Part shown: positions 1-40,585 of the stretch, piece after piece
Layout: each line of letters begins with the position of its first letter
Numbering within the stretch: position 1 is the stretch's first letter
DNA from: a virus
Lineage: Duplodnaviria; Caudoviricetes
DNA length: 40,585 nt
IMG/VR virus record: IMGVR_UViG_3300037518_000160
Span: 1 to 40,585 of that record
Strand: one strand, 5' to 3'
Translations under genes and position numbers: made by a program
The notes under the pieces: generated by a model
Told to the model about the DNA's origin: nothing
Database searches by the model: none
What the model saw: only the letters and a program-made list of their open reading frames with translations

Positions 1-48
1 GCCTTCCTTTCATAAACCGCCCCGGAACAGGTCGGTCCCGAAAAACTT

Positions 49-468
49 ATGGGCATCAGAGGACGCACATCGTCGGCGCAGCTCGCGGTCATCACTGGCG
101 GTGCTGTTTCGGCCATTCGGAGGCCCGCGGCGCCGAAGGAATTGACGCAGGAGCAGGCCTCGGAGTGGGTGGCGGTGGTGAACCGTCTTCCTGCCGACTG
201 GTTCCAGCGTGAGACGCACGGGCTTCTGGTGGCGTACTGCCGGCATGTGGTGACGGCGCGGCGGGTGGCGCAGTTGATAGCCACCTGTGAGGCTGCCGAT
301 GAATTCAACGTGGACGAGTACGACAAACTCCTGAAGATGCAAGAGCGGGAGGGTCGTGCGATTTCGTCACTGGCGACGAGGATGCGGATTTCGCAGCATG
401 CGACCTACGACAAGAAGCGAAGAAAGCCCATCGAAGCGAAAAAGCCCTGGGGCGAAGAAGAGGAGTAG
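49..468 (+). CDS. terS: Terminase small subunit (P27-like)
   Basis: 139 aa, first gene before terL; 'APKELT..Q..EW..VV' N-terminus, helical core and 'LATRMRIS' C-terminal motif typical of P27-family TerS. Confidence 0.8.
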   Translation: MGIRGRTSSAQLAVITGGAVSAIRRPAAPKELTQEQASEWVAVVNRLPADWFQRETHGLLVAYCRHVVTARRVAQLIATCEAADEFNVDEYDKLLKMQEREGRAISSLATRMRISQHATYDKKRRKPIEAKKPWGEEEE

Positions 469-1969
469 AGGCGAGCGCAACATTGCGTGGATCGAGAAGT
501 ACTGCCGTCTGCCCGAGGGCGACAAGGTAGGGCATCGGGTATCGCTCACGAAGAAGCAGAAGAAGTGGATCAGGCGGATATATGACACGCCGACCCGGAC
601 GTTCATCCTGTCGATGGGCCGCAAGAACGCGAAGACCGTGTTTTCGGCGTTTCTGTTGCTCCTGCACTTGTGCGGGCCTGAAGCGAGAGCGAACAGCCAG
701 CTTTACTCCGCGGCGCAGTCGAAGGACCAGGCGAGCATCCTTTACGCGTATGCCGCGAAGTGCGTGAGGTTGTCCGAGGAGTTGAGCGGGGTGGTGATCA
801 CCAGGGACACCGTGAAGCAGTTGGCGTGTCCTGAGCTGGGAACCTTATACCGGGCGCTGTCGGCGGAAGCCTCTACTGCCTACGGGTTGTCGCCTGCCTT
901 CGTGGTGCACGACGAACTCGGGCAGGTTCGGGGCAAGAGGTCGGAGCTTTACGCGGCGATCGAGACCGCTGCCGGAGCTCAGCCGGAGCCGCTGTCCATC
1001 ATCATCAGCACGCAGTCGCCGAACGATGCGGACCTGCTTTCTCTGCTGATCGAGGATGCGCAGACCGGGCGGAACAAGCGAGTGAAGCTGGAAATCTACG
1101 AGGCTCCGGTTGACGCTGACCCGTTCAGCGTGAAGTCGATCAGGGCGGCGAACCCGCACTTTGACGACTTCATGAACAAGGAAGAAGTGCTCAAGCAGGC
1201 CGAGGATGCAAAGAAGTTGCCGAGCCAGGAGGCGTCCTACCGGAACCTGATTCTCAATCAGCGGGTGGAGGCCCTGAACCCGTTCGTGTCGAAAACGGTG
1301 TGGGCGCGCAACGCCGGCAACCCGCTGGCGAGCATGGACGGTAGGACGATATTCGGCGGTCTGGACCTCTCGGCGGTAGCGGACCTCACCGCCTGCATAT
1401 GGACCGAGCCCGGGGACCGCTGGTCGGTGTGGTCGCAGTTCTGGCTGCCCGAGAAGGGGCTGGTGGAGAAGTCCAGGGTTGACCGGGTGCCATATGACCT
1501 GATGCACCGAGACGGGTTTCTGAGAACGACGCCGGGTGCGTCTATCGAATACGAGTTCGTGGCCGCCTACTTGCGGGACGTGTTCGATCGCTGCGATGTA
1601 CGGGCATTGGCTTTCGACCGCTACAACATGAAGTTCCTCAGGCCGTGGCTTGAAAAGGTGGGCTTCACCGAGGAGGAGCTGGAAAGGTTCATTGAGTTCG
1701 GGCAGGGGTTCGTGTCGATGTCGCCGGCCCTTCGCACACTGGAGAGCCTTCTTCTTGAAAGCAAACTCGCTCACGGAGACCACCCGGTGCTGAAGATGTG
1801 CGCAGCAAACGCGGTGGTGGTGAAGGATCCCGCGGAGAACCGCAAGTTCACGAAGGCCAAGGCGACCGGGAGGATTGACGGCATGGTGGCATTGGCGATG
1901 GCGGTTGCGGTGGCCTCTCAGGGCGGCGAGGTCGAGCTGGAAGTCACCGAGCGGATGGTCTTTCTATGA
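398..1969 (+). CDS. terL: Terminase large subunit (start uncertain, overlaps terS)
   Basis: Walker A-like MGRKNAKT, Walker B VVHDELG, nuclease GLDLS, C-terminal 'KATGRIDGMVALAMA'; nearest in-frame ATG is 398. Confidence 0.95.
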   Translation: MRPTTRSEESPSKRKSPGAKKRSRGERNIAWIEKYCRLPEGDKVGHRVSLTKKQKKWIRRIYDTPTRTFILSMGRKNAKTVFSAFLLLLHLCGPEARANSQLYSAAQSKDQASILYAYAAKCVRLSEELSGVVITRDTVKQLACPELGTLYRALSAEASTAYGLSPAFVVHDELGQVRGKRSELYAAIETAAGAQPEPLSIIISTQSPNDADLLSLLIEDAQTGRNKRVKLEIYEAPVDADPFSVKSIRAANPHFDDFMNKEEVLKQAEDAKKLPSQEASYRNLILNQRVEALNPFVSKTVWARNAGNPLASMDGRTIFGGLDLSAVADLTACIWTEPGDRWSVWSQFWLPEKGLVEKSRVDRVPYDLMHRDGFLRTTPGASIEYEFVAAYLRDVFDRCDVRALAFDRYNMKFLRPWLEKVGFTEEELERFIEFGQGFVSMSPALRTLESLLLESKLAHGDHPVLKMCAANAVVVKDPAENRKFTKAKATGRIDGMVALAMAVAVASQGGEVELEVTERMVFL

Positions 1970-3237
1970 AAAAGAAAGTTCGAAGCCGAAAATCGCTGTC
2001 GCGGAAGTCGACCGACGGGATGGCTCTTGACAGGCTGATCCGTGGGCTCGGGGCGGCGTACGAGACGCTCTCGGGCATCGAGGTGACGCCCGACAATTGC
2101 GAGGAGTCGCCGACCGTCCAGGCGCTCGTGAACGCGATCGCGATGCGCATTTCGACCCTGCCGGTGCATGTGTATCTGAAGACCATCAGCGGGAACCGAA
2201 CGACCAAGGAGCTACAGCCGAACCACCCGGTAGAGAGGCTGCTGAAGAAGCCGAATCCGTGGCAGACGGCGCCGAACTACTGGCTCGATGCGACCTCCTG
2301 GCTGGTGCGGTGGGGACGTTACCACGCATTCAAAGCCCGCGGCGTGACTGGTCCGATTCTCCGGCTGATCCCGATTCACCCTGGGTCCGTCGAGGTGGAG
2401 CAGGACAAGAACACTCTGAACGTGTTCTTTCGCGTGACACAGTTGGATGGCAAGCAAAGAGACTTCCAGTTCGAGGAGATGCACTACGCCCGCGGCCGAG
2501 CGAAGGATGGCGTGAAGGGCGATTCTCCGGTGACGCAAGCCCGTGAGGCGATTGCTTTGGAAATTGCCGCGCAGCGCTTCGGTGCTTCGTTCTTCGGCAA
2601 TGGCGCGATGCCGTTCATGGTGTTCAAGTACCTGGCCGGGGCTAGGGGGACGGACGAGCAGCGAAAACAGTTCATCCAGGATTTCCAGGTGGCCTACGGC
2701 AAGGGAAAACGGTTCCGGGCGATGCTGCTCCCGCCAGGTATTGATGCCGGCGACCCTGTGGCGGTGGAGAACGAGAAGGCGCAGTTCCTACAGACCCGAC
2801 AGCTTCAGCGCACGATCATCTGCGGAGCGTTCGGAGTTCCGCCGCATCTGGCCGGGGACTTGACCAAGATGACGTTCAACAGTTCGGAGCAGCAGTCTAT
2901 CGACTTGCAGCAGGCGGTGATTTTGCCCTACGTGCGGATTTTCGAGGCGGCGATGGAACGCGACCTCCTGACAGACGAGGACCGCCGCGGCGGAATCATC
3001 ATCCGCTTCAACCTGGATGCTTCGCTCCGGGCGTCCTTCAAGGAACGCCAGGACGGTCTCAAGATCATGCGCGAGAACGGGGTCATCAACCCGAACGAGT
3101 GGCGCGAGAGGGAGGGGATGAATCCGCGGGACGGTGGCGAGGAGTATTGGGAGCAGGGGCCGTCCGGGCAGGGCACTCCTGCGGCGGCTCCAGCGGCCCC
3201 AGCACCAGAAGAGGACGACAATGACGACGCAACTTGA
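1966..3237 (+). CDS. HK97-family portal protein
   Basis: LLKKPNPWQT, FFGNGAMP, ICGAFGVPPHLAG, INPNEWREREGMNP motifs; position after terL. Confidence 0.95.
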   Translation: MKKKVRSRKSLSRKSTDGMALDRLIRGLGAAYETLSGIEVTPDNCEESPTVQALVNAIAMRISTLPVHVYLKTISGNRTTKELQPNHPVERLLKKPNPWQTAPNYWLDATSWLVRWGRYHAFKARGVTGPILRLIPIHPGSVEVEQDKNTLNVFFRVTQLDGKQRDFQFEEMHYARGRAKDGVKGDSPVTQAREAIALEIAAQRFGASFFGNGAMPFMVFKYLAGARGTDEQRKQFIQDFQVAYGKGKRFRAMLLPPGIDAGDPVAVENEKAQFLQTRQLQRTIICGAFGVPPHLAGDLTKMTFNSSEQQSIDLQQAVILPYVRIFEAAMERDLLTDEDRRGGIIIRFNLDASLRASFKERQDGLKIMRENGVINPNEWREREGMNPRDGGEEYWEQGPSGQGTPAAAPAAPAPEEDDNDDAT

Positions 3238-3952
3238 GCGACGTGTAATCCCCCTTCACTCTGCCGAGTTGAAGTTCGCCGGTAAGCAAGGCGAGTTCTC
3301 GGGATATGGGGCCTACTATGGCAACAAGGATGCGCATGGCGACGTCATCGCGGCCGGTTCGTCCTCGAACTCTCTGGAGGAATGGAAGGAACGCGGCAAG
3401 TGGCCCCCGATGCTGCTCCAGCACGGCGGCTTCGGTATCGGTGCCGACGACATGCTCCCCATTGGCGAGTGGACCCACATGGAGGAGAACAATCGCGGGC
3501 TGAAGGTGGACGGGCGGCTTTTCGCCATGAACACCGAGCGCGGCCAGTACGTCTACGAGGGATTGAAGTCCGGGGTTTTGGACGGCCTCTCGATTGGCTT
3601 TCGCGTTCGCGCCGAGGAAGTCGGCGAGAAGCCGGGCGAGAGAATCATCAAGGACATCGATCTCTGGGAAGTGTCGGTTGTCACCTTCCCTGCGAACACC
3701 AGAGCAAGAGTTACGACTGTCAAGTCATTGACGGTCGAGGAACTGCGCGACTTGGAAGTGGCCCTCGGCGAGCGAGGGGTTTCGCGCAAGGACCGCGGGA
3801 TCGCGGTTGCCTACTTCAAGCAGTGGCTCCAGCGTGATGCGGGAGAGCCGGGGAACGCGCCTCGTGAGGAGGTTGCGCCGGATGAAGTCGAGAAGTTGCT
3901 GGAAGAGCTGCAGGCGAAGGTTTGCGCCGGATCGTTCAGGCGCCGCCAGTAG
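3221..3952 (+). CDS. HK97-family prohead protease
   Basis: FSGYGAYYGNKDAHGD, MLLQH, GLSIGF, LWEVSVVTFPAN; ATG 3221 preceded by GAGGA. Confidence 0.95.
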   Translation: MTTQLERRVIPLHSAELKFAGKQGEFSGYGAYYGNKDAHGDVIAAGSSSNSLEEWKERGKWPPMLLQHGGFGIGADDMLPIGEWTHMEENNRGLKVDGRLFAMNTERGQYVYEGLKSGVLDGLSIGFRVRAEEVGEKPGERIIKDIDLWEVSVVTFPANTRARVTTVKSLTVEELRDLEVALGERGVSRKDRGIAVAYFKQWLQRDAGEPGNAPREEVAPDEVEKLLEELQAKVCAGSFRRRQ

Positions 3953-3975
3953 TTCCAACAGCATCCCGCAACCGA

Positions 3976-3997
3976 GCCGCCTTCTGGGCGGTTTTTC
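3976..3997 (+). promoter_or_regulatory. Hairpin plus U-tract directly upstream of the major capsid RBS
   Basis: GCCGCC-TTCTG-GGCGGT-TTTTC followed by TGGAGGT SD; same architecture upstream of the tail tube gene. Confidence 0.6.
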
Positions 3998-4014
3998 ATT
4001 TCTGGAGGTAGCAA

Positions 4015-5322
4015 ATGAGTTCCATGATCGACATCAAGAAGGCCATCGACGGCGTCGGTGAGTCCTTCGAGGAGTACAAGCGCGTCAACGACGAGCGCAT
4101 CAAGGCCGTCGAATCAGGCAACGAGGGCAAGGCGAAGGAACTGCAGGCCAAGCTCGACAAGATCGAGAAGGACGTGCACGGTTTCTCTGAGCTCAAGAAG
4201 AGCATCGAGCAGGAGATCCAGTTCCAGCGCGAGCGCCTCGAGGAGCTGGAAGCGTCGGCGAAGACCCCGGGCAAGACCTCCGGGGAGAAGCTGCGCGACG
4301 AGCACAAGGAAGCGTTCCTCAGTTGGGTGCGCAACAAGGGCCAGTCCGCATCGGACGAGCAGAAGCTGCAGGACCTGCAGAGGAAGCTGATCCAGCACAA
4401 GGACGTGTCCATCGGCTCGGACGCCGGCGGCGGCTTTGCGGTGCCGGAAGTCATCGCGCGCGAGATCGAGCGCCTGGAGAAGAAGTTTTCTCCCGTTCGT
4501 GACCTCGTGAAGGTGGTGCAGGCCGGTTCCTCGGACTACAAGGAGCTGGTCAACATCCGCGGCGCTACTTCGGGCTGGATCGGCGAGAACTCTTCGCCTG
4601 GTCGTCAACTGACCACCACGCCTAGCCTGCGTGAGCGCGCGCCGACCTTCGGCGAGCTCTACGCCTACCCGCAGGCGTCGGAATGGTCGCTGGACGACAT
4701 CTTCTTCAACGTGGAGAACTGGCTCGCCGAAGAGGTGGCCCAGGAGTTCGCCATTGCGGAGGGTGAAGCGGTCATCAACGGTACGGGGTCCAATCAGCCG
4801 ACGGGGATGATCAACACTGCCCCGACGAACGAAGACGACGCCTTCCCGCCGGATCGGGAGCCCACCGAGTACCAGTTCGTCCCGGTCCTCACGTCGCTCT
4901 CGCCGGCCGTGGCCGAGATCAGGGCCGATCCCCTGATCGACGTGGCCTACAAGCTGAACTCGGCCTACCGGGCGGGGGCTGCGTGGGCGATGAACTCGAA
5001 CACCACGGGAGCCATTCGCAAGCTGAAGGACTCGAATGGGCAATACCTGTGGCAGCCGAGTCTCCAGGTGGGGCAGCCCGACATGCTGCTCGGCTATCGC
5101 GTGGCGACCTGGGAGCAACTGGACGACATCGGGACCGACAAGCTCCCGGTGGTGTTCGGCAACTTCCGGCGCGCCTACGTGCTGGCCGATCGCGTGGGCC
5201 TGCGGATCACGCGGGACAACGTGACCAACATCGGCTTCGTCAAGTTCTACATTCGCCGTCGTGAGGGTGGAACCATCCTCAATAACGACTCGCTGAAGTG
5301 GATCAAGACGACGATCGCGTAA
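4015..5322 (+). CDS. Major capsid protein, HK97 fold with coiled-coil delta domain
   Basis: N-terminal coiled coil, GGFAVPE, LKDSNGQYLWQP, LLGYRV, FGNF motifs; strong SD. Confidence 0.97.
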   Translation: MSSMIDIKKAIDGVGESFEEYKRVNDERIKAVESGNEGKAKELQAKLDKIEKDVHGFSELKKSIEQEIQFQRERLEELEASAKTPGKTSGEKLRDEHKEAFLSWVRNKGQSASDEQKLQDLQRKLIQHKDVSIGSDAGGGFAVPEVIAREIERLEKKFSPVRDLVKVVQAGSSDYKELVNIRGATSGWIGENSSPGRQLTTTPSLRERAPTFGELYAYPQASEWSLDDIFFNVENWLAEEVAQEFAIAEGEAVINGTGSNQPTGMINTAPTNEDDAFPPDREPTEYQFVPVLTSLSPAVAEIRADPLIDVAYKLNSAYRAGAAWAMNSNTTGAIRKLKDSNGQYLWQPSLQVGQPDMLLGYRVATWEQLDDIGTDKLPVVFGNFRRAYVLADRVGLRITRDNVTNIGFVKFYIRRREGGTILNNDSLKWIKTTIA

Positions 5323-5340
5323 GCGTGAAGCGTGAAAGGT

Positions 5341-5368
5341 GCGGGGGCTTTCGAGCCCCCGCTTTTTT
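5341..5368 (+). terminator. Rho-independent terminator after the capsid gene
   Basis: GCGGGGGCT-TTCG-AGCCCCCGC-TTTTTT. Confidence 0.9.
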
Positions 5369-5379
5369 CTGAGGTCGAC

Positions 5380-5475
5380 ATGAAACGAAAGCGCAAGCCG
5401 AAACGTCGCGTCGTTCTCAGAAAAGGGCCGGCGCCGCAGAACAAGATGCTGCTCCGCGCGCCCGAGAACAAGTGA
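5380..5475 (+). CDS. Small basic protein (MKRKRKPKRR...APQNKMLLRAPENK)
   Basis: Read from sequence (not in ORF track); GAGGT SD; APENK-type ending seen in small post-capsid phage proteins. Confidence 0.6.
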   Translation: MKRKRKPKRRVVLRKGPAPQNKMLLRAPENK

Positions 5476-5633
5476 AGCGCAGGCAGGGGAAGGTGAAGGC
5501 CTTTGCGCTCTATCCGAGCGTGATGGCGCATGCCGTCGCGTTTGCGTTCGGCCGCAGGATTCCTCGTCTTGAGCTTCACATGCTCATCAAGCGAGGCCAG
5601 CCGGTCGCATCTACTTGCATTGCGCGTCGGTGA
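5472..5633 (+). CDS. Hypothetical 53-aa protein
   Basis: GTGA overlaps at both ends, fills the gap exactly. Confidence 0.45.
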   Translation: MKRRQGKVKAFALYPSVMAHAVAFAFGRRIPRLELHMLIKRGQPVASTCIARR

Positions 5634-6235
5634 ATCCTTGGGCTGCCCCGAAACTCTGGCCGGGGGCGCCGGTCGTTGTGGCTGCTTCGGGTCCGTCGCT
5701 TACCCAGGAGCAGGTGGACTACGTGAAGGGCAGGGCGAGGGTGGTAGCGGTCAACGATGCGGTCTATCTCGCGCCGTGGGCCGATGTTCTCTACGCGGCG
5801 GACGAGAAGTGGTGGCTTCACCACATGAAGAATCTCTCGCACTTCGTGGGGCTGATGGTGTGCGCGACGAAGAATTCAAAGCTGCACGGGGTGAACGTGA
5901 TCGGGGCCAGTCTCGATCCACCCGGGCAGGGGTTTGCGAATCCGCAATACATCCGAGGCGGGAATAGCGGGGCGAGCGCGATGCACCTGGCTTTTCACCT
6001 TGGGGCGGGGTCGATCTACCTTCTCGGGTGCGATTGCAAGGATGGGCTGAAGGGAAGGCATTTCTTCGGCGAGCATCCGGCGCAGTTGAACCGCGGCTCG
6101 AACTACGGGACTTTCGCGGCGCACTTCAAGATCATCGGTGCGGAGATCGAGAAGCGGGGGGTGAAGGTGGTGAACTGCTCGCCGGATTCCGCGCTTTCAT
6201 GGTTCCCGAAAATACCGCTTCATGAGGTGCTGTGA
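5630..6235 (+). CDS. Maf/DUF115-like (sialyltransferase-type fold) putative nonulosonate/ulosonate transferase
   Basis: VVVAASGPSL, VVAVNDA, ADVLYAAD, GNSG..AMHLAFHLGA..IYLLGCD, VVNCS motifs. Confidence 0.7.
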   Translation: MNPWAAPKLWPGAPVVVAASGPSLTQEQVDYVKGRARVVAVNDAVYLAPWADVLYAADEKWWLHHMKNLSHFVGLMVCATKNSKLHGVNVIGASLDPPGQGFANPQYIRGGNSGASAMHLAFHLGAGSIYLLGCDCKDGLKGRHFFGEHPAQLNRGSNYGTFAAHFKIIGAEIEKRGVKVVNCSPDSALSWFPKIPLHEVL

Positions 6236-6828
6236 TGGCGCAGCATGTGGGCGACATCCACGGGTTTTCTGGAAAGCCGTGGCCGCAGTATCAGCGAGAG
6301 ATTCATGGCTTCATCGCTCTACTGAAAGCCGAGGGGGTGAGGTCGTATCTGGAGGTGGGCTGCAGGTACGGCGACACCTGGCACGCGGTGGGCAGTGCTT
6401 TGCCGGAAGGTTCTCTACTTGTGGGTGTTGATCTCCCGGGATTCAAGAGCGGGACGGAGAACAAGGGAAGTCATCAGGACAGCGGTCTCTATCTGAAGCG
6501 CGCTGCGGTGGACTTGCGGGCGAAGGGCCGGGATGCCCACGTCATCATCGGCGACAGTCACGAGCAGGACACGGTTCAACTGACGGCGACGTTTGCGCCA
6601 TTCGATGCGGCTTTACTGGATGGCGACCATTCGAGCGATGGAATCACTGCTGACTGGAACTCCTACGGGAAGATGGCGCGCATGGTGGCCTTTCACGATA
6701 TCGCCGGGATGGGAAGGTGGCCTTGCCAGGTCCGTCCGGTGTACGAGAAGGCGTGCATTGGAAGAAGGCACGAGGAGTTCATCTACGACGGGCTACGTCG
6801 TGGAATAGGCGTGGTGTGGACGTGCTGA
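6235..6828 (+). CDS. Class I SAM-dependent methyltransferase (Methyltransf_24-like, glycan O-methyltransferase type)
   Basis: YLEVGCRYGDT, IIGDS, LLDGDHS, VAFHDI. Confidence 0.85.
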   Translation: MAQHVGDIHGFSGKPWPQYQREIHGFIALLKAEGVRSYLEVGCRYGDTWHAVGSALPEGSLLVGVDLPGFKSGTENKGSHQDSGLYLKRAAVDLRAKGRDAHVIIGDSHEQDTVQLTATFAPFDAALLDGDHSSDGITADWNSYGKMARMVAFHDIAGMGRWPCQVRPVYEKACIGRRHEEFIYDGLRRGIGVVWTC

Positions 6829-7532
6829 CGGTCGTTTGCTTCTGGTGGTTCGATCCGCACGGCAAGGCGAATCACGTCTACATCTACGGGGCCGATCACG
6901 TCGTCATGCTCAAGCGCATGGTGGAACGACACCTCACTGTGCCGCATGAATTCGTGTGCGTGACGGATAAGCCGGAGAAGCTCCCGGGCATTCGCACGGT
7001 GAAGCTGGACCGCAAGACATGGGTGCCGGGCACGCGCTACGTGAAGTTGATGCTCTGGCGAAAGGACATTGCTGAAGTTATCGGCGAGCGCATCCTGTAT
7101 CTGGACCTTGACTGCGTGGTGACGCGCAACCTGGATCATCTAGTGCAACGGGACGAGGACGTGGTGCTGTGGAGAAACCCGAACTTCGGCGGCAAGAGAA
7201 GGGCGAGGTACAACACCAGCATCATGCTGTTCACAGCGGGGGCGAGGCCCGAGCTCTACGAGACTTTCGATCCGCACCGTCACCCCGGAGAGTTGAGGCA
7301 GAAGTGGGGCGGCACGGATCAGGCTTGGATTTCCACGCGATGCTCGCCGGAAGAAGCGTACTGGACCGATGCAGACGGGGTCTACGGGGCCGGCAGGCTG
7401 AAGGACATCGTGCCCGGGGTGGGGACGACGCTACCCGAGAACGCGCGCATTGTTTTCTTTCCCGGAAGCCGCGAGCCCGGGATGAAGACGGTGCAGCAGT
7501 TGCACCCGTGGATCAAGGAACACCGGGTTTGA
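6822..7532 (+). CDS. GT-A fold glycosyltransferase (GT8-like)
   Basis: FVCVTD, ILYLDLDCVV (DxD), YNTSIM, GTDQAWI, IVFFPG; GTG start at 6822. Confidence 0.85.
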   Translation: MLTVVCFWWFDPHGKANHVYIYGADHVVMLKRMVERHLTVPHEFVCVTDKPEKLPGIRTVKLDRKTWVPGTRYVKLMLWRKDIAEVIGERILYLDLDCVVTRNLDHLVQRDEDVVLWRNPNFGGKRRARYNTSIMLFTAGARPELYETFDPHRHPGELRQKWGGTDQAWISTRCSPEEAYWTDADGVYGAGRLKDIVPGVGTTLPENARIVFFPGSREPGMKTVQQLHPWIKEHRV

Positions 7533-8101
7533 TCTCCGCGAAGGCAAAGACGACCGCTGCGCGCTATTGCGGGGTGATGGCGAGCGAGTACGACCGGCGC
7601 CGTTCGAGTCAGGAGAAGTGGCGCGCGGAGGAGAAGGCTCTGAGGGCGCATCTCGATCCGATGCCGGCGGGAACTTCGGTGCTCGATTGCCCGTGCGGTA
7701 CGGGAAGGTTTTTCCCCTACTACGTGAAGAAGGGTTTTTGCGCGGCGGGGGTGGACGTGTCCGCGGACATGCTGAAGCAGGCCGAGAAGAAGGGCGTCGA
7801 GGTGAAGCTCGGCGATGTCTTCGCGCTTGATTTCGCAGACGGGGCTTTCGATGTCGCGGTGGTGATGCGGTTTATGAATCTTATCGAGGCGCCGGATGTG
7901 AAGCAGGCGCTCGGCGAACTACAGAGGGTGTCGCGCATGGTGATCTTCGGGCTGAGAGAGGGGACGAAGGAAACCGGGAACTATCACTCGCCGCACCAGC
8001 TTTCGCTGATCGAGGAGTCGCTCGTGCGAGGCTGGCGGATCAGCGATAACCACCGCATGCACCAGGAGGACTACCGGCTGATCGTGCTGTGCGCTGGGTA
8101 G
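7529..8101 (+). CDS. Class I SAM-dependent methyltransferase (type 11/25)
   Basis: VLDCPCGTGRF, GVDVSADML, FADGAFDVAV; TTGA overlap with the previous gene. Confidence 0.88.
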   Translation: MISAKAKTTAARYCGVMASEYDRRRSSQEKWRAEEKALRAHLDPMPAGTSVLDCPCGTGRFFPYYVKKGFCAAGVDVSADMLKQAEKKGVEVKLGDVFALDFADGAFDVAVVMRFMNLIEAPDVKQALGELQRVSRMVIFGLREGTKETGNYHSPHQLSLIEESLVRGWRISDNHRMHQEDYRLIVLCAG

Positions 8102-8712
8102 ATGTCGCCGGGCCTCCGGGGGTCGGGAAGTCTACGCTGTGCGATGAATTGTGGCACCCGAGGGCGGTGCAATGGGATGCAGGGCCATATCCCGGCGAGT
8201 GGTCCGAATTCATCAGGTGCACGAATAGGCTTCTGGTGAAGATTTCCAACCATCCGAGCATCAATGCGTGCAGATCCTTGGTGACGCGGGGGTTTCGCAA
8301 GATAGCGACGGTGAACCGAATGAAGCGCGAGGGCGTGTACGTGCAGACCGCATTCGCGCAGCGCGGGCTGGGGATTGGCTGGAGACTCAATGATCCCGAG
8401 GACATCGCGCAATATTTCGAGCTGATGCCCGTATCGGTTGGCGTGGTGTTTCTCTATGCCGACGTGGACACGGTGCGGAAGCGAAACCGCGACCGCGGCA
8501 AAGATCGCTCGCACATGGTGGCGAAAATGGAACGACCGCGGGAGATCGCGCTGGAGGTTCTGGGGCGCCGCGGGGTGAAGTTACTCAAGCTCGATACCAG
8601 GGAGCCGATTGCTCTGAATGCAAGACGACTGCGCGATTTCGCCGGCATCGTTTCTGAGCCCGCTGCGGCTGGACATCCTCATCAAGCATCGGTTCTTTCG
8701 TCACCTTCTTGA
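8089..8712 (+). CDS. P-loop kinase (NMP/small-molecule kinase-like)
   Basis: N-terminal VDVAGPPGVGKSTL; VVFLYAD...RKRNRDR lid motif; C-terminal LDT. Confidence 0.75.
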   Translation: MRWVDVAGPPGVGKSTLCDELWHPRAVQWDAGPYPGEWSEFIRCTNRLLVKISNHPSINACRSLVTRGFRKIATVNRMKREGVYVQTAFAQRGLGIGWRLNDPEDIAQYFELMPVSVGVVFLYADVDTVRKRNRDRGKDRSHMVAKMERPREIALEVLGRRGVKLLKLDTREPIALNARRLRDFAGIVSEPAAAGHPHQASVLSSPS

Positions 8713-9082
8713 GGGCGGGATAGGGGACGCGGAAGCAGTTTACCGCTGGCACATTCTCGGGCGCACTGGAGGGCGCGAGAAGAAAAGCCACAAGGTGACG
8801 ATAGAGCATTACGTCATCGGCTGCCACGAGCTGCTCGGGTCGTTCAGGGCGCGGGGATTCGATCCGGCCTATCCGGTGCTGGTCGGGAGCAACGACGTGC
8901 TGATGGACGGCGCGCATCGCATTGCCTGCGCCCTGACCTTGGGCGTGGATGTCCGAGTGAGGAGACTGCCGCGCGAGGGCCGCGCGCAGGAGTGGGGCTG
9001 CTACGCACTGAAAAGGCACGGCATGCCGGTGCAGCAGATAGACGCCTTGCTCGCCGAGTGTCTGAGGATTCAATGCGCGTAG
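8618..9082 (+). CDS. ParB/sulfiredoxin-like domain protein
   Basis: SFRARGFDPAYPVLV...LMDGAHRIACALTLG is the ParB/Srx 'DGxHR' signature. Confidence 0.7.
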   Translation: MQDDCAISPASFLSPLRLDILIKHRFFRHLLEGGIGDAEAVYRWHILGRTGGREKKSHKVTIEHYVIGCHELLGSFRARGFDPAYPVLVGSNDVLMDGAHRIACALTLGVDVRVRRLPREGRAQEWGCYALKRHGMPVQQIDALLAECLRIQCA

Positions 9083-9858
9083 ATATTCTCTCGTACGCGC
9101 CGCACCATGCAACGGCCGGGAGCGCCATGCTCGCCGGTCTGAAGCGCCACGGGGTGCGTGCTTCGATGGGGCAATGGTCCGGTGCGCCCGTGGCGGTTTG
9201 CTGGGGCTGGCGCCGCGCCTCCGCGCTCAGGGGAAAGGCGCAGGTTCTCGTCATGGAGCGGGGCTATGTAGGGGATCGCGTTCACTGGATTTCCCTTGCG
9301 TGGAACGGGCTGAATGGCAGGGGCCAGGTTCCCCCGGTGACGGACGGCGGCGAGCGGTGGCGAAAGCACTTCGCGCACTACCTCGCGCCGTGGAAAGAGG
9401 GCGGTGAAGCGGTGGTGGTCATGGGGCAAGTCCCGGGGGACCAGTCCATCGTCGGGGTGAAGATCGGCGACTGGTACAGGCAGGCTTGTGAAGCCGGGAA
9501 GCGGTTCGGTGAGGTGGTGTTCAGGCCTCACCCTGTGGCCCTGGAGCGCGGTATGCGCGACGCACCCCCGAACTGTGCCCGGGTGCTCAAGGGGTCGCTC
9601 AGCGACGCCCTGGCGCTATCCAAATGCGTTGTCACATACAACTCGAACGCAGGGGTCGATTCGGTGCTTGCCGGGGTGCCGACAATCGCCTGTGACGAGG
9701 GGTCGATGGCCTGGCCGGTGGCGGGGCATGGGCTCGATGCTGACCCGCCGAAGCCCGACCGGGAAGCATGGTGCGCGTCCCTTGCCTGGCGGCAGTGGAC
9801 GAAAGCGGAGATTGAGGCCGGGGAGGCCTGGGAATACTTGAAACAGGAACTTCACTGA
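9073..9858 (+). CDS. KpsS/KpsC-like (Capsule_synth) GT-B glycosyltransferase
   Basis: VMERGY, MGQVPGDQS, FRPHP, VTYNSNAGVDSVLAGVP match the QxxxD/HP/NS motifs of beta-Kdo-transferase-like proteins. Confidence 0.8.
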   Translation: MRVDILSYAPHHATAGSAMLAGLKRHGVRASMGQWSGAPVAVCWGWRRASALRGKAQVLVMERGYVGDRVHWISLAWNGLNGRGQVPPVTDGGERWRKHFAHYLAPWKEGGEAVVVMGQVPGDQSIVGVKIGDWYRQACEAGKRFGEVVFRPHPVALERGMRDAPPNCARVLKGSLSDALALSKCVVTYNSNAGVDSVLAGVPTIACDEGSMAWPVAGHGLDADPPKPDREAWCASLAWRQWTKAEIEAGEAWEYLKQELH

Positions 9859-9870
9859 AGGAGCTGGACT

Positions 9871-10311
9871 ATGTCGGCGACAAATGCCTTCGAGACCTCG
9901 CTGCTCGGTCTCATCATCACCAACGTGGACGCGGCGAACGTCGGCGATGCCGGCGGTTTGCAGCCTTCTGCCACGGCGGGCGTGTTCTGGATTTCCCTGC
10001 ACACGGTCGATCCGGGCGAGACCGGCGATCAGGAATCGAGCGAGGCGGACTACACGAGCTACGGCCGTGTGAGCGTAGCCCGTTCTACCGATGAGTGGAC
10101 GGTGAGCGGGAACACGGCGGACAACGACAACGCCATCACGTTCCCCGAGGCGACGGCCGGTTCGTCCACGGTTACGGATTTCGGGCTGGGCTCTGCCGAG
10201 ACTACCGCCGGCAACCTGTTCCTGTACGGCGCCCTCGGTTCCAGCCTTGCGGTGTCGGACGGCATCACACCCGAGTTCGCCGCCGGCGCGCTCGATATCA
10301 CGCTGGACTGA
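9871..10311 (+). CDS. Virion structural (fibre-associated) protein
   Basis: Acidic, Thr/Ala/Gly-rich; ISLHTVDPGE...YTSYGRVSV...ITFP...PEFAAGALDITLD pattern; strong SD AAGGAG. Confidence 0.65.
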   Translation: MSATNAFETSLLGLIITNVDAANVGDAGGLQPSATAGVFWISLHTVDPGETGDQESSEADYTSYGRVSVARSTDEWTVSGNTADNDNAITFPEATAGSSTVTDFGLGSAETTAGNLFLYGALGSSLAVSDGITPEFAAGALDITLD

Positions 10312-10314
10312 GCG

Positions 10315-10554
10315 ATGGTCGCCATCGTCAACCGTGATCTCTTGAAGCGCCAACGGATCGCCGTGTCAAGCGAAGGCGATCTCGTGGTCATGCAGCTCGG
10401 CAATGTCACGCTGAAGATGCCATACGAGGACGCGCTGCAACTCTCGCAGTGGATTCGCGTCAGGGCGAAGGAAGCCAAGCGCCGAGCGGGGGACACGTCG
10501 CGGCACTGGAGCGTGATCGGAACGCTTCACGATGCGAACGTGACGCGGGGGTGA
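10315..10554 (+). CDS. Hypothetical protein
   Basis: 79-aa ORF in operon. Confidence 0.65.
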   Translation: MVAIVNRDLLKRQRIAVSSEGDLVVMQLGNVTLKMPYEDALQLSQWIRVRAKEAKRRAGDTSRHWSVIGTLHDANVTRG

Positions 10555-10558
10555 CGCA

Positions 10559-10672
10559 ATGAAGACGTGGAAGAAGCCGGAACTGATCCGGCGCTCCATT
10601 CTCCAGGCTCACCGCTTCGGCCGCGTGATGAATAAGCCGCTGAAGATGCCTGTTCAGAAGCCGCAGCAATGA
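10559..10672 (+). CDS. 37-aa basic peptide (MKTWKKPEL...)
   Basis: Read from sequence; ATGA overlap with the next gene. Confidence 0.5.
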   Translation: MKTWKKPELIRRSILQAHRFGRVMNKPLKMPVQKPQQ

Positions 10673-11118
10673 CTCTAAGCCGCACCGCCAAGGCCGGGGA
10701 TTGCATCGTCGTCTACTCAGTAGCGACGGGGCGAGTGCGGCGTATCTACCTCTCCAATCGAGACGACGAGATCAAGCGTGACGATTCCCGCACTGGTGAA
10801 GCGTTCCTGCACGTAGATAGCACGGATGCCAAGGTGGCGCGTGATCTGGATGGGCTTCAGGGGTTGGTCAACGCGCAGACCGGAAAGGTTCCTGCTGGGG
10901 ATCGTTACGTGGTGGTGCAGGATGGGATTGTCAAAGGCGCGATCATCGCCGACCCTGCCTGTGGAGACTCGCTGCCGCGTTCGCAGTTGATCCAGCATGA
11001 GACTGCGGACGAGCGCTGGTCGTTTGTGGACGGCAAGCTCGTGCCGCCTGAGTTGACGCAGGAGCAGATCGAGATTCAAGAGCGCGCCCTTGCTCGGCGC
11101 ACCGTTCGGGCACGCTGA
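10669..11118 (+). CDS. Hypothetical protein (possible fibre chaperone or accessory)
   Basis: 149-aa ORF coupled to the Gly-rich fibre gene. Confidence 0.6.
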   Translation: MTLSRTAKAGDCIVVYSVATGRVRRIYLSNRDDEIKRDDSRTGEAFLHVDSTDAKVARDLDGLQGLVNAQTGKVPAGDRYVVVQDGIVKGAIIADPACGDSLPRSQLIQHETADERWSFVDGKLVPPELTQEQIEIQERALARRTVRAR

Positions 11119-12752
11119 TGGCTACGGTAGTCTTTCTCACGTCTGGCACCTCGGTCGCTACGCCCGGCGACTGGAACGACGCTGACAACTCCATCGAGGT
11201 AATTGGTGGTGGAGCGGGTGGAGAAACTAATTCCGTAACCTATGGCCCCGGTGGTGGTGGGGCGGCCTACAGCGCGATTGTCGATGAGTCGCTATCCGGC
11301 ACGATCACTTACGCAGTAGGAGCCGGTGGTGCTATTTCGACGGATGGCGGCGATACTTGGTTCAACGGAGCTAGTCTTGCAGCTTCCTCAGTAGGTGCTA
11401 AGGGTGGTGATGCCTCGGCGAACGGTGTTGCGGGTGGTGCTGGTGGCGCTTCGGCTGATGGCGTAGGAACGACCAAAAATTCTGGTGGGGCTGGGGGTTC
11501 CGCATTCGGCAGCGCTGATGTAGGTGGTGCCGGTGGTGGCGGTGCTGGTGGGCCAAACGGTGCCGGAGCCAAGGGCGGGAACCTTGTAGACGGCGGTAGT
11601 TCAACCGCCGATTCAGGGACCGGAGGCGGTGGTGCAGACGGCGGTTCCGCTGCGGCGAACTTACCAGACTTTTTTACTGCTACGGCAGGCGGAAACAACA
11701 GAAACGCTACCGGGGGTGGCACTGCTGGTTTTAACTCCGTAGGCGGTGCCGGTTCAAACGGTGGTGGCGGCGGCGGTGGCGACGGCGGCGACTTCACGGG
11801 GGGCGCTGGAAGCGCAGAGACAATATGGACTCAGACCTCGGACAGCGCAACGGCTGGTCCCGGTTCTGGTGGTGGAGGCGCATCCAGCACCGAGACTGGC
11901 ACAGCCGCCGCAGGCGCTGCGGGAGCTTTGTACGGCGGTGGCGGTGGCGGCGGAGGGTTCGACGGTGGTAACGGCGGCGTAGGCCGTCAGGGCATCATCG
12001 TACTTACTTACGAGCCTGCGGCGGCGGGCGGCGCGATCGACGGCACCGCTGATCTGGCATTCTCGAATGCTGGCGCGCTGACTGGCACGGGTGCTCTTGC
12101 CGGCGCGGCCGCGCTGGCCTTCAGCAATGCCGGGGCGCTGTCTGGCCTCGGAGAGTTGGCCGGTGCTTCGGACCTGGCATTCAGCAACTCCGGCGTGCTG
12201 CAAGGCGATGGAGAGCTTGCTGGTGCTGCAGCTCTTGCGTTCACGAACGCCGGGGCGCTGACGGGCACAGGCGAACTGGCGGGCGCGGCCGATCTCGCTT
12301 TCGAGATTACCGGCACGCTGAACGTACCCGATGGCGCACTCTCGGGCGTGGCGTCGCTTAGCTTTGCGAATGCCGGGGAACTGGCTGGAAGCGGTGCACT
12401 CGCGGGCGCGGCTGCGTTGTCCTTTGCCAATGCCGCAGTCTTGCATGGCGTGGGTGCGTTGTCCGGTGTTGCCGAGCTCGCGTTCGACGCCAGCGGCACG
12501 CTGACGCTTCCCGGCAGCATCACTGGCACGGCCGAGATCACCTTTGCGCCATCCGGAACCTTGGTGGGCAAGGGTGCGCTGGCTGGTGTGTGCGCGATCA
12601 CCTGGACGGCGAGCGCAACCGCAACGCAGGACAAGCGCGGGCGCATTGCCATCTCGGAATCTTCAACAGGAGTCGCCGTGGATAGCGTGGTGGTGAACCG
12701 TGTGGTGCTCGGTGATTCTGCGGTGAACTCAATCAGCTCGGGGGATTCGTGA
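11118..12752 (+). CDS. Glycine-rich fibre-like protein with ten C-terminal 20-aa repeats
   Basis: N-terminal IEVIGGGAGG...GRQGIIVLTY Gly-rich domain, then G-x-L-x-G-x-A-x-L-x-F repeats. Confidence 0.75.
   Translation: MATVVFLTSGTSVATPGDWNDADNSIEVIGGGAGGETNSVTYGPGGGGAAYSAIVDESLSGTITYAVGAGGAISTDGGDTWFNGASLAASSVGAKGGDASANGVAGGAGGASADGVGTTKNSGGAGGSAFGSADVGGAGGGGAGGPNGAGAKGGNLVDGGSSTADSGTGGGGADGGSAAANLPDFFTATAGGNNRNATGGGTAGFNSVGGAGSNGGGGGGGDGGDFTGGAGSAETIWTQTSDSATAGPGSGGGGASSTETGTAAAGAAGALYGGGGGGGGFDGGNGGVGRQGIIVLTYEPAAAGGAIDGTADLAFSNAGALTGTGALAGAAALAFSNAGALSGLGELAGASDLAFSNSGVLQGDGELAGAAALAFTNAGALTGTGELAGAADLAFEITGTLNVPDGALSGVASLSFANAGELAGSGALAGAAALSFANAAVLHGVGALSGVAELAFDASGTLTLPGSITGTAEITFAPSGTLVGKGALAGVCAITWTASATATQDKRGRIAISESSTGVAVDSVVVNRVVLGDSAVNSISSGDS
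12030..12632 (+). repeat. Ten degenerate ~60-nt (20-aa) tandem repeats
   Basis: GAIDGTADLAFSNAGALTGT / GALAGAAALAFSNAGALSGL / GELAGASDLAFSNSGVLQGD and so on. Confidence 0.9.
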
Positions 12753-13072
12753 CAATTTCGGTGTACCAGGTCGGCGACCTTGCAAGAGTGACCGGGGTCT
12801 TTACGAATCCCGCGGAAACAGAGATCGACCCGACCGGGCTTTCCTTCTTCTACACGACGCCGGCCGGGGTGACGACTGAGCTTGTCCATGGAACCGACGC
12901 CGCGCTCGTCAAGGATTCTGTAGGCAACTACCACGTAGATGTGGACGTGACCGAAGCCGGGGAATGGCACTACCGATGGGAGTCGACCGGCACGGGTCAA
13001 GCGGGCCAGAACGGACAGTTCATGGTCGAGCCGAGTTCCTTCGTTTCTAACGTGTCCTCGCCGGAGGAGTGA
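12749..13072 (+). CDS. Small beta-rich virion protein (possible fibre adaptor, BppU-N-like)
   Basis: VGD...DPTG...TPAG...GNYHVDVD...AGEWHYRW pattern; position before the connector. Confidence 0.55.
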   Translation: MTISVYQVGDLARVTGVFTNPAETEIDPTGLSFFYTTPAGVTTELVHGTDAALVKDSVGNYHVDVDVTEAGEWHYRWESTGTGQAGQNGQFMVEPSSFVSNVSSPEE

Positions 13073-13626
13073 TGGCCGAGAAACTGATTACCGCACCGGC
13101 GGTCGAGCCGATCACGCTGGAAGAGGCAAGGCTTTACCTTCGCGCGTCGACTACAGCGGAGGATGCCTTGGTGATGGGCATGCTCTTCGCATCTCGGGAG
13201 TTCGCCGAGCAATACACCGAGCGGGCCTTTGTCACGCAGACCTGGGAGTTGTCGCTGGACGCCTTCCCTCGCCGGGGCTGGATCGAGATTCCGAAGGGCA
13301 CGCTCCAGTCCGTGACCTCGGTGACCTACACCGACGAAAACGGTGCCGGGCAGACTCTCGCAACGTCGGTCTACGATGTGGACACTAGGCGAGACCCCGG
13401 GAGGATCATGCTGGCCGAGAATGAGTCCTGGCCCACCACGGACTACCAGCCGAACGCTGTCGTCATCAAGTTCGTCTGTGGGTATGGACTTGCCGCGGCA
13501 GTTCCGTATTCGATCCGGGCAGCCATTCAACTGCTCGTGCAGTACTTCGAGCAGCGGGATGCGAGCGCGCATGTCATGCAGGCCGCTGAAGCCCTGCTCA
13601 GTCCATACCGGATTCTGCGCGCGTGA
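13072..13626 (+). CDS. Head-tail connector (HK97 gp6 / phiE125 gp8-like)
   Basis: PAVEPITLEEARLYLR, AEQYTERAFVTQTW, VPYSIRAAI, LLSPYR. Confidence 0.92.
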   Translation: MAEKLITAPAVEPITLEEARLYLRASTTAEDALVMGMLFASREFAEQYTERAFVTQTWELSLDAFPRRGWIEIPKGTLQSVTSVTYTDENGAGQTLATSVYDVDTRRDPGRIMLAENESWPTTDYQPNAVVIKFVCGYGLAAAVPYSIRAAIQLLVQYFEQRDASAHVMQAAEALLSPYRILRA

Positions 13627-13961
13627 GAGACCACCCGGTTCATCTCGGGGAACTCACAGAACAGATAGAGCTATATCACCGCACGCTCACCGATGACGGC
13701 TCCGGGGGCGCGACGATGACCGAGACGCTCTACGCCACGGTGTGGGCGCACATGCGGCCGATGAGCGGGCGCGAGCAGGAGCAGGCCATGCGCAGCGAAT
13801 CACGCTCGAGGTTCCTCGCCGTCATTCGGAACAGAACGGATGTGGTGCAGACCGACATCCTGAAGTGGGACGGGCGCGAGTTCAACGTGAACTTCATCAA
13901 GCTGCGCGGCTTTCGTGGCCTGTACCTTGAGATGGAATGCGAGCTGGGGGCGTCCGTCTAG
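13623..13961 (+). CDS. Head closure / head-tail adaptor
   Basis: DDGSGG...TVWAHMRPMSGRE...IR...WDGREFNV. Confidence 0.9.
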   Translation: MRDHPVHLGELTEQIELYHRTLTDDGSGGATMTETLYATVWAHMRPMSGREQEQAMRSESRSRFLAVIRNRTDVVQTDILKWDGREFNVNFIKLRGFRGLYLEMECELGASV

Positions 13962-14377
13962 TGGCCCGCGACAACATCAGCATGCAGATATTCGGCATCG
14001 AGGAGTTGAAGAAGATGCTGACGAACTACGCGCCGAACGAGGCCCGGAACATCCTGCGCCAGACCGTGCACGGGCTTGCCGGGAAGACTCGGGACGTGCT
14101 GAAACGCAGGGTGAAGAAACGCTACCGCAGGCTGGAGCGGTCCATCAAGGCCGTCAGGCGCAGGAGCAAGAACTTCGAGCACGTCTCAGAGGTGAGGGGT
14201 GGTGCTACGGCGCCATACGGATTCCTGCTCGAGTACGGTACGTCGAAAACCAGGGCGCAGCCGTTCATCACGCCGGGAGTCGAGGAGCTTCGCCCGAAGA
14301 TGGCCGAGATATACCGTCAGGAGTTCGGCAAGCAGCTTGAGCGTGTCCTGAAACGCCGCGCGAAGATGCCAAAATGA
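13961..14377 (+). CDS. HK97 gp10-family tail completion protein
   Basis: IFGIEEL, APYGFLLEYGTSKTRAQPFITP. Confidence 0.9.
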   Translation: MARDNISMQIFGIEELKKMLTNYAPNEARNILRQTVHGLAGKTRDVLKRRVKKRYRRLERSIKAVRRRSKNFEHVSEVRGGATAPYGFLLEYGTSKTRAQPFITPGVEELRPKMAEIYRQEFGKQLERVLKRRAKMPK

Positions 14378-14826
14378 GCGGCGAGTCGGTACTGCACGAT
14401 GCTCTCATAGACGCGCTGCGGGCGGATTCGTCCTTGGCTGCGTTGCTGGCGGATCACTCGTATTCGAGCGAGTCTCCGGTTCCGTCGGCGGTGTACGAGT
14501 ACGTCGAGCAGCCTGTCGCTGCTGAAGCTGAGTCCAACTTCCCCTACGTGGTGGTGGGCGATACCACTGGCGCCGAGTTCGACACCGATGACGTGAACGG
14601 CCAGGAGCACACGGTCACGCTTCACATCTGGGACAGGTATAGGGGCGGCAAGCGGGTGCGCGATGTTGCGGATGCGCTGTACGCTGCCCTGCATACCGTG
14701 GCTATTGCGGTGGCCGGCCGGCACACGGTGTACTGCTACTACGAGTTCGGTGAGTCTGTTCCAGATCCCGACGTTCGCACGCAGCACAGGGTGACGAGAT
14801 TCCGAATCGTCACGCAAGAGACGTAG
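14374..14826 (+). CDS. Tail terminator (DUF3168-like)
   Basis: FPYVVVG, HTVTLHIW, VADALYAALH. Confidence 0.88.
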   Translation: MSGESVLHDALIDALRADSSLAALLADHSYSSESPVPSAVYEYVEQPVAAEAESNFPYVVVGDTTGAEFDTDDVNGQEHTVTLHIWDRYRGGKRVRDVADALYAALHTVAIAVAGRHTVYCYYEFGESVPDPDVRTQHRVTRFRIVTQET

Positions 14827-14846
14827 TTCCCCGAGTGTTTCAACCC

Positions 14847-14867
14847 GGGCCCGCGAGGGCCTTTTTC
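14847..14867 (+). promoter_or_regulatory. Hairpin plus U-tract upstream of the tail tube RBS
   Basis: GGGCCC-GCGA-GGGCCT-TTTTC then TGGAGGT. Confidence 0.6.
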
Positions 14868-14884
14868 ATTTGTGGAGGTAGAGC

Positions 14885-15277
14885 ATGACTGCCCTTGCTG
14901 GTCGTCTTATCGTTGTGAGCCGCGGCGGGACGCCCGTTGCTGGTGTTCGCGTAAAGGGTCTCGCCGTTGCGGGTTCGTCCATCAACATCACCACGGACGA
15001 CGACGCTGGCTGGCAAGCCCTGCTGTCGGTGGTCGGTGAGTTGGCCGTGACCATCACGGTCTCCGGCATCAAGCTGGACGACACGCTGCTGAACGCATCC
15101 CTCACCCCTACGGGTAGGACTGCGGCCATGACTTTCGAGTATGGCGACTCGTCCCCGCCCCGCCAGGTGTCGGGCGATTTCTTCCTCGCCAACTATAACG
15201 AGGGCGCCGAGTACCAGGGTGCCGGCACGTTCGACGCCGAGTTCCAGAGCAACGGGGCCGTTAGCGGCACGGCGTAA
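14885..15277 (+). CDS. Major tail tube protein (TP901-1-like)
   Basis: INITTDDDAGWQALL, ITVSG, TFDAEFQSNGAV; strong SD. Confidence 0.88.
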   Translation: MTALAGRLIVVSRGGTPVAGVRVKGLAVAGSSINITTDDDAGWQALLSVVGELAVTITVSGIKLDDTLLNASLTPTGRTAAMTFEYGDSSPPRQVSGDFFLANYNEGAEYQGAGTFDAEFQSNGAVSGTA

Positions 15278-15280
15278 CCG

Positions 15281-15688
15281 ATGGCGGTATTCCAGGAGGT
15301 CTCCCTTGAGTGGGAGGGGAAGAAGTACGTCATTGCGCCGGAGGGGATGCTGCGCGCCATTTGCGAAGTCGAGGACGTGCTGTCCTACGGGGCGCTTGCT
15401 CTGGCTTCGGTCATGGCGCGCACCGCGCCCGGGGAATTGCCGCTCGGCAAGATGTCCGCCGCTCTTGCGATCTTCATCCGCCACGGCGGGGGCGAGGTAA
15501 GCGGAGATCAGATTTTCGGCGCCCTGTTCAAGGATAGAGGGAAGTCGCTGACCGAGAACGCATTGCGGGCGCTTCTCTCGCTGCAGGCGTTGATGATCCC
15601 GCCCGAGCATCTGAGGGGCAAGCCGGGAAAGTCAGAAGCGGCGACCGCGCGGGCTCGGCCGTCGCGGAAAGCTACAAGCTCGTCATAG
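15281..15688 (+). CDS. Tail assembly chaperone (gpG-like)
   Basis: Between tube and TMP; contains slippery G GGA AAG. Confidence 0.8.
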   Translation: MAVFQEVSLEWEGKKYVIAPEGMLRAICEVEDVLSYGALALASVMARTAPGELPLGKMSAALAIFIRHGGGEVSGDQIFGALFKDRGKSLTENALRALLSLQALMIPPEHLRGKPGKSEAATARARPSRKATSSS

Positions 15689-15852
15689 GTCAGGGCTGGG
15701 CGAGCCCTGAGTATTTCTGGCGAATGCATCCCACCGAGTTGTGGTGGCTGATCGAAGCGAAGATGCCCCCCAAACGATACGGACTGCTCACAGAGAACGA
15801 AATGGCCGACCTCTATGACGACATGAAGAAGAAGGGGCTGCTCGATGGCTGA
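15625..15852 (+). CDS. -1 frameshift extension (gpGT-like); slippery GGGAAAG at 15625-15631
   Basis: The -1 frame reads GKVRSG...GWASPEYFWRMHPTELWW...GLLDG*, a typical chaperone C-terminal motif, ending over the TMP start. Confidence 0.85.
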   Translation, partial: GKVRSGDRAGSAVAESYKLVIGQGWASPEYFWRMHPTELWWLIEAKMPPKRYGLLTENEMADLYDDMKKKGLLDG

Positions 15853-17650
15853 GCCCGTGGGCGGACTTTTCGTCCGCGTAGGAGCAGATTTTTCCTCGTT
15901 CGTCGGCGCCTTCGAGAAGGCGGACACGAAGGTCAAGAAATTCTCGCGCCAGTTCAACAAGCATGCCGAGAGCGTGGCGAAAGTCACCGCTGCAATAGCA
16001 GCGGCCGGCGTTGCCATTCTCGCGCTCACGAAGCGCGTGACCGATGTCGGCGACAAGTTCGCCAAGATGAGCGTGAAGGTGGGGGCGTCGACGGAGTTCC
16101 TGTCGGCGTTTGCCCATGCTGCCGACCTTGGCGGGGTGTCGGTCGAGCAGATGGAAAAGGGCATTGGGCGCATGACGCGAACGATGTCCGATGCCTCGAA
16201 CGGTCTTGCCACTGCGCAGCGCAGCTTCAACCAGCTCGGCGTAGAGGTGCAGGCCGCGGACGGGTCGCTGCGCGAGGTGCCCGATGTAATCCTCGAAGTG
16301 GCCGATCGCTTCAAGGGCATGACTGACCAGACTAAGGCTGCCGCTCTTGCGCAGGAAATCTTCGGCCGTTCCGGGCTTGGACTCCTGCCGACGCTGAAGC
16401 TGGGCTCGGCTGCCATTCGAGAGCAGATGGAAGAAGCCAAGCGCCTGGGCATCGTGTGGAGTACGGATGCGGCCAAGGCCGCCGAGGAATACAACGACAA
16501 CCTGCTCAGGGTGCAGCGGGCGGCAGAGGGGCTGTCTCGGACGCTTGTCGGGCCGCTGGTAGAGGGGCTGAACAAGGCCGCGCTCGCCATGCTGGAAGCC
16601 CAGAAGAATGGCGAGAGTTTCTTCCGCACGATCATCGAGGGGTTCCGCACGCTCGTCACCGGTGACGACGTGCACAAGTGGAACGTCGAGATGTCCGAGG
16701 CGGGGGAGGCTTTGCTCAAGGCGCAGAACAAGGTCGACCAGGCCCGCAGGCTGGCCGGGCGGCGCGGCACGAACGAGGTCGGGCTGAACATGCTGCGGCT
16801 GGCGAACGAGGAGCTTGCCAAGGTCGAGGCCAACATCAAACGGCTGCAGGCGATCAAGCCGATTCTCGCGCCGGATGCTCCAGACTCGAAACCTGAGCAG
16901 AAGGGAAAGCCAGCTCCTGCGCCCTTCGATGCGGAGGCGGCCAAAGAGATTGCCAAGCGCGAACAGGAAGTGCGAGACCTCATGCACAGCGTGCAGGAGC
17001 AAAACGACAAGCGCGAGCTTGATCAGGTCAGGCTGAAGATCGAAGAGCGCAAGAGGATAGAGGACGAAGCTGCGCAGGCGCGGCTGGATGCCATCGATTG
17101 GGAGCAGGGTGAGGCTATCAGGCGTGGCGAGGAGGAGCTTGCCATTGCAAGGCAGATTGCCGAGCAGAAGAAGGCCGAGCTGCAGCGCGAACTGGCTGCC
17201 CGGCAGACGTTCTTCAACAACCTGGCGGGGCTGATGAACACGAGCTCGAAGAAGGCTTTCGAGTTCGGGAAGAAGGTGTCGATCGCCCAAGCCGCTGTGA
17301 AGGGCGCGCAGGCTGTCATGGACGCCTGGCAGGCGGGGATGTCCACGGGAGGCCCGTGGGCGCCGGTGGTGGCGGCTGCGTATGCCGGAGCGGCTGCGCT
17401 GAACGCGGCGAACATCATCGGCAACATCCGCAGCCAGCAGTTCGGGGGCGGTGGAGGGACGCCTGTCGCGCCGAGCCAGGGCTCGAGCGGGGTGTCTCCT
17501 GTAGGCGCCGGTGGGGCGGGCCCTCAAGCCCGTGGCCCGGACACTATCATCAAGATCACCGGGGACACGTTCTCGCAGCGTCAGGTGCGCGAGCTGGTCG
17601 AGCGAATCAACGAGGGCCAGCGTGACGGCGGCCGGCTGGTGCTGGCATGA
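15845..17650 (+). CDS. Tail tape measure protein (601 aa)
   Basis: LFVRVGAD N-terminus, helical Ala/Glu/Lys-rich, AQEIFGRSG motif. Confidence 0.93.
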   Translation: MAEPVGGLFVRVGADFSSFVGAFEKADTKVKKFSRQFNKHAESVAKVTAAIAAAGVAILALTKRVTDVGDKFAKMSVKVGASTEFLSAFAHAADLGGVSVEQMEKGIGRMTRTMSDASNGLATAQRSFNQLGVEVQAADGSLREVPDVILEVADRFKGMTDQTKAAALAQEIFGRSGLGLLPTLKLGSAAIREQMEEAKRLGIVWSTDAAKAAEEYNDNLLRVQRAAEGLSRTLVGPLVEGLNKAALAMLEAQKNGESFFRTIIEGFRTLVTGDDVHKWNVEMSEAGEALLKAQNKVDQARRLAGRRGTNEVGLNMLRLANEELAKVEANIKRLQAIKPILAPDAPDSKPEQKGKPAPAPFDAEAAKEIAKREQEVRDLMHSVQEQNDKRELDQVRLKIEERKRIEDEAAQARLDAIDWEQGEAIRRGEEELAIARQIAEQKKAELQRELAARQTFFNNLAGLMNTSSKKAFEFGKKVSIAQAAVKGAQAVMDAWQAGMSTGGPWAPVVAAAYAGAAALNAANIIGNIRSQQFGGGGGTPVAPSQGSSGVSPVGAGGAGPQARGPDTIIKITGDTFSQRQVRELVERINEGQRDGGRLVLA

Positions 17651-18483
17651 TCGTCTTCACTTCCGCCTTCGAGACCGCCGAGGCCGCTACCGACACTCCC
17701 CTCACCCACGCGCGCATCGGCTACCAGAACTGGCTACGCGATCTCACGATTACCGCGGTGGAGGCGAGTTCCGAGACAGCGGACGGCCCGAGGGACCAAC
17801 CTCTCAACCCGGACACCCATTCCTTCTGGGAGCCGGAGAGCCTTCCCGCTACCTACACCATCACGCTCGGCGCTACCCGGGCGGTGGACTACGTGGGGCT
17901 TCTGGGGAGGATCGGATCGGTAGGGGCTTCGGTGCTGGTCGAGACGAGCGACGGCACGCTCATCAACTCCCCGGCAGAGGAGGAGTGGACGACCTTCGCC
18001 GAGTCAGCTTCTCCCGATGACGACGCCCCGCTTTTCTTCCTCGACGCTTCCCGCGACATCACAAGGATCAGGCTGACCTTTACCGGGTCGACGATGCCAC
18101 GTCTTGCCGTGGTGTATGCCGGTGAAGTGCTGAAGATGGAGCGCATGATCTACGGGGGCCATGCGCCCGGCAGGCTGTCGCGCGTCACCGTGCTGAATGG
18201 CGCTATGTCTCGCGGCGGGCAATTCCTCGGGCAAGACTTCAGGCGGCACGGCTTCGAGACATCGGCTTCGTTCCGGCATCTCACCGCTGCATGGGTGCGC
18301 TCGGACTTCGATCTATTCGTTCGTGACGCGCGCAAGTACCCATACTTCTTCGGCTGGCGGCCTGCTGACTTCGAGGAGGAGGTTGAGTACGCCTGGACGC
18401 CGGAAGACATCCGGGTGAGCAACATGGGCGTCCGAGATTTTATGCAAGTGTCCTGGCCGATAGTGGGGTACGGCTTTGAGTAG
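17647..18483 (+). CDS. Distal tail-like protein
   Basis: Follows TMP; beta-rich; PYFFGWRP motif. Confidence 0.65.
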   Translation: MIVFTSAFETAEAATDTPLTHARIGYQNWLRDLTITAVEASSETADGPRDQPLNPDTHSFWEPESLPATYTITLGATRAVDYVGLLGRIGSVGASVLVETSDGTLINSPAEEEWTTFAESASPDDDAPLFFLDASRDITRIRLTFTGSTMPRLAVVYAGEVLKMERMIYGGHAPGRLSRVTVLNGAMSRGGQFLGQDFRRHGFETSASFRHLTAAWVRSDFDLFVRDARKYPYFFGWRPADFEEEVEYAWTPEDIRVSNMGVRDFMQVSWPIVGYGFE

Positions 18484-21400
18484 CGACTCGTTCGGCCGGG
18501 AGCGGGTGCAGTTCTTCGAGGTGCTGCAACCCAAGTGCGGGCAGGACTTCGGCGATGGCTTCAACCCCGTGGACTTCGACGGGTCCACAGATTTTCTCGA
18601 TCTTGGTGCGGCGCTGTCTGGACTGTCAAGCGGCGGCACCGGGTCAATAGTCTTCGTTGTTAAGTTCAATACGGACGCCGACTCCATAGTAGTCAGTGGT
18701 GTCACCAGCATTGGCGGCGGGACGCTTAGATTTTATGTTCTTTACCTTTCCTCCAGCCAGGCGATTCTGGTTAACGGATTGAATGCAGCAGGAGCCACCG
18801 TCCTCGCTTTTACTATTCCCAATATCGTCATCGGCCAGACGTATCGGGTCATGGCGAGTTGGGACTTGGATGCAGACCCTTCGGTCGCCGCCATCTATGA
18901 CCTGGACACCGCACAAAACGTCTCCACGAAGACGCAAGGCGAGGATGTAGCCTTTGCCTCCTGTGCGGATTGGGGGATTGGCGCAAGGCCCAACGGGTCC
19001 GATAAACTGGACGGCGAAATCGGTTTCGTGTGGTTGTCGTCGCAGCGCATTGATTTTGACGACGAAGACGAGCGGCGCAAATTCTTCTCCGAGGACGGGG
19101 TCGCCATCAGCCTGGGCGATGACGGTTCGAGGACCACCGGCATTGTGCCGGAACTTTTCATGAAGGTGAATTCCGACGAGACCATCAGCGAGTTTCCTGA
19201 TAACCGAGGTTCGTCTGGCGGCACCTTCAACGTCAACGGTACTCCTGAACTTGGCGATATGGCAGTTGGAGGCTGCCACGCGCAACTAGGTGTCACCGGC
19301 ACTCGCAAGTGCTTCAACACGAAGGCGACGTGCCAGGACACGGAGAACTACGCGCCAACTGAGCAAGTGCTGCTTCGCTTCGGCCGCGAGCAGCAAGACC
19401 TTCTCCAGTACGGGAACGTGCTGCCGATGCTGGAGTCTCTGAGGACGACGCCGGGCGCCATCAATCTGGCGGCGATGGACGAGAACAAGTCCGCGCTCGG
19501 GGTGAGGGAAGTGGTGACGGTGCAGTTGAAGGATGGGTTGCACGATGACTTGCTGGTTGACCCGTACCGGCTGGAGAGGGAGACCGGCGAGGCTTCGCTG
19601 ATTCACGCCGGGACGGTGCCGAGCGAGAGCCCCACGGTCGAGTACACCGAGACGCTGCCGCTTGCGTCTGATGCATCTGCGCAAGACGGTGAGTATGTGG
19701 GGAGACTGCTGCAACTCCTGACGGGGGCGGGGAGCGTACAGGAACGCAGGGTCTCGGCCTACGCGGGGAAGGTGGCGACGGTCAGCCCGAGGTGGCGGAC
19801 GAACGAGTTCCCGCGCAGTGAAGCGTTCGACAATGCGACGTGGAATAAACGCGCCGGACTGTCGGTCACGGCGGATCAGGCGAATGATCCGAATGGCGAC
19901 CTGACGGCAGAGCTATTCGACTGGACCAGCGGGGACGGGTACTGCTGGCAGGACAAGACGTTCCTGCAATCGACGACGTACACGATCTCCGTTTACGCGA
20001 AGCGCGTTTCCGGTTCGCCGACGATTAACTTAAACGCATTTTGGGCGGGCGATCCGGCCCCGCCACCCCAAAGCGCGACTAGCGGCACCTTCGCGCTGAC
20101 GGATCAATGGGAGAGATACGATCTCACTTTCACCACTTCGCCAACGGCAAGTGCTGGCGGTGATACGGGGTTCCACGTCATCAACGGGGATGCGCACATC
20201 TGGGGCGCGCAGCTAGAGCAGGTTTCGGAAGTCGGCGACTACATCAAGACCGTCGCCGCCGCGATCACCCTCCCCGACGCCACCACCGGCTACGAGGTCC
20301 GAGACGCTTTCGACCCCTACACACGGGGGACGTTCGCGGGCAAGTTCCTGGCGCGCAATCCGTTCTACGCCAACTATCGCTGTCAGGCGAGGGAGGGCTA
20401 CATCGGGCAGGCGCTCGATGAAATGTCCCTGCGCAAGTACATCATCGACCGCATCGAGGGGCCGAACGAGCGCACATGGCGGGTGGTCGCCAAGGACCTA
20501 TTCTCCAAACTGGAGGCGCAGAAGTCAGTCGCACCGGCAGCTTCGAGGGGAGAGTTGGCGGCTGACATCAGCGACAGCGACACGTCCTGCACGCTATCGC
20601 CCACGGGGATTGGCGACCTCGATTACGACGTTGCGACCGGAAGCCCGCAGGAGTTTTTCGTTGCAATCGGGGACGAACTTATCAAGGTGCAGCGTAGCGG
20701 TGACACGCTGACATTCATAGAGCATGACCCGGCGGGCGATCCCGGCAATGTGCGCGGCGCACTCGGGACCACGGCTGCGGCGCATGACGAGGAGGACCTG
20801 GTGCAGCTCGTCCTCGACGAAGAGACGCAACTTGCCCATGACATCGTGTACCGCTTCTTGACGGTGTACGGGGGGATCGCCGTAGCGCAGATTGACAAAG
20901 CGGACTGGGACCTGAAGGCCGCGCAGATCACCACGCTCTACACCGGCTACGTTGCCGAGCCGACGCCGGTAGCGCAACTCGTGGGGGAACTCTGCCAGCA
21001 AGCCGGGTTCACGGTATGGCACGACGTCGAGACGGACATGATCGAACTGGCCGCCCTTCGTGCGACGGCTTTCGACATCACCATCGGCGACGACGCTTGG
21101 ATCAAGGCCAGCACGCTTACCTTGAAGCGTCAGGACGATAGAAGAATCACTGAGTTCTGGGCCTACTACGGCCAGAAGAACAAGAAAGAGGACCTGGAGA
21201 AGCGGGATAACTTCCACTCCCGCTATGTAGCGGTGGACCTGGACGCGGAAGGGGACGACGAGTACGGTATTCCGAAGATCAAGGAAGGCTTTTCGAGGTG
21301 GATTCCGCAGCACGGCCGGCAGGCCGCACAGCAGTGGGCCGATCGCACCATGTCACTGTTCAGGAACCCACCGCTACAGGCTGAAGTAGGGTTGCACCAC

Positions 21401-22294
21401 TCACGACTGTCGCAGATCGACCTCGCGCAGTTCGTCGGGCTGGAGACTGCCAACGTGCAGGACGCCACCGGGGAGCTGGCGACGAAGACAATGGCCGTGG
21501 TGTCTATCGAGCGCGGCGAGCACGAACTCTCGGTCATGCTGCAGGAGGTGAACTTCTTCACCGAGCCCGACGATACCGGCGACCGGGAGATATTCATCGA
21601 GAACGACGTGAACAACATCAACCTGCGCGGGCTGCACGACGGACTGTACGGTGCACCGCCAGCGGGTTCGCCGACGATCAGCATCACCTTTCGCGTTCTG
21701 GATGGCGTGACGGTAGGCTCAACGTCCAGCAGCAACCCGGCCATGAGAACGGGGACGTGGAGCGACTACGGCATTGTGCCGACCATCCAGGTGCAAGAGA
21801 CCGGGCGTATCCTTGGCAAGGGCGGCGCCGGTGGCAACGCTGCAGTGGGCTTGAACCCGCCAACCAATCCTGGCAGCGTTGGCGGGCTTGCGCTTCTTGT
21901 CCAGGACAACGTCCACATCACCGGCGCTGGCATGATAGCCGGAGGAGGTGGTGGTGGTGGTTCTGGCGGTGCCAGTTTGGGCGGCGGCGACAACGGTGCC
22001 GGTGGCGGTGGCGGTGGAGCGCAGCCAGGACCAGGTGGCAACAGCGACGGTGCCGCTCACTTTGCCGGATCGGATGGCACCAGCGAAGCGGGCGGCGCAG
22101 GCGGGACTGGCGTACCCGGCGGCGGAGATGGCGGCGATGGAGGTGATCCTGGGGAAGCGGGCGACGCGGGGTCAGCGGGCGACGCAGGTTCAGGCGCCTC
22201 GGGCGGGGCTGCTGGCAATGCGATCGACGGTGTATCGCTTGCGACGTTCGACTCGCCGAACCTGCTCACGATCTCTGGCGGGCAGGTCAACTAG
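18476..22294 (+). CDS. Tail tip/hub protein with inserted lectin-like domains and a Gly-rich C-terminal domain
   Basis: C..LGVTG..KCFNT.ATCQD motif, VAPAASRG, IGDELI, RGALGTTAAAH; C-terminal poly-Gly domain. Confidence 0.8.
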   Translation: MSSDSFGRERVQFFEVLQPKCGQDFGDGFNPVDFDGSTDFLDLGAALSGLSSGGTGSIVFVVKFNTDADSIVVSGVTSIGGGTLRFYVLYLSSSQAILVNGLNAAGATVLAFTIPNIVIGQTYRVMASWDLDADPSVAAIYDLDTAQNVSTKTQGEDVAFASCADWGIGARPNGSDKLDGEIGFVWLSSQRIDFDDEDERRKFFSEDGVAISLGDDGSRTTGIVPELFMKVNSDETISEFPDNRGSSGGTFNVNGTPELGDMAVGGCHAQLGVTGTRKCFNTKATCQDTENYAPTEQVLLRFGREQQDLLQYGNVLPMLESLRTTPGAINLAAMDENKSALGVREVVTVQLKDGLHDDLLVDPYRLERETGEASLIHAGTVPSESPTVEYTETLPLASDASAQDGEYVGRLLQLLTGAGSVQERRVSAYAGKVATVSPRWRTNEFPRSEAFDNATWNKRAGLSVTADQANDPNGDLTAELFDWTSGDGYCWQDKTFLQSTTYTISVYAKRVSGSPTINLNAFWAGDPAPPPQSATSGTFALTDQWERYDLTFTTSPTASAGGDTGFHVINGDAHIWGAQLEQVSEVGDYIKTVAAAITLPDATTGYEVRDAFDPYTRGTFAGKFLARNPFYANYRCQAREGYIGQALDEMSLRKYIIDRIEGPNERTWRVVAKDLFSKLEAQKSVAPAASRGELAADISDSDTSCTLSPTGIGDLDYDVATGSPQEFFVAIGDELIKVQRSGDTLTFIEHDPAGDPGNVRGALGTTAAAHDEEDLVQLVLDEETQLAHDIVYRFLTVYGGIAVAQIDKADWDLKAAQITTLYTGYVAEPTPVAQLVGELCQQAGFTVWHDVETDMIELAALRATAFDITIGDDAWIKASTLTLKRQDDRRITEFWAYYGQKNKKEDLEKRDNFHSRYVAVDLDAEGDDEYGIPKIKEGFSRWIPQHGRQAAQQWADRTMSLFRNPPLQAEVGLHHSRLSQIDLAQFVGLETANVQDATGELATKTMAVVSIERGEHELSVMLQEVNFFTEPDDTGDREIFIENDVNNINLRGLHDGLYGAPPAGSPTISITFRVLDGVTVGSTSSSNPAMRTGTWSDYGIVPTIQVQETGRILGKGGAGGNAAVGLNPPTNPGSVGGLALLVQDNVHITGAGMIAGGGGGGGSGGASLGGGDNGAGGGGGGAQPGPGGNSDGAAHFAGSDGTSEAGGAGGTGVPGGGDGGDGGDPGEAGDAGSAGDAGSGASGGAAGNAIDGVSLATFDSPNLLTISGGQVN

Positions 22295-22806
22295 AACGTC
22301 ACTACCATGCCCATGGTGAAGAGACGCAGGCGGTCCAGTTCTCCCATGCCGTCCATCTGCTCAAGCATGGCGCGCACTTGCAGGTGCTGGCTCAAGCTAT
22401 ATGCGGCGCCAATGCCGAGCACGGCGCGATTGCCCAGGTCCTCGCTTGTGGTAATGCCGCCGCCGCTCGAAGCGATAGTGTGCTCGCTGTCCAAGGCGTA
22501 GAAGCCAAGCTTGCCGAGCAGGGACCAGCGGCCCATAGGCAGCGTGCCGATTGCCGCTAGGCCTGGGCCCTTCGCGGTCCAGGTGCCGCCCATCTCGGAA
22601 TAATTCCCGAGGCGCAGATAGGACGCTTCCACCGCGAAATTCTCGGTGAAGTGATAGCCCAAGCCAAAGATGGGCACTGCTATTTCCCGCTCGACGAGGC
22701 CGGCCAGCTTCGCCTCAACCTGCGCGATGCCGATGACGAGGTAAGGCTGCCCCGCCGCCGGTAGCGACAGCGCGAGAAGTAGTGCTGCAAACAAGGTGCG
22801 GATCAT
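22291..22806 (-). CDS. Outer-membrane beta-barrel protein (OmpA-N/Lom/Ail-like moron)
   Basis: Signal peptide, GLGYHFTENFAVEASYLRLG, GIGAAYSLS..LQVR, terminal Phe; opposite strand with its own SD. Confidence 0.85.
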   Translation of the reverse strand: MIRTLFAALLLALSLPAAGQPYLVIGIAQVEAKLAGLVEREIAVPIFGLGYHFTENFAVEASYLRLGNYSEMGGTWTAKGPGLAAIGTLPMGRWSLLGKLGFYALDSEHTIASSGGGITTSEDLGNRAVLGIGAAYSLSQHLQVRAMLEQMDGMGELDRLRLFTMGMVVTF

Positions 22807-22849
22807 GTTGGTCCTTTCGTAGTCGAATGATAACCCTTGGAGTGTGCCA

Positions 22850-23185
22850 ATGGCTGAAACGATGAATCAGGTAAGCGTTCTAATCGTGCACCTCCTCGCC
22901 GTGGTGGCGTGCGTCTACTTGTGGCGCCGAGCACCAGACCCGGTGCAGCGCGGCATCCTGATCGTGATCGCCGCCGCAATGATCGTCTACACCTTCTGCG
23001 ACGGCCTCAGTCTGTACGGTGTTGGCAGGAGTGGTAACGACTTCCTCGGCATCGACAGGGTTTGGAAGGTGAAGATATGGGCAGACGGCTTCGCTCATTT
23101 CGCCGTTCTGCTGTACCTCGCGCGGCAGTGGTGGCTGACCACGGGATTCTGTGCCGCGCTCAAGGAAGGACGCAGCAATGCCTGA
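22850..23185 (+). CDS. Multi-TM membrane protein (holin/antiholin candidate)
   Basis: About three hydrophobic segments; first gene of the lysis region. Confidence 0.5.
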   Translation: MAETMNQVSVLIVHLLAVVACVYLWRRAPDPVQRGILIVIAAAMIVYTFCDGLSLYGVGRSGNDFLGIDRVWKVKIWADGFAHFAVLLYLARQWWLTTGFCAALKEGRSNA

Positions 23186-23429
23186 AGCCGCCCTCGCAAC
23201 GGCACAGGCTGTAGAGAAGCTGGGCATCATCGGTGTGCTCGCGCTCATCATCTTTCTGGTGGCCTACGCCGCCATCCACTTCAGGAAGGAATTGATCGTC
23301 GCGCACAGAGAAAACACCACGCTGCGCCAGATGCTGCTGATCGTGAAGATTGCTGCGGACGGCGCAGGGGCAAAGTACGACCTTGACGGAGTGGGCGACA
23401 TCGACAAGATGCTCAAGACGAACGCATGA
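23178..23429 (+). CDS. Single-TM protein (holin-like)
   Basis: LGIIGVLALIIFLVAYAAI then a helical tail; coupled to the endolysin. Confidence 0.55.
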   Translation: MPEAALATAQAVEKLGIIGVLALIIFLVAYAAIHFRKELIVAHRENTTLRQMLLIVKIAADGAGAKYDLDGVGDIDKMLKTNA

Positions 23430-23836
23430 ACATCGCCGCGCTGAAGGCACAACTCGTGCGCCATGAGGATCTGAGACTCAAGCCCTACAAGGATAGCCTC
23501 GGCATTCTCACCATCGGCGTCGGGCGAAATCTGGAGCACGTCGGCATCACGGAAGCCGAGGCGATGGTGCTCCTCGGCAACGACATCATCGGCGTGTTCG
23601 ATGACTTGGACCGAGTATTTCCGTGGTGGCGGCAGATGACCGAGGAACGCCAGCTCGTCATCGCGGATATGTGCTTCAACCTCGGCATCAAGCGCCTGCT
23701 CGGATTCGTGAAGACGATGGCCGCCATGCAAAGCGGGAGATACGAGGTCGCCGCGGTGGAGATGCTGGACAGTAAATGGGCACAGCAAGTCGGGAAGCGG
23801 GCAATCACGCTCGCCAACATGATGAAAGGAGTCTGA
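23426..23836 (+). CDS. Endolysin, T4-lysozyme-like (GH24)
   Basis: HEDLRLKPYKDSLGILTIGVGRNL (E-8x-D-5x-T), MCFNLG, EMLDSKWAQQV..RA. Confidence 0.95.
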   Translation: MNIAALKAQLVRHEDLRLKPYKDSLGILTIGVGRNLEHVGITEAEAMVLLGNDIIGVFDDLDRVFPWWRQMTEERQLVIADMCFNLGIKRLLGFVKTMAAMQSGRYEVAAVEMLDSKWAQQVGKRAITLANMMKGV

Positions 23837-23837
23837 T

Positions 23838-24029
23838 ATGGCAACCATGCCACAAGTGAACAACAACCCAGGAGTGACCGTAGGTCTCATTGCGGCTGCG
23901 GCCGCCAACGTCGTCATCGCTTTCGTGAAAGCCAAGTGGGGATTCGACTTCGCCGGCCAGGAAGCGAACCTGACCATGCTGGCGGTGGGCGCCGGTTACT
24001 GGATTCAAGGTCGGGAGGTGCCAGCATGA
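23838..24029 (+). CDS. Small two-TM protein (holin candidate)
   Basis: 63 aa, two hydrophobic stretches, SD AAGGAG. Confidence 0.55.
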   Translation: MATMPQVNNNPGVTVGLIAAAAANVVIAFVKAKWGFDFAGQEANLTMLAVGAGYWIQGREVPA

Positions 24030-24415
24030 GAATCCTCTACGCTCTCATCATCGGCGTGGCCGTGCTCGCGGGCGGCTGCGCGACCAAGCCCGCGCAATCG
24101 GAACTCGCCAAAGCCGAATGCCTGAAGACCAACCCTGCGGCCGTGTGCGAGCTGCGTGGTTGGGTCTTCGAGAGCTACGCCTACCTGATCGGCCTGAACC
24201 AGACGATCGAGCAGAACGCGAACGATCGGGTCTGGAGCAAGGCGCAGGCGACGGCCTACCTGGAGAAGTCACGGGCAGCCAGGAGGCTCGTCAATGACGT
24301 GGACGCAGCCCTCGGCAAGGGGGACATCCTGAGCGCCGGCAATGCCCGCACGCTTGCCCTGCGTGCTCTTACCGAATTGCAGCGCGAGGTCGCTGCGCAA
24401 GCGAGGAAGCCATGA
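24026..24415 (+). CDS. Lipoprotein (spanin candidate)
   Basis: MRILYALIIGVAVLAGGC lipobox-like signal; helical body. Confidence 0.65.
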   Translation: MRILYALIIGVAVLAGGCATKPAQSELAKAECLKTNPAAVCELRGWVFESYAYLIGLNQTIEQNANDRVWSKAQATAYLEKSRAARRLVNDVDAALGKGDILSAGNARTLALRALTELQREVAAQARKP

Positions 24416-24624
24416 ACCCCGTACTGCAAACCGCCACCGCGCGACTGGTGGACTACGCCATCACCATGGCCTTCACCAAGCTGGGACGCGATGCTGTGGT
24501 CAGCTCCATCGACACCTGGCGGCTGGAGGGCAACAGCGAGGAGCAAGTACTCAGCCGACTGAAGGCCCTGGTTGAGTCCAGCGAGAACGCCGCCGCAGAT
24601 GCGGTGAGCAAGATGCCGGACTGA
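24412..24624 (+). CDS. Hypothetical protein
   Basis: ATGA-coupled last gene of the late operon. Confidence 0.65.
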   Translation: MNPVLQTATARLVDYAITMAFTKLGRDAVVSSIDTWRLEGNSEEQVLSRLKALVESSENAAADAVSKMPD

Positions 24625-24626
24625 AC

Positions 24627-24694
24627 GGCCGGGGCGGCGCCGCACGTCTGAACCTCCTCCTCCTCCTGGTTCTCGGGCGGCGTTCGTCCTGGCC
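24627..24694 (+). ncRNA. Long hairpin with a (UCC)n anti-SD loop between convergent operons
   Basis: 17-bp outer stem with three G-U pairs, inner GAACC/GGTTC stem, loop TCCTCCTCCTCCT. Confidence 0.5.
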
Positions 24695-24698
24695 TCCA

Positions 24699-24938
24699 TT
24701 ACTTGTCCTCCAGCGCTGCCACCCGGCGCCGCAGCTCGTCCAGGTCCCGCCTCAAGGCCTCCGGTGTCAGCTTGGCATGGTAGGTCTTGCGGCATGGTGC
24801 GCCGCAGAAACGCTGCCAGTCCCTGCGGGGGCGGAAAATCGCGCCACAGGCCTCGCAAACCGCCTCCTGGCTACCAGAGGGCGTCCTGGCTGATTCCGGC
24901 GCTCCTGCGCTGTCTTGATGCGTCTGAGAAGCGCTCAT
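24699..24938 (-). CDS. Zn-finger protein with C-terminal coiled coil
   Basis: CEACG..F.P....QRFCGAPCR. Confidence 0.6.
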   Translation of the reverse strand: MSASQTHQDSAGAPESARTPSGSQEAVCEACGAIFRPRRDWQRFCGAPCRKTYHAKLTPEALRRDLDELRRRVAALEDK

Positions 24939-24954
24939 CTGGGCTTCGCGCGTC

Positions 24955-25236
24955 TCATTCTTCCCCCTTGCTAGCGTTGCGGCTCTCCGTAGCGGCGCTT
25001 TGCATCTTCGCCACGCATTCAACTATTGCGCGGTTGAGGTCGGTGTATCTCACTGCTTCCAAGAACTCGCCAGAATTGTCTCGATATCGAAATAGGTGGT
25101 TCAGCATGAACTTCTTCACCAGCGCCATCGCTTGCGCATCTTCCGTGAGAGGCCAATAACTACGACCACTGCCGACTTCTACTTCGTCTACGCCCATCGC
25201 CTCCGCGCACAATTTGGTCATCTCTAGGTCGGTCAT
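24955..25236 (-). CDS. Phage protein, NinX/ABA-sandwich-like
   Basis: MTD.E....AEAMG...YWPLT..AQAMALV...RAIVECV. Confidence 0.55.
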   Translation of the reverse strand: MTDLEMTKLCAEAMGVDEVEVGSGRSYWPLTEDAQAMALVKKFMLNHLFRYRDNSGEFLEAVRYTDLNRAIVECVAKMQSAATESRNASKGEE

Positions 25237-25273
25237 TGTTCCTCCTTAGCGTTGCGGTCGATGGTAGGGGCGC

Positions 25274-25627
25274 TCACGCGAATAAGTCCTTTGCGGCCTT
25301 GCCCTTGCGCCTCGTCTGATAGGCGTTCTGCTGGTGATGTTTCAGATCGTAGCGAAGGTGGCACCGCTGGCACATGGCTTTCAGGTTCTCGTCTCGGCAG
25401 TCCTCGGGCGTGTGGTTCAGATGGGCGACTGTCAGCACCACCTTTCCATTCGCCCACTTCGCAGGCTCGCCATTGCGCTCGACGCAGCGCCTTGGGCCTC
25501 CGGTAGTCCGGTGTAGGCCGCATTCGCCTTGGCACTCGCAGCGGCCTCCTGAACGCGCCCTGATCGCCAAACTGATGTCCTTCCAGTTCTTCGGGTAGCG
25601 ACCCTTGTTTTCCGGCTTTATGCCCAT
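25274..25627 (-). CDS. HNH-like Zn-binding nuclease
   Basis: RYPKNW, GRCEC, VLTVAHLNH...NLKAMCQRCHLRYD. Confidence 0.8.
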   Translation of the reverse strand: MGIKPENKGRYPKNWKDISLAIRARSGGRCECQGECGLHRTTGGPRRCVERNGEPAKWANGKVVLTVAHLNHTPEDCRDENLKAMCQRCHLRYDLKHHQQNAYQTRRKGKAAKDLFA

Positions 25628-25652
25628 GCGGTGCAGTCCAGAGTCGCAGCCA

Positions 25653-25850
25653 TTAGCGGCTCCTGTTCCATTCTTCCCTGCATCGTTTCTTGCCGATGAT
25701 CTTGACAATCTCTGTCATCAAGGCATAGCGCCTCGGATTGGCGTCACCACGCGGCTCTGGATTCGGAATCTCCGACGGCCACGACCACCTGTTAAGTTGG
25801 CACCACATTTCCGCAAGCCTATGGTTACTCCAGAACTTAAGATCGGTCAT
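25653..25850 (-). CDS. Hypothetical protein
   Basis: 65-aa ORF in the leftward operon. Confidence 0.55.
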   Translation of the reverse strand: MTDLKFWSNHRLAEMWCQLNRWSWPSEIPNPEPRGDANPRRYALMTEIVKIIGKKRCREEWNRSR

Positions 25851-26922
25851 GGCGAGGCGCGACAGCGACTAGTAGCGGCCACGTTGTTTCCAGAGTGGCT
25901 TCGTCCACCATGCACTTATTCCAGATCACCAGCATGGCGCGGCATGTAGCGCGATTGATCTCCACTGGCACTAGCCTCCATCCTTCGCCCTCAGCTTCAG
26001 GCGGCGAAGCGCGGAGGGCATCTCTCTGCTCGACTAGTTTGCGTATCGTCAGAGCAACCGCGAAGTCATTGACCCATTTGCGGTCAGTGAGGAACGAGAG
26101 GCAGACTTCTTCCAAGCGGTTGAGGTCGTATAGGATGCCTTCGGCTGGCTGCTCGACGAACTTCTCAAGGGGCGCGGACATTAGCTCATCAGGCAGGCCC
26201 CAGAACACCACATTACCCTTCTTGCGCTCGGCAAGGATGCGGTCGCGCAATTTCTTCTGTGCTTCGGTTGGAGCGTCTTCGCCATCAGCCCTCGCCTCCC
26301 AAGCAGCCCACATGCTCTCAGTTGGCTTCCACTTGCCAGCGGCAGCCCATTCCTCGAATCGCTTGCGTTCGTCGCTCATTCTTTCTCCTCTCTGTTCGCC
26401 GGAGTGGAGATATCTATCTGCACGGCGAGCAGCTTCGATGATCCGGCGTTCGATCTCCACGGCGAAGTGCTTAGCGTGCTTGCTGCGTCCCCACTCTCTC
26501 GCAAACCCGAGACACAACTTACCGGCGTCGCGCAATCCATCGCTGTAGCCGCTCGCTGCGCACTGAGCCGCTACGTGCAGTGCCTCGAAAGCATCGGCGC
26601 GTTCTTTCCAGTACGCTGCCGATAGCGTCTCTCGGTTGGCGATCTCGCGGGCCTCCTTCAACTCCCGCGCGTTCTCCAGGCACAGACTTTTGAAGCAGCA
26701 GGCGTTGAAGCCGCTTTCGCGCTCGTCCTTCTCTGAGGGCGCAGCAACCGCAGGCAGTGGCTTAGTCGCTTGCGACGGCACTTTGGCATTCACCGTCTGC
26801 GGCGCTGCATTGTTCTTGCTGACTTCCAAGGCGATACCTACAACGTCCATTTCCGTCAGTTTGGCTAGCTGCTCGGAGGCCGAGGGCGCAGCGCCACCTT
26901 CGTACGGTCCTTGAGCGGTCAT
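25837..26922 (-). CDS. Mosaic hypothetical protein (likely internal start at 26379)
   Basis: Long ORF with internal SD+ATG; WRLVPVE motif near the C-terminus. Confidence 0.55.
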   Translation of the reverse strand: MTAQGPYEGGAAPSASEQLAKLTEMDVVGIALEVSKNNAAPQTVNAKVPSQATKPLPAVAAPSEKDERESGFNACCFKSLCLENARELKEAREIANRETLSAAYWKERADAFEALHVAAQCAASGYSDGLRDAGKLCLGFAREWGRSKHAKHFAVEIERRIIEAARRADRYLHSGEQRGERMSDERKRFEEWAAAGKWKPTESMWAAWEARADGEDAPTEAQKKLRDRILAERKKGNVVFWGLPDELMSAPLEKFVEQPAEGILYDLNRLEEVCLSFLTDRKWVNDFAVALTIRKLVEQRDALRASPPEAEGEGWRLVPVEINRATCRAMLVIWNKCMVDEATLETTWPLLVAVAPRHDRS

Positions 26923-26948
26923 TTTCCTTTCCTCGTTGCCGTCCGGCG

Positions 26949-27575
26949 TTAGGGCGCGATCGACGCAAGAAGCTCTTTCTCAGATGCCTCTGCATCTATA
27001 AGTGCGAGATACGCCTTGCCGAATGGATGATCTTGCGGTACTAGCACCATTCCCTCCGGCACCTTCGCCGTACCGCTAGGCGCGGTCTCCGATAGGGCGA
27101 GGAGAGCTCTGGTACGCTCGATCAGTACGGATACTTGCTCGATCGACTCGTCTTTCATGAGCCGCTCCAACCAACCACACATTTCAGTCAGCAACTCCGC
27201 TTTCTCGAAGTCAGCGGCAGTGGTGAAGTAACGCGGCCTCGGGTTGCAGTCCTTCTGCCCCTTGGTCTTGATGGACTGCACGCCGTTCGTAGGTACGTCG
27301 GCTGGCCTCCAGATGTGGCTGCAGCCGTGGCACAAGTGAGACTTATGCGGAGGATTCGTCCAATCCGGCGCGCGCTCGTCTGGCGCATCAATGTGCTGCT
27401 CGCCGCACTGTGGGCACCACAGCAGCATGTCGATTGGCGCTGTCGCAGGCTGCGGCGCTTCCGGCAGGGTAGCGCGCAGCATGTCGCTACTCGCTTGCCA
27501 AGCGGCCCACATGCTCTCTGTAGGCTTCCAATTACCCTCGGCAGCCCATTTTAAAAATAGCTTGCGTTCGTTCAT
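26949..27575 (-). CDS. Hypothetical protein with a Zn-ribbon module
   Basis: PIDMLLWCPQCGEQHIDAP...WTNPPHKSHLCHGCSHIWRPADVPTNGV; KVPEGMVLVP. Confidence 0.65.
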   Translation of the reverse strand: MNERKLFLKWAAEGNWKPTESMWAAWQASSDMLRATLPEAPQPATAPIDMLLWCPQCGEQHIDAPDERAPDWTNPPHKSHLCHGCSHIWRPADVPTNGVQSIKTKGQKDCNPRPRYFTTAADFEKAELLTEMCGWLERLMKDESIEQVSVLIERTRALLALSETAPSGTAKVPEGMVLVPQDHPFGKAYLALIDAEASEKELLASIAP

Positions 27576-27889
27576 TCTTTGACCTTCGGCATGGTGGTTA
27601 TGAGCTTGAGAATGTCTCGCCAGATTCCGTTCTGCGCTGCCCAATAACCGCGCTCCCACGTAGTCTCAGGATTATCGGACTTCGGCTTGGCAATCTCCGC
27701 GCAGCGGTTAGCCACTTCCCGCGCGCTCGGCGCAGTGGCAGATAGGGCGACAACAGCACGCGACAGCTTCAGCGCGTCGAGGGCGTCCTGGTCGCGCTCG
27801 GGCTGGATGCCTTTACGCTCCAAGTCCTCCCAACTCTCTATCAGGTAGTTGGCGAGTTCAAGGGCTTCGCGTTCGGTAGGCTCTTTCAT
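27572..27889 (-). CDS. Hypothetical protein
   Basis: ATGA-coupled. Confidence 0.6.
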   Translation of the reverse strand: MKEPTEREALELANYLIESWEDLERKGIQPERDQDALDALKLSRAVVALSATAPSAREVANRCAEIAKPKSDNPETTWERGYWAAQNGIWRDILKLITTMPKVKE

Positions 27890-28185
27890 TTCATGGCATC
27901 CTTTATGTCCTTGGCAAGTTGCACCAGTTCTGGCTCACCGGATTCACGCAGACGAGCCGTGTAGGGCACAGCCTCGATCTTGGTGATGGTGTCCTCGCCG
28001 CCAAGGCCGTGGATCATCCTGTTGATAGCCCGGATCGCCTCGCCTCGTGCGTTCGCAATCGGCTGATCCACGATGTACGTCTTGTAGAGTGAATCCATCG
28101 CTTCGGCACATCGCTGGATGTTCAGGACGCGCCACCTTTCTGCACTGAGCGGCCCCGGTGCCTCAGACGAGAGCTTTTCGGTCAT
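27886..28185 (-). CDS. Hypothetical protein
   Basis: ATGA-coupled, SD GAGGA. Confidence 0.6.
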   Translation of the reverse strand: MTEKLSSEAPGPLSAERWRVLNIQRCAEAMDSLYKTYIVDQPIANARGEAIRAINRMIHGLGGEDTITKIEAVPYTARLRESGEPELVQLAKDIKDAMK

Positions 28186-28337
28186 GGCTTCCTCGCTGCA
28201 CGTTGTCCGGCTTTGAATGCGTTGCGGGCGATAGACTTCACCACGCTGGCTTGCCACGCCTCTATGTGGGGGACGTTGGTGCGGGCGCGTGCCCACCAGT
28301 CCGCAAAGCGCCTCGGTGGGGTACTGGAGCCGGTCAC
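28182..28337 (-). CDS. Hypothetical 51-aa protein
   Basis: Read from sequence: MTGSSTPPRRFADWW...ARNAFKAGQRAARKP; 4-nt overlaps at both ends. Confidence 0.55.
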   Translation of the reverse strand: MTGSSTPPRRFADWWARARTNVPHIEAWQASVVKSIARNAFKAGQRAARKP

Positions 28338-28540
28338 AGCACGTATTCCTTGTTCACCACGTTATCCTCCGGCATCGGAAATACGTCAAAGCTGTTCTGA
28401 CCGCCCTCGCGCCATGAGTGTTTGTCATTGCACTGTGCAGCGACTTCATCAGCGCGCTTCTGTTCGGTGAACACCCCAACGATGTTCGAGGAAACTCCGC
28501 ACTCGATGCAGCCGACATTGACAACAATCCACTTGCTCAT
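28334..28540 (-). CDS. Hypothetical protein (MSKWIVVNVGCIECGV...)
   Basis: SD GGAGG; CxxC. Confidence 0.6.
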   Translation of the reverse strand: MSKWIVVNVGCIECGVSSNIVGVFTEQKRADEVAAQCNDKHSWREGGQNSFDVFPMPEDNVVNKEYVL

Positions 28541-28577
28541 CGTTCCTCCTGCTTCGTTGTGTAGCTGTTCCGGCGAA

Positions 28578-28778
28578 TCACGCGGGCTTGTCCACAATGG
28601 ACTCCAACTCAGCGATGTAGCAGTTGGCACATTTGCCAGTGCGGAATAGTTGGCCGTAGTGTCCACATGAACAGGAGCCAACGCTGATCTGTTCCAGATC
28701 CTCCGCTTGTGCTTGCACAGCGTCCTCTGTCAGCTTTAGCGCGGCCTTCATATTTGGATCGTTCATGTCGATCATGGA
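28578..28778 (-). CDS. Hypothetical Cys-rich protein
   Basis: SD GGAGGT; CSC...CANC. Confidence 0.55.
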   Translation of the reverse strand, partial: SMIDMNDPNMKAALKLTEDAVQAQAEDLEQISVGSCSCGHYGQLFRTGKCANCYIAELESIVDKPA

Positions 28779-28791
28779 TACCTCCAGTTGG

Positions 28792-29007
28792 TTATTTACG
28801 CGAAGGCTGTGACGCACGAGCACAGGCTGAGGCGCGGTCTTCGGCGTCCTTCAATTGAAGGCGCAGGGCTGATAGTTGGGAACCAGCCATCATCGAAGCA
28901 TCCCTCTCTGCGGCTAGCTCACGCTCTAACTGGCAGCCGTGGGCAAATAGCACGTCAGCAGGCTCGCTGATAAGAGCGTCTGTTCTGGGGGTACTGGAGT
29001 CCGTCAT
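28792..29007 (-). CDS. Hypothetical protein (TPRTDA motif)
   Basis: MTDSSTPRTDA...QLERELA; SD GGAGG. Confidence 0.6.
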   Translation of the reverse strand: MTDSSTPRTDALISEPADVLFAHGCQLERELAAERDASMMAGSQLSALRLQLKDAEDRASACARASQPSRK

Positions 29008-29044
29008 TGTTCCTCCTAATCGTTCGTGCCGAAGATTGGGGCGC

Positions 29045-29311
29045 TCACGCCGTTGTCTCGCCAAGCCGAGTAAGCAGGGCATTGACCGCCTTGCGCGTCT
29101 CGCCCTCGCCTGTGTATCCAGCGATAGTCCAAAGCATCTCGACCATCTCTGGATAGTGGTTGCAGGCGTGGACGATGTAGGCGGCGTCTTCAATCGGCCA
29201 TACCTGCAACTGCTGCGCCCTATCGTTCTGCCGGACGACAAGTGTGCCTCCGTTGGAACATTCTTCTGTGTGCCACGGCAGCGTCGTTGCAGGTTTTTGT
29301 TTGGCTTTCAT
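29045..29311 (-). CDS. Hypothetical phage protein
   Basis: TLPW...DAAYIVHACN motif; SD GGAGG. Confidence 0.65.
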   Translation of the reverse strand: MKAKQKPATTLPWHTEECSNGGTLVVRQNDRAQQLQVWPIEDAAYIVHACNHYPEMVEMLWTIAGYTGEGETRKAVNALLTRLGETTA

Positions 29312-29337
29312 TGTTCCTCCTCGCTCGTTGTGATTAC

Positions 29338-29532
29338 CTACTGCAGCGCAGCGTCTATTGCTGCTTCCTGCTCCGGCGTAGCAGCAACTTGATGCGCGGC
29401 CCAGTTCGCCTTCTGCTCCGGCGTCATTTCTTCCGGGCAGTATTCGAGCATCAGCGCGTCCACCTTGGCTTGTAGGGACTCGGCCTTTGCCTTCCAGTAG
29501 TCGGCCTGCGTCGCGTATTTGCTCATCGTCAT
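29338..29532 (-). CDS. Hypothetical phage protein
   Basis: QAKVDALMLEYCPEEMTPEQ..NW..HQ. Confidence 0.65.
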   Translation of the reverse strand: MTMSKYATQADYWKAKAESLQAKVDALMLEYCPEEMTPEQKANWAAHQVAATPEQEAAIDAALQ

Positions 29533-29559
29533 ATTGTTCCTCTCAGTAGTAGCGCGAAG

Positions 29560-29784
29560 CTAGGCGGCTGCGTTGTGATCGGACGGAACCCACTTTCGGA
29601 TCACGCCATTGGCCGGTCGGATGCACGTCTGCGTGAAACCGAGGGCGTGAAGTTGGCGCAGTACCGTGTTCGCCAGAGCCTCGTCCATCACACAGGAATC
29701 GCGCTTCGTCCTGAAGTAGCGCGGCTTGCCTTCCTCGAACCCGGCGTATAGGTCGCCGTCAGAATTTACGATTACGCAGTCCAT
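29560..29784 (-). CDS. Hypothetical protein
   Basis: SD AAGGAG. Confidence 0.6.
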   Translation of the reverse strand: MDCVIVNSDGDLYAGFEEGKPRYFRTKRDSCVMDEALANTVLRQLHALGFTQTCIRPANGVIRKWVPSDHNAAA

Positions 29785-29829
29785 CTATTTCTCCTTGTCA
29801 TTCGTGCAGAACCTTACAGGGGCGTTTGG

Positions 29830-30048
29830 TCAGCCCCAACATTCGAGTTCATCATTCACCGCGTCATTGGGAGCATAGGCGAGCGCATTTTTCAAACCAC
29901 CCTTTGCATCTAAGGTGGCTCCCCATCCCAAATGAGCGAGAACCCAGGCATACTTCCAGCCTATTTTGGTGGCGCGTTTAATCAAGATCGCGTAGCGCAT
30001 CTTCCACAGCCAGATATAGAAGCGTTGCAATGGGGTCGAAGGTTTCAT
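29830..30048 (-). CDS. Hypothetical protein
   Basis: ATGA-coupled; lower GC than its neighbours. Confidence 0.5.
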   Translation of the reverse strand: MKPSTPLQRFYIWLWKMRYAILIKRATKIGWKYAWVLAHLGWGATLDAKGGLKNALAYAPNDAVNDELECWG

Positions 30049-30422
30049 GCTGCAATCCTCCTTGGTTCGCATCGGCTACTTTTCCTGACGATTACCCAAT
30101 AGCAGTGCGTGTTCTTCGCGTGATGGGCGATCTTCCAGCGCCCGCTCTTGAGGTTGCCCCCGCAGGGGTCGCGCTTGATGATAAGGTCGCACGGCATCAG
30201 CCCGGCCTCACGCACTTTCTGGTTGAACATGGACAGGTTCCACTGGTAACGATGGTTGTGGACGTAGTCCTTGATCTTGGAGAACACCAGCCCGTCATCG
30301 CGCAGGACACGCGCCGCTTCACGCAGGAACGGGGCGTGCAGGCTCTCGATGTTGTCAGCTTTGACGCCGCGAGAAGGGTTGCGGACCCATGCCGAAGCAG
30401 CGGCGGGCGGGAGCGTTCTCAT
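30045..30422 (-). pseudogene. C-terminal half of a DNA methyltransferase-like protein
   Basis: FLREAARVLRDDGLVFSKIKD...CDLII...HAKNTHCYWVIVRK present; no DPPx catalytic or SAM-binding motif upstream. Confidence 0.5.
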
Positions 30423-30718
30423 GCGGCTACTTTCATTCCGGTTTCCCACAGCAGCCGCTCGACCTCGCGGTTCGTCCACGCGAGCAGCCGCACGTCGTCC
30501 AATTTGTGCGAGAGGTAGAAAGCGCGCCGACTCTCGCGGTGAAGCTGACGGTGGTGCATGGCGCAAAGGGGCGCCGTCGCAAAATCTGAATGTTCCCCGC
30601 GCACCGACTCAAGGTGGTGCGCTTCTTCGGCTGGCACTTGAACGCCATGCCGATTCACGCATACCACGCAGGGCAGCCGGTGGATCAGCCCGAGCCAGCG
30701 CTTGGAAGCGGCGCTCAT
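30419..30718 (-). CDS. Ref/DUF968-like HNH-fold nuclease
   Basis: LPCVVC...EAHH...PLCAMHH. Confidence 0.7.
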   Translation of the reverse strand: MSAASKRWLGLIHRLPCVVCVNRHGVQVPAEEAHHLESVRGEHSDFATAPLCAMHHRQLHRESRRAFYLSHKLDDVRLLAWTNREVERLLWETGMKVAA

Positions 30719-31209
30719 TCGATTTTCAGCCTATCGCCCTGGACCAGATGGGCGCCATCGATGATTACGCCGGCCTTCAAGTCTTCCCGGATCTTGTTCC
30801 GATCTGGTTCCCGTTTCTCTGGAATGATGCGCTCGTATTCGGCGGGGACTGGCCCCGTGAGTTCCACGGCCGGCGGGTTCTTGACTATCTTCGCCTTGAA
30901 GGTGCCGTCGTTCGCTCGGATCTCGGTGATGCCGAGCACCTTCATGTTCGTGTAGAGATATCCACGAAGGCCGTCCGCCTTGCGCTGCGCAGAATCTGCA
31001 CGGGCCTTGAGCTTCTTGGCTGCATTGGCGATCGCTTCGGCCTCGGCCTCGATGTTCAGCACGAAGGCGACGACGTTCTGGCCCTTGAGGGCGATCTGAC
31101 CTTCTAGGTTCGCCAGGGCTTGGTGGACCTGTTCCGCGTCGGCATCATCCGGTAGCTCGGACAATGCCGTGCGGTACTGATCCGTCAGGGCGTAGAGGGA
31201 GAGGTTCAT
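30715..31209 (-). CDS. Siphovirus Gp157-family protein
   Basis: MNLSLYAL, coiled coil, KNPPAV...VPAEY...PDRNKI..DLKAG..IDGAHL. Confidence 0.9.
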   Translation of the reverse strand: MNLSLYALTDQYRTALSELPDDADAEQVHQALANLEGQIALKGQNVVAFVLNIEAEAEAIANAAKKLKARADSAQRKADGLRGYLYTNMKVLGITEIRANDGTFKAKIVKNPPAVELTGPVPAEYERIIPEKREPDRNKIREDLKAGVIIDGAHLVQGDRLKIE

Positions 31210-31601
31210 CAGAACGGGATGTCGTCGGCCATGTCGTCGAACTTGGAGCCGGTCTTCGGGTGAACGCGGGTGGGCTCTTTTTCCTTGCCCTTGAAGCGTA
31301 GCCCGCCCACAAGCTCGCCGCCGAAGGTCACGTTGTCATCCGTGAACAGGACGATCTCTTTCCCGGTCCATTCGTCTGTGTTGTCGGACCCGAGGACTTT
31401 TTCGGCGATCTTGATGTTGGTGGAATTGAGTACCATCGGCTTGGCAAACTCCTTGAACCGGACGGCCCACTTGTATTCCGGGGCAGCGTCTTCCTTCGCG
31501 AGGTTTACCTTGCCGATTTTGATGATGGTGACGATGACCGGATCAGGCACGTCGGAAGTCTTCAGGTACTTGGACTGGATCATGTCGCTGGTGCGTGGCA
31601 T
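31209..31601 (-). CDS. Single-stranded DNA-binding protein-like
   Basis: SKYLK, PMVLNSTN, WTGKEIVL, acidic SSB-type tail DDMADDIPF. Confidence 0.7.
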   Translation of the reverse strand: MPRTSDMIQSKYLKTSDVPDPVIVTIIKIGKVNLAKEDAAPEYKWAVRFKEFAKPMVLNSTNIKIAEKVLGSDNTDEWTGKEIVLFTDDNVTFGGELVGGLRFKGKEKEPTRVHPKTGSKFDDMADDIPF

Positions 31602-31777
31602 TACGTTCTCCTCTGTCGAATAGTTGCTTGCCATTGCCGCGAAAGCCCGCACTCGCTGGCGAGAAGCGCGGCTTGTTCTTTCAGCCCACAAGCGGCTATT
31701 TCCATGAGCGCCTGTAGTAGGATGGCTTCGCGCTCCTCGTCTGCAATCTGATGCTGATAGTCGAGGCGGGCGTTCAC
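31601..31777 (-). CDS. Hypothetical protein
   Basis: Coupled ORF; ALLASECGL. Confidence 0.55.
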   Translation of the reverse strand: MNARLDYQHQIADEEREAILLQALMEIAACGLKEQAALLASECGLSRQWQATIRQRRT

Positions 31778-32079
31778 AGTGTTCCCTTCGTGACCGTGCC
31801 GCCCTCGTAGACGCACTTGGCGTAGCAGAGCTTCTTGTCTGGCTGGTGCACGACTTGGACGCGAAGGTGCTTGCCTCGGTGTATCTTCAGGCAGTCGCAG
31901 AGCAACTCCCGGTAGTAGGCGCGGGCGCGCTTGACGCGCATCTCCTTCTCCATCGCCTCGATTACGAGCTGGTCGGCGTAGTCGCCGCCGTAGGGCCAGC
32001 CGCTGCCGACGAAGCCGAAGGCGGCGAGCAGAAGGGCGAGGGCGCACACGCCGCCGATGATTTCGTGGAGCAGCCTCAT
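31774..32079 (-). CDS. Hypothetical protein with an N-terminal TM segment
   Basis: IIGGVCALALLLAAFGFVG; SD GGAGGT. Confidence 0.6.
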   Translation of the reverse strand: MRLLHEIIGGVCALALLLAAFGFVGSGWPYGGDYADQLVIEAMEKEMRVKRARAYYRELLCDCLKIHRGKHLRVQVVHQPDKKLCYAKCVYEGGTVTKGTL

Positions 32080-32252
32080 TTCCCGCACCTCCACCTACGC
32101 CGCGTGCTGGCCGGGGCTTGGGCGTGCGCCATCCAGAACACCCATAAGCGAATCCGCGCAGACCCTACGAAGCCGCCCAGCAAATCGCGCCGCGCCAGTT
32201 GCAGAAGCTCCATGAGGTCGCCGTACCTGCTCGCGTACTGGTTGCCGCTCAC
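32076..32252 (-). CDS. Hypothetical 58-aa protein
   Basis: Read from sequence; 4-nt overlaps at both ends. Confidence 0.45.
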   Translation of the reverse strand: MSGNQYASRYGDLMELLQLARRDLLGGFVGSARIRLWVFWMAHAQAPASTRRRWRCGK

Positions 32253-32476
32253 TTGTCGCGCTCCGCGAGCATGGCGTCGGCGATTTGAAAGATATGCGTT
32301 GGAACATTTCTAAAAAAATGGTCCGCGCCGAAACAGGCTCCATTCGCTTTGAAGTATTCCGCGATAATCTGACTGGCGATTGCCGCAGCGAAGTAGTCGC
32401 GCAGGGACATGCCGATTAGCAACGGATGCAGCGATTGATCGCCAACCGGAAACGCTGGCCCGCCGTCAGGTTTCAT
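32249..32476 (-). CDS. Conserved small phage protein (GGPAFP...GMSLRDYFAA family)
   Basis: GGPAFP, GMSLRDYFAA, IADAMLAER. Confidence 0.8.
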   Translation of the reverse strand: MKPDGGPAFPVGDQSLHPLLIGMSLRDYFAAAIASQIIAEYFKANGACFGADHFFRNVPTHIFQIADAMLAERDK

Positions 32477-32658
32477 AGTTCGCTCCTCGCTGCGTTGACG
32501 CGCAGCACCAGCTCGGCAAACTCGGCAACGTCGTCACGTTCACGCTTGGGCGCGTGCGGATTTTCTGCCCGCCACAGGTAGCACTCGCCGGCCTTGGAAC
32601 ACTCGCCGGCAGCGACAGGGCAGCCGATGGGGGAGACGCACTTCACCACGGCCACCAC
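32473..32658 (-). CDS. Hypothetical Cys-rich protein
   Basis: ORF in operon; start uncertain. Confidence 0.45.
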   Translation of the reverse strand: MVAVVKCVSPIGCPVAAGECSKAGECYLWRAENPHAPKRERDDVAEFAELVLRVNAARSEL

Positions 32659-32762
32659 TTCATAAGCGCGAGCACCGCAGCGATGACGGCCGCGTAGATG
32701 CCGAGGGAGATAACCCCGGCGAGCGCGATCCCGCGAACGGTGTCCAGGTCGTCGGGCTTCAT
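32643..32762 (-). CDS. 39-aa single-TM peptide
   Basis: Read from sequence: MKPDDLDTVRGIALAGVISLGIYAAVIAAVLALMKWWPW. Confidence 0.55.
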   Translation of the reverse strand: MKPDDLDTVRGIALAGVISLGIYAAVIAAVLALMKWWPW

Positions 32763-33022
32763 GCAGCCCGTCCTTCCTGTCCTGCTGCGCGGCGAGCTAG
32801 GCAGTATTGTTTGATGTCGTCTAGAGAGAAGCCCGCGTTGCGCAACGCCACGAACGGCATGCGCTCGATCTGGTGCACCGGCAACTTGTCGAGGAAGGCT
32901 CTACCATTGGGGAAGTTGTTGAGCCCGCATGGCGCACAGGCGTAGTGCCGGACGCCGTACTTGAACAGGGGCGTCTTGAAGTTGTCCATGCGGCAGAACC
33001 GGCAGTGGTTGATGGTGTTCAA
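32759..33022 (-). CDS. Hypothetical Zn-binding protein
   Basis: CRFC...KYGVRHYACAPC; TTG start with GGAGGT SD. Confidence 0.6.
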   Translation of the reverse strand: MNTINHCRFCRMDNFKTPLFKYGVRHYACAPCGLNNFPNGRAFLDKLPVHQIERMPFVALRNAGFSLDDIKQYCLARRAAGQEGRAA

Positions 33023-33258
33023 GCTGACCTCCGCGCTTTTCTGGCGGCGACCTTCTCTGCACGCTCGCGCGCGACGCGCTGCTTGACGGCCAGCGACCAA
33101 GCAGCCCCGAGGTCGAGAACCTCCTCGGAGTGCAAGCCCTTCGGCCGCAGGAGTAGGAGCGAGCCGTGCAGCGTGGCGATCAGAGGGCGCATGCCGCGCT
33201 CTCGCACGTAGGCGCCGGTCTCGCGCGTCACCGAGTTGATCGTGCACTTGGTGGTCAC
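33019..33258 (-). CDS. Hypothetical phage protein
   Basis: VTRET...RPLIATL....LLLRPKG. Confidence 0.6.
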   Translation of the reverse strand: MTTKCTINSVTRETGAYVRERGMRPLIATLHGSLLLLRPKGLHSEEVLDLGAAWSLAVKQRVARERAEKVAARKARRSA

Positions 33259-33476
33259 GCATCCTCCCCGAGTTCGCGCAGGAGGGTACGGGCCTCGCAC
33301 ACTGGGACCGGCATGAACTGCGGTGTGTAGCCGGACTTCTCGCAATGCTCGGTGTATAGGTGCTCGTACTTTCGCGCGAGACTCCGCAGCTCCTCCACCA
33401 GCCGCGCACGATCATTGGCTAACTGTTGGATCACGTCAGGGACGCGACGCAGCGGCGTTGCGGGTGTGTGCTTCAT
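33255..33476 (-). CDS. Hypothetical protein
   Basis: MKHTPATPL...; ATGA-coupled. Confidence 0.55.
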   Translation of the reverse strand: MKHTPATPLRRVPDVIQQLANDRARLVEELRSLARKYEHLYTEHCEKSGYTPQFMPVPVCEARTLLRELGEDA

Positions 33477-33688
33477 TTGTCGCCCCGCGCTTCCGCGCCG
33501 CTCAGGTCGCGCTCGTGGTAGTAGGGAGCTTCTTGGTCGTCCTCCGTGACATCGCGGTAGACGAGTTCGCACCCAACGTGGACGCGGGCACTGAGCCAAT
33601 CCAGCGTGCCGACGCCGATCAGGTAGGCCGCGCCCGTGGGCGACTTGCTGAATCCGACGTACTCCGTTGTGGGTGTGTGCTTGGTCAT
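33473..33688 (-). CDS. Hypothetical protein
   Basis: MTKHTPTT...; SD GAGGAG. Confidence 0.55.
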   Translation of the reverse strand: MTKHTPTTEYVGFSKSPTGAAYLIGVGTLDWLSARVHVGCELVYRDVTEDDQEAPYYHERDLSGAEARGDK

Positions 33689-33861
33689 GCGGCTCTCCTC
33701 ACAAGTTCGTTCGTGCCCAAGTCCCAGCCACGGCGCCACTCGGCATACAGCGGGTCTTCGGGCTGGTACGGGTTGAGGTTGTTCGACAGGGCCAGCCTGC
33801 CGACCCGGGCGCCTTCGGTGAAGGCGGACTGGCGGTGCTGCTCGAGTAGGTTCGCGTCCAT
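33685..33861 (-). CDS. Rmf/CrpP-like small protein, first gene of the PL operon
   Basis: Read from sequence: MDANLLEQHRQSAFTEGARVGRLALSNNLNPYQPEDPLYAEWRRGWDLGTNELVRRAA (AFxEG...NPY...WxxGW). Confidence 0.65.
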   Translation of the reverse strand: MDANLLEQHRQSAFTEGARVGRLALSNNLNPYQPEDPLYAEWRRGWDLGTNELVRRAA

Positions 33862-33870
33862 GTGGAACCG

Positions 33871-33899
33871 AGACTAAAGTAATGCTTTCCTGTTGTCAA
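33871..33899 (-). promoter_or_regulatory. PL-like sigma70 promoter
   Basis: TTGACA-17 nt-TAGTCT on the minus strand, overlapped by two operators. Confidence 0.85.
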
Positions 33900-33910
33900 G
33901 CAATGCTTGA
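33875..33910. promoter_or_regulatory. OL operators: TAAAGTAATGCTTTC (33875-33889) and TCAAGCAATGCTTGA (33896-33910)
   Basis: 15-bp palindromic sites, 21-bp pitch; the second is a perfect palindrome. Confidence 0.85.
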
Positions 33911-33948
33911 TTACGAGGTATGGGGTAGGATTAGGGCGGGGGTGCCCT

Positions 33949-34062
33949 ATGGACGAACAGGTAAAGCTGCTGAAGAAGATCGCCGGGTCGCTGAGCGCCT
34001 TGAACAGCGCGGCGGCGATCATCGCGGTGCTGCTGGTCTACATCGCCTTCAGGGTGAGCTAG
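33949..34062 (+). CDS. 37-aa membrane peptide in the immunity region
   Basis: Read from sequence: MDEQVKLLKKIAGSLSALNSAAAIIAVLLVYIAFRVS. Confidence 0.5.
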   Translation: MDEQVKLLKKIAGSLSALNSAAAIIAVLLVYIAFRVS

Positions 34063-34286
34063 AAGCGGGGCTCGTCCTTGGGGGCGAGGCCGTCCAGGAC
34101 GGCCGCCAGTAGCGGCTCGAAGTCCTCGGAGCTATCGAAGGCTTCCCGCACGGCGAGACCCATCTTGCGGATCGCTCGCTGGCGTTCCTTGCGCAGGATC
34201 AGGCTGCGGCCGCCGCGCTCATAGTGGCGCACCATCCAAGCTGCATTGAGGATAGCGGCCACGAGAGCAGCGTGGTCTGGTGCCAT
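34059..34286 (-). CDS. Hypothetical protein downstream of the repressor
   Basis: 75-aa ORF. Confidence 0.5.
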   Translation of the reverse strand: MAPDHAALVAAILNAAWMVRHYERGGRSLILRKERQRAIRKMGLAVREAFDSSEDFEPLLAAVLDGLAPKDEPRF

Positions 34287-34305
34287 ACCCGACGAACAGC
34301 ATCAA

Positions 34306-34722
34306 CTAGGCGACAGTTGCCCTAAGACCTTGAAGCTTTGTCAGGATTCTGCGCAGCAGCGATTTACCATAATACACAAGCGAAGCGACGCGCGAAGAAA
34401 ATGAGGCGCGCGCATCGTCGGCGGAGAAGGGCGGCAGCAGTAGCGCGAATAGCAGGGCCAGCGGCGCCCCGATCCTGAGCCATGCGTTTTTCGTCTGCCT
34501 GGATTCGCCACGGCGTCCCTCAAGAAAGAACTCGATGGGCTGCCCGGTGATCTCTGCTATCGTTTGCAGGTGCCGCTTGGCGACGCGGCCGGTGGTCCTC
34601 CAGCTATGAACAGCCTGGGGACTCACGTCGCATTGCGCGGCAAGGTCGATCTGCCGGATTGGCGGGTTGTGACCATCCATCGCCGAGGTAATCCGCTTCG
34701 CCAATTCCTTTGCATCAAGCAT
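34306..34722 (-). CDS. CI-like XRE HTH repressor without an S24 peptidase domain; hydrophobic C-terminal segment
   Basis: QIDLAAQCDVSPQAVHSW HTH; divergent from cro with operators between; SD GGAG before ATG 34722. Confidence 0.85.
   Translation of the reverse strand: MLDAKELAKRITSAMDGHNPPIRQIDLAAQCDVSPQAVHSWRTTGRVAKRHLQTIAEITGQPIEFFLEGRRGESRQTKNAWLRIGAPLALLFALLLPPFSADDARASFSSRVASLVYYGKSLLRRILTKLQGLRATVA
34362..34389 (-). other. dif/cer-like XerCD site (candidate attP) inside the repressor gene
   Basis: Minus strand GTCGCTTCGCT-TGTGTA-TTATGGTAAAT versus E. coli dif GGTGCGCATAA-TGTATA-TTATGTTAAAT; XerD arm 10/11, spacer 5/6, XerC arm degenerate. Confidence 0.65.
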
Positions 34723-34785
34723 AAGTTGATTCTCCATTTTGCGGGGCAAACAAGCAATAGTTGACTTCAGGAAAGTAATGCTTTA
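34715..34785. promoter_or_regulatory. OR operators: TCAAGCATAAGTTGA (34715-34729), ACAAGCAATAGTTGA (34750-34764), GAAAGTAATGCTTTA (34771-34785)
   Basis: Same 15-bp consensus as OL; 21-bp pitch between the two rightmost sites. Confidence 0.85.
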
Positions 34786-34789
34786 TTTT
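34761..34789 (+). promoter_or_regulatory. PR-like sigma70 promoter
   Basis: TTGACT-17 nt-TATTTT, ending 7 nt before the cro ATG. Confidence 0.75.
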
Positions 34790-34796
34790 CCGCCCC

Positions 34797-35051
34797 ATGA
34801 CCAAACAAGAACGGCGGCGCCTGGCCGCTGCCCTGGAAAGGGCGGTTGAAGAAGCCGGCGGGCCGGCCGAGGTCGCCCGCTTTATCTCCGAGAAGTACGA
34901 GCCCATCACCGCGCAGGCCGTTTGGGCCTGGAACGGGAAGCCTTGCCCGCCTCGGCGCGCCGTACAAGTAGCCGCCGCCGTTGCTGCTCGAGGGGGTCGT
35001 ACATCCGCGCAGGACATTCGACCGGACCTATACGAGCCGCTCGCCGCATGA
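34797..35051 (+). CDS. cro: Cro-like (YdaS-type) HTH protein
   Basis: AVEEAGGPAEVAR...ITAQAVWAW...PPRRA...DIRPDLY. Confidence 0.88.
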   Translation: MTKQERRRLAAALERAVEEAGGPAEVARFISEKYEPITAQAVWAWNGKPCPPRRAVQVAAAVAARGGRTSAQDIRPDLYEPLAA

Positions 35052-35263
35052 GCCTTCGCGGCAAGGAAGTTCGTCCGTTCATCGGGCATACGTTTCACGA
35101 AAAGCTGGCGATTATGGCCGAGTTCAAGGACGACATGCAGCTCGCGGAACTCGCTGCGCGCATCCTCGAAAAAGGCATCGTGGCCGAGTGGCATGAGATC
35201 AGCGTACTGATAGAGCGTTCCGAGCGCCTCGGAAAGCGTTGGAAGGCCACGGAAACGAAATGA
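35048..35263 (+). CDS. Small regulator in the CII position
   Basis: MSLRGKEVRP..., ATGA-coupled to cro; possible ribbon-helix-helix. Confidence 0.55.
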   Translation: MSLRGKEVRPFIGHTFHEKLAIMAEFKDDMQLAELAARILEKGIVAEWHEISVLIERSERLGKRWKATETK

Positions 35264-35354
35264 CTTTCTCCAGCCGCCCGGGACCCTCCTTCCCCCACAA
35301 GGGCGTTTCCTCCCGGCGCCCATGGTGCTGGACCATGGCCGGGGGGATTTTCTG

Positions 35355-36425
35355 GTGAAGGCACATCCGGTCGCCAGCATCTTCCCGGCTATGGGCGAGG
35401 CCGAGTATGCCGCGCTCAAGGCGGACATCAAGGCGAACGGGCAGCGTGAGGCGATCTGGACGTGGCAAGGCCAGATCATCGACGGCAGGCACCGCGACAG
35501 GGCTTGCAGCGAGCTCGGCGTGCCGTGCCAAGCCCGGGAGCACCAGGGCGAGGAGTCTGGGCTGGTGGGCTTCGTCGTCTCGCTCAACCTGCACCGCAGG
35601 CATCTGAACGAAAGCCAGCGGGCGGTAGTGGCGGCGCGAATTGCGACTTTGCCGCAAGGGCCAAACAGGGTCACCGGAAAATCTGCCGGTGTATCGCAGG
35701 AGGAGGCCTCGGCCCTACTCAACGTAAGCGACCGGAGCATCCGGGACGTGAAGCGCCTTGAACGCGAAGCGCCCGAGTTGCTGCCAAAGGTGGAGGCCGG
35801 CGAGCTTTCCCTGAATGCCGCGGTAGGCGAGATCAAGAAACGCGAGCGCGTCGTCGCCATTACCAGCCAGAGAGATGAGCTTGCGCGGGCGCGACCCGAG
35901 GCACCGCTCGGCCTGTTCAACGTGATCGCCATCGACCCGCCGTGGCCATACGGTGAGGAGATCGACGTCACCGGCTACGACGCCATCGGGCATCGTGCCT
36001 CGAATCCCTACCCGGAGATGGCGCTTGAGGACATTACTGCCATCAAGCCGCCAGCCGCCGCAGATTGCGTGCTGTGGCTATGGACAACGCACCGCTTCAT
36101 GCGCCACGCCTTCCCGATCCTCGACGTCTGGGGCTTCGAGGACAAGGCCATCGTCACTTGGGCCAAGGACCGCATGGGCCTTGGCCGGTGGCTTCGCTCG
36201 CAAAGCGAGTTCTGCATCATGGCGGTGAAGGGTAAGCCGCCGATCACTCTCACGAACCAGACCACCATCGTCACCGGGCCGATGCGCGAGCACTCCCGCA
36301 AGCCCGACGAGTTCTACGCCATGGTCGACAGCCTGTGCCACGGCCGAAAGCTGGACTACTTCTCCCGCGAGAAGCGCGAAGGATGGGAGCAGTTCGGCAA
36401 CGACGTCGAGAAGTTCGCCGCATGA
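35355..36425 (+). CDS. ParB-like domain fused to an MT-A70-family adenine methyltransferase
   Basis: N-terminal IIDGRHR..AC, SLNLHRRHL; C-terminal IDPPW, LWLWTT, HSRKP. Confidence 0.9.
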   Translation: MKAHPVASIFPAMGEAEYAALKADIKANGQREAIWTWQGQIIDGRHRDRACSELGVPCQAREHQGEESGLVGFVVSLNLHRRHLNESQRAVVAARIATLPQGPNRVTGKSAGVSQEEASALLNVSDRSIRDVKRLEREAPELLPKVEAGELSLNAAVGEIKKRERVVAITSQRDELARARPEAPLGLFNVIAIDPPWPYGEEIDVTGYDAIGHRASNPYPEMALEDITAIKPPAAADCVLWLWTTHRFMRHAFPILDVWGFEDKAIVTWAKDRMGLGRWLRSQSEFCIMAVKGKPPITLTNQTTIVTGPMREHSRKPDEFYAMVDSLCHGRKLDYFSREKREGWEQFGNDVEKFAA

Positions 36426-36931
36426 ACTTCGCGGACATGCCTCAAGCCCAGAAGGGGGCTCTCGGCGAGGAGATTGTAGACGACTTCCTACGAGGGAAGA
36501 TGGTCATCCCTTATCGGCCACATTTCGATGGCGCGCACCCGTTCGACAGGCTGTGCGCAACGGCAGATAAGCGGACGGTGTTCATCGCCGACGTGAAGTG
36601 CAAGCCACAACGTAAGTTCTTCCCAGATACGGGCATCAACCTCAAGAATTACCACGAGTACAAGTTCATCCAAGGCAAGTACGGGTTGCGTATCTTCATT
36701 TTCTTCGTGGATGAGTCGGAAAGGAAGGTCTACGGGAATTGGATCGACCAACTTGAGGCCGACACGATCGTTGTTCTGCAAAGCGGCAAGCGCATTAAGT
36801 ATCCATTGCGGGGCGGCAAAATTATCTATTTCCCGAGGCAGAACATGCGTGACATTGCTGCCGTAGATGACGCGCGCGCGTTGAAACTAAAACAACTCTC
36901 TACCCGAAACGAGGCATACGTCTACGAATAG
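36422..36931 (+). CDS. PD-(D/E)XK nuclease-like protein
   Basis: KGALGEEIV...PFDRL...IADVKCK; ATGA-coupled to the MTase; lower GC. Confidence 0.65.
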   Translation: MNFADMPQAQKGALGEEIVDDFLRGKMVIPYRPHFDGAHPFDRLCATADKRTVFIADVKCKPQRKFFPDTGINLKNYHEYKFIQGKYGLRIFIFFVDESERKVYGNWIDQLEADTIVVLQSGKRIKYPLRGGKIIYFPRQNMRDIAAVDDARALKLKQLSTRNEAYVYE

Positions 36932-36939
36932 CTTGCGCG

Positions 36940-37114
36940 TGGGTGGACGACAGCGCGCGTTGGCAAAAGCGGTACTGGTTGTCAGGGGTGAAACACCGCA
37001 CATGGGGCTGGCGAAGCTAGCGGCCCTTCCCCGAAAAGGCTGGCGGGTGTCGAGGCTCCGGCAGAAGCGGAATCGACTGAAGGCCACCTAGTCTAAGGCT
37101 AGGTGCGCTCACCA
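36940..37114 (+). ncRNA. Structured non-coding element upstream of the replication gene
   Basis: At least four hairpins plus a terminal stem GGTGGACG/CGCTCACC within a 209-nt gap. Confidence 0.55.
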
Positions 37115-37140
37115 ACAGAGCGGATTAAAGGGCCAAGGGC

Positions 37141-37557
37141 ATGAAAGGCGAAGAAGGCTTCGACGAGTTCTGGAAAGCGTACCCGCGCAAGAAGAAGAAG
37201 GGTGATGCGCGGAAGGCGTGGCAACAGACGGCGCCGATTCGGCCGCCGCTTGAGAAGCTGATTCGTGCCGTGATTGTCGCGCGCGCGACGAAGGACTGGA
37301 CGAAGGACGACGGCGAGTTCGTACCGTACCCGGCGACTTGGCTTCGTGCGGAGTGTTGGGAAGACGTACACGATGTGGAGATAGACCGCGTGAGGGATGG
37401 CAAGGCGTGGCACGAGTCGGTGCACGGCATAGAGAAGCGGGCGAGGGAGCTCAACATGGAGTGGAACGCGCGTGAGGAAACCTTCCAGCAATTCGCGCGG
37501 CGGGTCAAAGCCGTCAGCGACTCAGGAAACGTTGTTCCCATTGGGCGGGCAGCGTGA
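37141..37557 (+). CDS. Replication initiator C-terminal domain only (O/DnaD-like helicase-loader-recruiting domain)
   Basis: FDEFWKAYPRK..KGDARKAW...FVPYPATWL...WED at the very N-terminus; in-frame TAA at 37126-37128. Confidence 0.75.
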   Translation: MKGEEGFDEFWKAYPRKKKKGDARKAWQQTAPIRPPLEKLIRAVIVARATKDWTKDDGEFVPYPATWLRAECWEDVHDVEIDRVRDGKAWHESVHGIEKRARELNMEWNAREETFQQFARRVKAVSDSGNVVPIGRAA

Positions 37558-37754
37558 CGCTGGACCAGGCGATCAAGTTGCAGGAGGAGCAGGCGAGGTG
37601 CGAGCTGGAGATGTGCTACCGGCTGACAGTGGAGGAGATAGTGGAGTACCTGCATTGGGCTCAGTCTCAATCGAGTGGTATGCCGATAAGCAGCGCGAAT
37701 ACCGAGAGGCTGGCGAGCGAAGTGCAGCGGCGTATTGGGCGGCGCGCGGGGTGA
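37554..37754 (+). CDS. Hypothetical protein
   Basis: GTGA-coupled. Confidence 0.55.
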   Translation: MTLDQAIKLQEEQARCELEMCYRLTVEEIVEYLHWAQSQSSGMPISSANTERLASEVQRRIGRRAG

Positions 37755-37789
37755 GGTGGCCGTGACTTTTCAACGAACAGGAGGTAGTC

Positions 37790-37981
37790 ATGTCATTCAA
37801 GTTCGAGATGCAGCAAGAAGTGCGACTCGTGCAGAGCGGAGAACACGGCGCAGTCATCGGGCGCGCGGAATACACTTTCGGGAACGAGAACCGGTATCTG
37901 CTGCGGTACGTTACGACGGACGGCCGACAAGTCGAAAGCTGGGAATCGGAGTCGGCGCTGCGGAATCACGTCCAAGCGTGA
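37790..37981 (+). CDS. Small SH3-like hypothetical protein
   Basis: FKFE..QEV....GE.G.VIGRAEY...YLLRY...W..ESAL; strong SD. Confidence 0.7.
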   Translation: MSFKFEMQQEVRLVQSGEHGAVIGRAEYTFGNENRYLLRYVTTDGRQVESWESESALRNHVQA

Positions 37982-37987
37982 TCTAGC

Positions 37988-38758
37988 GTGGCTGAGACCA
38001 CCGGCATCTCCTGGACCGACAGCACCTTCAATCCGTGGATCGGATGCACGAAGGTCGGGCCTGGTTGCGACCACTGCTACGCCGAGGCTCTGGACAATCG
38101 CCACCGCTGGCAGGGCGCTATGCATTGGGGCGTGGGCGTGCCGCGGATGCGGACGAGCGCGGCCAACTGGAAGAAACCGCTGGCGTGGAACGCGAAGGCG
38201 CAGGCTTCCGGCAAGCCGTGGCGGGTGTTCTGCGCGTCCTTGGCCGATGTGTTCGACAACGAAGCGCCGGACGAATGGCGCCGTGACCTGTGGGACCTGA
38301 TCGAGCTCACGCCGAGCCTAACGTGGCTTCTGCTCACGAAGCGCATCGGCAACGCCATCCGCATGCTGCGCACGAACGATTGGGCCGCGTCGACGCGCTG
38401 GAACGTCTGGATCGGCGCAACTATCGTCAACCAGGACGAGGCCTACAGGGATGTGCCGAAGCTGCTCGCCACGCCGGCGCGCGTTCGGTTTGTGTCCTAC
38501 GAGCCCGCCTTGGGGCCGGTGGACTGGAGGCGCTATCCCGGCATCGACTGGATCATCGTAGGCGGGGAAAGCACGCAGGGCGCGAAGGCTCGACCGTTCG
38601 ACTTGCAGTGGGCCTACCACACGATAGGCGATGCCGAGCAGATGGGGGCCGCGCCGTTCGTGAAGCAGCTCGGCAGTTGCAACGGATTCAAGGATCGCGC
38701 CGGCGCCGACCCGGCCGAGTGGCCTCTTGGCCTGCGCGTGCAGGAGTTCCCGAAGTGA
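37988..38758 (+). CDS. DUF5131 / phage Gp37Gp68 family protein
   Basis: ISWTDSTFNPWIGCTKVGPGCDHCYAE, LLLTKR, SYEPALG, WIIVGGES, FVKQLG. Confidence 0.92.
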   Translation: MAETTGISWTDSTFNPWIGCTKVGPGCDHCYAEALDNRHRWQGAMHWGVGVPRMRTSAANWKKPLAWNAKAQASGKPWRVFCASLADVFDNEAPDEWRRDLWDLIELTPSLTWLLLTKRIGNAIRMLRTNDWAASTRWNVWIGATIVNQDEAYRDVPKLLATPARVRFVSYEPALGPVDWRRYPGIDWIIVGGESTQGAKARPFDLQWAYHTIGDAEQMGAAPFVKQLGSCNGFKDRAGADPAEWPLGLRVQEFPK

Positions 38759-39138
38759 TCGAGCGCCGCTTCATCATCGGCTCGGAGTCCGTGCGCCGGA
38801 ACGTGTCGGCCTTCATTGCCAAGCTGCCGTTCGAGAAGCCGGTGGAGGTATTCGTTCGTGACTACATCGAGAAGCGCAGCCTGGAGCAGAACGCTAGGCT
38901 GTGGGCGCTTCACAGCAAGGCCGGCGACTTCGTGGGCTGCACTGCCGAGGAGATGCACGAGGACATGCTGCGCATGGTGTACGGCTACAAGGAAGTCACG
39001 ATGCCTAGCGGCCACGTCGAGCGCGTCCCGTTGAAGCGTTCGAGTACCCGCAACCGCAAGGAGTTCGCCGAGTTCATGGAGAAGGTGGAGGCGTTCTATA
39101 TCGCCGAGCTGGGCGTGTACCTGGAGCAGGCGGCGTGA
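38755..39138 (+). CDS. ninB: NinB/Orf-family recombination protein
   Basis: KRSLEQNARLWA, RSS....EFAEFMEKVEA. Confidence 0.85.
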   Translation: MIERRFIIGSESVRRNVSAFIAKLPFEKPVEVFVRDYIEKRSLEQNARLWALHSKAGDFVGCTAEEMHEDMLRMVYGYKEVTMPSGHVERVPLKRSSTRNRKEFAEFMEKVEAFYIAELGVYLEQAA

Positions 39139-39440
39139 GTCCGACCCAGCGCACGCTCTTCTACTTGAGAAAGAAGGGCTACACGGCCGTCATCACGGAG
39201 CGCTGGAACTCGTTCGCGAAAATCCGGCAGGACATGTTCGGCATCGTGGACGTGCTTGCTGTCCGTAGCGGCGAAACGCTGGCCGTGCAGTGCACGAGCG
39301 CACCGAATGTGGCCTCCAGAGTCACAAAGATAGCCGAGCACGAGAGCACGCCGAGGTTGCGGGAGGCTGGCTGGCGCATAGAGGTGCACGGCTGGACGAA
39401 GGGCAAGCGCGGCGATCCGCGCATCGTGGATTGCTCGTGA
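39135..39440 (+). CDS. PD-(D/E)XK nuclease, Holliday-junction resolvase-like
   Basis: LRKKGY...DMFGIVDVLAV...LAVQCT. Confidence 0.7.
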   Translation: MSPTQRTLFYLRKKGYTAVITERWNSFAKIRQDMFGIVDVLAVRSGETLAVQCTSAPNVASRVTKIAEHESTPRLREAGWRIEVHGWTKGKRGDPRIVDCS

Positions 39441-39835
39441 TCGACGAAGCGGTGCGGCTGTACTCGAAAGCCCAGCGTGTGCCCGTCGATGTCGTCGCCC
39501 CACAACACGAGGACATTCACGCCGACCTTGAGAAATGGGGAAGGTGGAACCGTGAACGTACGGCGTCCCGTGGCTGCGCTTCCGCCGAGTCCGTGTACGA
39601 GAAAACCCGCACACCGGGCTCCACGGCGCACGAGGTGGATCTGAGAAGCGTGCAGCTTGAGCGTGCGGTGCTCAATGTGCCAGAGCCGTACAGGCAGACG
39701 TTGCGATTGTTCTACGTGCAGGGCATCAGTCCCTCAGCCCTGTGCAAGGGATTCTCCATGCGCCACGAGGCCTTCGCTGCGTGGATGTTCGCTGCCCGGG
39801 CGATGGTTGTAAACTTGCTGATGAGGCACGCATGA
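39437..39835 (+). CDS. Late regulator, antiterminator Q-like
   Basis: LEKWGRW N-terminus, C-terminal sigma-region-4-like HTH; position before the late promoter. Confidence 0.65.
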   Translation: MIDEAVRLYSKAQRVPVDVVAPQHEDIHADLEKWGRWNRERTASRGCASAESVYEKTRTPGSTAHEVDLRSVQLERAVLNVPEPYRQTLRLFYVQGISPSALCKGFSMRHEAFAAWMFAARAMVVNLLMRHA

Positions 39836-40026
39836 AAATTCGCATTTTCTTGCTGGACATGCAGGACACGGGCGAGCGCCGCACGCCGAGCGAGATTGTC
39901 GAGGAAATGGGAATCCGATATGCTCGATGGGAATCGCATCCTATCGCCGACCAGATTCACCTGATCGGCGTTGACGAAGGCTCGTTGCACAAGGCGTTGC
40001 CTTCCTATATGACGCTCGAGCCTTGA
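39832..40026 (+). CDS. Hypothetical protein
   Basis: ATGA-coupled. Confidence 0.55.
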   Translation: MKIRIFLLDMQDTGERRTPSEIVEEMGIRYARWESHPIADQIHLIGVDEGSLHKALPSYMTLEP

Positions 40027-40061
40027 CCGACAAGACACACCGCCCCTAGCGTCTCCAAGGG

Positions 40062-40090
40062 GCTTGATTCGCAAGCGATTGTGGTATAGT
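40062..40090 (+). promoter_or_regulatory. Late promoter (PR'-like)
   Basis: Extended -10 TG-G-TATAGT after the Q-like gene, followed by GC-rich hairpins around 40115-40165. Confidence 0.6.
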
Positions 40091-40267
40091 GGCGCCGACA
40101 ACTTGACCTAGCACCACGCCTACAAGCGTGTGAGCCAGCCCGGGAAGCCTGGGCGCCGGCTCATTCACCCCAGAAACCCATGAAGAAACAGACGCGCAGG
40201 CGCGCTCGCTTGTGCTCGCCCCCACATTGCCAGCGCATCACGTTGCAGACGAAGTGCGAGAGGTGCC

Positions 40268-40558
40268 GTGGCTTGGCCATACGATTTCCGCTGGCAGAAG
40301 GCGAGCAAGGCCTATCTGTGCACGCACCCATTGTGCGCAATGTGCAAGAAGCAGGGCAGGGTCACTGCAGCGCAGGTGGTGGACCACATCACCCCCCATA
40401 AGATGGACATGGTGCTGTTCTGGGACACCGATAACTGGCAGTCCCTGTGCAAGCGCTGCCACGACAGCCTGAAGCAGCGCATAGAGAAATCAGGGCCGGG
40501 CTTCGATGCCGAAGGCAATCCACTCGACGCCAAGCATCATTGGCGACGGGGGGGATGA
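40268..40558 (+). CDS. Terminase-associated HNH endonuclease (HK97 gp74-like)
   Basis: HPLCAMC, VVDHITPH, NWQSLCKRCHD; last gene before the cos/terS junction. Confidence 0.92.
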   Translation: MAWPYDFRWQKASKAYLCTHPLCAMCKKQGRVTAAQVVDHITPHKMDMVLFWDTDNWQSLCKRCHDSLKQRIEKSGPGFDAEGNPLDAKHHWRRGG

Positions 40559-40585
40559 GAAAACTTTTCGTGTTTCGCGCTAGAC

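Follow-up and report, generated by a model that had tools for sequence, protein, structure and literature searches.

The closest described systems are viruses that borrow XerC and XerD, recombinases of their host, to reach dif, a route reported to date in filamentous viruses and others without tails. The dif-type double jelly-roll phages PM2 and Cr39582 are described as using a one-armed 17-bp attP that consists of an XerD arm and the centre (PMC12715192). In XacF1, attP lies inside the regulator gene ORF12 (PMC4076744). TLC-phi is described with an Xer activator called XafT (PMC6744903, PMC4246890, PMC9226527), and Xer helpers outside its family, DUF3653, have been suggested as possible (PMC6744903). 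Mycobacteriophage BPs carries attP inside its repressor gene, and integration alters the C-terminus of the repressor, which bears an ssrA-like tag (PMC4557955). Tailed plasmid prophages are reported to have Xer-like recombinases of their own (PMC8026635). In other words, one-armed 17-bp attP sites (PM2-like), attP sites inside regulators (XacF1, BPs), and Xer activators (TLC) are each known, to the extent that these sources describe them. A tailed phage that integrates at dif by Xer was not found in the literature surveyed, which took in a minority of the subscription papers.

The window, the whole 40,585-nucleotide stretch of viral DNA that was analysed, has a different build. PHROG matches give the gene order terS, terL, portal, protease, major head, connectors, tape measure, tail fibre, lysis, early-left genes, cI/cro, replication, and HNH (Table 1). 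The terL product is 69% identical to that of Pseudomonas phage PAJU2 and 46% identical to that of HK97. A terS-to-HNH, cos-to-cos order is the layout of HK97-like phages, and the record is read as cos-to-cos because its first base lies 48 bases before terS and its last base 27 bases after the HNH gene. An earlier note on this DNA had called the genome apparently complete. The layout, together with the presence of all head, tail, lysis, early-left, immunity, and replication modules, supports this description, but IMG/VR gives the topology as linear, CheckV estimates completeness at 57%, and end repeats are absent. The same note had described a cI/cro switch in a genome lacking integrase, transposase, and ParA, and here it proved right: cI and cro match PHROG repressor families, a six-frame search with PF00589 and PF00239 (tyrosine and serine recombinases) found no match, and no integrase, transposase, or ParA was found among 90 + 30 ORFs (PHROGs) or 52 ORFs (Pfam). 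The usual integrase slot between the lysis and early-left genes (about 24.6-24.7 kb) lies inside the contig and is empty. A 361-aa ORF at 25837-26922 was considered as a hidden integrase and rejected; it has no PHROG or Pfam match.

Table 1. Features of the window discussed in the text (positions are those of the window; a dot marks features given without strand).
Feature	Position	Strand	Basis and remarks
HK97-like siphovirus genome, terS to HNH, recombinase not found	1..40585	.	PHROGs, Pfam, six-frame searches, terL comparison
Two operator-like repeats (putative OL), XerD side of site	33875..33911	.	repeat match only; copies at 33877/33898
ORF75, conserved 75-aa protein with three helices, without a known family; 92 bases behind site; candidate Xer helper	34059..34286	-	homologue searches, predicted fold
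cI-like repressor	34306..34722	-	ORF, PHROG match, structure model; start possibly 34737
XerD-type arm TTATGGTAAAT of putative attP	34362..34372	-	16.6 of 24.7 possible bits against host-family XerD arm
Central hexamer TGTGTA, identical to host-family dif	34373..34378	-	comparison with family dif
XerC-side arm GTCGCTTCGCT, degenerate	34379..34389	-	-13.2 bits; 10/11 bases kept in phage L292
Two operator-like repeats (putative OR), XerC side of site	34750..34786	.	repeat match only; copies at 34752/34773
cro-like gene, divergent from cI	34797..35051	+	PHROG match

Some other genes of the window deserve mention. Directly after cII, an MT-A70 adenine methylase (35322-36425) carries a fused ParB-like domain. 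Glycosyltransferase-like, methyltransferase, and kinase-like genes (5615-9858) separate the major head gene from the head-tail connectors, suggesting a possible glycosylation of the virion or of a surface; a related phage genome, G159, carries an epimerase in a comparable place. The tail fibre is followed by a moron for an OmpA-like outer-membrane beta-barrel (22291-22806, minus strand), a candidate superinfection-exclusion gene.

The 3' end of cI contains the dif-like sequence TGTGTA TTATGGTAAAT (minus strand, 34378..34362), which is read as VYYGK in the frame of the repressor. The motif, its frame, and its character as an AT-rich patch in GC-rich DNA are as first described: the GC content is 24% in the 17-mer, 60% in cI, and 62% in the genome. 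The 17-mer is unique in the genome at up to two mismatches and was matched in 0 of 100 shuffles, and the 11-bp XerD-type arm alone has a single genome match, with 6 of 100 shuffles giving one. Against a host dif matrix built from 87 sites (72 distinct), the centre and XerD arm score 29.4 bits, and among the high-ranking window positions none but the site scores above 0. A chance origin of the 17-mer was rejected on the basis of the shuffles and the matrix scores. The XerC side is another matter. Its score lies below those of the host XerC arms (minimum -9.3, median 6.9), and 41% of random 11-mers score as low. Judged by score, this arm is no better than random against the host dif and can be called dead. 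The site is considered one-armed, like the attP of PM2, because its XerC arm scores at the random level. The earlier note had mentioned neither the degenerate XerC arm nor the 75-aa gene downstream.

How does this locus compare with the described ones? It resembles PM2 and Cr39582 as described in that it is double-stranded DNA without an integrase, has a 17-bp putative attP made of an XerD arm and the centre, and has a repressor on one side of the site and a small gene on the other (PMC12715192). It differs in that the window is a 40.6-kb HK97-like tailed phage with head, portal, tape measure, and tail genes, that its small gene, ORF75, lacks a Pfam match, and that its site lies inside the repressor ORF, whereas theirs is placed between p15 and p16 (PMC12715192). 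A site in the 3' part of an HTH regulator is shared with XacF1 and Cf1c, although XacF1 is described as keeping the centre and the XerC arm and the window keeps the centre and the XerD arm (PMC4076744). Dif is also read in several frames in filamentous repressors, as set out below; unlike XacF1 and Cf1c, the window is a tailed dsDNA phage with a cI/cro switch. Taken together, the phage works like an IMEX (integrative mobile element exploiting Xer), with class membership putative: its genome, in a record that is not closed, lacks a recombinase of its own, and its dif-like site is compatible with the dif of an inferred host at 29.4 bits, with an XerC arm at the random level.

Evidence that the site is kept as DNA comes from a comparison of repressors, a check that the earlier note had proposed and that turned out in favour of its reading. 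Among 117 repressor homologues of 100-180 aa, 34 end in dif-derived peptides, in three forward readings (VYYxK in 11, CVLC in 8, xIMxN in 3) and three readings of the reverse strand (TH in 6, YT(L/Q) in 5, IH in 3; two proteins have two readings). Such peptides occur in 25 of the 28 homologues with a hydrophobic segment versus 9 of the 89 without one, in a set of mutually related sequences and with peptide patterns drawn up after the tails had been seen. Because the reading frames differ among homologues, conservation of the motif only as protein was rejected, and the constraint on the site acts at the DNA level. The repressors of small filamentous-type records read dif in the same three frames, and both prophage ends are present in the records L045/L046 and L062/L063. 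VYYVK arises by chance in unrelated proteins at 7 of 121 loci. In a control set of 101 other repressor loci, none had a match to the centre and XerD arm with fewer than three mismatches. The four closest cI homologues read VYYVK (two) or VYFVK (two); the latter, seen as protein only, implies a change in the XerD arm.

Further evidence comes from phage L292, which emerged from a pattern scan of 119 loci. L292 is a tailed lambdoid fragment with terL, and its repressor belongs to another family yet carries the same tail. It shares with the window 26 of 28 site bases and 16 of the 17 bases of the 17-mer, whereas the nearby flanks agree at only 6/15 and 7/15 positions. An integrase search gave no match in this fragment, whose left arm is incomplete. 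Wider searches returned little. Viral-contig searches with a single repressor protein or an alignment found mostly ordinary cI genes, scans of genomes and metagenomes with a linker alignment found only L123-like contigs and unrelated proteins, and in a phylum sample of 151 genomes the A2 query found nothing. The tail of repressor P0106 contains, at the protein level, dif readings in both directions, YYVK forward and LHN..THW reverse, which may reflect two sites in inverted order. A GC-rich viral record of 28 kb (L282, G157) has a TGTGTA-type core with a degenerate XerC arm; it has no PF00589 match and no gene in common with the window.

The 75-aa gene accompanies the site. It lies downstream in all six phage loci read (the window, L292, L123, L360, L361, and L365), at 92-156 bases from the hexamer. 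A single query found 121 homologues, and a profile found 618 clusters. The predicted fold consists of three helices (pLDDT 88). ORF75 has no match above noise in Pfam, none in PDB, BFVD, INPHARED, or PLSDB, and only unnamed clusters, below 0.9, in the Atlas. DUF3653, the XafT family, matches 0 of 119 ORF75 sequences and is absent among 52 window ORFs. Judged from its position alone, ORF75 might be an Xer helper, a suggestion that is tentative at most.

In L123, L360, L361, and L365 the site is of a reverse type. These four relatives have a host-like XerC arm (5.1-8.7 bits) next to the hexamer and an XerD arm (9.8-16.6 bits; null maximum 9.1) displaced 24-40 bases from it, the opposite of the window. 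At this distance the XerD arm is too far off for a normal Xer site. The window resembles TLC-phi, as described, in having one degenerate arm and a neighbouring small gene that may aid Xer. It differs in that the sources portray TLC as lacking the XerD arm and the window lacks the XerC arm, and in that ORF75 is not a DUF3653 protein; the TLC-type layout of an intact XerC and a degenerate XerD arm is absent from the window and fits the four reverse-type relatives. At least four repressor families carry the tail, so the unit that travels comprises the tail, the site, and ORF75. This cassette does not always replace an integrase: in G159 (L360), a 44.8-kb genome judged complete from its terminal repeats, ORF75 and a reverse-type site occur together with an intact-looking tyrosine integrase. 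A 51-aa membrane-type ORF (33907-34062, plus strand) is convergent on ORF75, and different small genes occupy this slot in L292, L360, and G771, like a moron slot.

Which bacteria might carry such a phage? The order was sampled by way of PF12112, which we take to be betaproteobacterial. ORF75 was found in one of 401 genomes (G446) and was absent from every other genome in two overlapping order samples of 401; within the family of G446 it occurs in 2 of 317. The 17-mer matches the dif of this family, including its unusual TGTGTA centre. TGTGTATTATGKNAAAK is exact in 150 of the 317 family genomes, or 147 of 314 without three unpublished ones (G635, G643, G670), on which no other result depends, and is nearly always in single copy; the control matches none. 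The host link is made through the dif match and ORF75, not through a named host. Across the dif loci of the family (L367-L521) the TGTGTA centre is invariant and the XerC arm very variable, and in 110 of 144 loci the chromosomal dif lies near a gene that is presumably DUF1178-like.

The earlier note had proposed testing whether related prophages end at dif with the repressor spanning the junction. Among 147 dif loci of the family (148 sites, a few loci being duplicates, with the three unpublished genomes and five unlisted matches set aside), none was found to hold a tailed prophage. What the survey did find is a 9.6-kb tailless element between two dif sites (G829:C43, 39-9630, L413). Its repressor ends in CVLC across a degenerate XerC arm and a host XerD arm, and at its other end a host XerC arm stands beside the usual neighbour gene. 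The ten ORFs scanned include a repressor, a packaging ATPase, a capsid protein, and an endolysin; an integrase was not found among them. The element is probably double jelly-roll-like, outside Vibrio, and presents the geometry of the window's site in the integrated state. At G742:C43, 117 bases of a similar repressor tail remain at dif. In G771:C86, host genes are followed by dif, by ORF75 at 88 bases, and by a ParB-like gene, reaching the end of the contig. An empty dif beside the usual neighbour gene is found in G771:C104, whose flank agrees with that of G771:C86 at 121 of 123 bases, the two differences lying in the XerD arm of the element. This arrangement fits a reverse-type element at dif, in which no clear terminase was found and whose other junction is missing from the contigs. 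Contigs of four sediment runs were also compared with 24000-40585: no loose end or joint at the site was among those listed, 829 further loose ends lay outside that set, and the best run is possibly the source sample.

The site also bears on the repressor protein. cI consists of an HTH domain (about residues 1-70), a hydrophobic helix, a P and AxA motif, VYYGK, and an 18-residue basic tail; the predicted model has residues 80-100 as one helix and 113-142 as another. Read by eye, helix 80-100 with its P and AxA motif looks signal-peptide-like, and the odds that cI is anchored in the membrane are about even. Because the tail sits behind this predicted membrane segment, its sequence can probably carry dif in whatever frame. 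Operator-like repeats lie on either side of the site, which agrees with the previously proposed geometry of a site flanked by OL and OR. Host DNA read in the VYY frame stops immediately after VYYxK at 56 of 141 sites and gives fewer than 18 codons at 86, and for this reason integration would usually shorten cI. The earlier note had proposed that integration swaps a degron-like tail for host-encoded sequence. The last 18 residues would indeed be replaced, but the degron part fared poorly: an alanine ends only 10 of 34 tail-type repressors (12 of 83 others), the tails differ widely in length and frame, and they sit behind a signal-peptide-like segment. A degron switch in the cI tail is possible, yet rather unlikely, and it is not needed to explain the tail. 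As in BPs, whose attP lies inside the repressor gene, integration at the putative attP in cI would change the C-terminus. Unlike the window, BPs reportedly integrates with its own phage-encoded integrase, and its tag is proven, whereas the degron of the window is putative.

These observations converge on a model in which the phage likely integrates at the host dif through host XerC and XerD, by means of the one-armed site in the 3' end of cI; this is the best-supported reading, with a probability of roughly two in three. Once the cos ends have closed, XerCD would bring the phage site and the host dif together, and the crossover would take place in the TGTGTA hexamer common to both. One junction would join the host XerC arm to the phage XerD arm, creating a functional dif, behind which ORF75, OL, and the early-left operon would lie. 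The second would be made up of cI, the dead XerC arm of the phage, and the XerD arm of the host, a weak site that would guard against accidental excision. ORF75 might aid the imperfect pairing, as XafT does for TLC, which is a weak prediction. Integration would cut ORF75 off from the cI transcript, and cI would lose or exchange its last 18 residues.

Dif integration had been the central proposal of the earlier note. The core match, the cross-frame conservation, and the same-geometry elements at dif speak for it, whereas neither this phage nor any proven tailed element was found at dif. The G829:C43 element and the G742:C43 tail remnant have the same geometry at dif, and the 88-base spacing in G771:C86 resembles the phage spacing. 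Against it stand the rarity of ORF75 in the family (2/317 genomes), the apparent integrase of G159, the VYFVK reading in two of the four closest homologues, an XerC arm below every host arm, and the CheckV estimate.

An improbable alternative is that the tail, the half-dif, and ORF75 are a borrowed cassette of filamentous or double jelly-roll origin, now vestigial in a phage that has lost its integrase and is lytic or helper-dependent. The cassette beside an integrase in G159, the random-level XerC arm, the VYFVK homologues, and the 147 loci lacking a tailed prophage would all fit this explanation. It accounts poorly for the 16 of 17 bases kept under a different repressor in L292 while the flanks drift, for a match that follows the unusual centre of the host family, and for ORF75 at a real dif junction in G771:C86. 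More improbable still is a cer-like role, in which XerCD resolves dimers, either of a prophage kept like a plasmid or of phage circles during replication. The missing integrase and the ParB-like domain are compatible with this role, as is the XerD arm, which we take, as quoted in the earlier note, to equal that of cer. However, ParA was not found in the PHROGs and Pfam scans, recombination between two copies of the site would bring together two dead XerC arms, and the same family has one-armed sites with this geometry integrated at dif.

The chances are slimmer again that XerD, or XerCD, binds the arm to control transcription through cI and ORF75, with no crossover. This would suit the XerD arms 24-40 bases from the hexamer in four reverse-type phages, one of them with its own integrase. 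The central hexamer matters for strand exchange rather than binding, and in the window, in L292, and at the reverse-type loci it is the same as in the host, which argues against control of transcription. Least probable of all is an incomplete assembly with an integrase outside the contig, since the CheckV estimate and the lack of end repeats are countered by the terS-to-HNH layout with all modules and by an empty integrase slot inside it.

What would XerCD integration at dif mean? Tentatively, and with the odds against it, the window may belong to a large unnoticed lambda-like class whose lysogeny rests on a portable cassette that combines a tail anchoring unrelated repressors in the membrane, a half-dif placed in either orientation and in whatever frame, and ORF75 as a new Xer-activating family of more than 600 clusters. 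In such a class, XerCD integration would at once truncate the repressor, part OL from OR, and turn off the activator, and so would itself be the lysogeny switch. The site of the window offers a natural putative attP with a dead XerC arm, a mirror image of TLC, and ORF75 is a candidate Xer helper outside DUF3653. Prophage finders and lifestyle predictors class integrase-less tailed phages as lytic or incomplete. If dif integration is true, a soil- and sediment-type lambdoid family uses host XerCD for lysogeny, and such tools misread it.

Follow-up and report, generated by a model that had tools for sequence, protein, structure and literature searches.

A structured RNA element with a duplicated word precedes a half-length replication initiator in a tailed phage

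The early region of the phage genome

The window, the complete stretch of DNA analysed here (40,585 nucleotides), is a 40.6-kb tailed-phage record whose left part carries the terminase, portal and capsid genes. Profile matches placed divergent repressor, Cro-like and CII-position regulators at 34.3–35.3 kb, and the structured element described below lies within the early rightward operon, 3′ of a methyltransferase and a probable nuclease gene and 5′ of a NinB gene. According to the lambda sections of PMC5043065, O, P and the origin of that phage occupy the slot after PR, cro and cII. The upstream neighbours in the window are a ParB-like/MT-A70 methyltransferase gene (35322–36425) and a + strand gene for a 169-aa probable PD-(D/E)XK nuclease (36422–36931), named from look-alike clusters only, whose stop codon abuts the RNA; together (35322–36931) they likely constitute an inserted cassette ahead of the RNA. 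Methyltransferase genes also stand immediately upstream in the loci L178, L180, L190 and L222, the one 5′ of the RNA in L190 belonging to the same family.

A candidate PR-like promoter on the + strand, between the divergent repressor and Cro-like genes (34761–34789), is the likely source of the transcript; the promoter scan returned one site versus 0.9 expected by chance, and position alone favours this one. A crude scan yielded no sigma-70-like site near the element, and no + strand terminator-like site was found in 34500–38100. The G+C skew tracks gene direction and located no origin. In agreement with the first-pass annotation, which had reported neither iterons nor a helicase, loader or primase, we observed no repeat family of more than two copies in 34700–38000 and none of these three functions among those window ORFs that were scanned.

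A stand-alone C-terminal half of a replication initiator

The ORF at 37141–37557 (+ strand) encodes a stand-alone protein of 138 aa that corresponds to the C-terminal half of a phage replication initiator, as assigned by initiator profile matches covering positions 176–304 of 383 in phrog_270 (E 3e-19), 170–264 of 276 in phrog_9327 and 176–250 of 288 in phrog_9474. The ORF, the in-frame TAA at 37126–37128 and the quoted sequences were all located where they had been annotated, and the proposal that the initiator gene lacks its N-terminal half was borne out, as the matches are C-terminal only and the stop at 37126 bars an extension. A search restricted to 75–242 aa recovered 61 relatives. An upstream stop falls within 60 codons in 99 of the 175 rows carrying the domain, two rows being the present genome, and close relatives of the protein are short throughout. 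The short initiator is a protein family and not a broken gene. Its predicted model (pLDDT 81) shows likeness to phage 'replisome organizer' proteins; comparison with solved structures returned weak rows, the best being SPP1 G39P (Z 5.3, rmsd 2.2, 59 aligned).

The element extends a catalogued RNA family

Covariation among homologues and an Rfam search revealed a conserved structure and an Rfam family. The full structured element spans 36932–37124 (+ strand) by Rfam match and conservation, starting with the first base past the upstream stop codon, and comprises Betaproteobacteria-1 RNA plus a 3′ extension. Its 5′ part, 36932–37048, matches RF02932 (Betaproteobacteria-1) along the entire covariance model (1–120 of 120) with 73.1 bits versus a gathering threshold of 49.4, so that two-thirds of a module previously called undescribed was already catalogued. 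The alignment of 64 homologues showed that the conserved unit continues for ~75 nt beyond the Rfam model, to about 37124. The catalogued family is shorter by this stretch and lacks the hairpins P5 and P6, the predicted switch and the repeat, and its Rfam entry, which is of type sRNA, gives no function, phage context or consensus-line pseudoknots. We take RF02932 to originate from Weinberg et al. 2017. Betaproteobacteria-1 RNA is not named in the main text of PMC5737381, and the open-licence literature yielded nothing on RF02932 or Betaproteobacteria-1 and a general review only on structured phage-origin RNA.

An RNA-core pattern recovered 119 viral stretches, which together with earlier loci made 140, 83 of them non-redundant; 64 entered the alignment. 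From one strict pattern we estimate about 170 stretches of the family in the viral collection. No match was obtained by blastn of two element versions against phage isolates and plasmids. The cultured Acidovorax phage AP1 (OM049504.1) carries the element 40 nt behind its primase, at about 11862–12056.

Covariation defines a pseudoknotted fold

Folding energies were no better than chance (z −0.59 on the + strand and −0.96 on the − strand) and were discarded as uninformative, the structure resting on covariation instead. The structured element is real: three pseudoknots and both 3′ hairpins covary across the 64 homologues. For P2, P3, P4, P5 and the pseudoknot pairings, 90.1% of cells are paired compared to 65.0% after shuffling and 32–43% after sliding, and double (compensatory) changes occur at 19 of the 23 tested pairs, the pairs in both counts being partly chosen from the same alignment. 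Within the RF02932 part, this test took in all pairings but P1 and three of the four 36985–88/37029–32 pairs.

All helices were placed on the + strand. P1 (36932–41/36954–63) derives from Rfam and mutual information, whereas covariation delineated the pseudoknot 36950–53/36975–78, P2 (36969–73/36995–99) and P3 (37004–08/37023–27), the latter crossing P4 (37017–21/37039–43); the pseudoknot 36985–88/37029–32 lies within the RF02932 part. Hairpin P5 (37049–37077), with GGCTCC and the first copy of a duplicated word in its loop, was identified by mutual information and pair counts, and hairpin P6 (37085–37105), between the two word copies, by the pairing of its arms. Mutual information and pair counts in the 64-row alignment likewise backed P2, P3, P4 and the pseudoknot pairings. 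The core is complex and pseudoknotted, with invariant unpaired bases.

Of four hairpins suggested by the first-pass annotation, the two at 37049–37077 and 37085–37105 correspond to P5 and P6, the P6 arms pairing with −12.4 kcal/mol within a locus versus −7.8 across loci (64 rows). GGTG-AAA-CACC and GCTGGC-GAA-GCTAGC did not survive: 62.1% of their cells are paired versus 61.9% after shuffling, 216 of 500 shuffles scoring as high, and their bases go to pseudoknot helices instead. A long-range stem suggested as possibly closing these hairpins (36942–49/37106–13) also failed, its seven tested pairs reaching 56.3% versus 59.1% in shuffled alignments, with 499 of 500 as high. The + strand call held, with 70 G-U versus 21 A-C combinations among 951 cells.

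The element is located where the N-terminal half of the initiator would be encoded, as expected for a decayed coding N-terminus. This explanation is already refuted by the covariation, with its compensatory pairs, and by the occurrence of the same element behind primases and the uniformly short close relatives, and we give it practically no chance.

A duplicated, phage-specific word

A purine-rich 9–10-nt word is present once in the P5 loop and once after the last conserved motif. By repeat comparison, the first copy in the window, GGCAGAAGCGGA, is the predicted guide at 37060–37071, and the second, AACAGAGCGGA, at 37114–37124 marks the template-strand DNA predicted as its target (both + strand). 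For the repeat test, 82 loci were reduced to 68 non-redundant and 66 splittable ones. Across these 66 rows the best word match scored 7.6 within a locus compared to 5.0 across loci, the highest of 10,000 permutations reaching 5.6, and a score of at least 7 was observed in 49 loci versus 9.5% of cross pairs. In the 43 rows with common anchors the copies lie 47–65 nt apart, and identity at word positions 2–9 was 0.67–0.86 within and 0.26–0.58 across loci. The window genome is among the weaker loci, its copies matching with a 1-nt gap at a score of 6.

The mismatches between the copies show a direction. At positions 2–9 of the 43 rows, G in the first and A in the second copy was found 13 times versus 3 for the reverse (p 0.02), and at position 1 this order accounts for 31 of 33 mismatches. 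The U/C mismatches are without bias (6 versus 6); pooling both types gives 19 versus 9 (p 0.09) in rows that are not independent, so that the wobble bias is modest. We detected no same-strand complement of the word in the element, between the copies or within 300 nt, and no word copies beyond the two. When the range was widened to 1 kb, p 0.018 was reached in a single test out of six, a small effect in 24 rows that we take as noise. As the word tracks its downstream copy and lacks a same-strand partner, it would most simply pair with the opposite strand there, and the G-to-A direction would then arise from rG-dT wobble. The partner could equally be an antisense RNA or a DNA strand. Past the second copy, the G+C content drops from about 0.6 to 0.40–0.44 over 80 nt, with a slight dip to 0.50–0.55 in the window genome.

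Two other origins of the repeat were rejected. An iteron reading is opposed by the presence of two copies only, their phage-varying sequence and their 47–65 nt spacing, and a target-site duplication is argued against by the location of the first copy in the loop of a conserved hairpin.

A predicted switch between the hairpin arms

Mutual information predicts that segment Y (37077–37083, + strand) docks either on 37044–37049 or on 37097–37105, with 37077 pairing to 37049 and also to 37105. Positions 37046, 37079 and 37102 are concordant in 59 of 64 rows (GGG in 46, AAA in 13), and in a tree of the 5′ part, built on few columns, the AAA state has at least five separate origins on well-supported branches, with 13 changes in total. 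This pattern fits a segment Y that would alternate between two like arms. The concordance could instead reflect a longer RNA–DNA pairing, and the few discordant rows split both ways.

The RNA adjoins replication genes

Gene context was assessed for 44 of 52 non-redundant RNA-selected viral loci, eight near copies or overly short loci having been removed manually. In 26 of the 44, the RNA adjoins a short primase, a primase/helicase or an initiator C-half from one of three families. Thirteen of these place it 3′ of a short TOPRIM primase, the profile match being confined to the N-terminal 40%, with an SF2 helicase ahead of the primase in 11; eight place it 5′ of an initiator C-half (phrog_270 five, phrog_678 two, phrog_16167 one) and five 5′ of a primase/helicase or helicase. 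In fourteen loci none of the nearest genes is a replication gene, and four more loci are tentative. A fourth initiator family (L178, L181, L222) stays tentative, since no longer relatives of the L181 protein were found. NinB or NinG genes follow 3′ of the RNA in seven loci, and in L213 and L183 the RNA lies 5′ of recombination genes.

The RNA is not dedicated to the 138-aa protein: among 40 RNA-selected loci whose downstream flank measures 2 kb or more, only 4 carry the protein family, and close relatives of the protein use other elements.

Directly behind the RNA, L191, L203 and L229 carry a minimal HNH-like gene of 59–82 aa (phrog_4590), followed in L191 and L229 by a T7-like primase/helicase. 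In L180 a DnaB-like helicase with a LAGLIDADG/intein region (657–2663, − strand) lies behind the RNA.

The 14 loci without a nearby replication gene would suit a trans-acting small RNA, a ribozyme or an antisense-controlled RNA that is an origin-unrelated passenger of the early operon, as would the Rfam sRNA type and the pseudoknotted core with its invariant unpaired bases. Such a role is distinctly unlikely in our view: the element matches no Rfam ribozyme, and the phage-specific repeat and the occurrence of three unrelated elements in one slot would be left unexplained.

Interchangeable elements precede short initiators

The RNA of the window, termed element A, was found upstream in 15 of 59 short-initiator loci and in none of 57 full-length ones, all of them having 1.5 kb or more of upstream sequence, or, counted by groups, in 4 of 26 versus 0 of 48 (p 0.013). 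Two further elements without Rfam match, B and C, occupy this slot in 22 and 7 of the 59 loci, respectively, the profile for B having been seeded from the same loci with eight chance matches in the seed. One of the three elements, never two together, thus precedes 44 of 59 short initiators and none of the 57 full-length ones, a contrast close to one event for this family because all element-bearing short initiators fall into a single clade of the tree; 15 of the 59 have none of the three elements. Domains with 97% identity can carry differing elements (C in L092, A in L096). Among short-primase loci, picked with a profile built from A-adjacent primases, 69 of 90 have A, B or C (A 44, B 25), again never two in one locus.

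RF02932 was absent from all 28 whole records with full-length initiators. Conversely, one of 28 RNA-bearing records, L213 (record G010), combines the RNA including its repeat with a full-length DUF1376 initiator elsewhere, as judged by Pfam screens for initiator N-domains that are insensitive, only 5 of 17 full-length controls passing the cut-off. Neither A nor B was detected in 6.3 kb for a 124-aa relative in MW202674.1 or, as expected, across 8.2 kb in the cultured phage P19250A, which has a full-length relative. The first-pass proposal that a structured element replaces the DNA-binding half of the initiator draws comparative support from gene context, exclusion from full-length loci and the self-targeting repeat, although the fold proposed with it was largely wrong.

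Element B is a conserved non-coding stretch of 200–270 nt found in two forms beside short initiators and short primases (e.g. L086:2665–2990, L144:170–495, L345:3526–3850 and 40-odd other loci), some copies having a long inserted hairpin. In one form a mostly invariant word flanks the last hairpin, with both copies changed in 3 of 22 rows, which is no more than suggestive. Element C is a third conserved non-coding element of 200 nt in the same slot (L129:300–610, L005:3010–3320 and at least 12 other loci).

All 67 A and 54 B matches are co-oriented with the replication gene. This strict co-orientation with transcription (121/121) speaks against a folded single-stranded DNA origin, in which the first word of the top strand would invade the bottom strand at the second copy and load the primase or half-initiator. 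The start behind a stop codon and the three pseudoknots would also suit a nascent RNA better. The same context evidence applies to such an origin, G-T wobble would account equally for the G/A bias, and structured motifs of this kind are described in Weinberg 2017 (PMC5737381, in the portion concerned) as computationally indistinguishable from single-stranded DNA; overall we regard it as very unlikely.

All three elements share a leader, marked by a long inverted repeat with a terminal T run, which is located just upstream of A, B or C at L001:1645–1750 and in L009, L126, L139, L345 and L362; it presumably recalls antisense-controlled phage leaders. A fourth conserved non-coding element of ~280 nt, which neither profile nor pattern relates to A, B or C, lies directly behind the primase stop in L295, L299 and L309.

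A candidate RNA-opened origin

ColE1, T4 and mitochondria provide known cases of RNA-opened origins. For the window element we observed a covarying structure, a repeated word without any same-strand partner, and a context of replication genes, and on these grounds we give about an even chance to a role in cis as an R-loop origin RNA of the ColE1 kind. The element would be made within the early rightward transcript and would fold while the ribosome is departing from the upstream stop codon. Segment Y would exchange the P5 arm for the P6 arm, freeing the first word as the polymerase passes the second, and this word may then hybridise with the template strand where the second copy lies and hold an R-loop open. 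On the displaced strand, the 138-aa half-initiator would load the host helicase, a role that a short primase and helicase may take in other phages.

So read, the element would work like ColE1 RNA II yet is not a member of that family. Within the parts of PMC4412123 and PMC5043065 that deal with ColE1, the likeness extends to a folded transcript, a purine-rich word matching the template strand and a persistent hybrid, here predicted, by which one strand becomes accessible to the incoming helicase; the ColE1 hybrid forms between an rG stretch of the RNA and a dC stretch of the template (PMC4412123). In contrast, the window element matches no Rfam ColE1 family, measures ~190 nt within an operon instead of 550 nt from its own promoter and has a phage-specific word; an Rfam search found no antisense RNA, and a half-initiator or primase of the phage is retained, whereas a ColE1-type origin encodes no initiator protein. 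T4 oriF and oriG are phage origins in which a transcript opens the DNA and the region downstream unwinds easily, but they need a promoter and an unwinding element, and the T4 passages of PMC4412123 describe no folded guide RNA. The lambda origin with O and its iterons has the same early-operon place and depends on PR transcription (PMC5043065, lambda sections), whereas the window genome lacks iterons, the N-terminal half and a recognised P-like loader or helicase. The plasmid motifs ARRPOF, GEBRO and PAGEV are, in the portion of PMC5737381 devoted to them, structured, 223–349 nt long and tied to replication regions; they are plasmid-borne, form other Rfam families and do not match the window element.

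Several observations weigh against the origin reading, namely the combination of the RNA with a full-length initiator in L213, the single clade of short initiators with 15 of 59 loci devoid of A, B and C, the modest wobble bias, the 14 of 44 loci without a nearby replication gene, and the imperfect repeat and slight A+T dip in the window genome. HK022 put is a short two-stem RNA directly behind an early promoter. The element might similarly regulate transcription in cis, as a put-like polymerase-binding antiterminator or a read-through switch on downstream early genes, with the repeat acting on the 9–10-bp hybrid inside a paused polymerase. The constant location on the gene strand wherever tested, the NinB and NinG genes 3′ of the RNA, the two-state signature and the placement ahead of recombination genes in L213 and L183 point in this direction, as does the length of the word, which equals that of the normal transcription hybrid (about 10 nt in the pertinent part of PMC5043065). 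Unlike put, the element is about 190 nt long, pseudoknotted and ~2.1 kb from the candidate promoter, and no + strand terminator-like site was found in 34500–38100. Regulation would also leave unexplained why three initiator families and a primase family next to the RNA are missing their origin-binding halves, as well as the exclusion from full-length initiator loci, and we consider it an unlikely alternative.

If the R-loop origin reading is true, it assigns a function to an orphan RNA family common in phages and explains origin recognition in phages that have only half an initiator and lack iterons. A wider reading, which we put forward tentatively, is that many tailed phages swapped protein-based origin recognition for interchangeable self-targeting RNAs, at least three of them unrelated and sharing one slot, with the changeable guide word of A opening the origin via template DNA for a minimal initiator or primase, i.e. 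an RNA-guided, reprogrammable origin. Novelty would then lie in a guide word that drifts freely along with its target and in the exchange of unrelated RNAs within one slot.

Further features of the window genome

No integrase was recognised among the scanned ORFs, despite the repressor and Cro-like genes, and a 361-aa ORF at 25837–26922 (− strand) has no Pfam or PHROG match. A phage-encoded ribosome modulation factor homologue is located at 33685–33861 (− strand), matching PF04957 above the cut-off.
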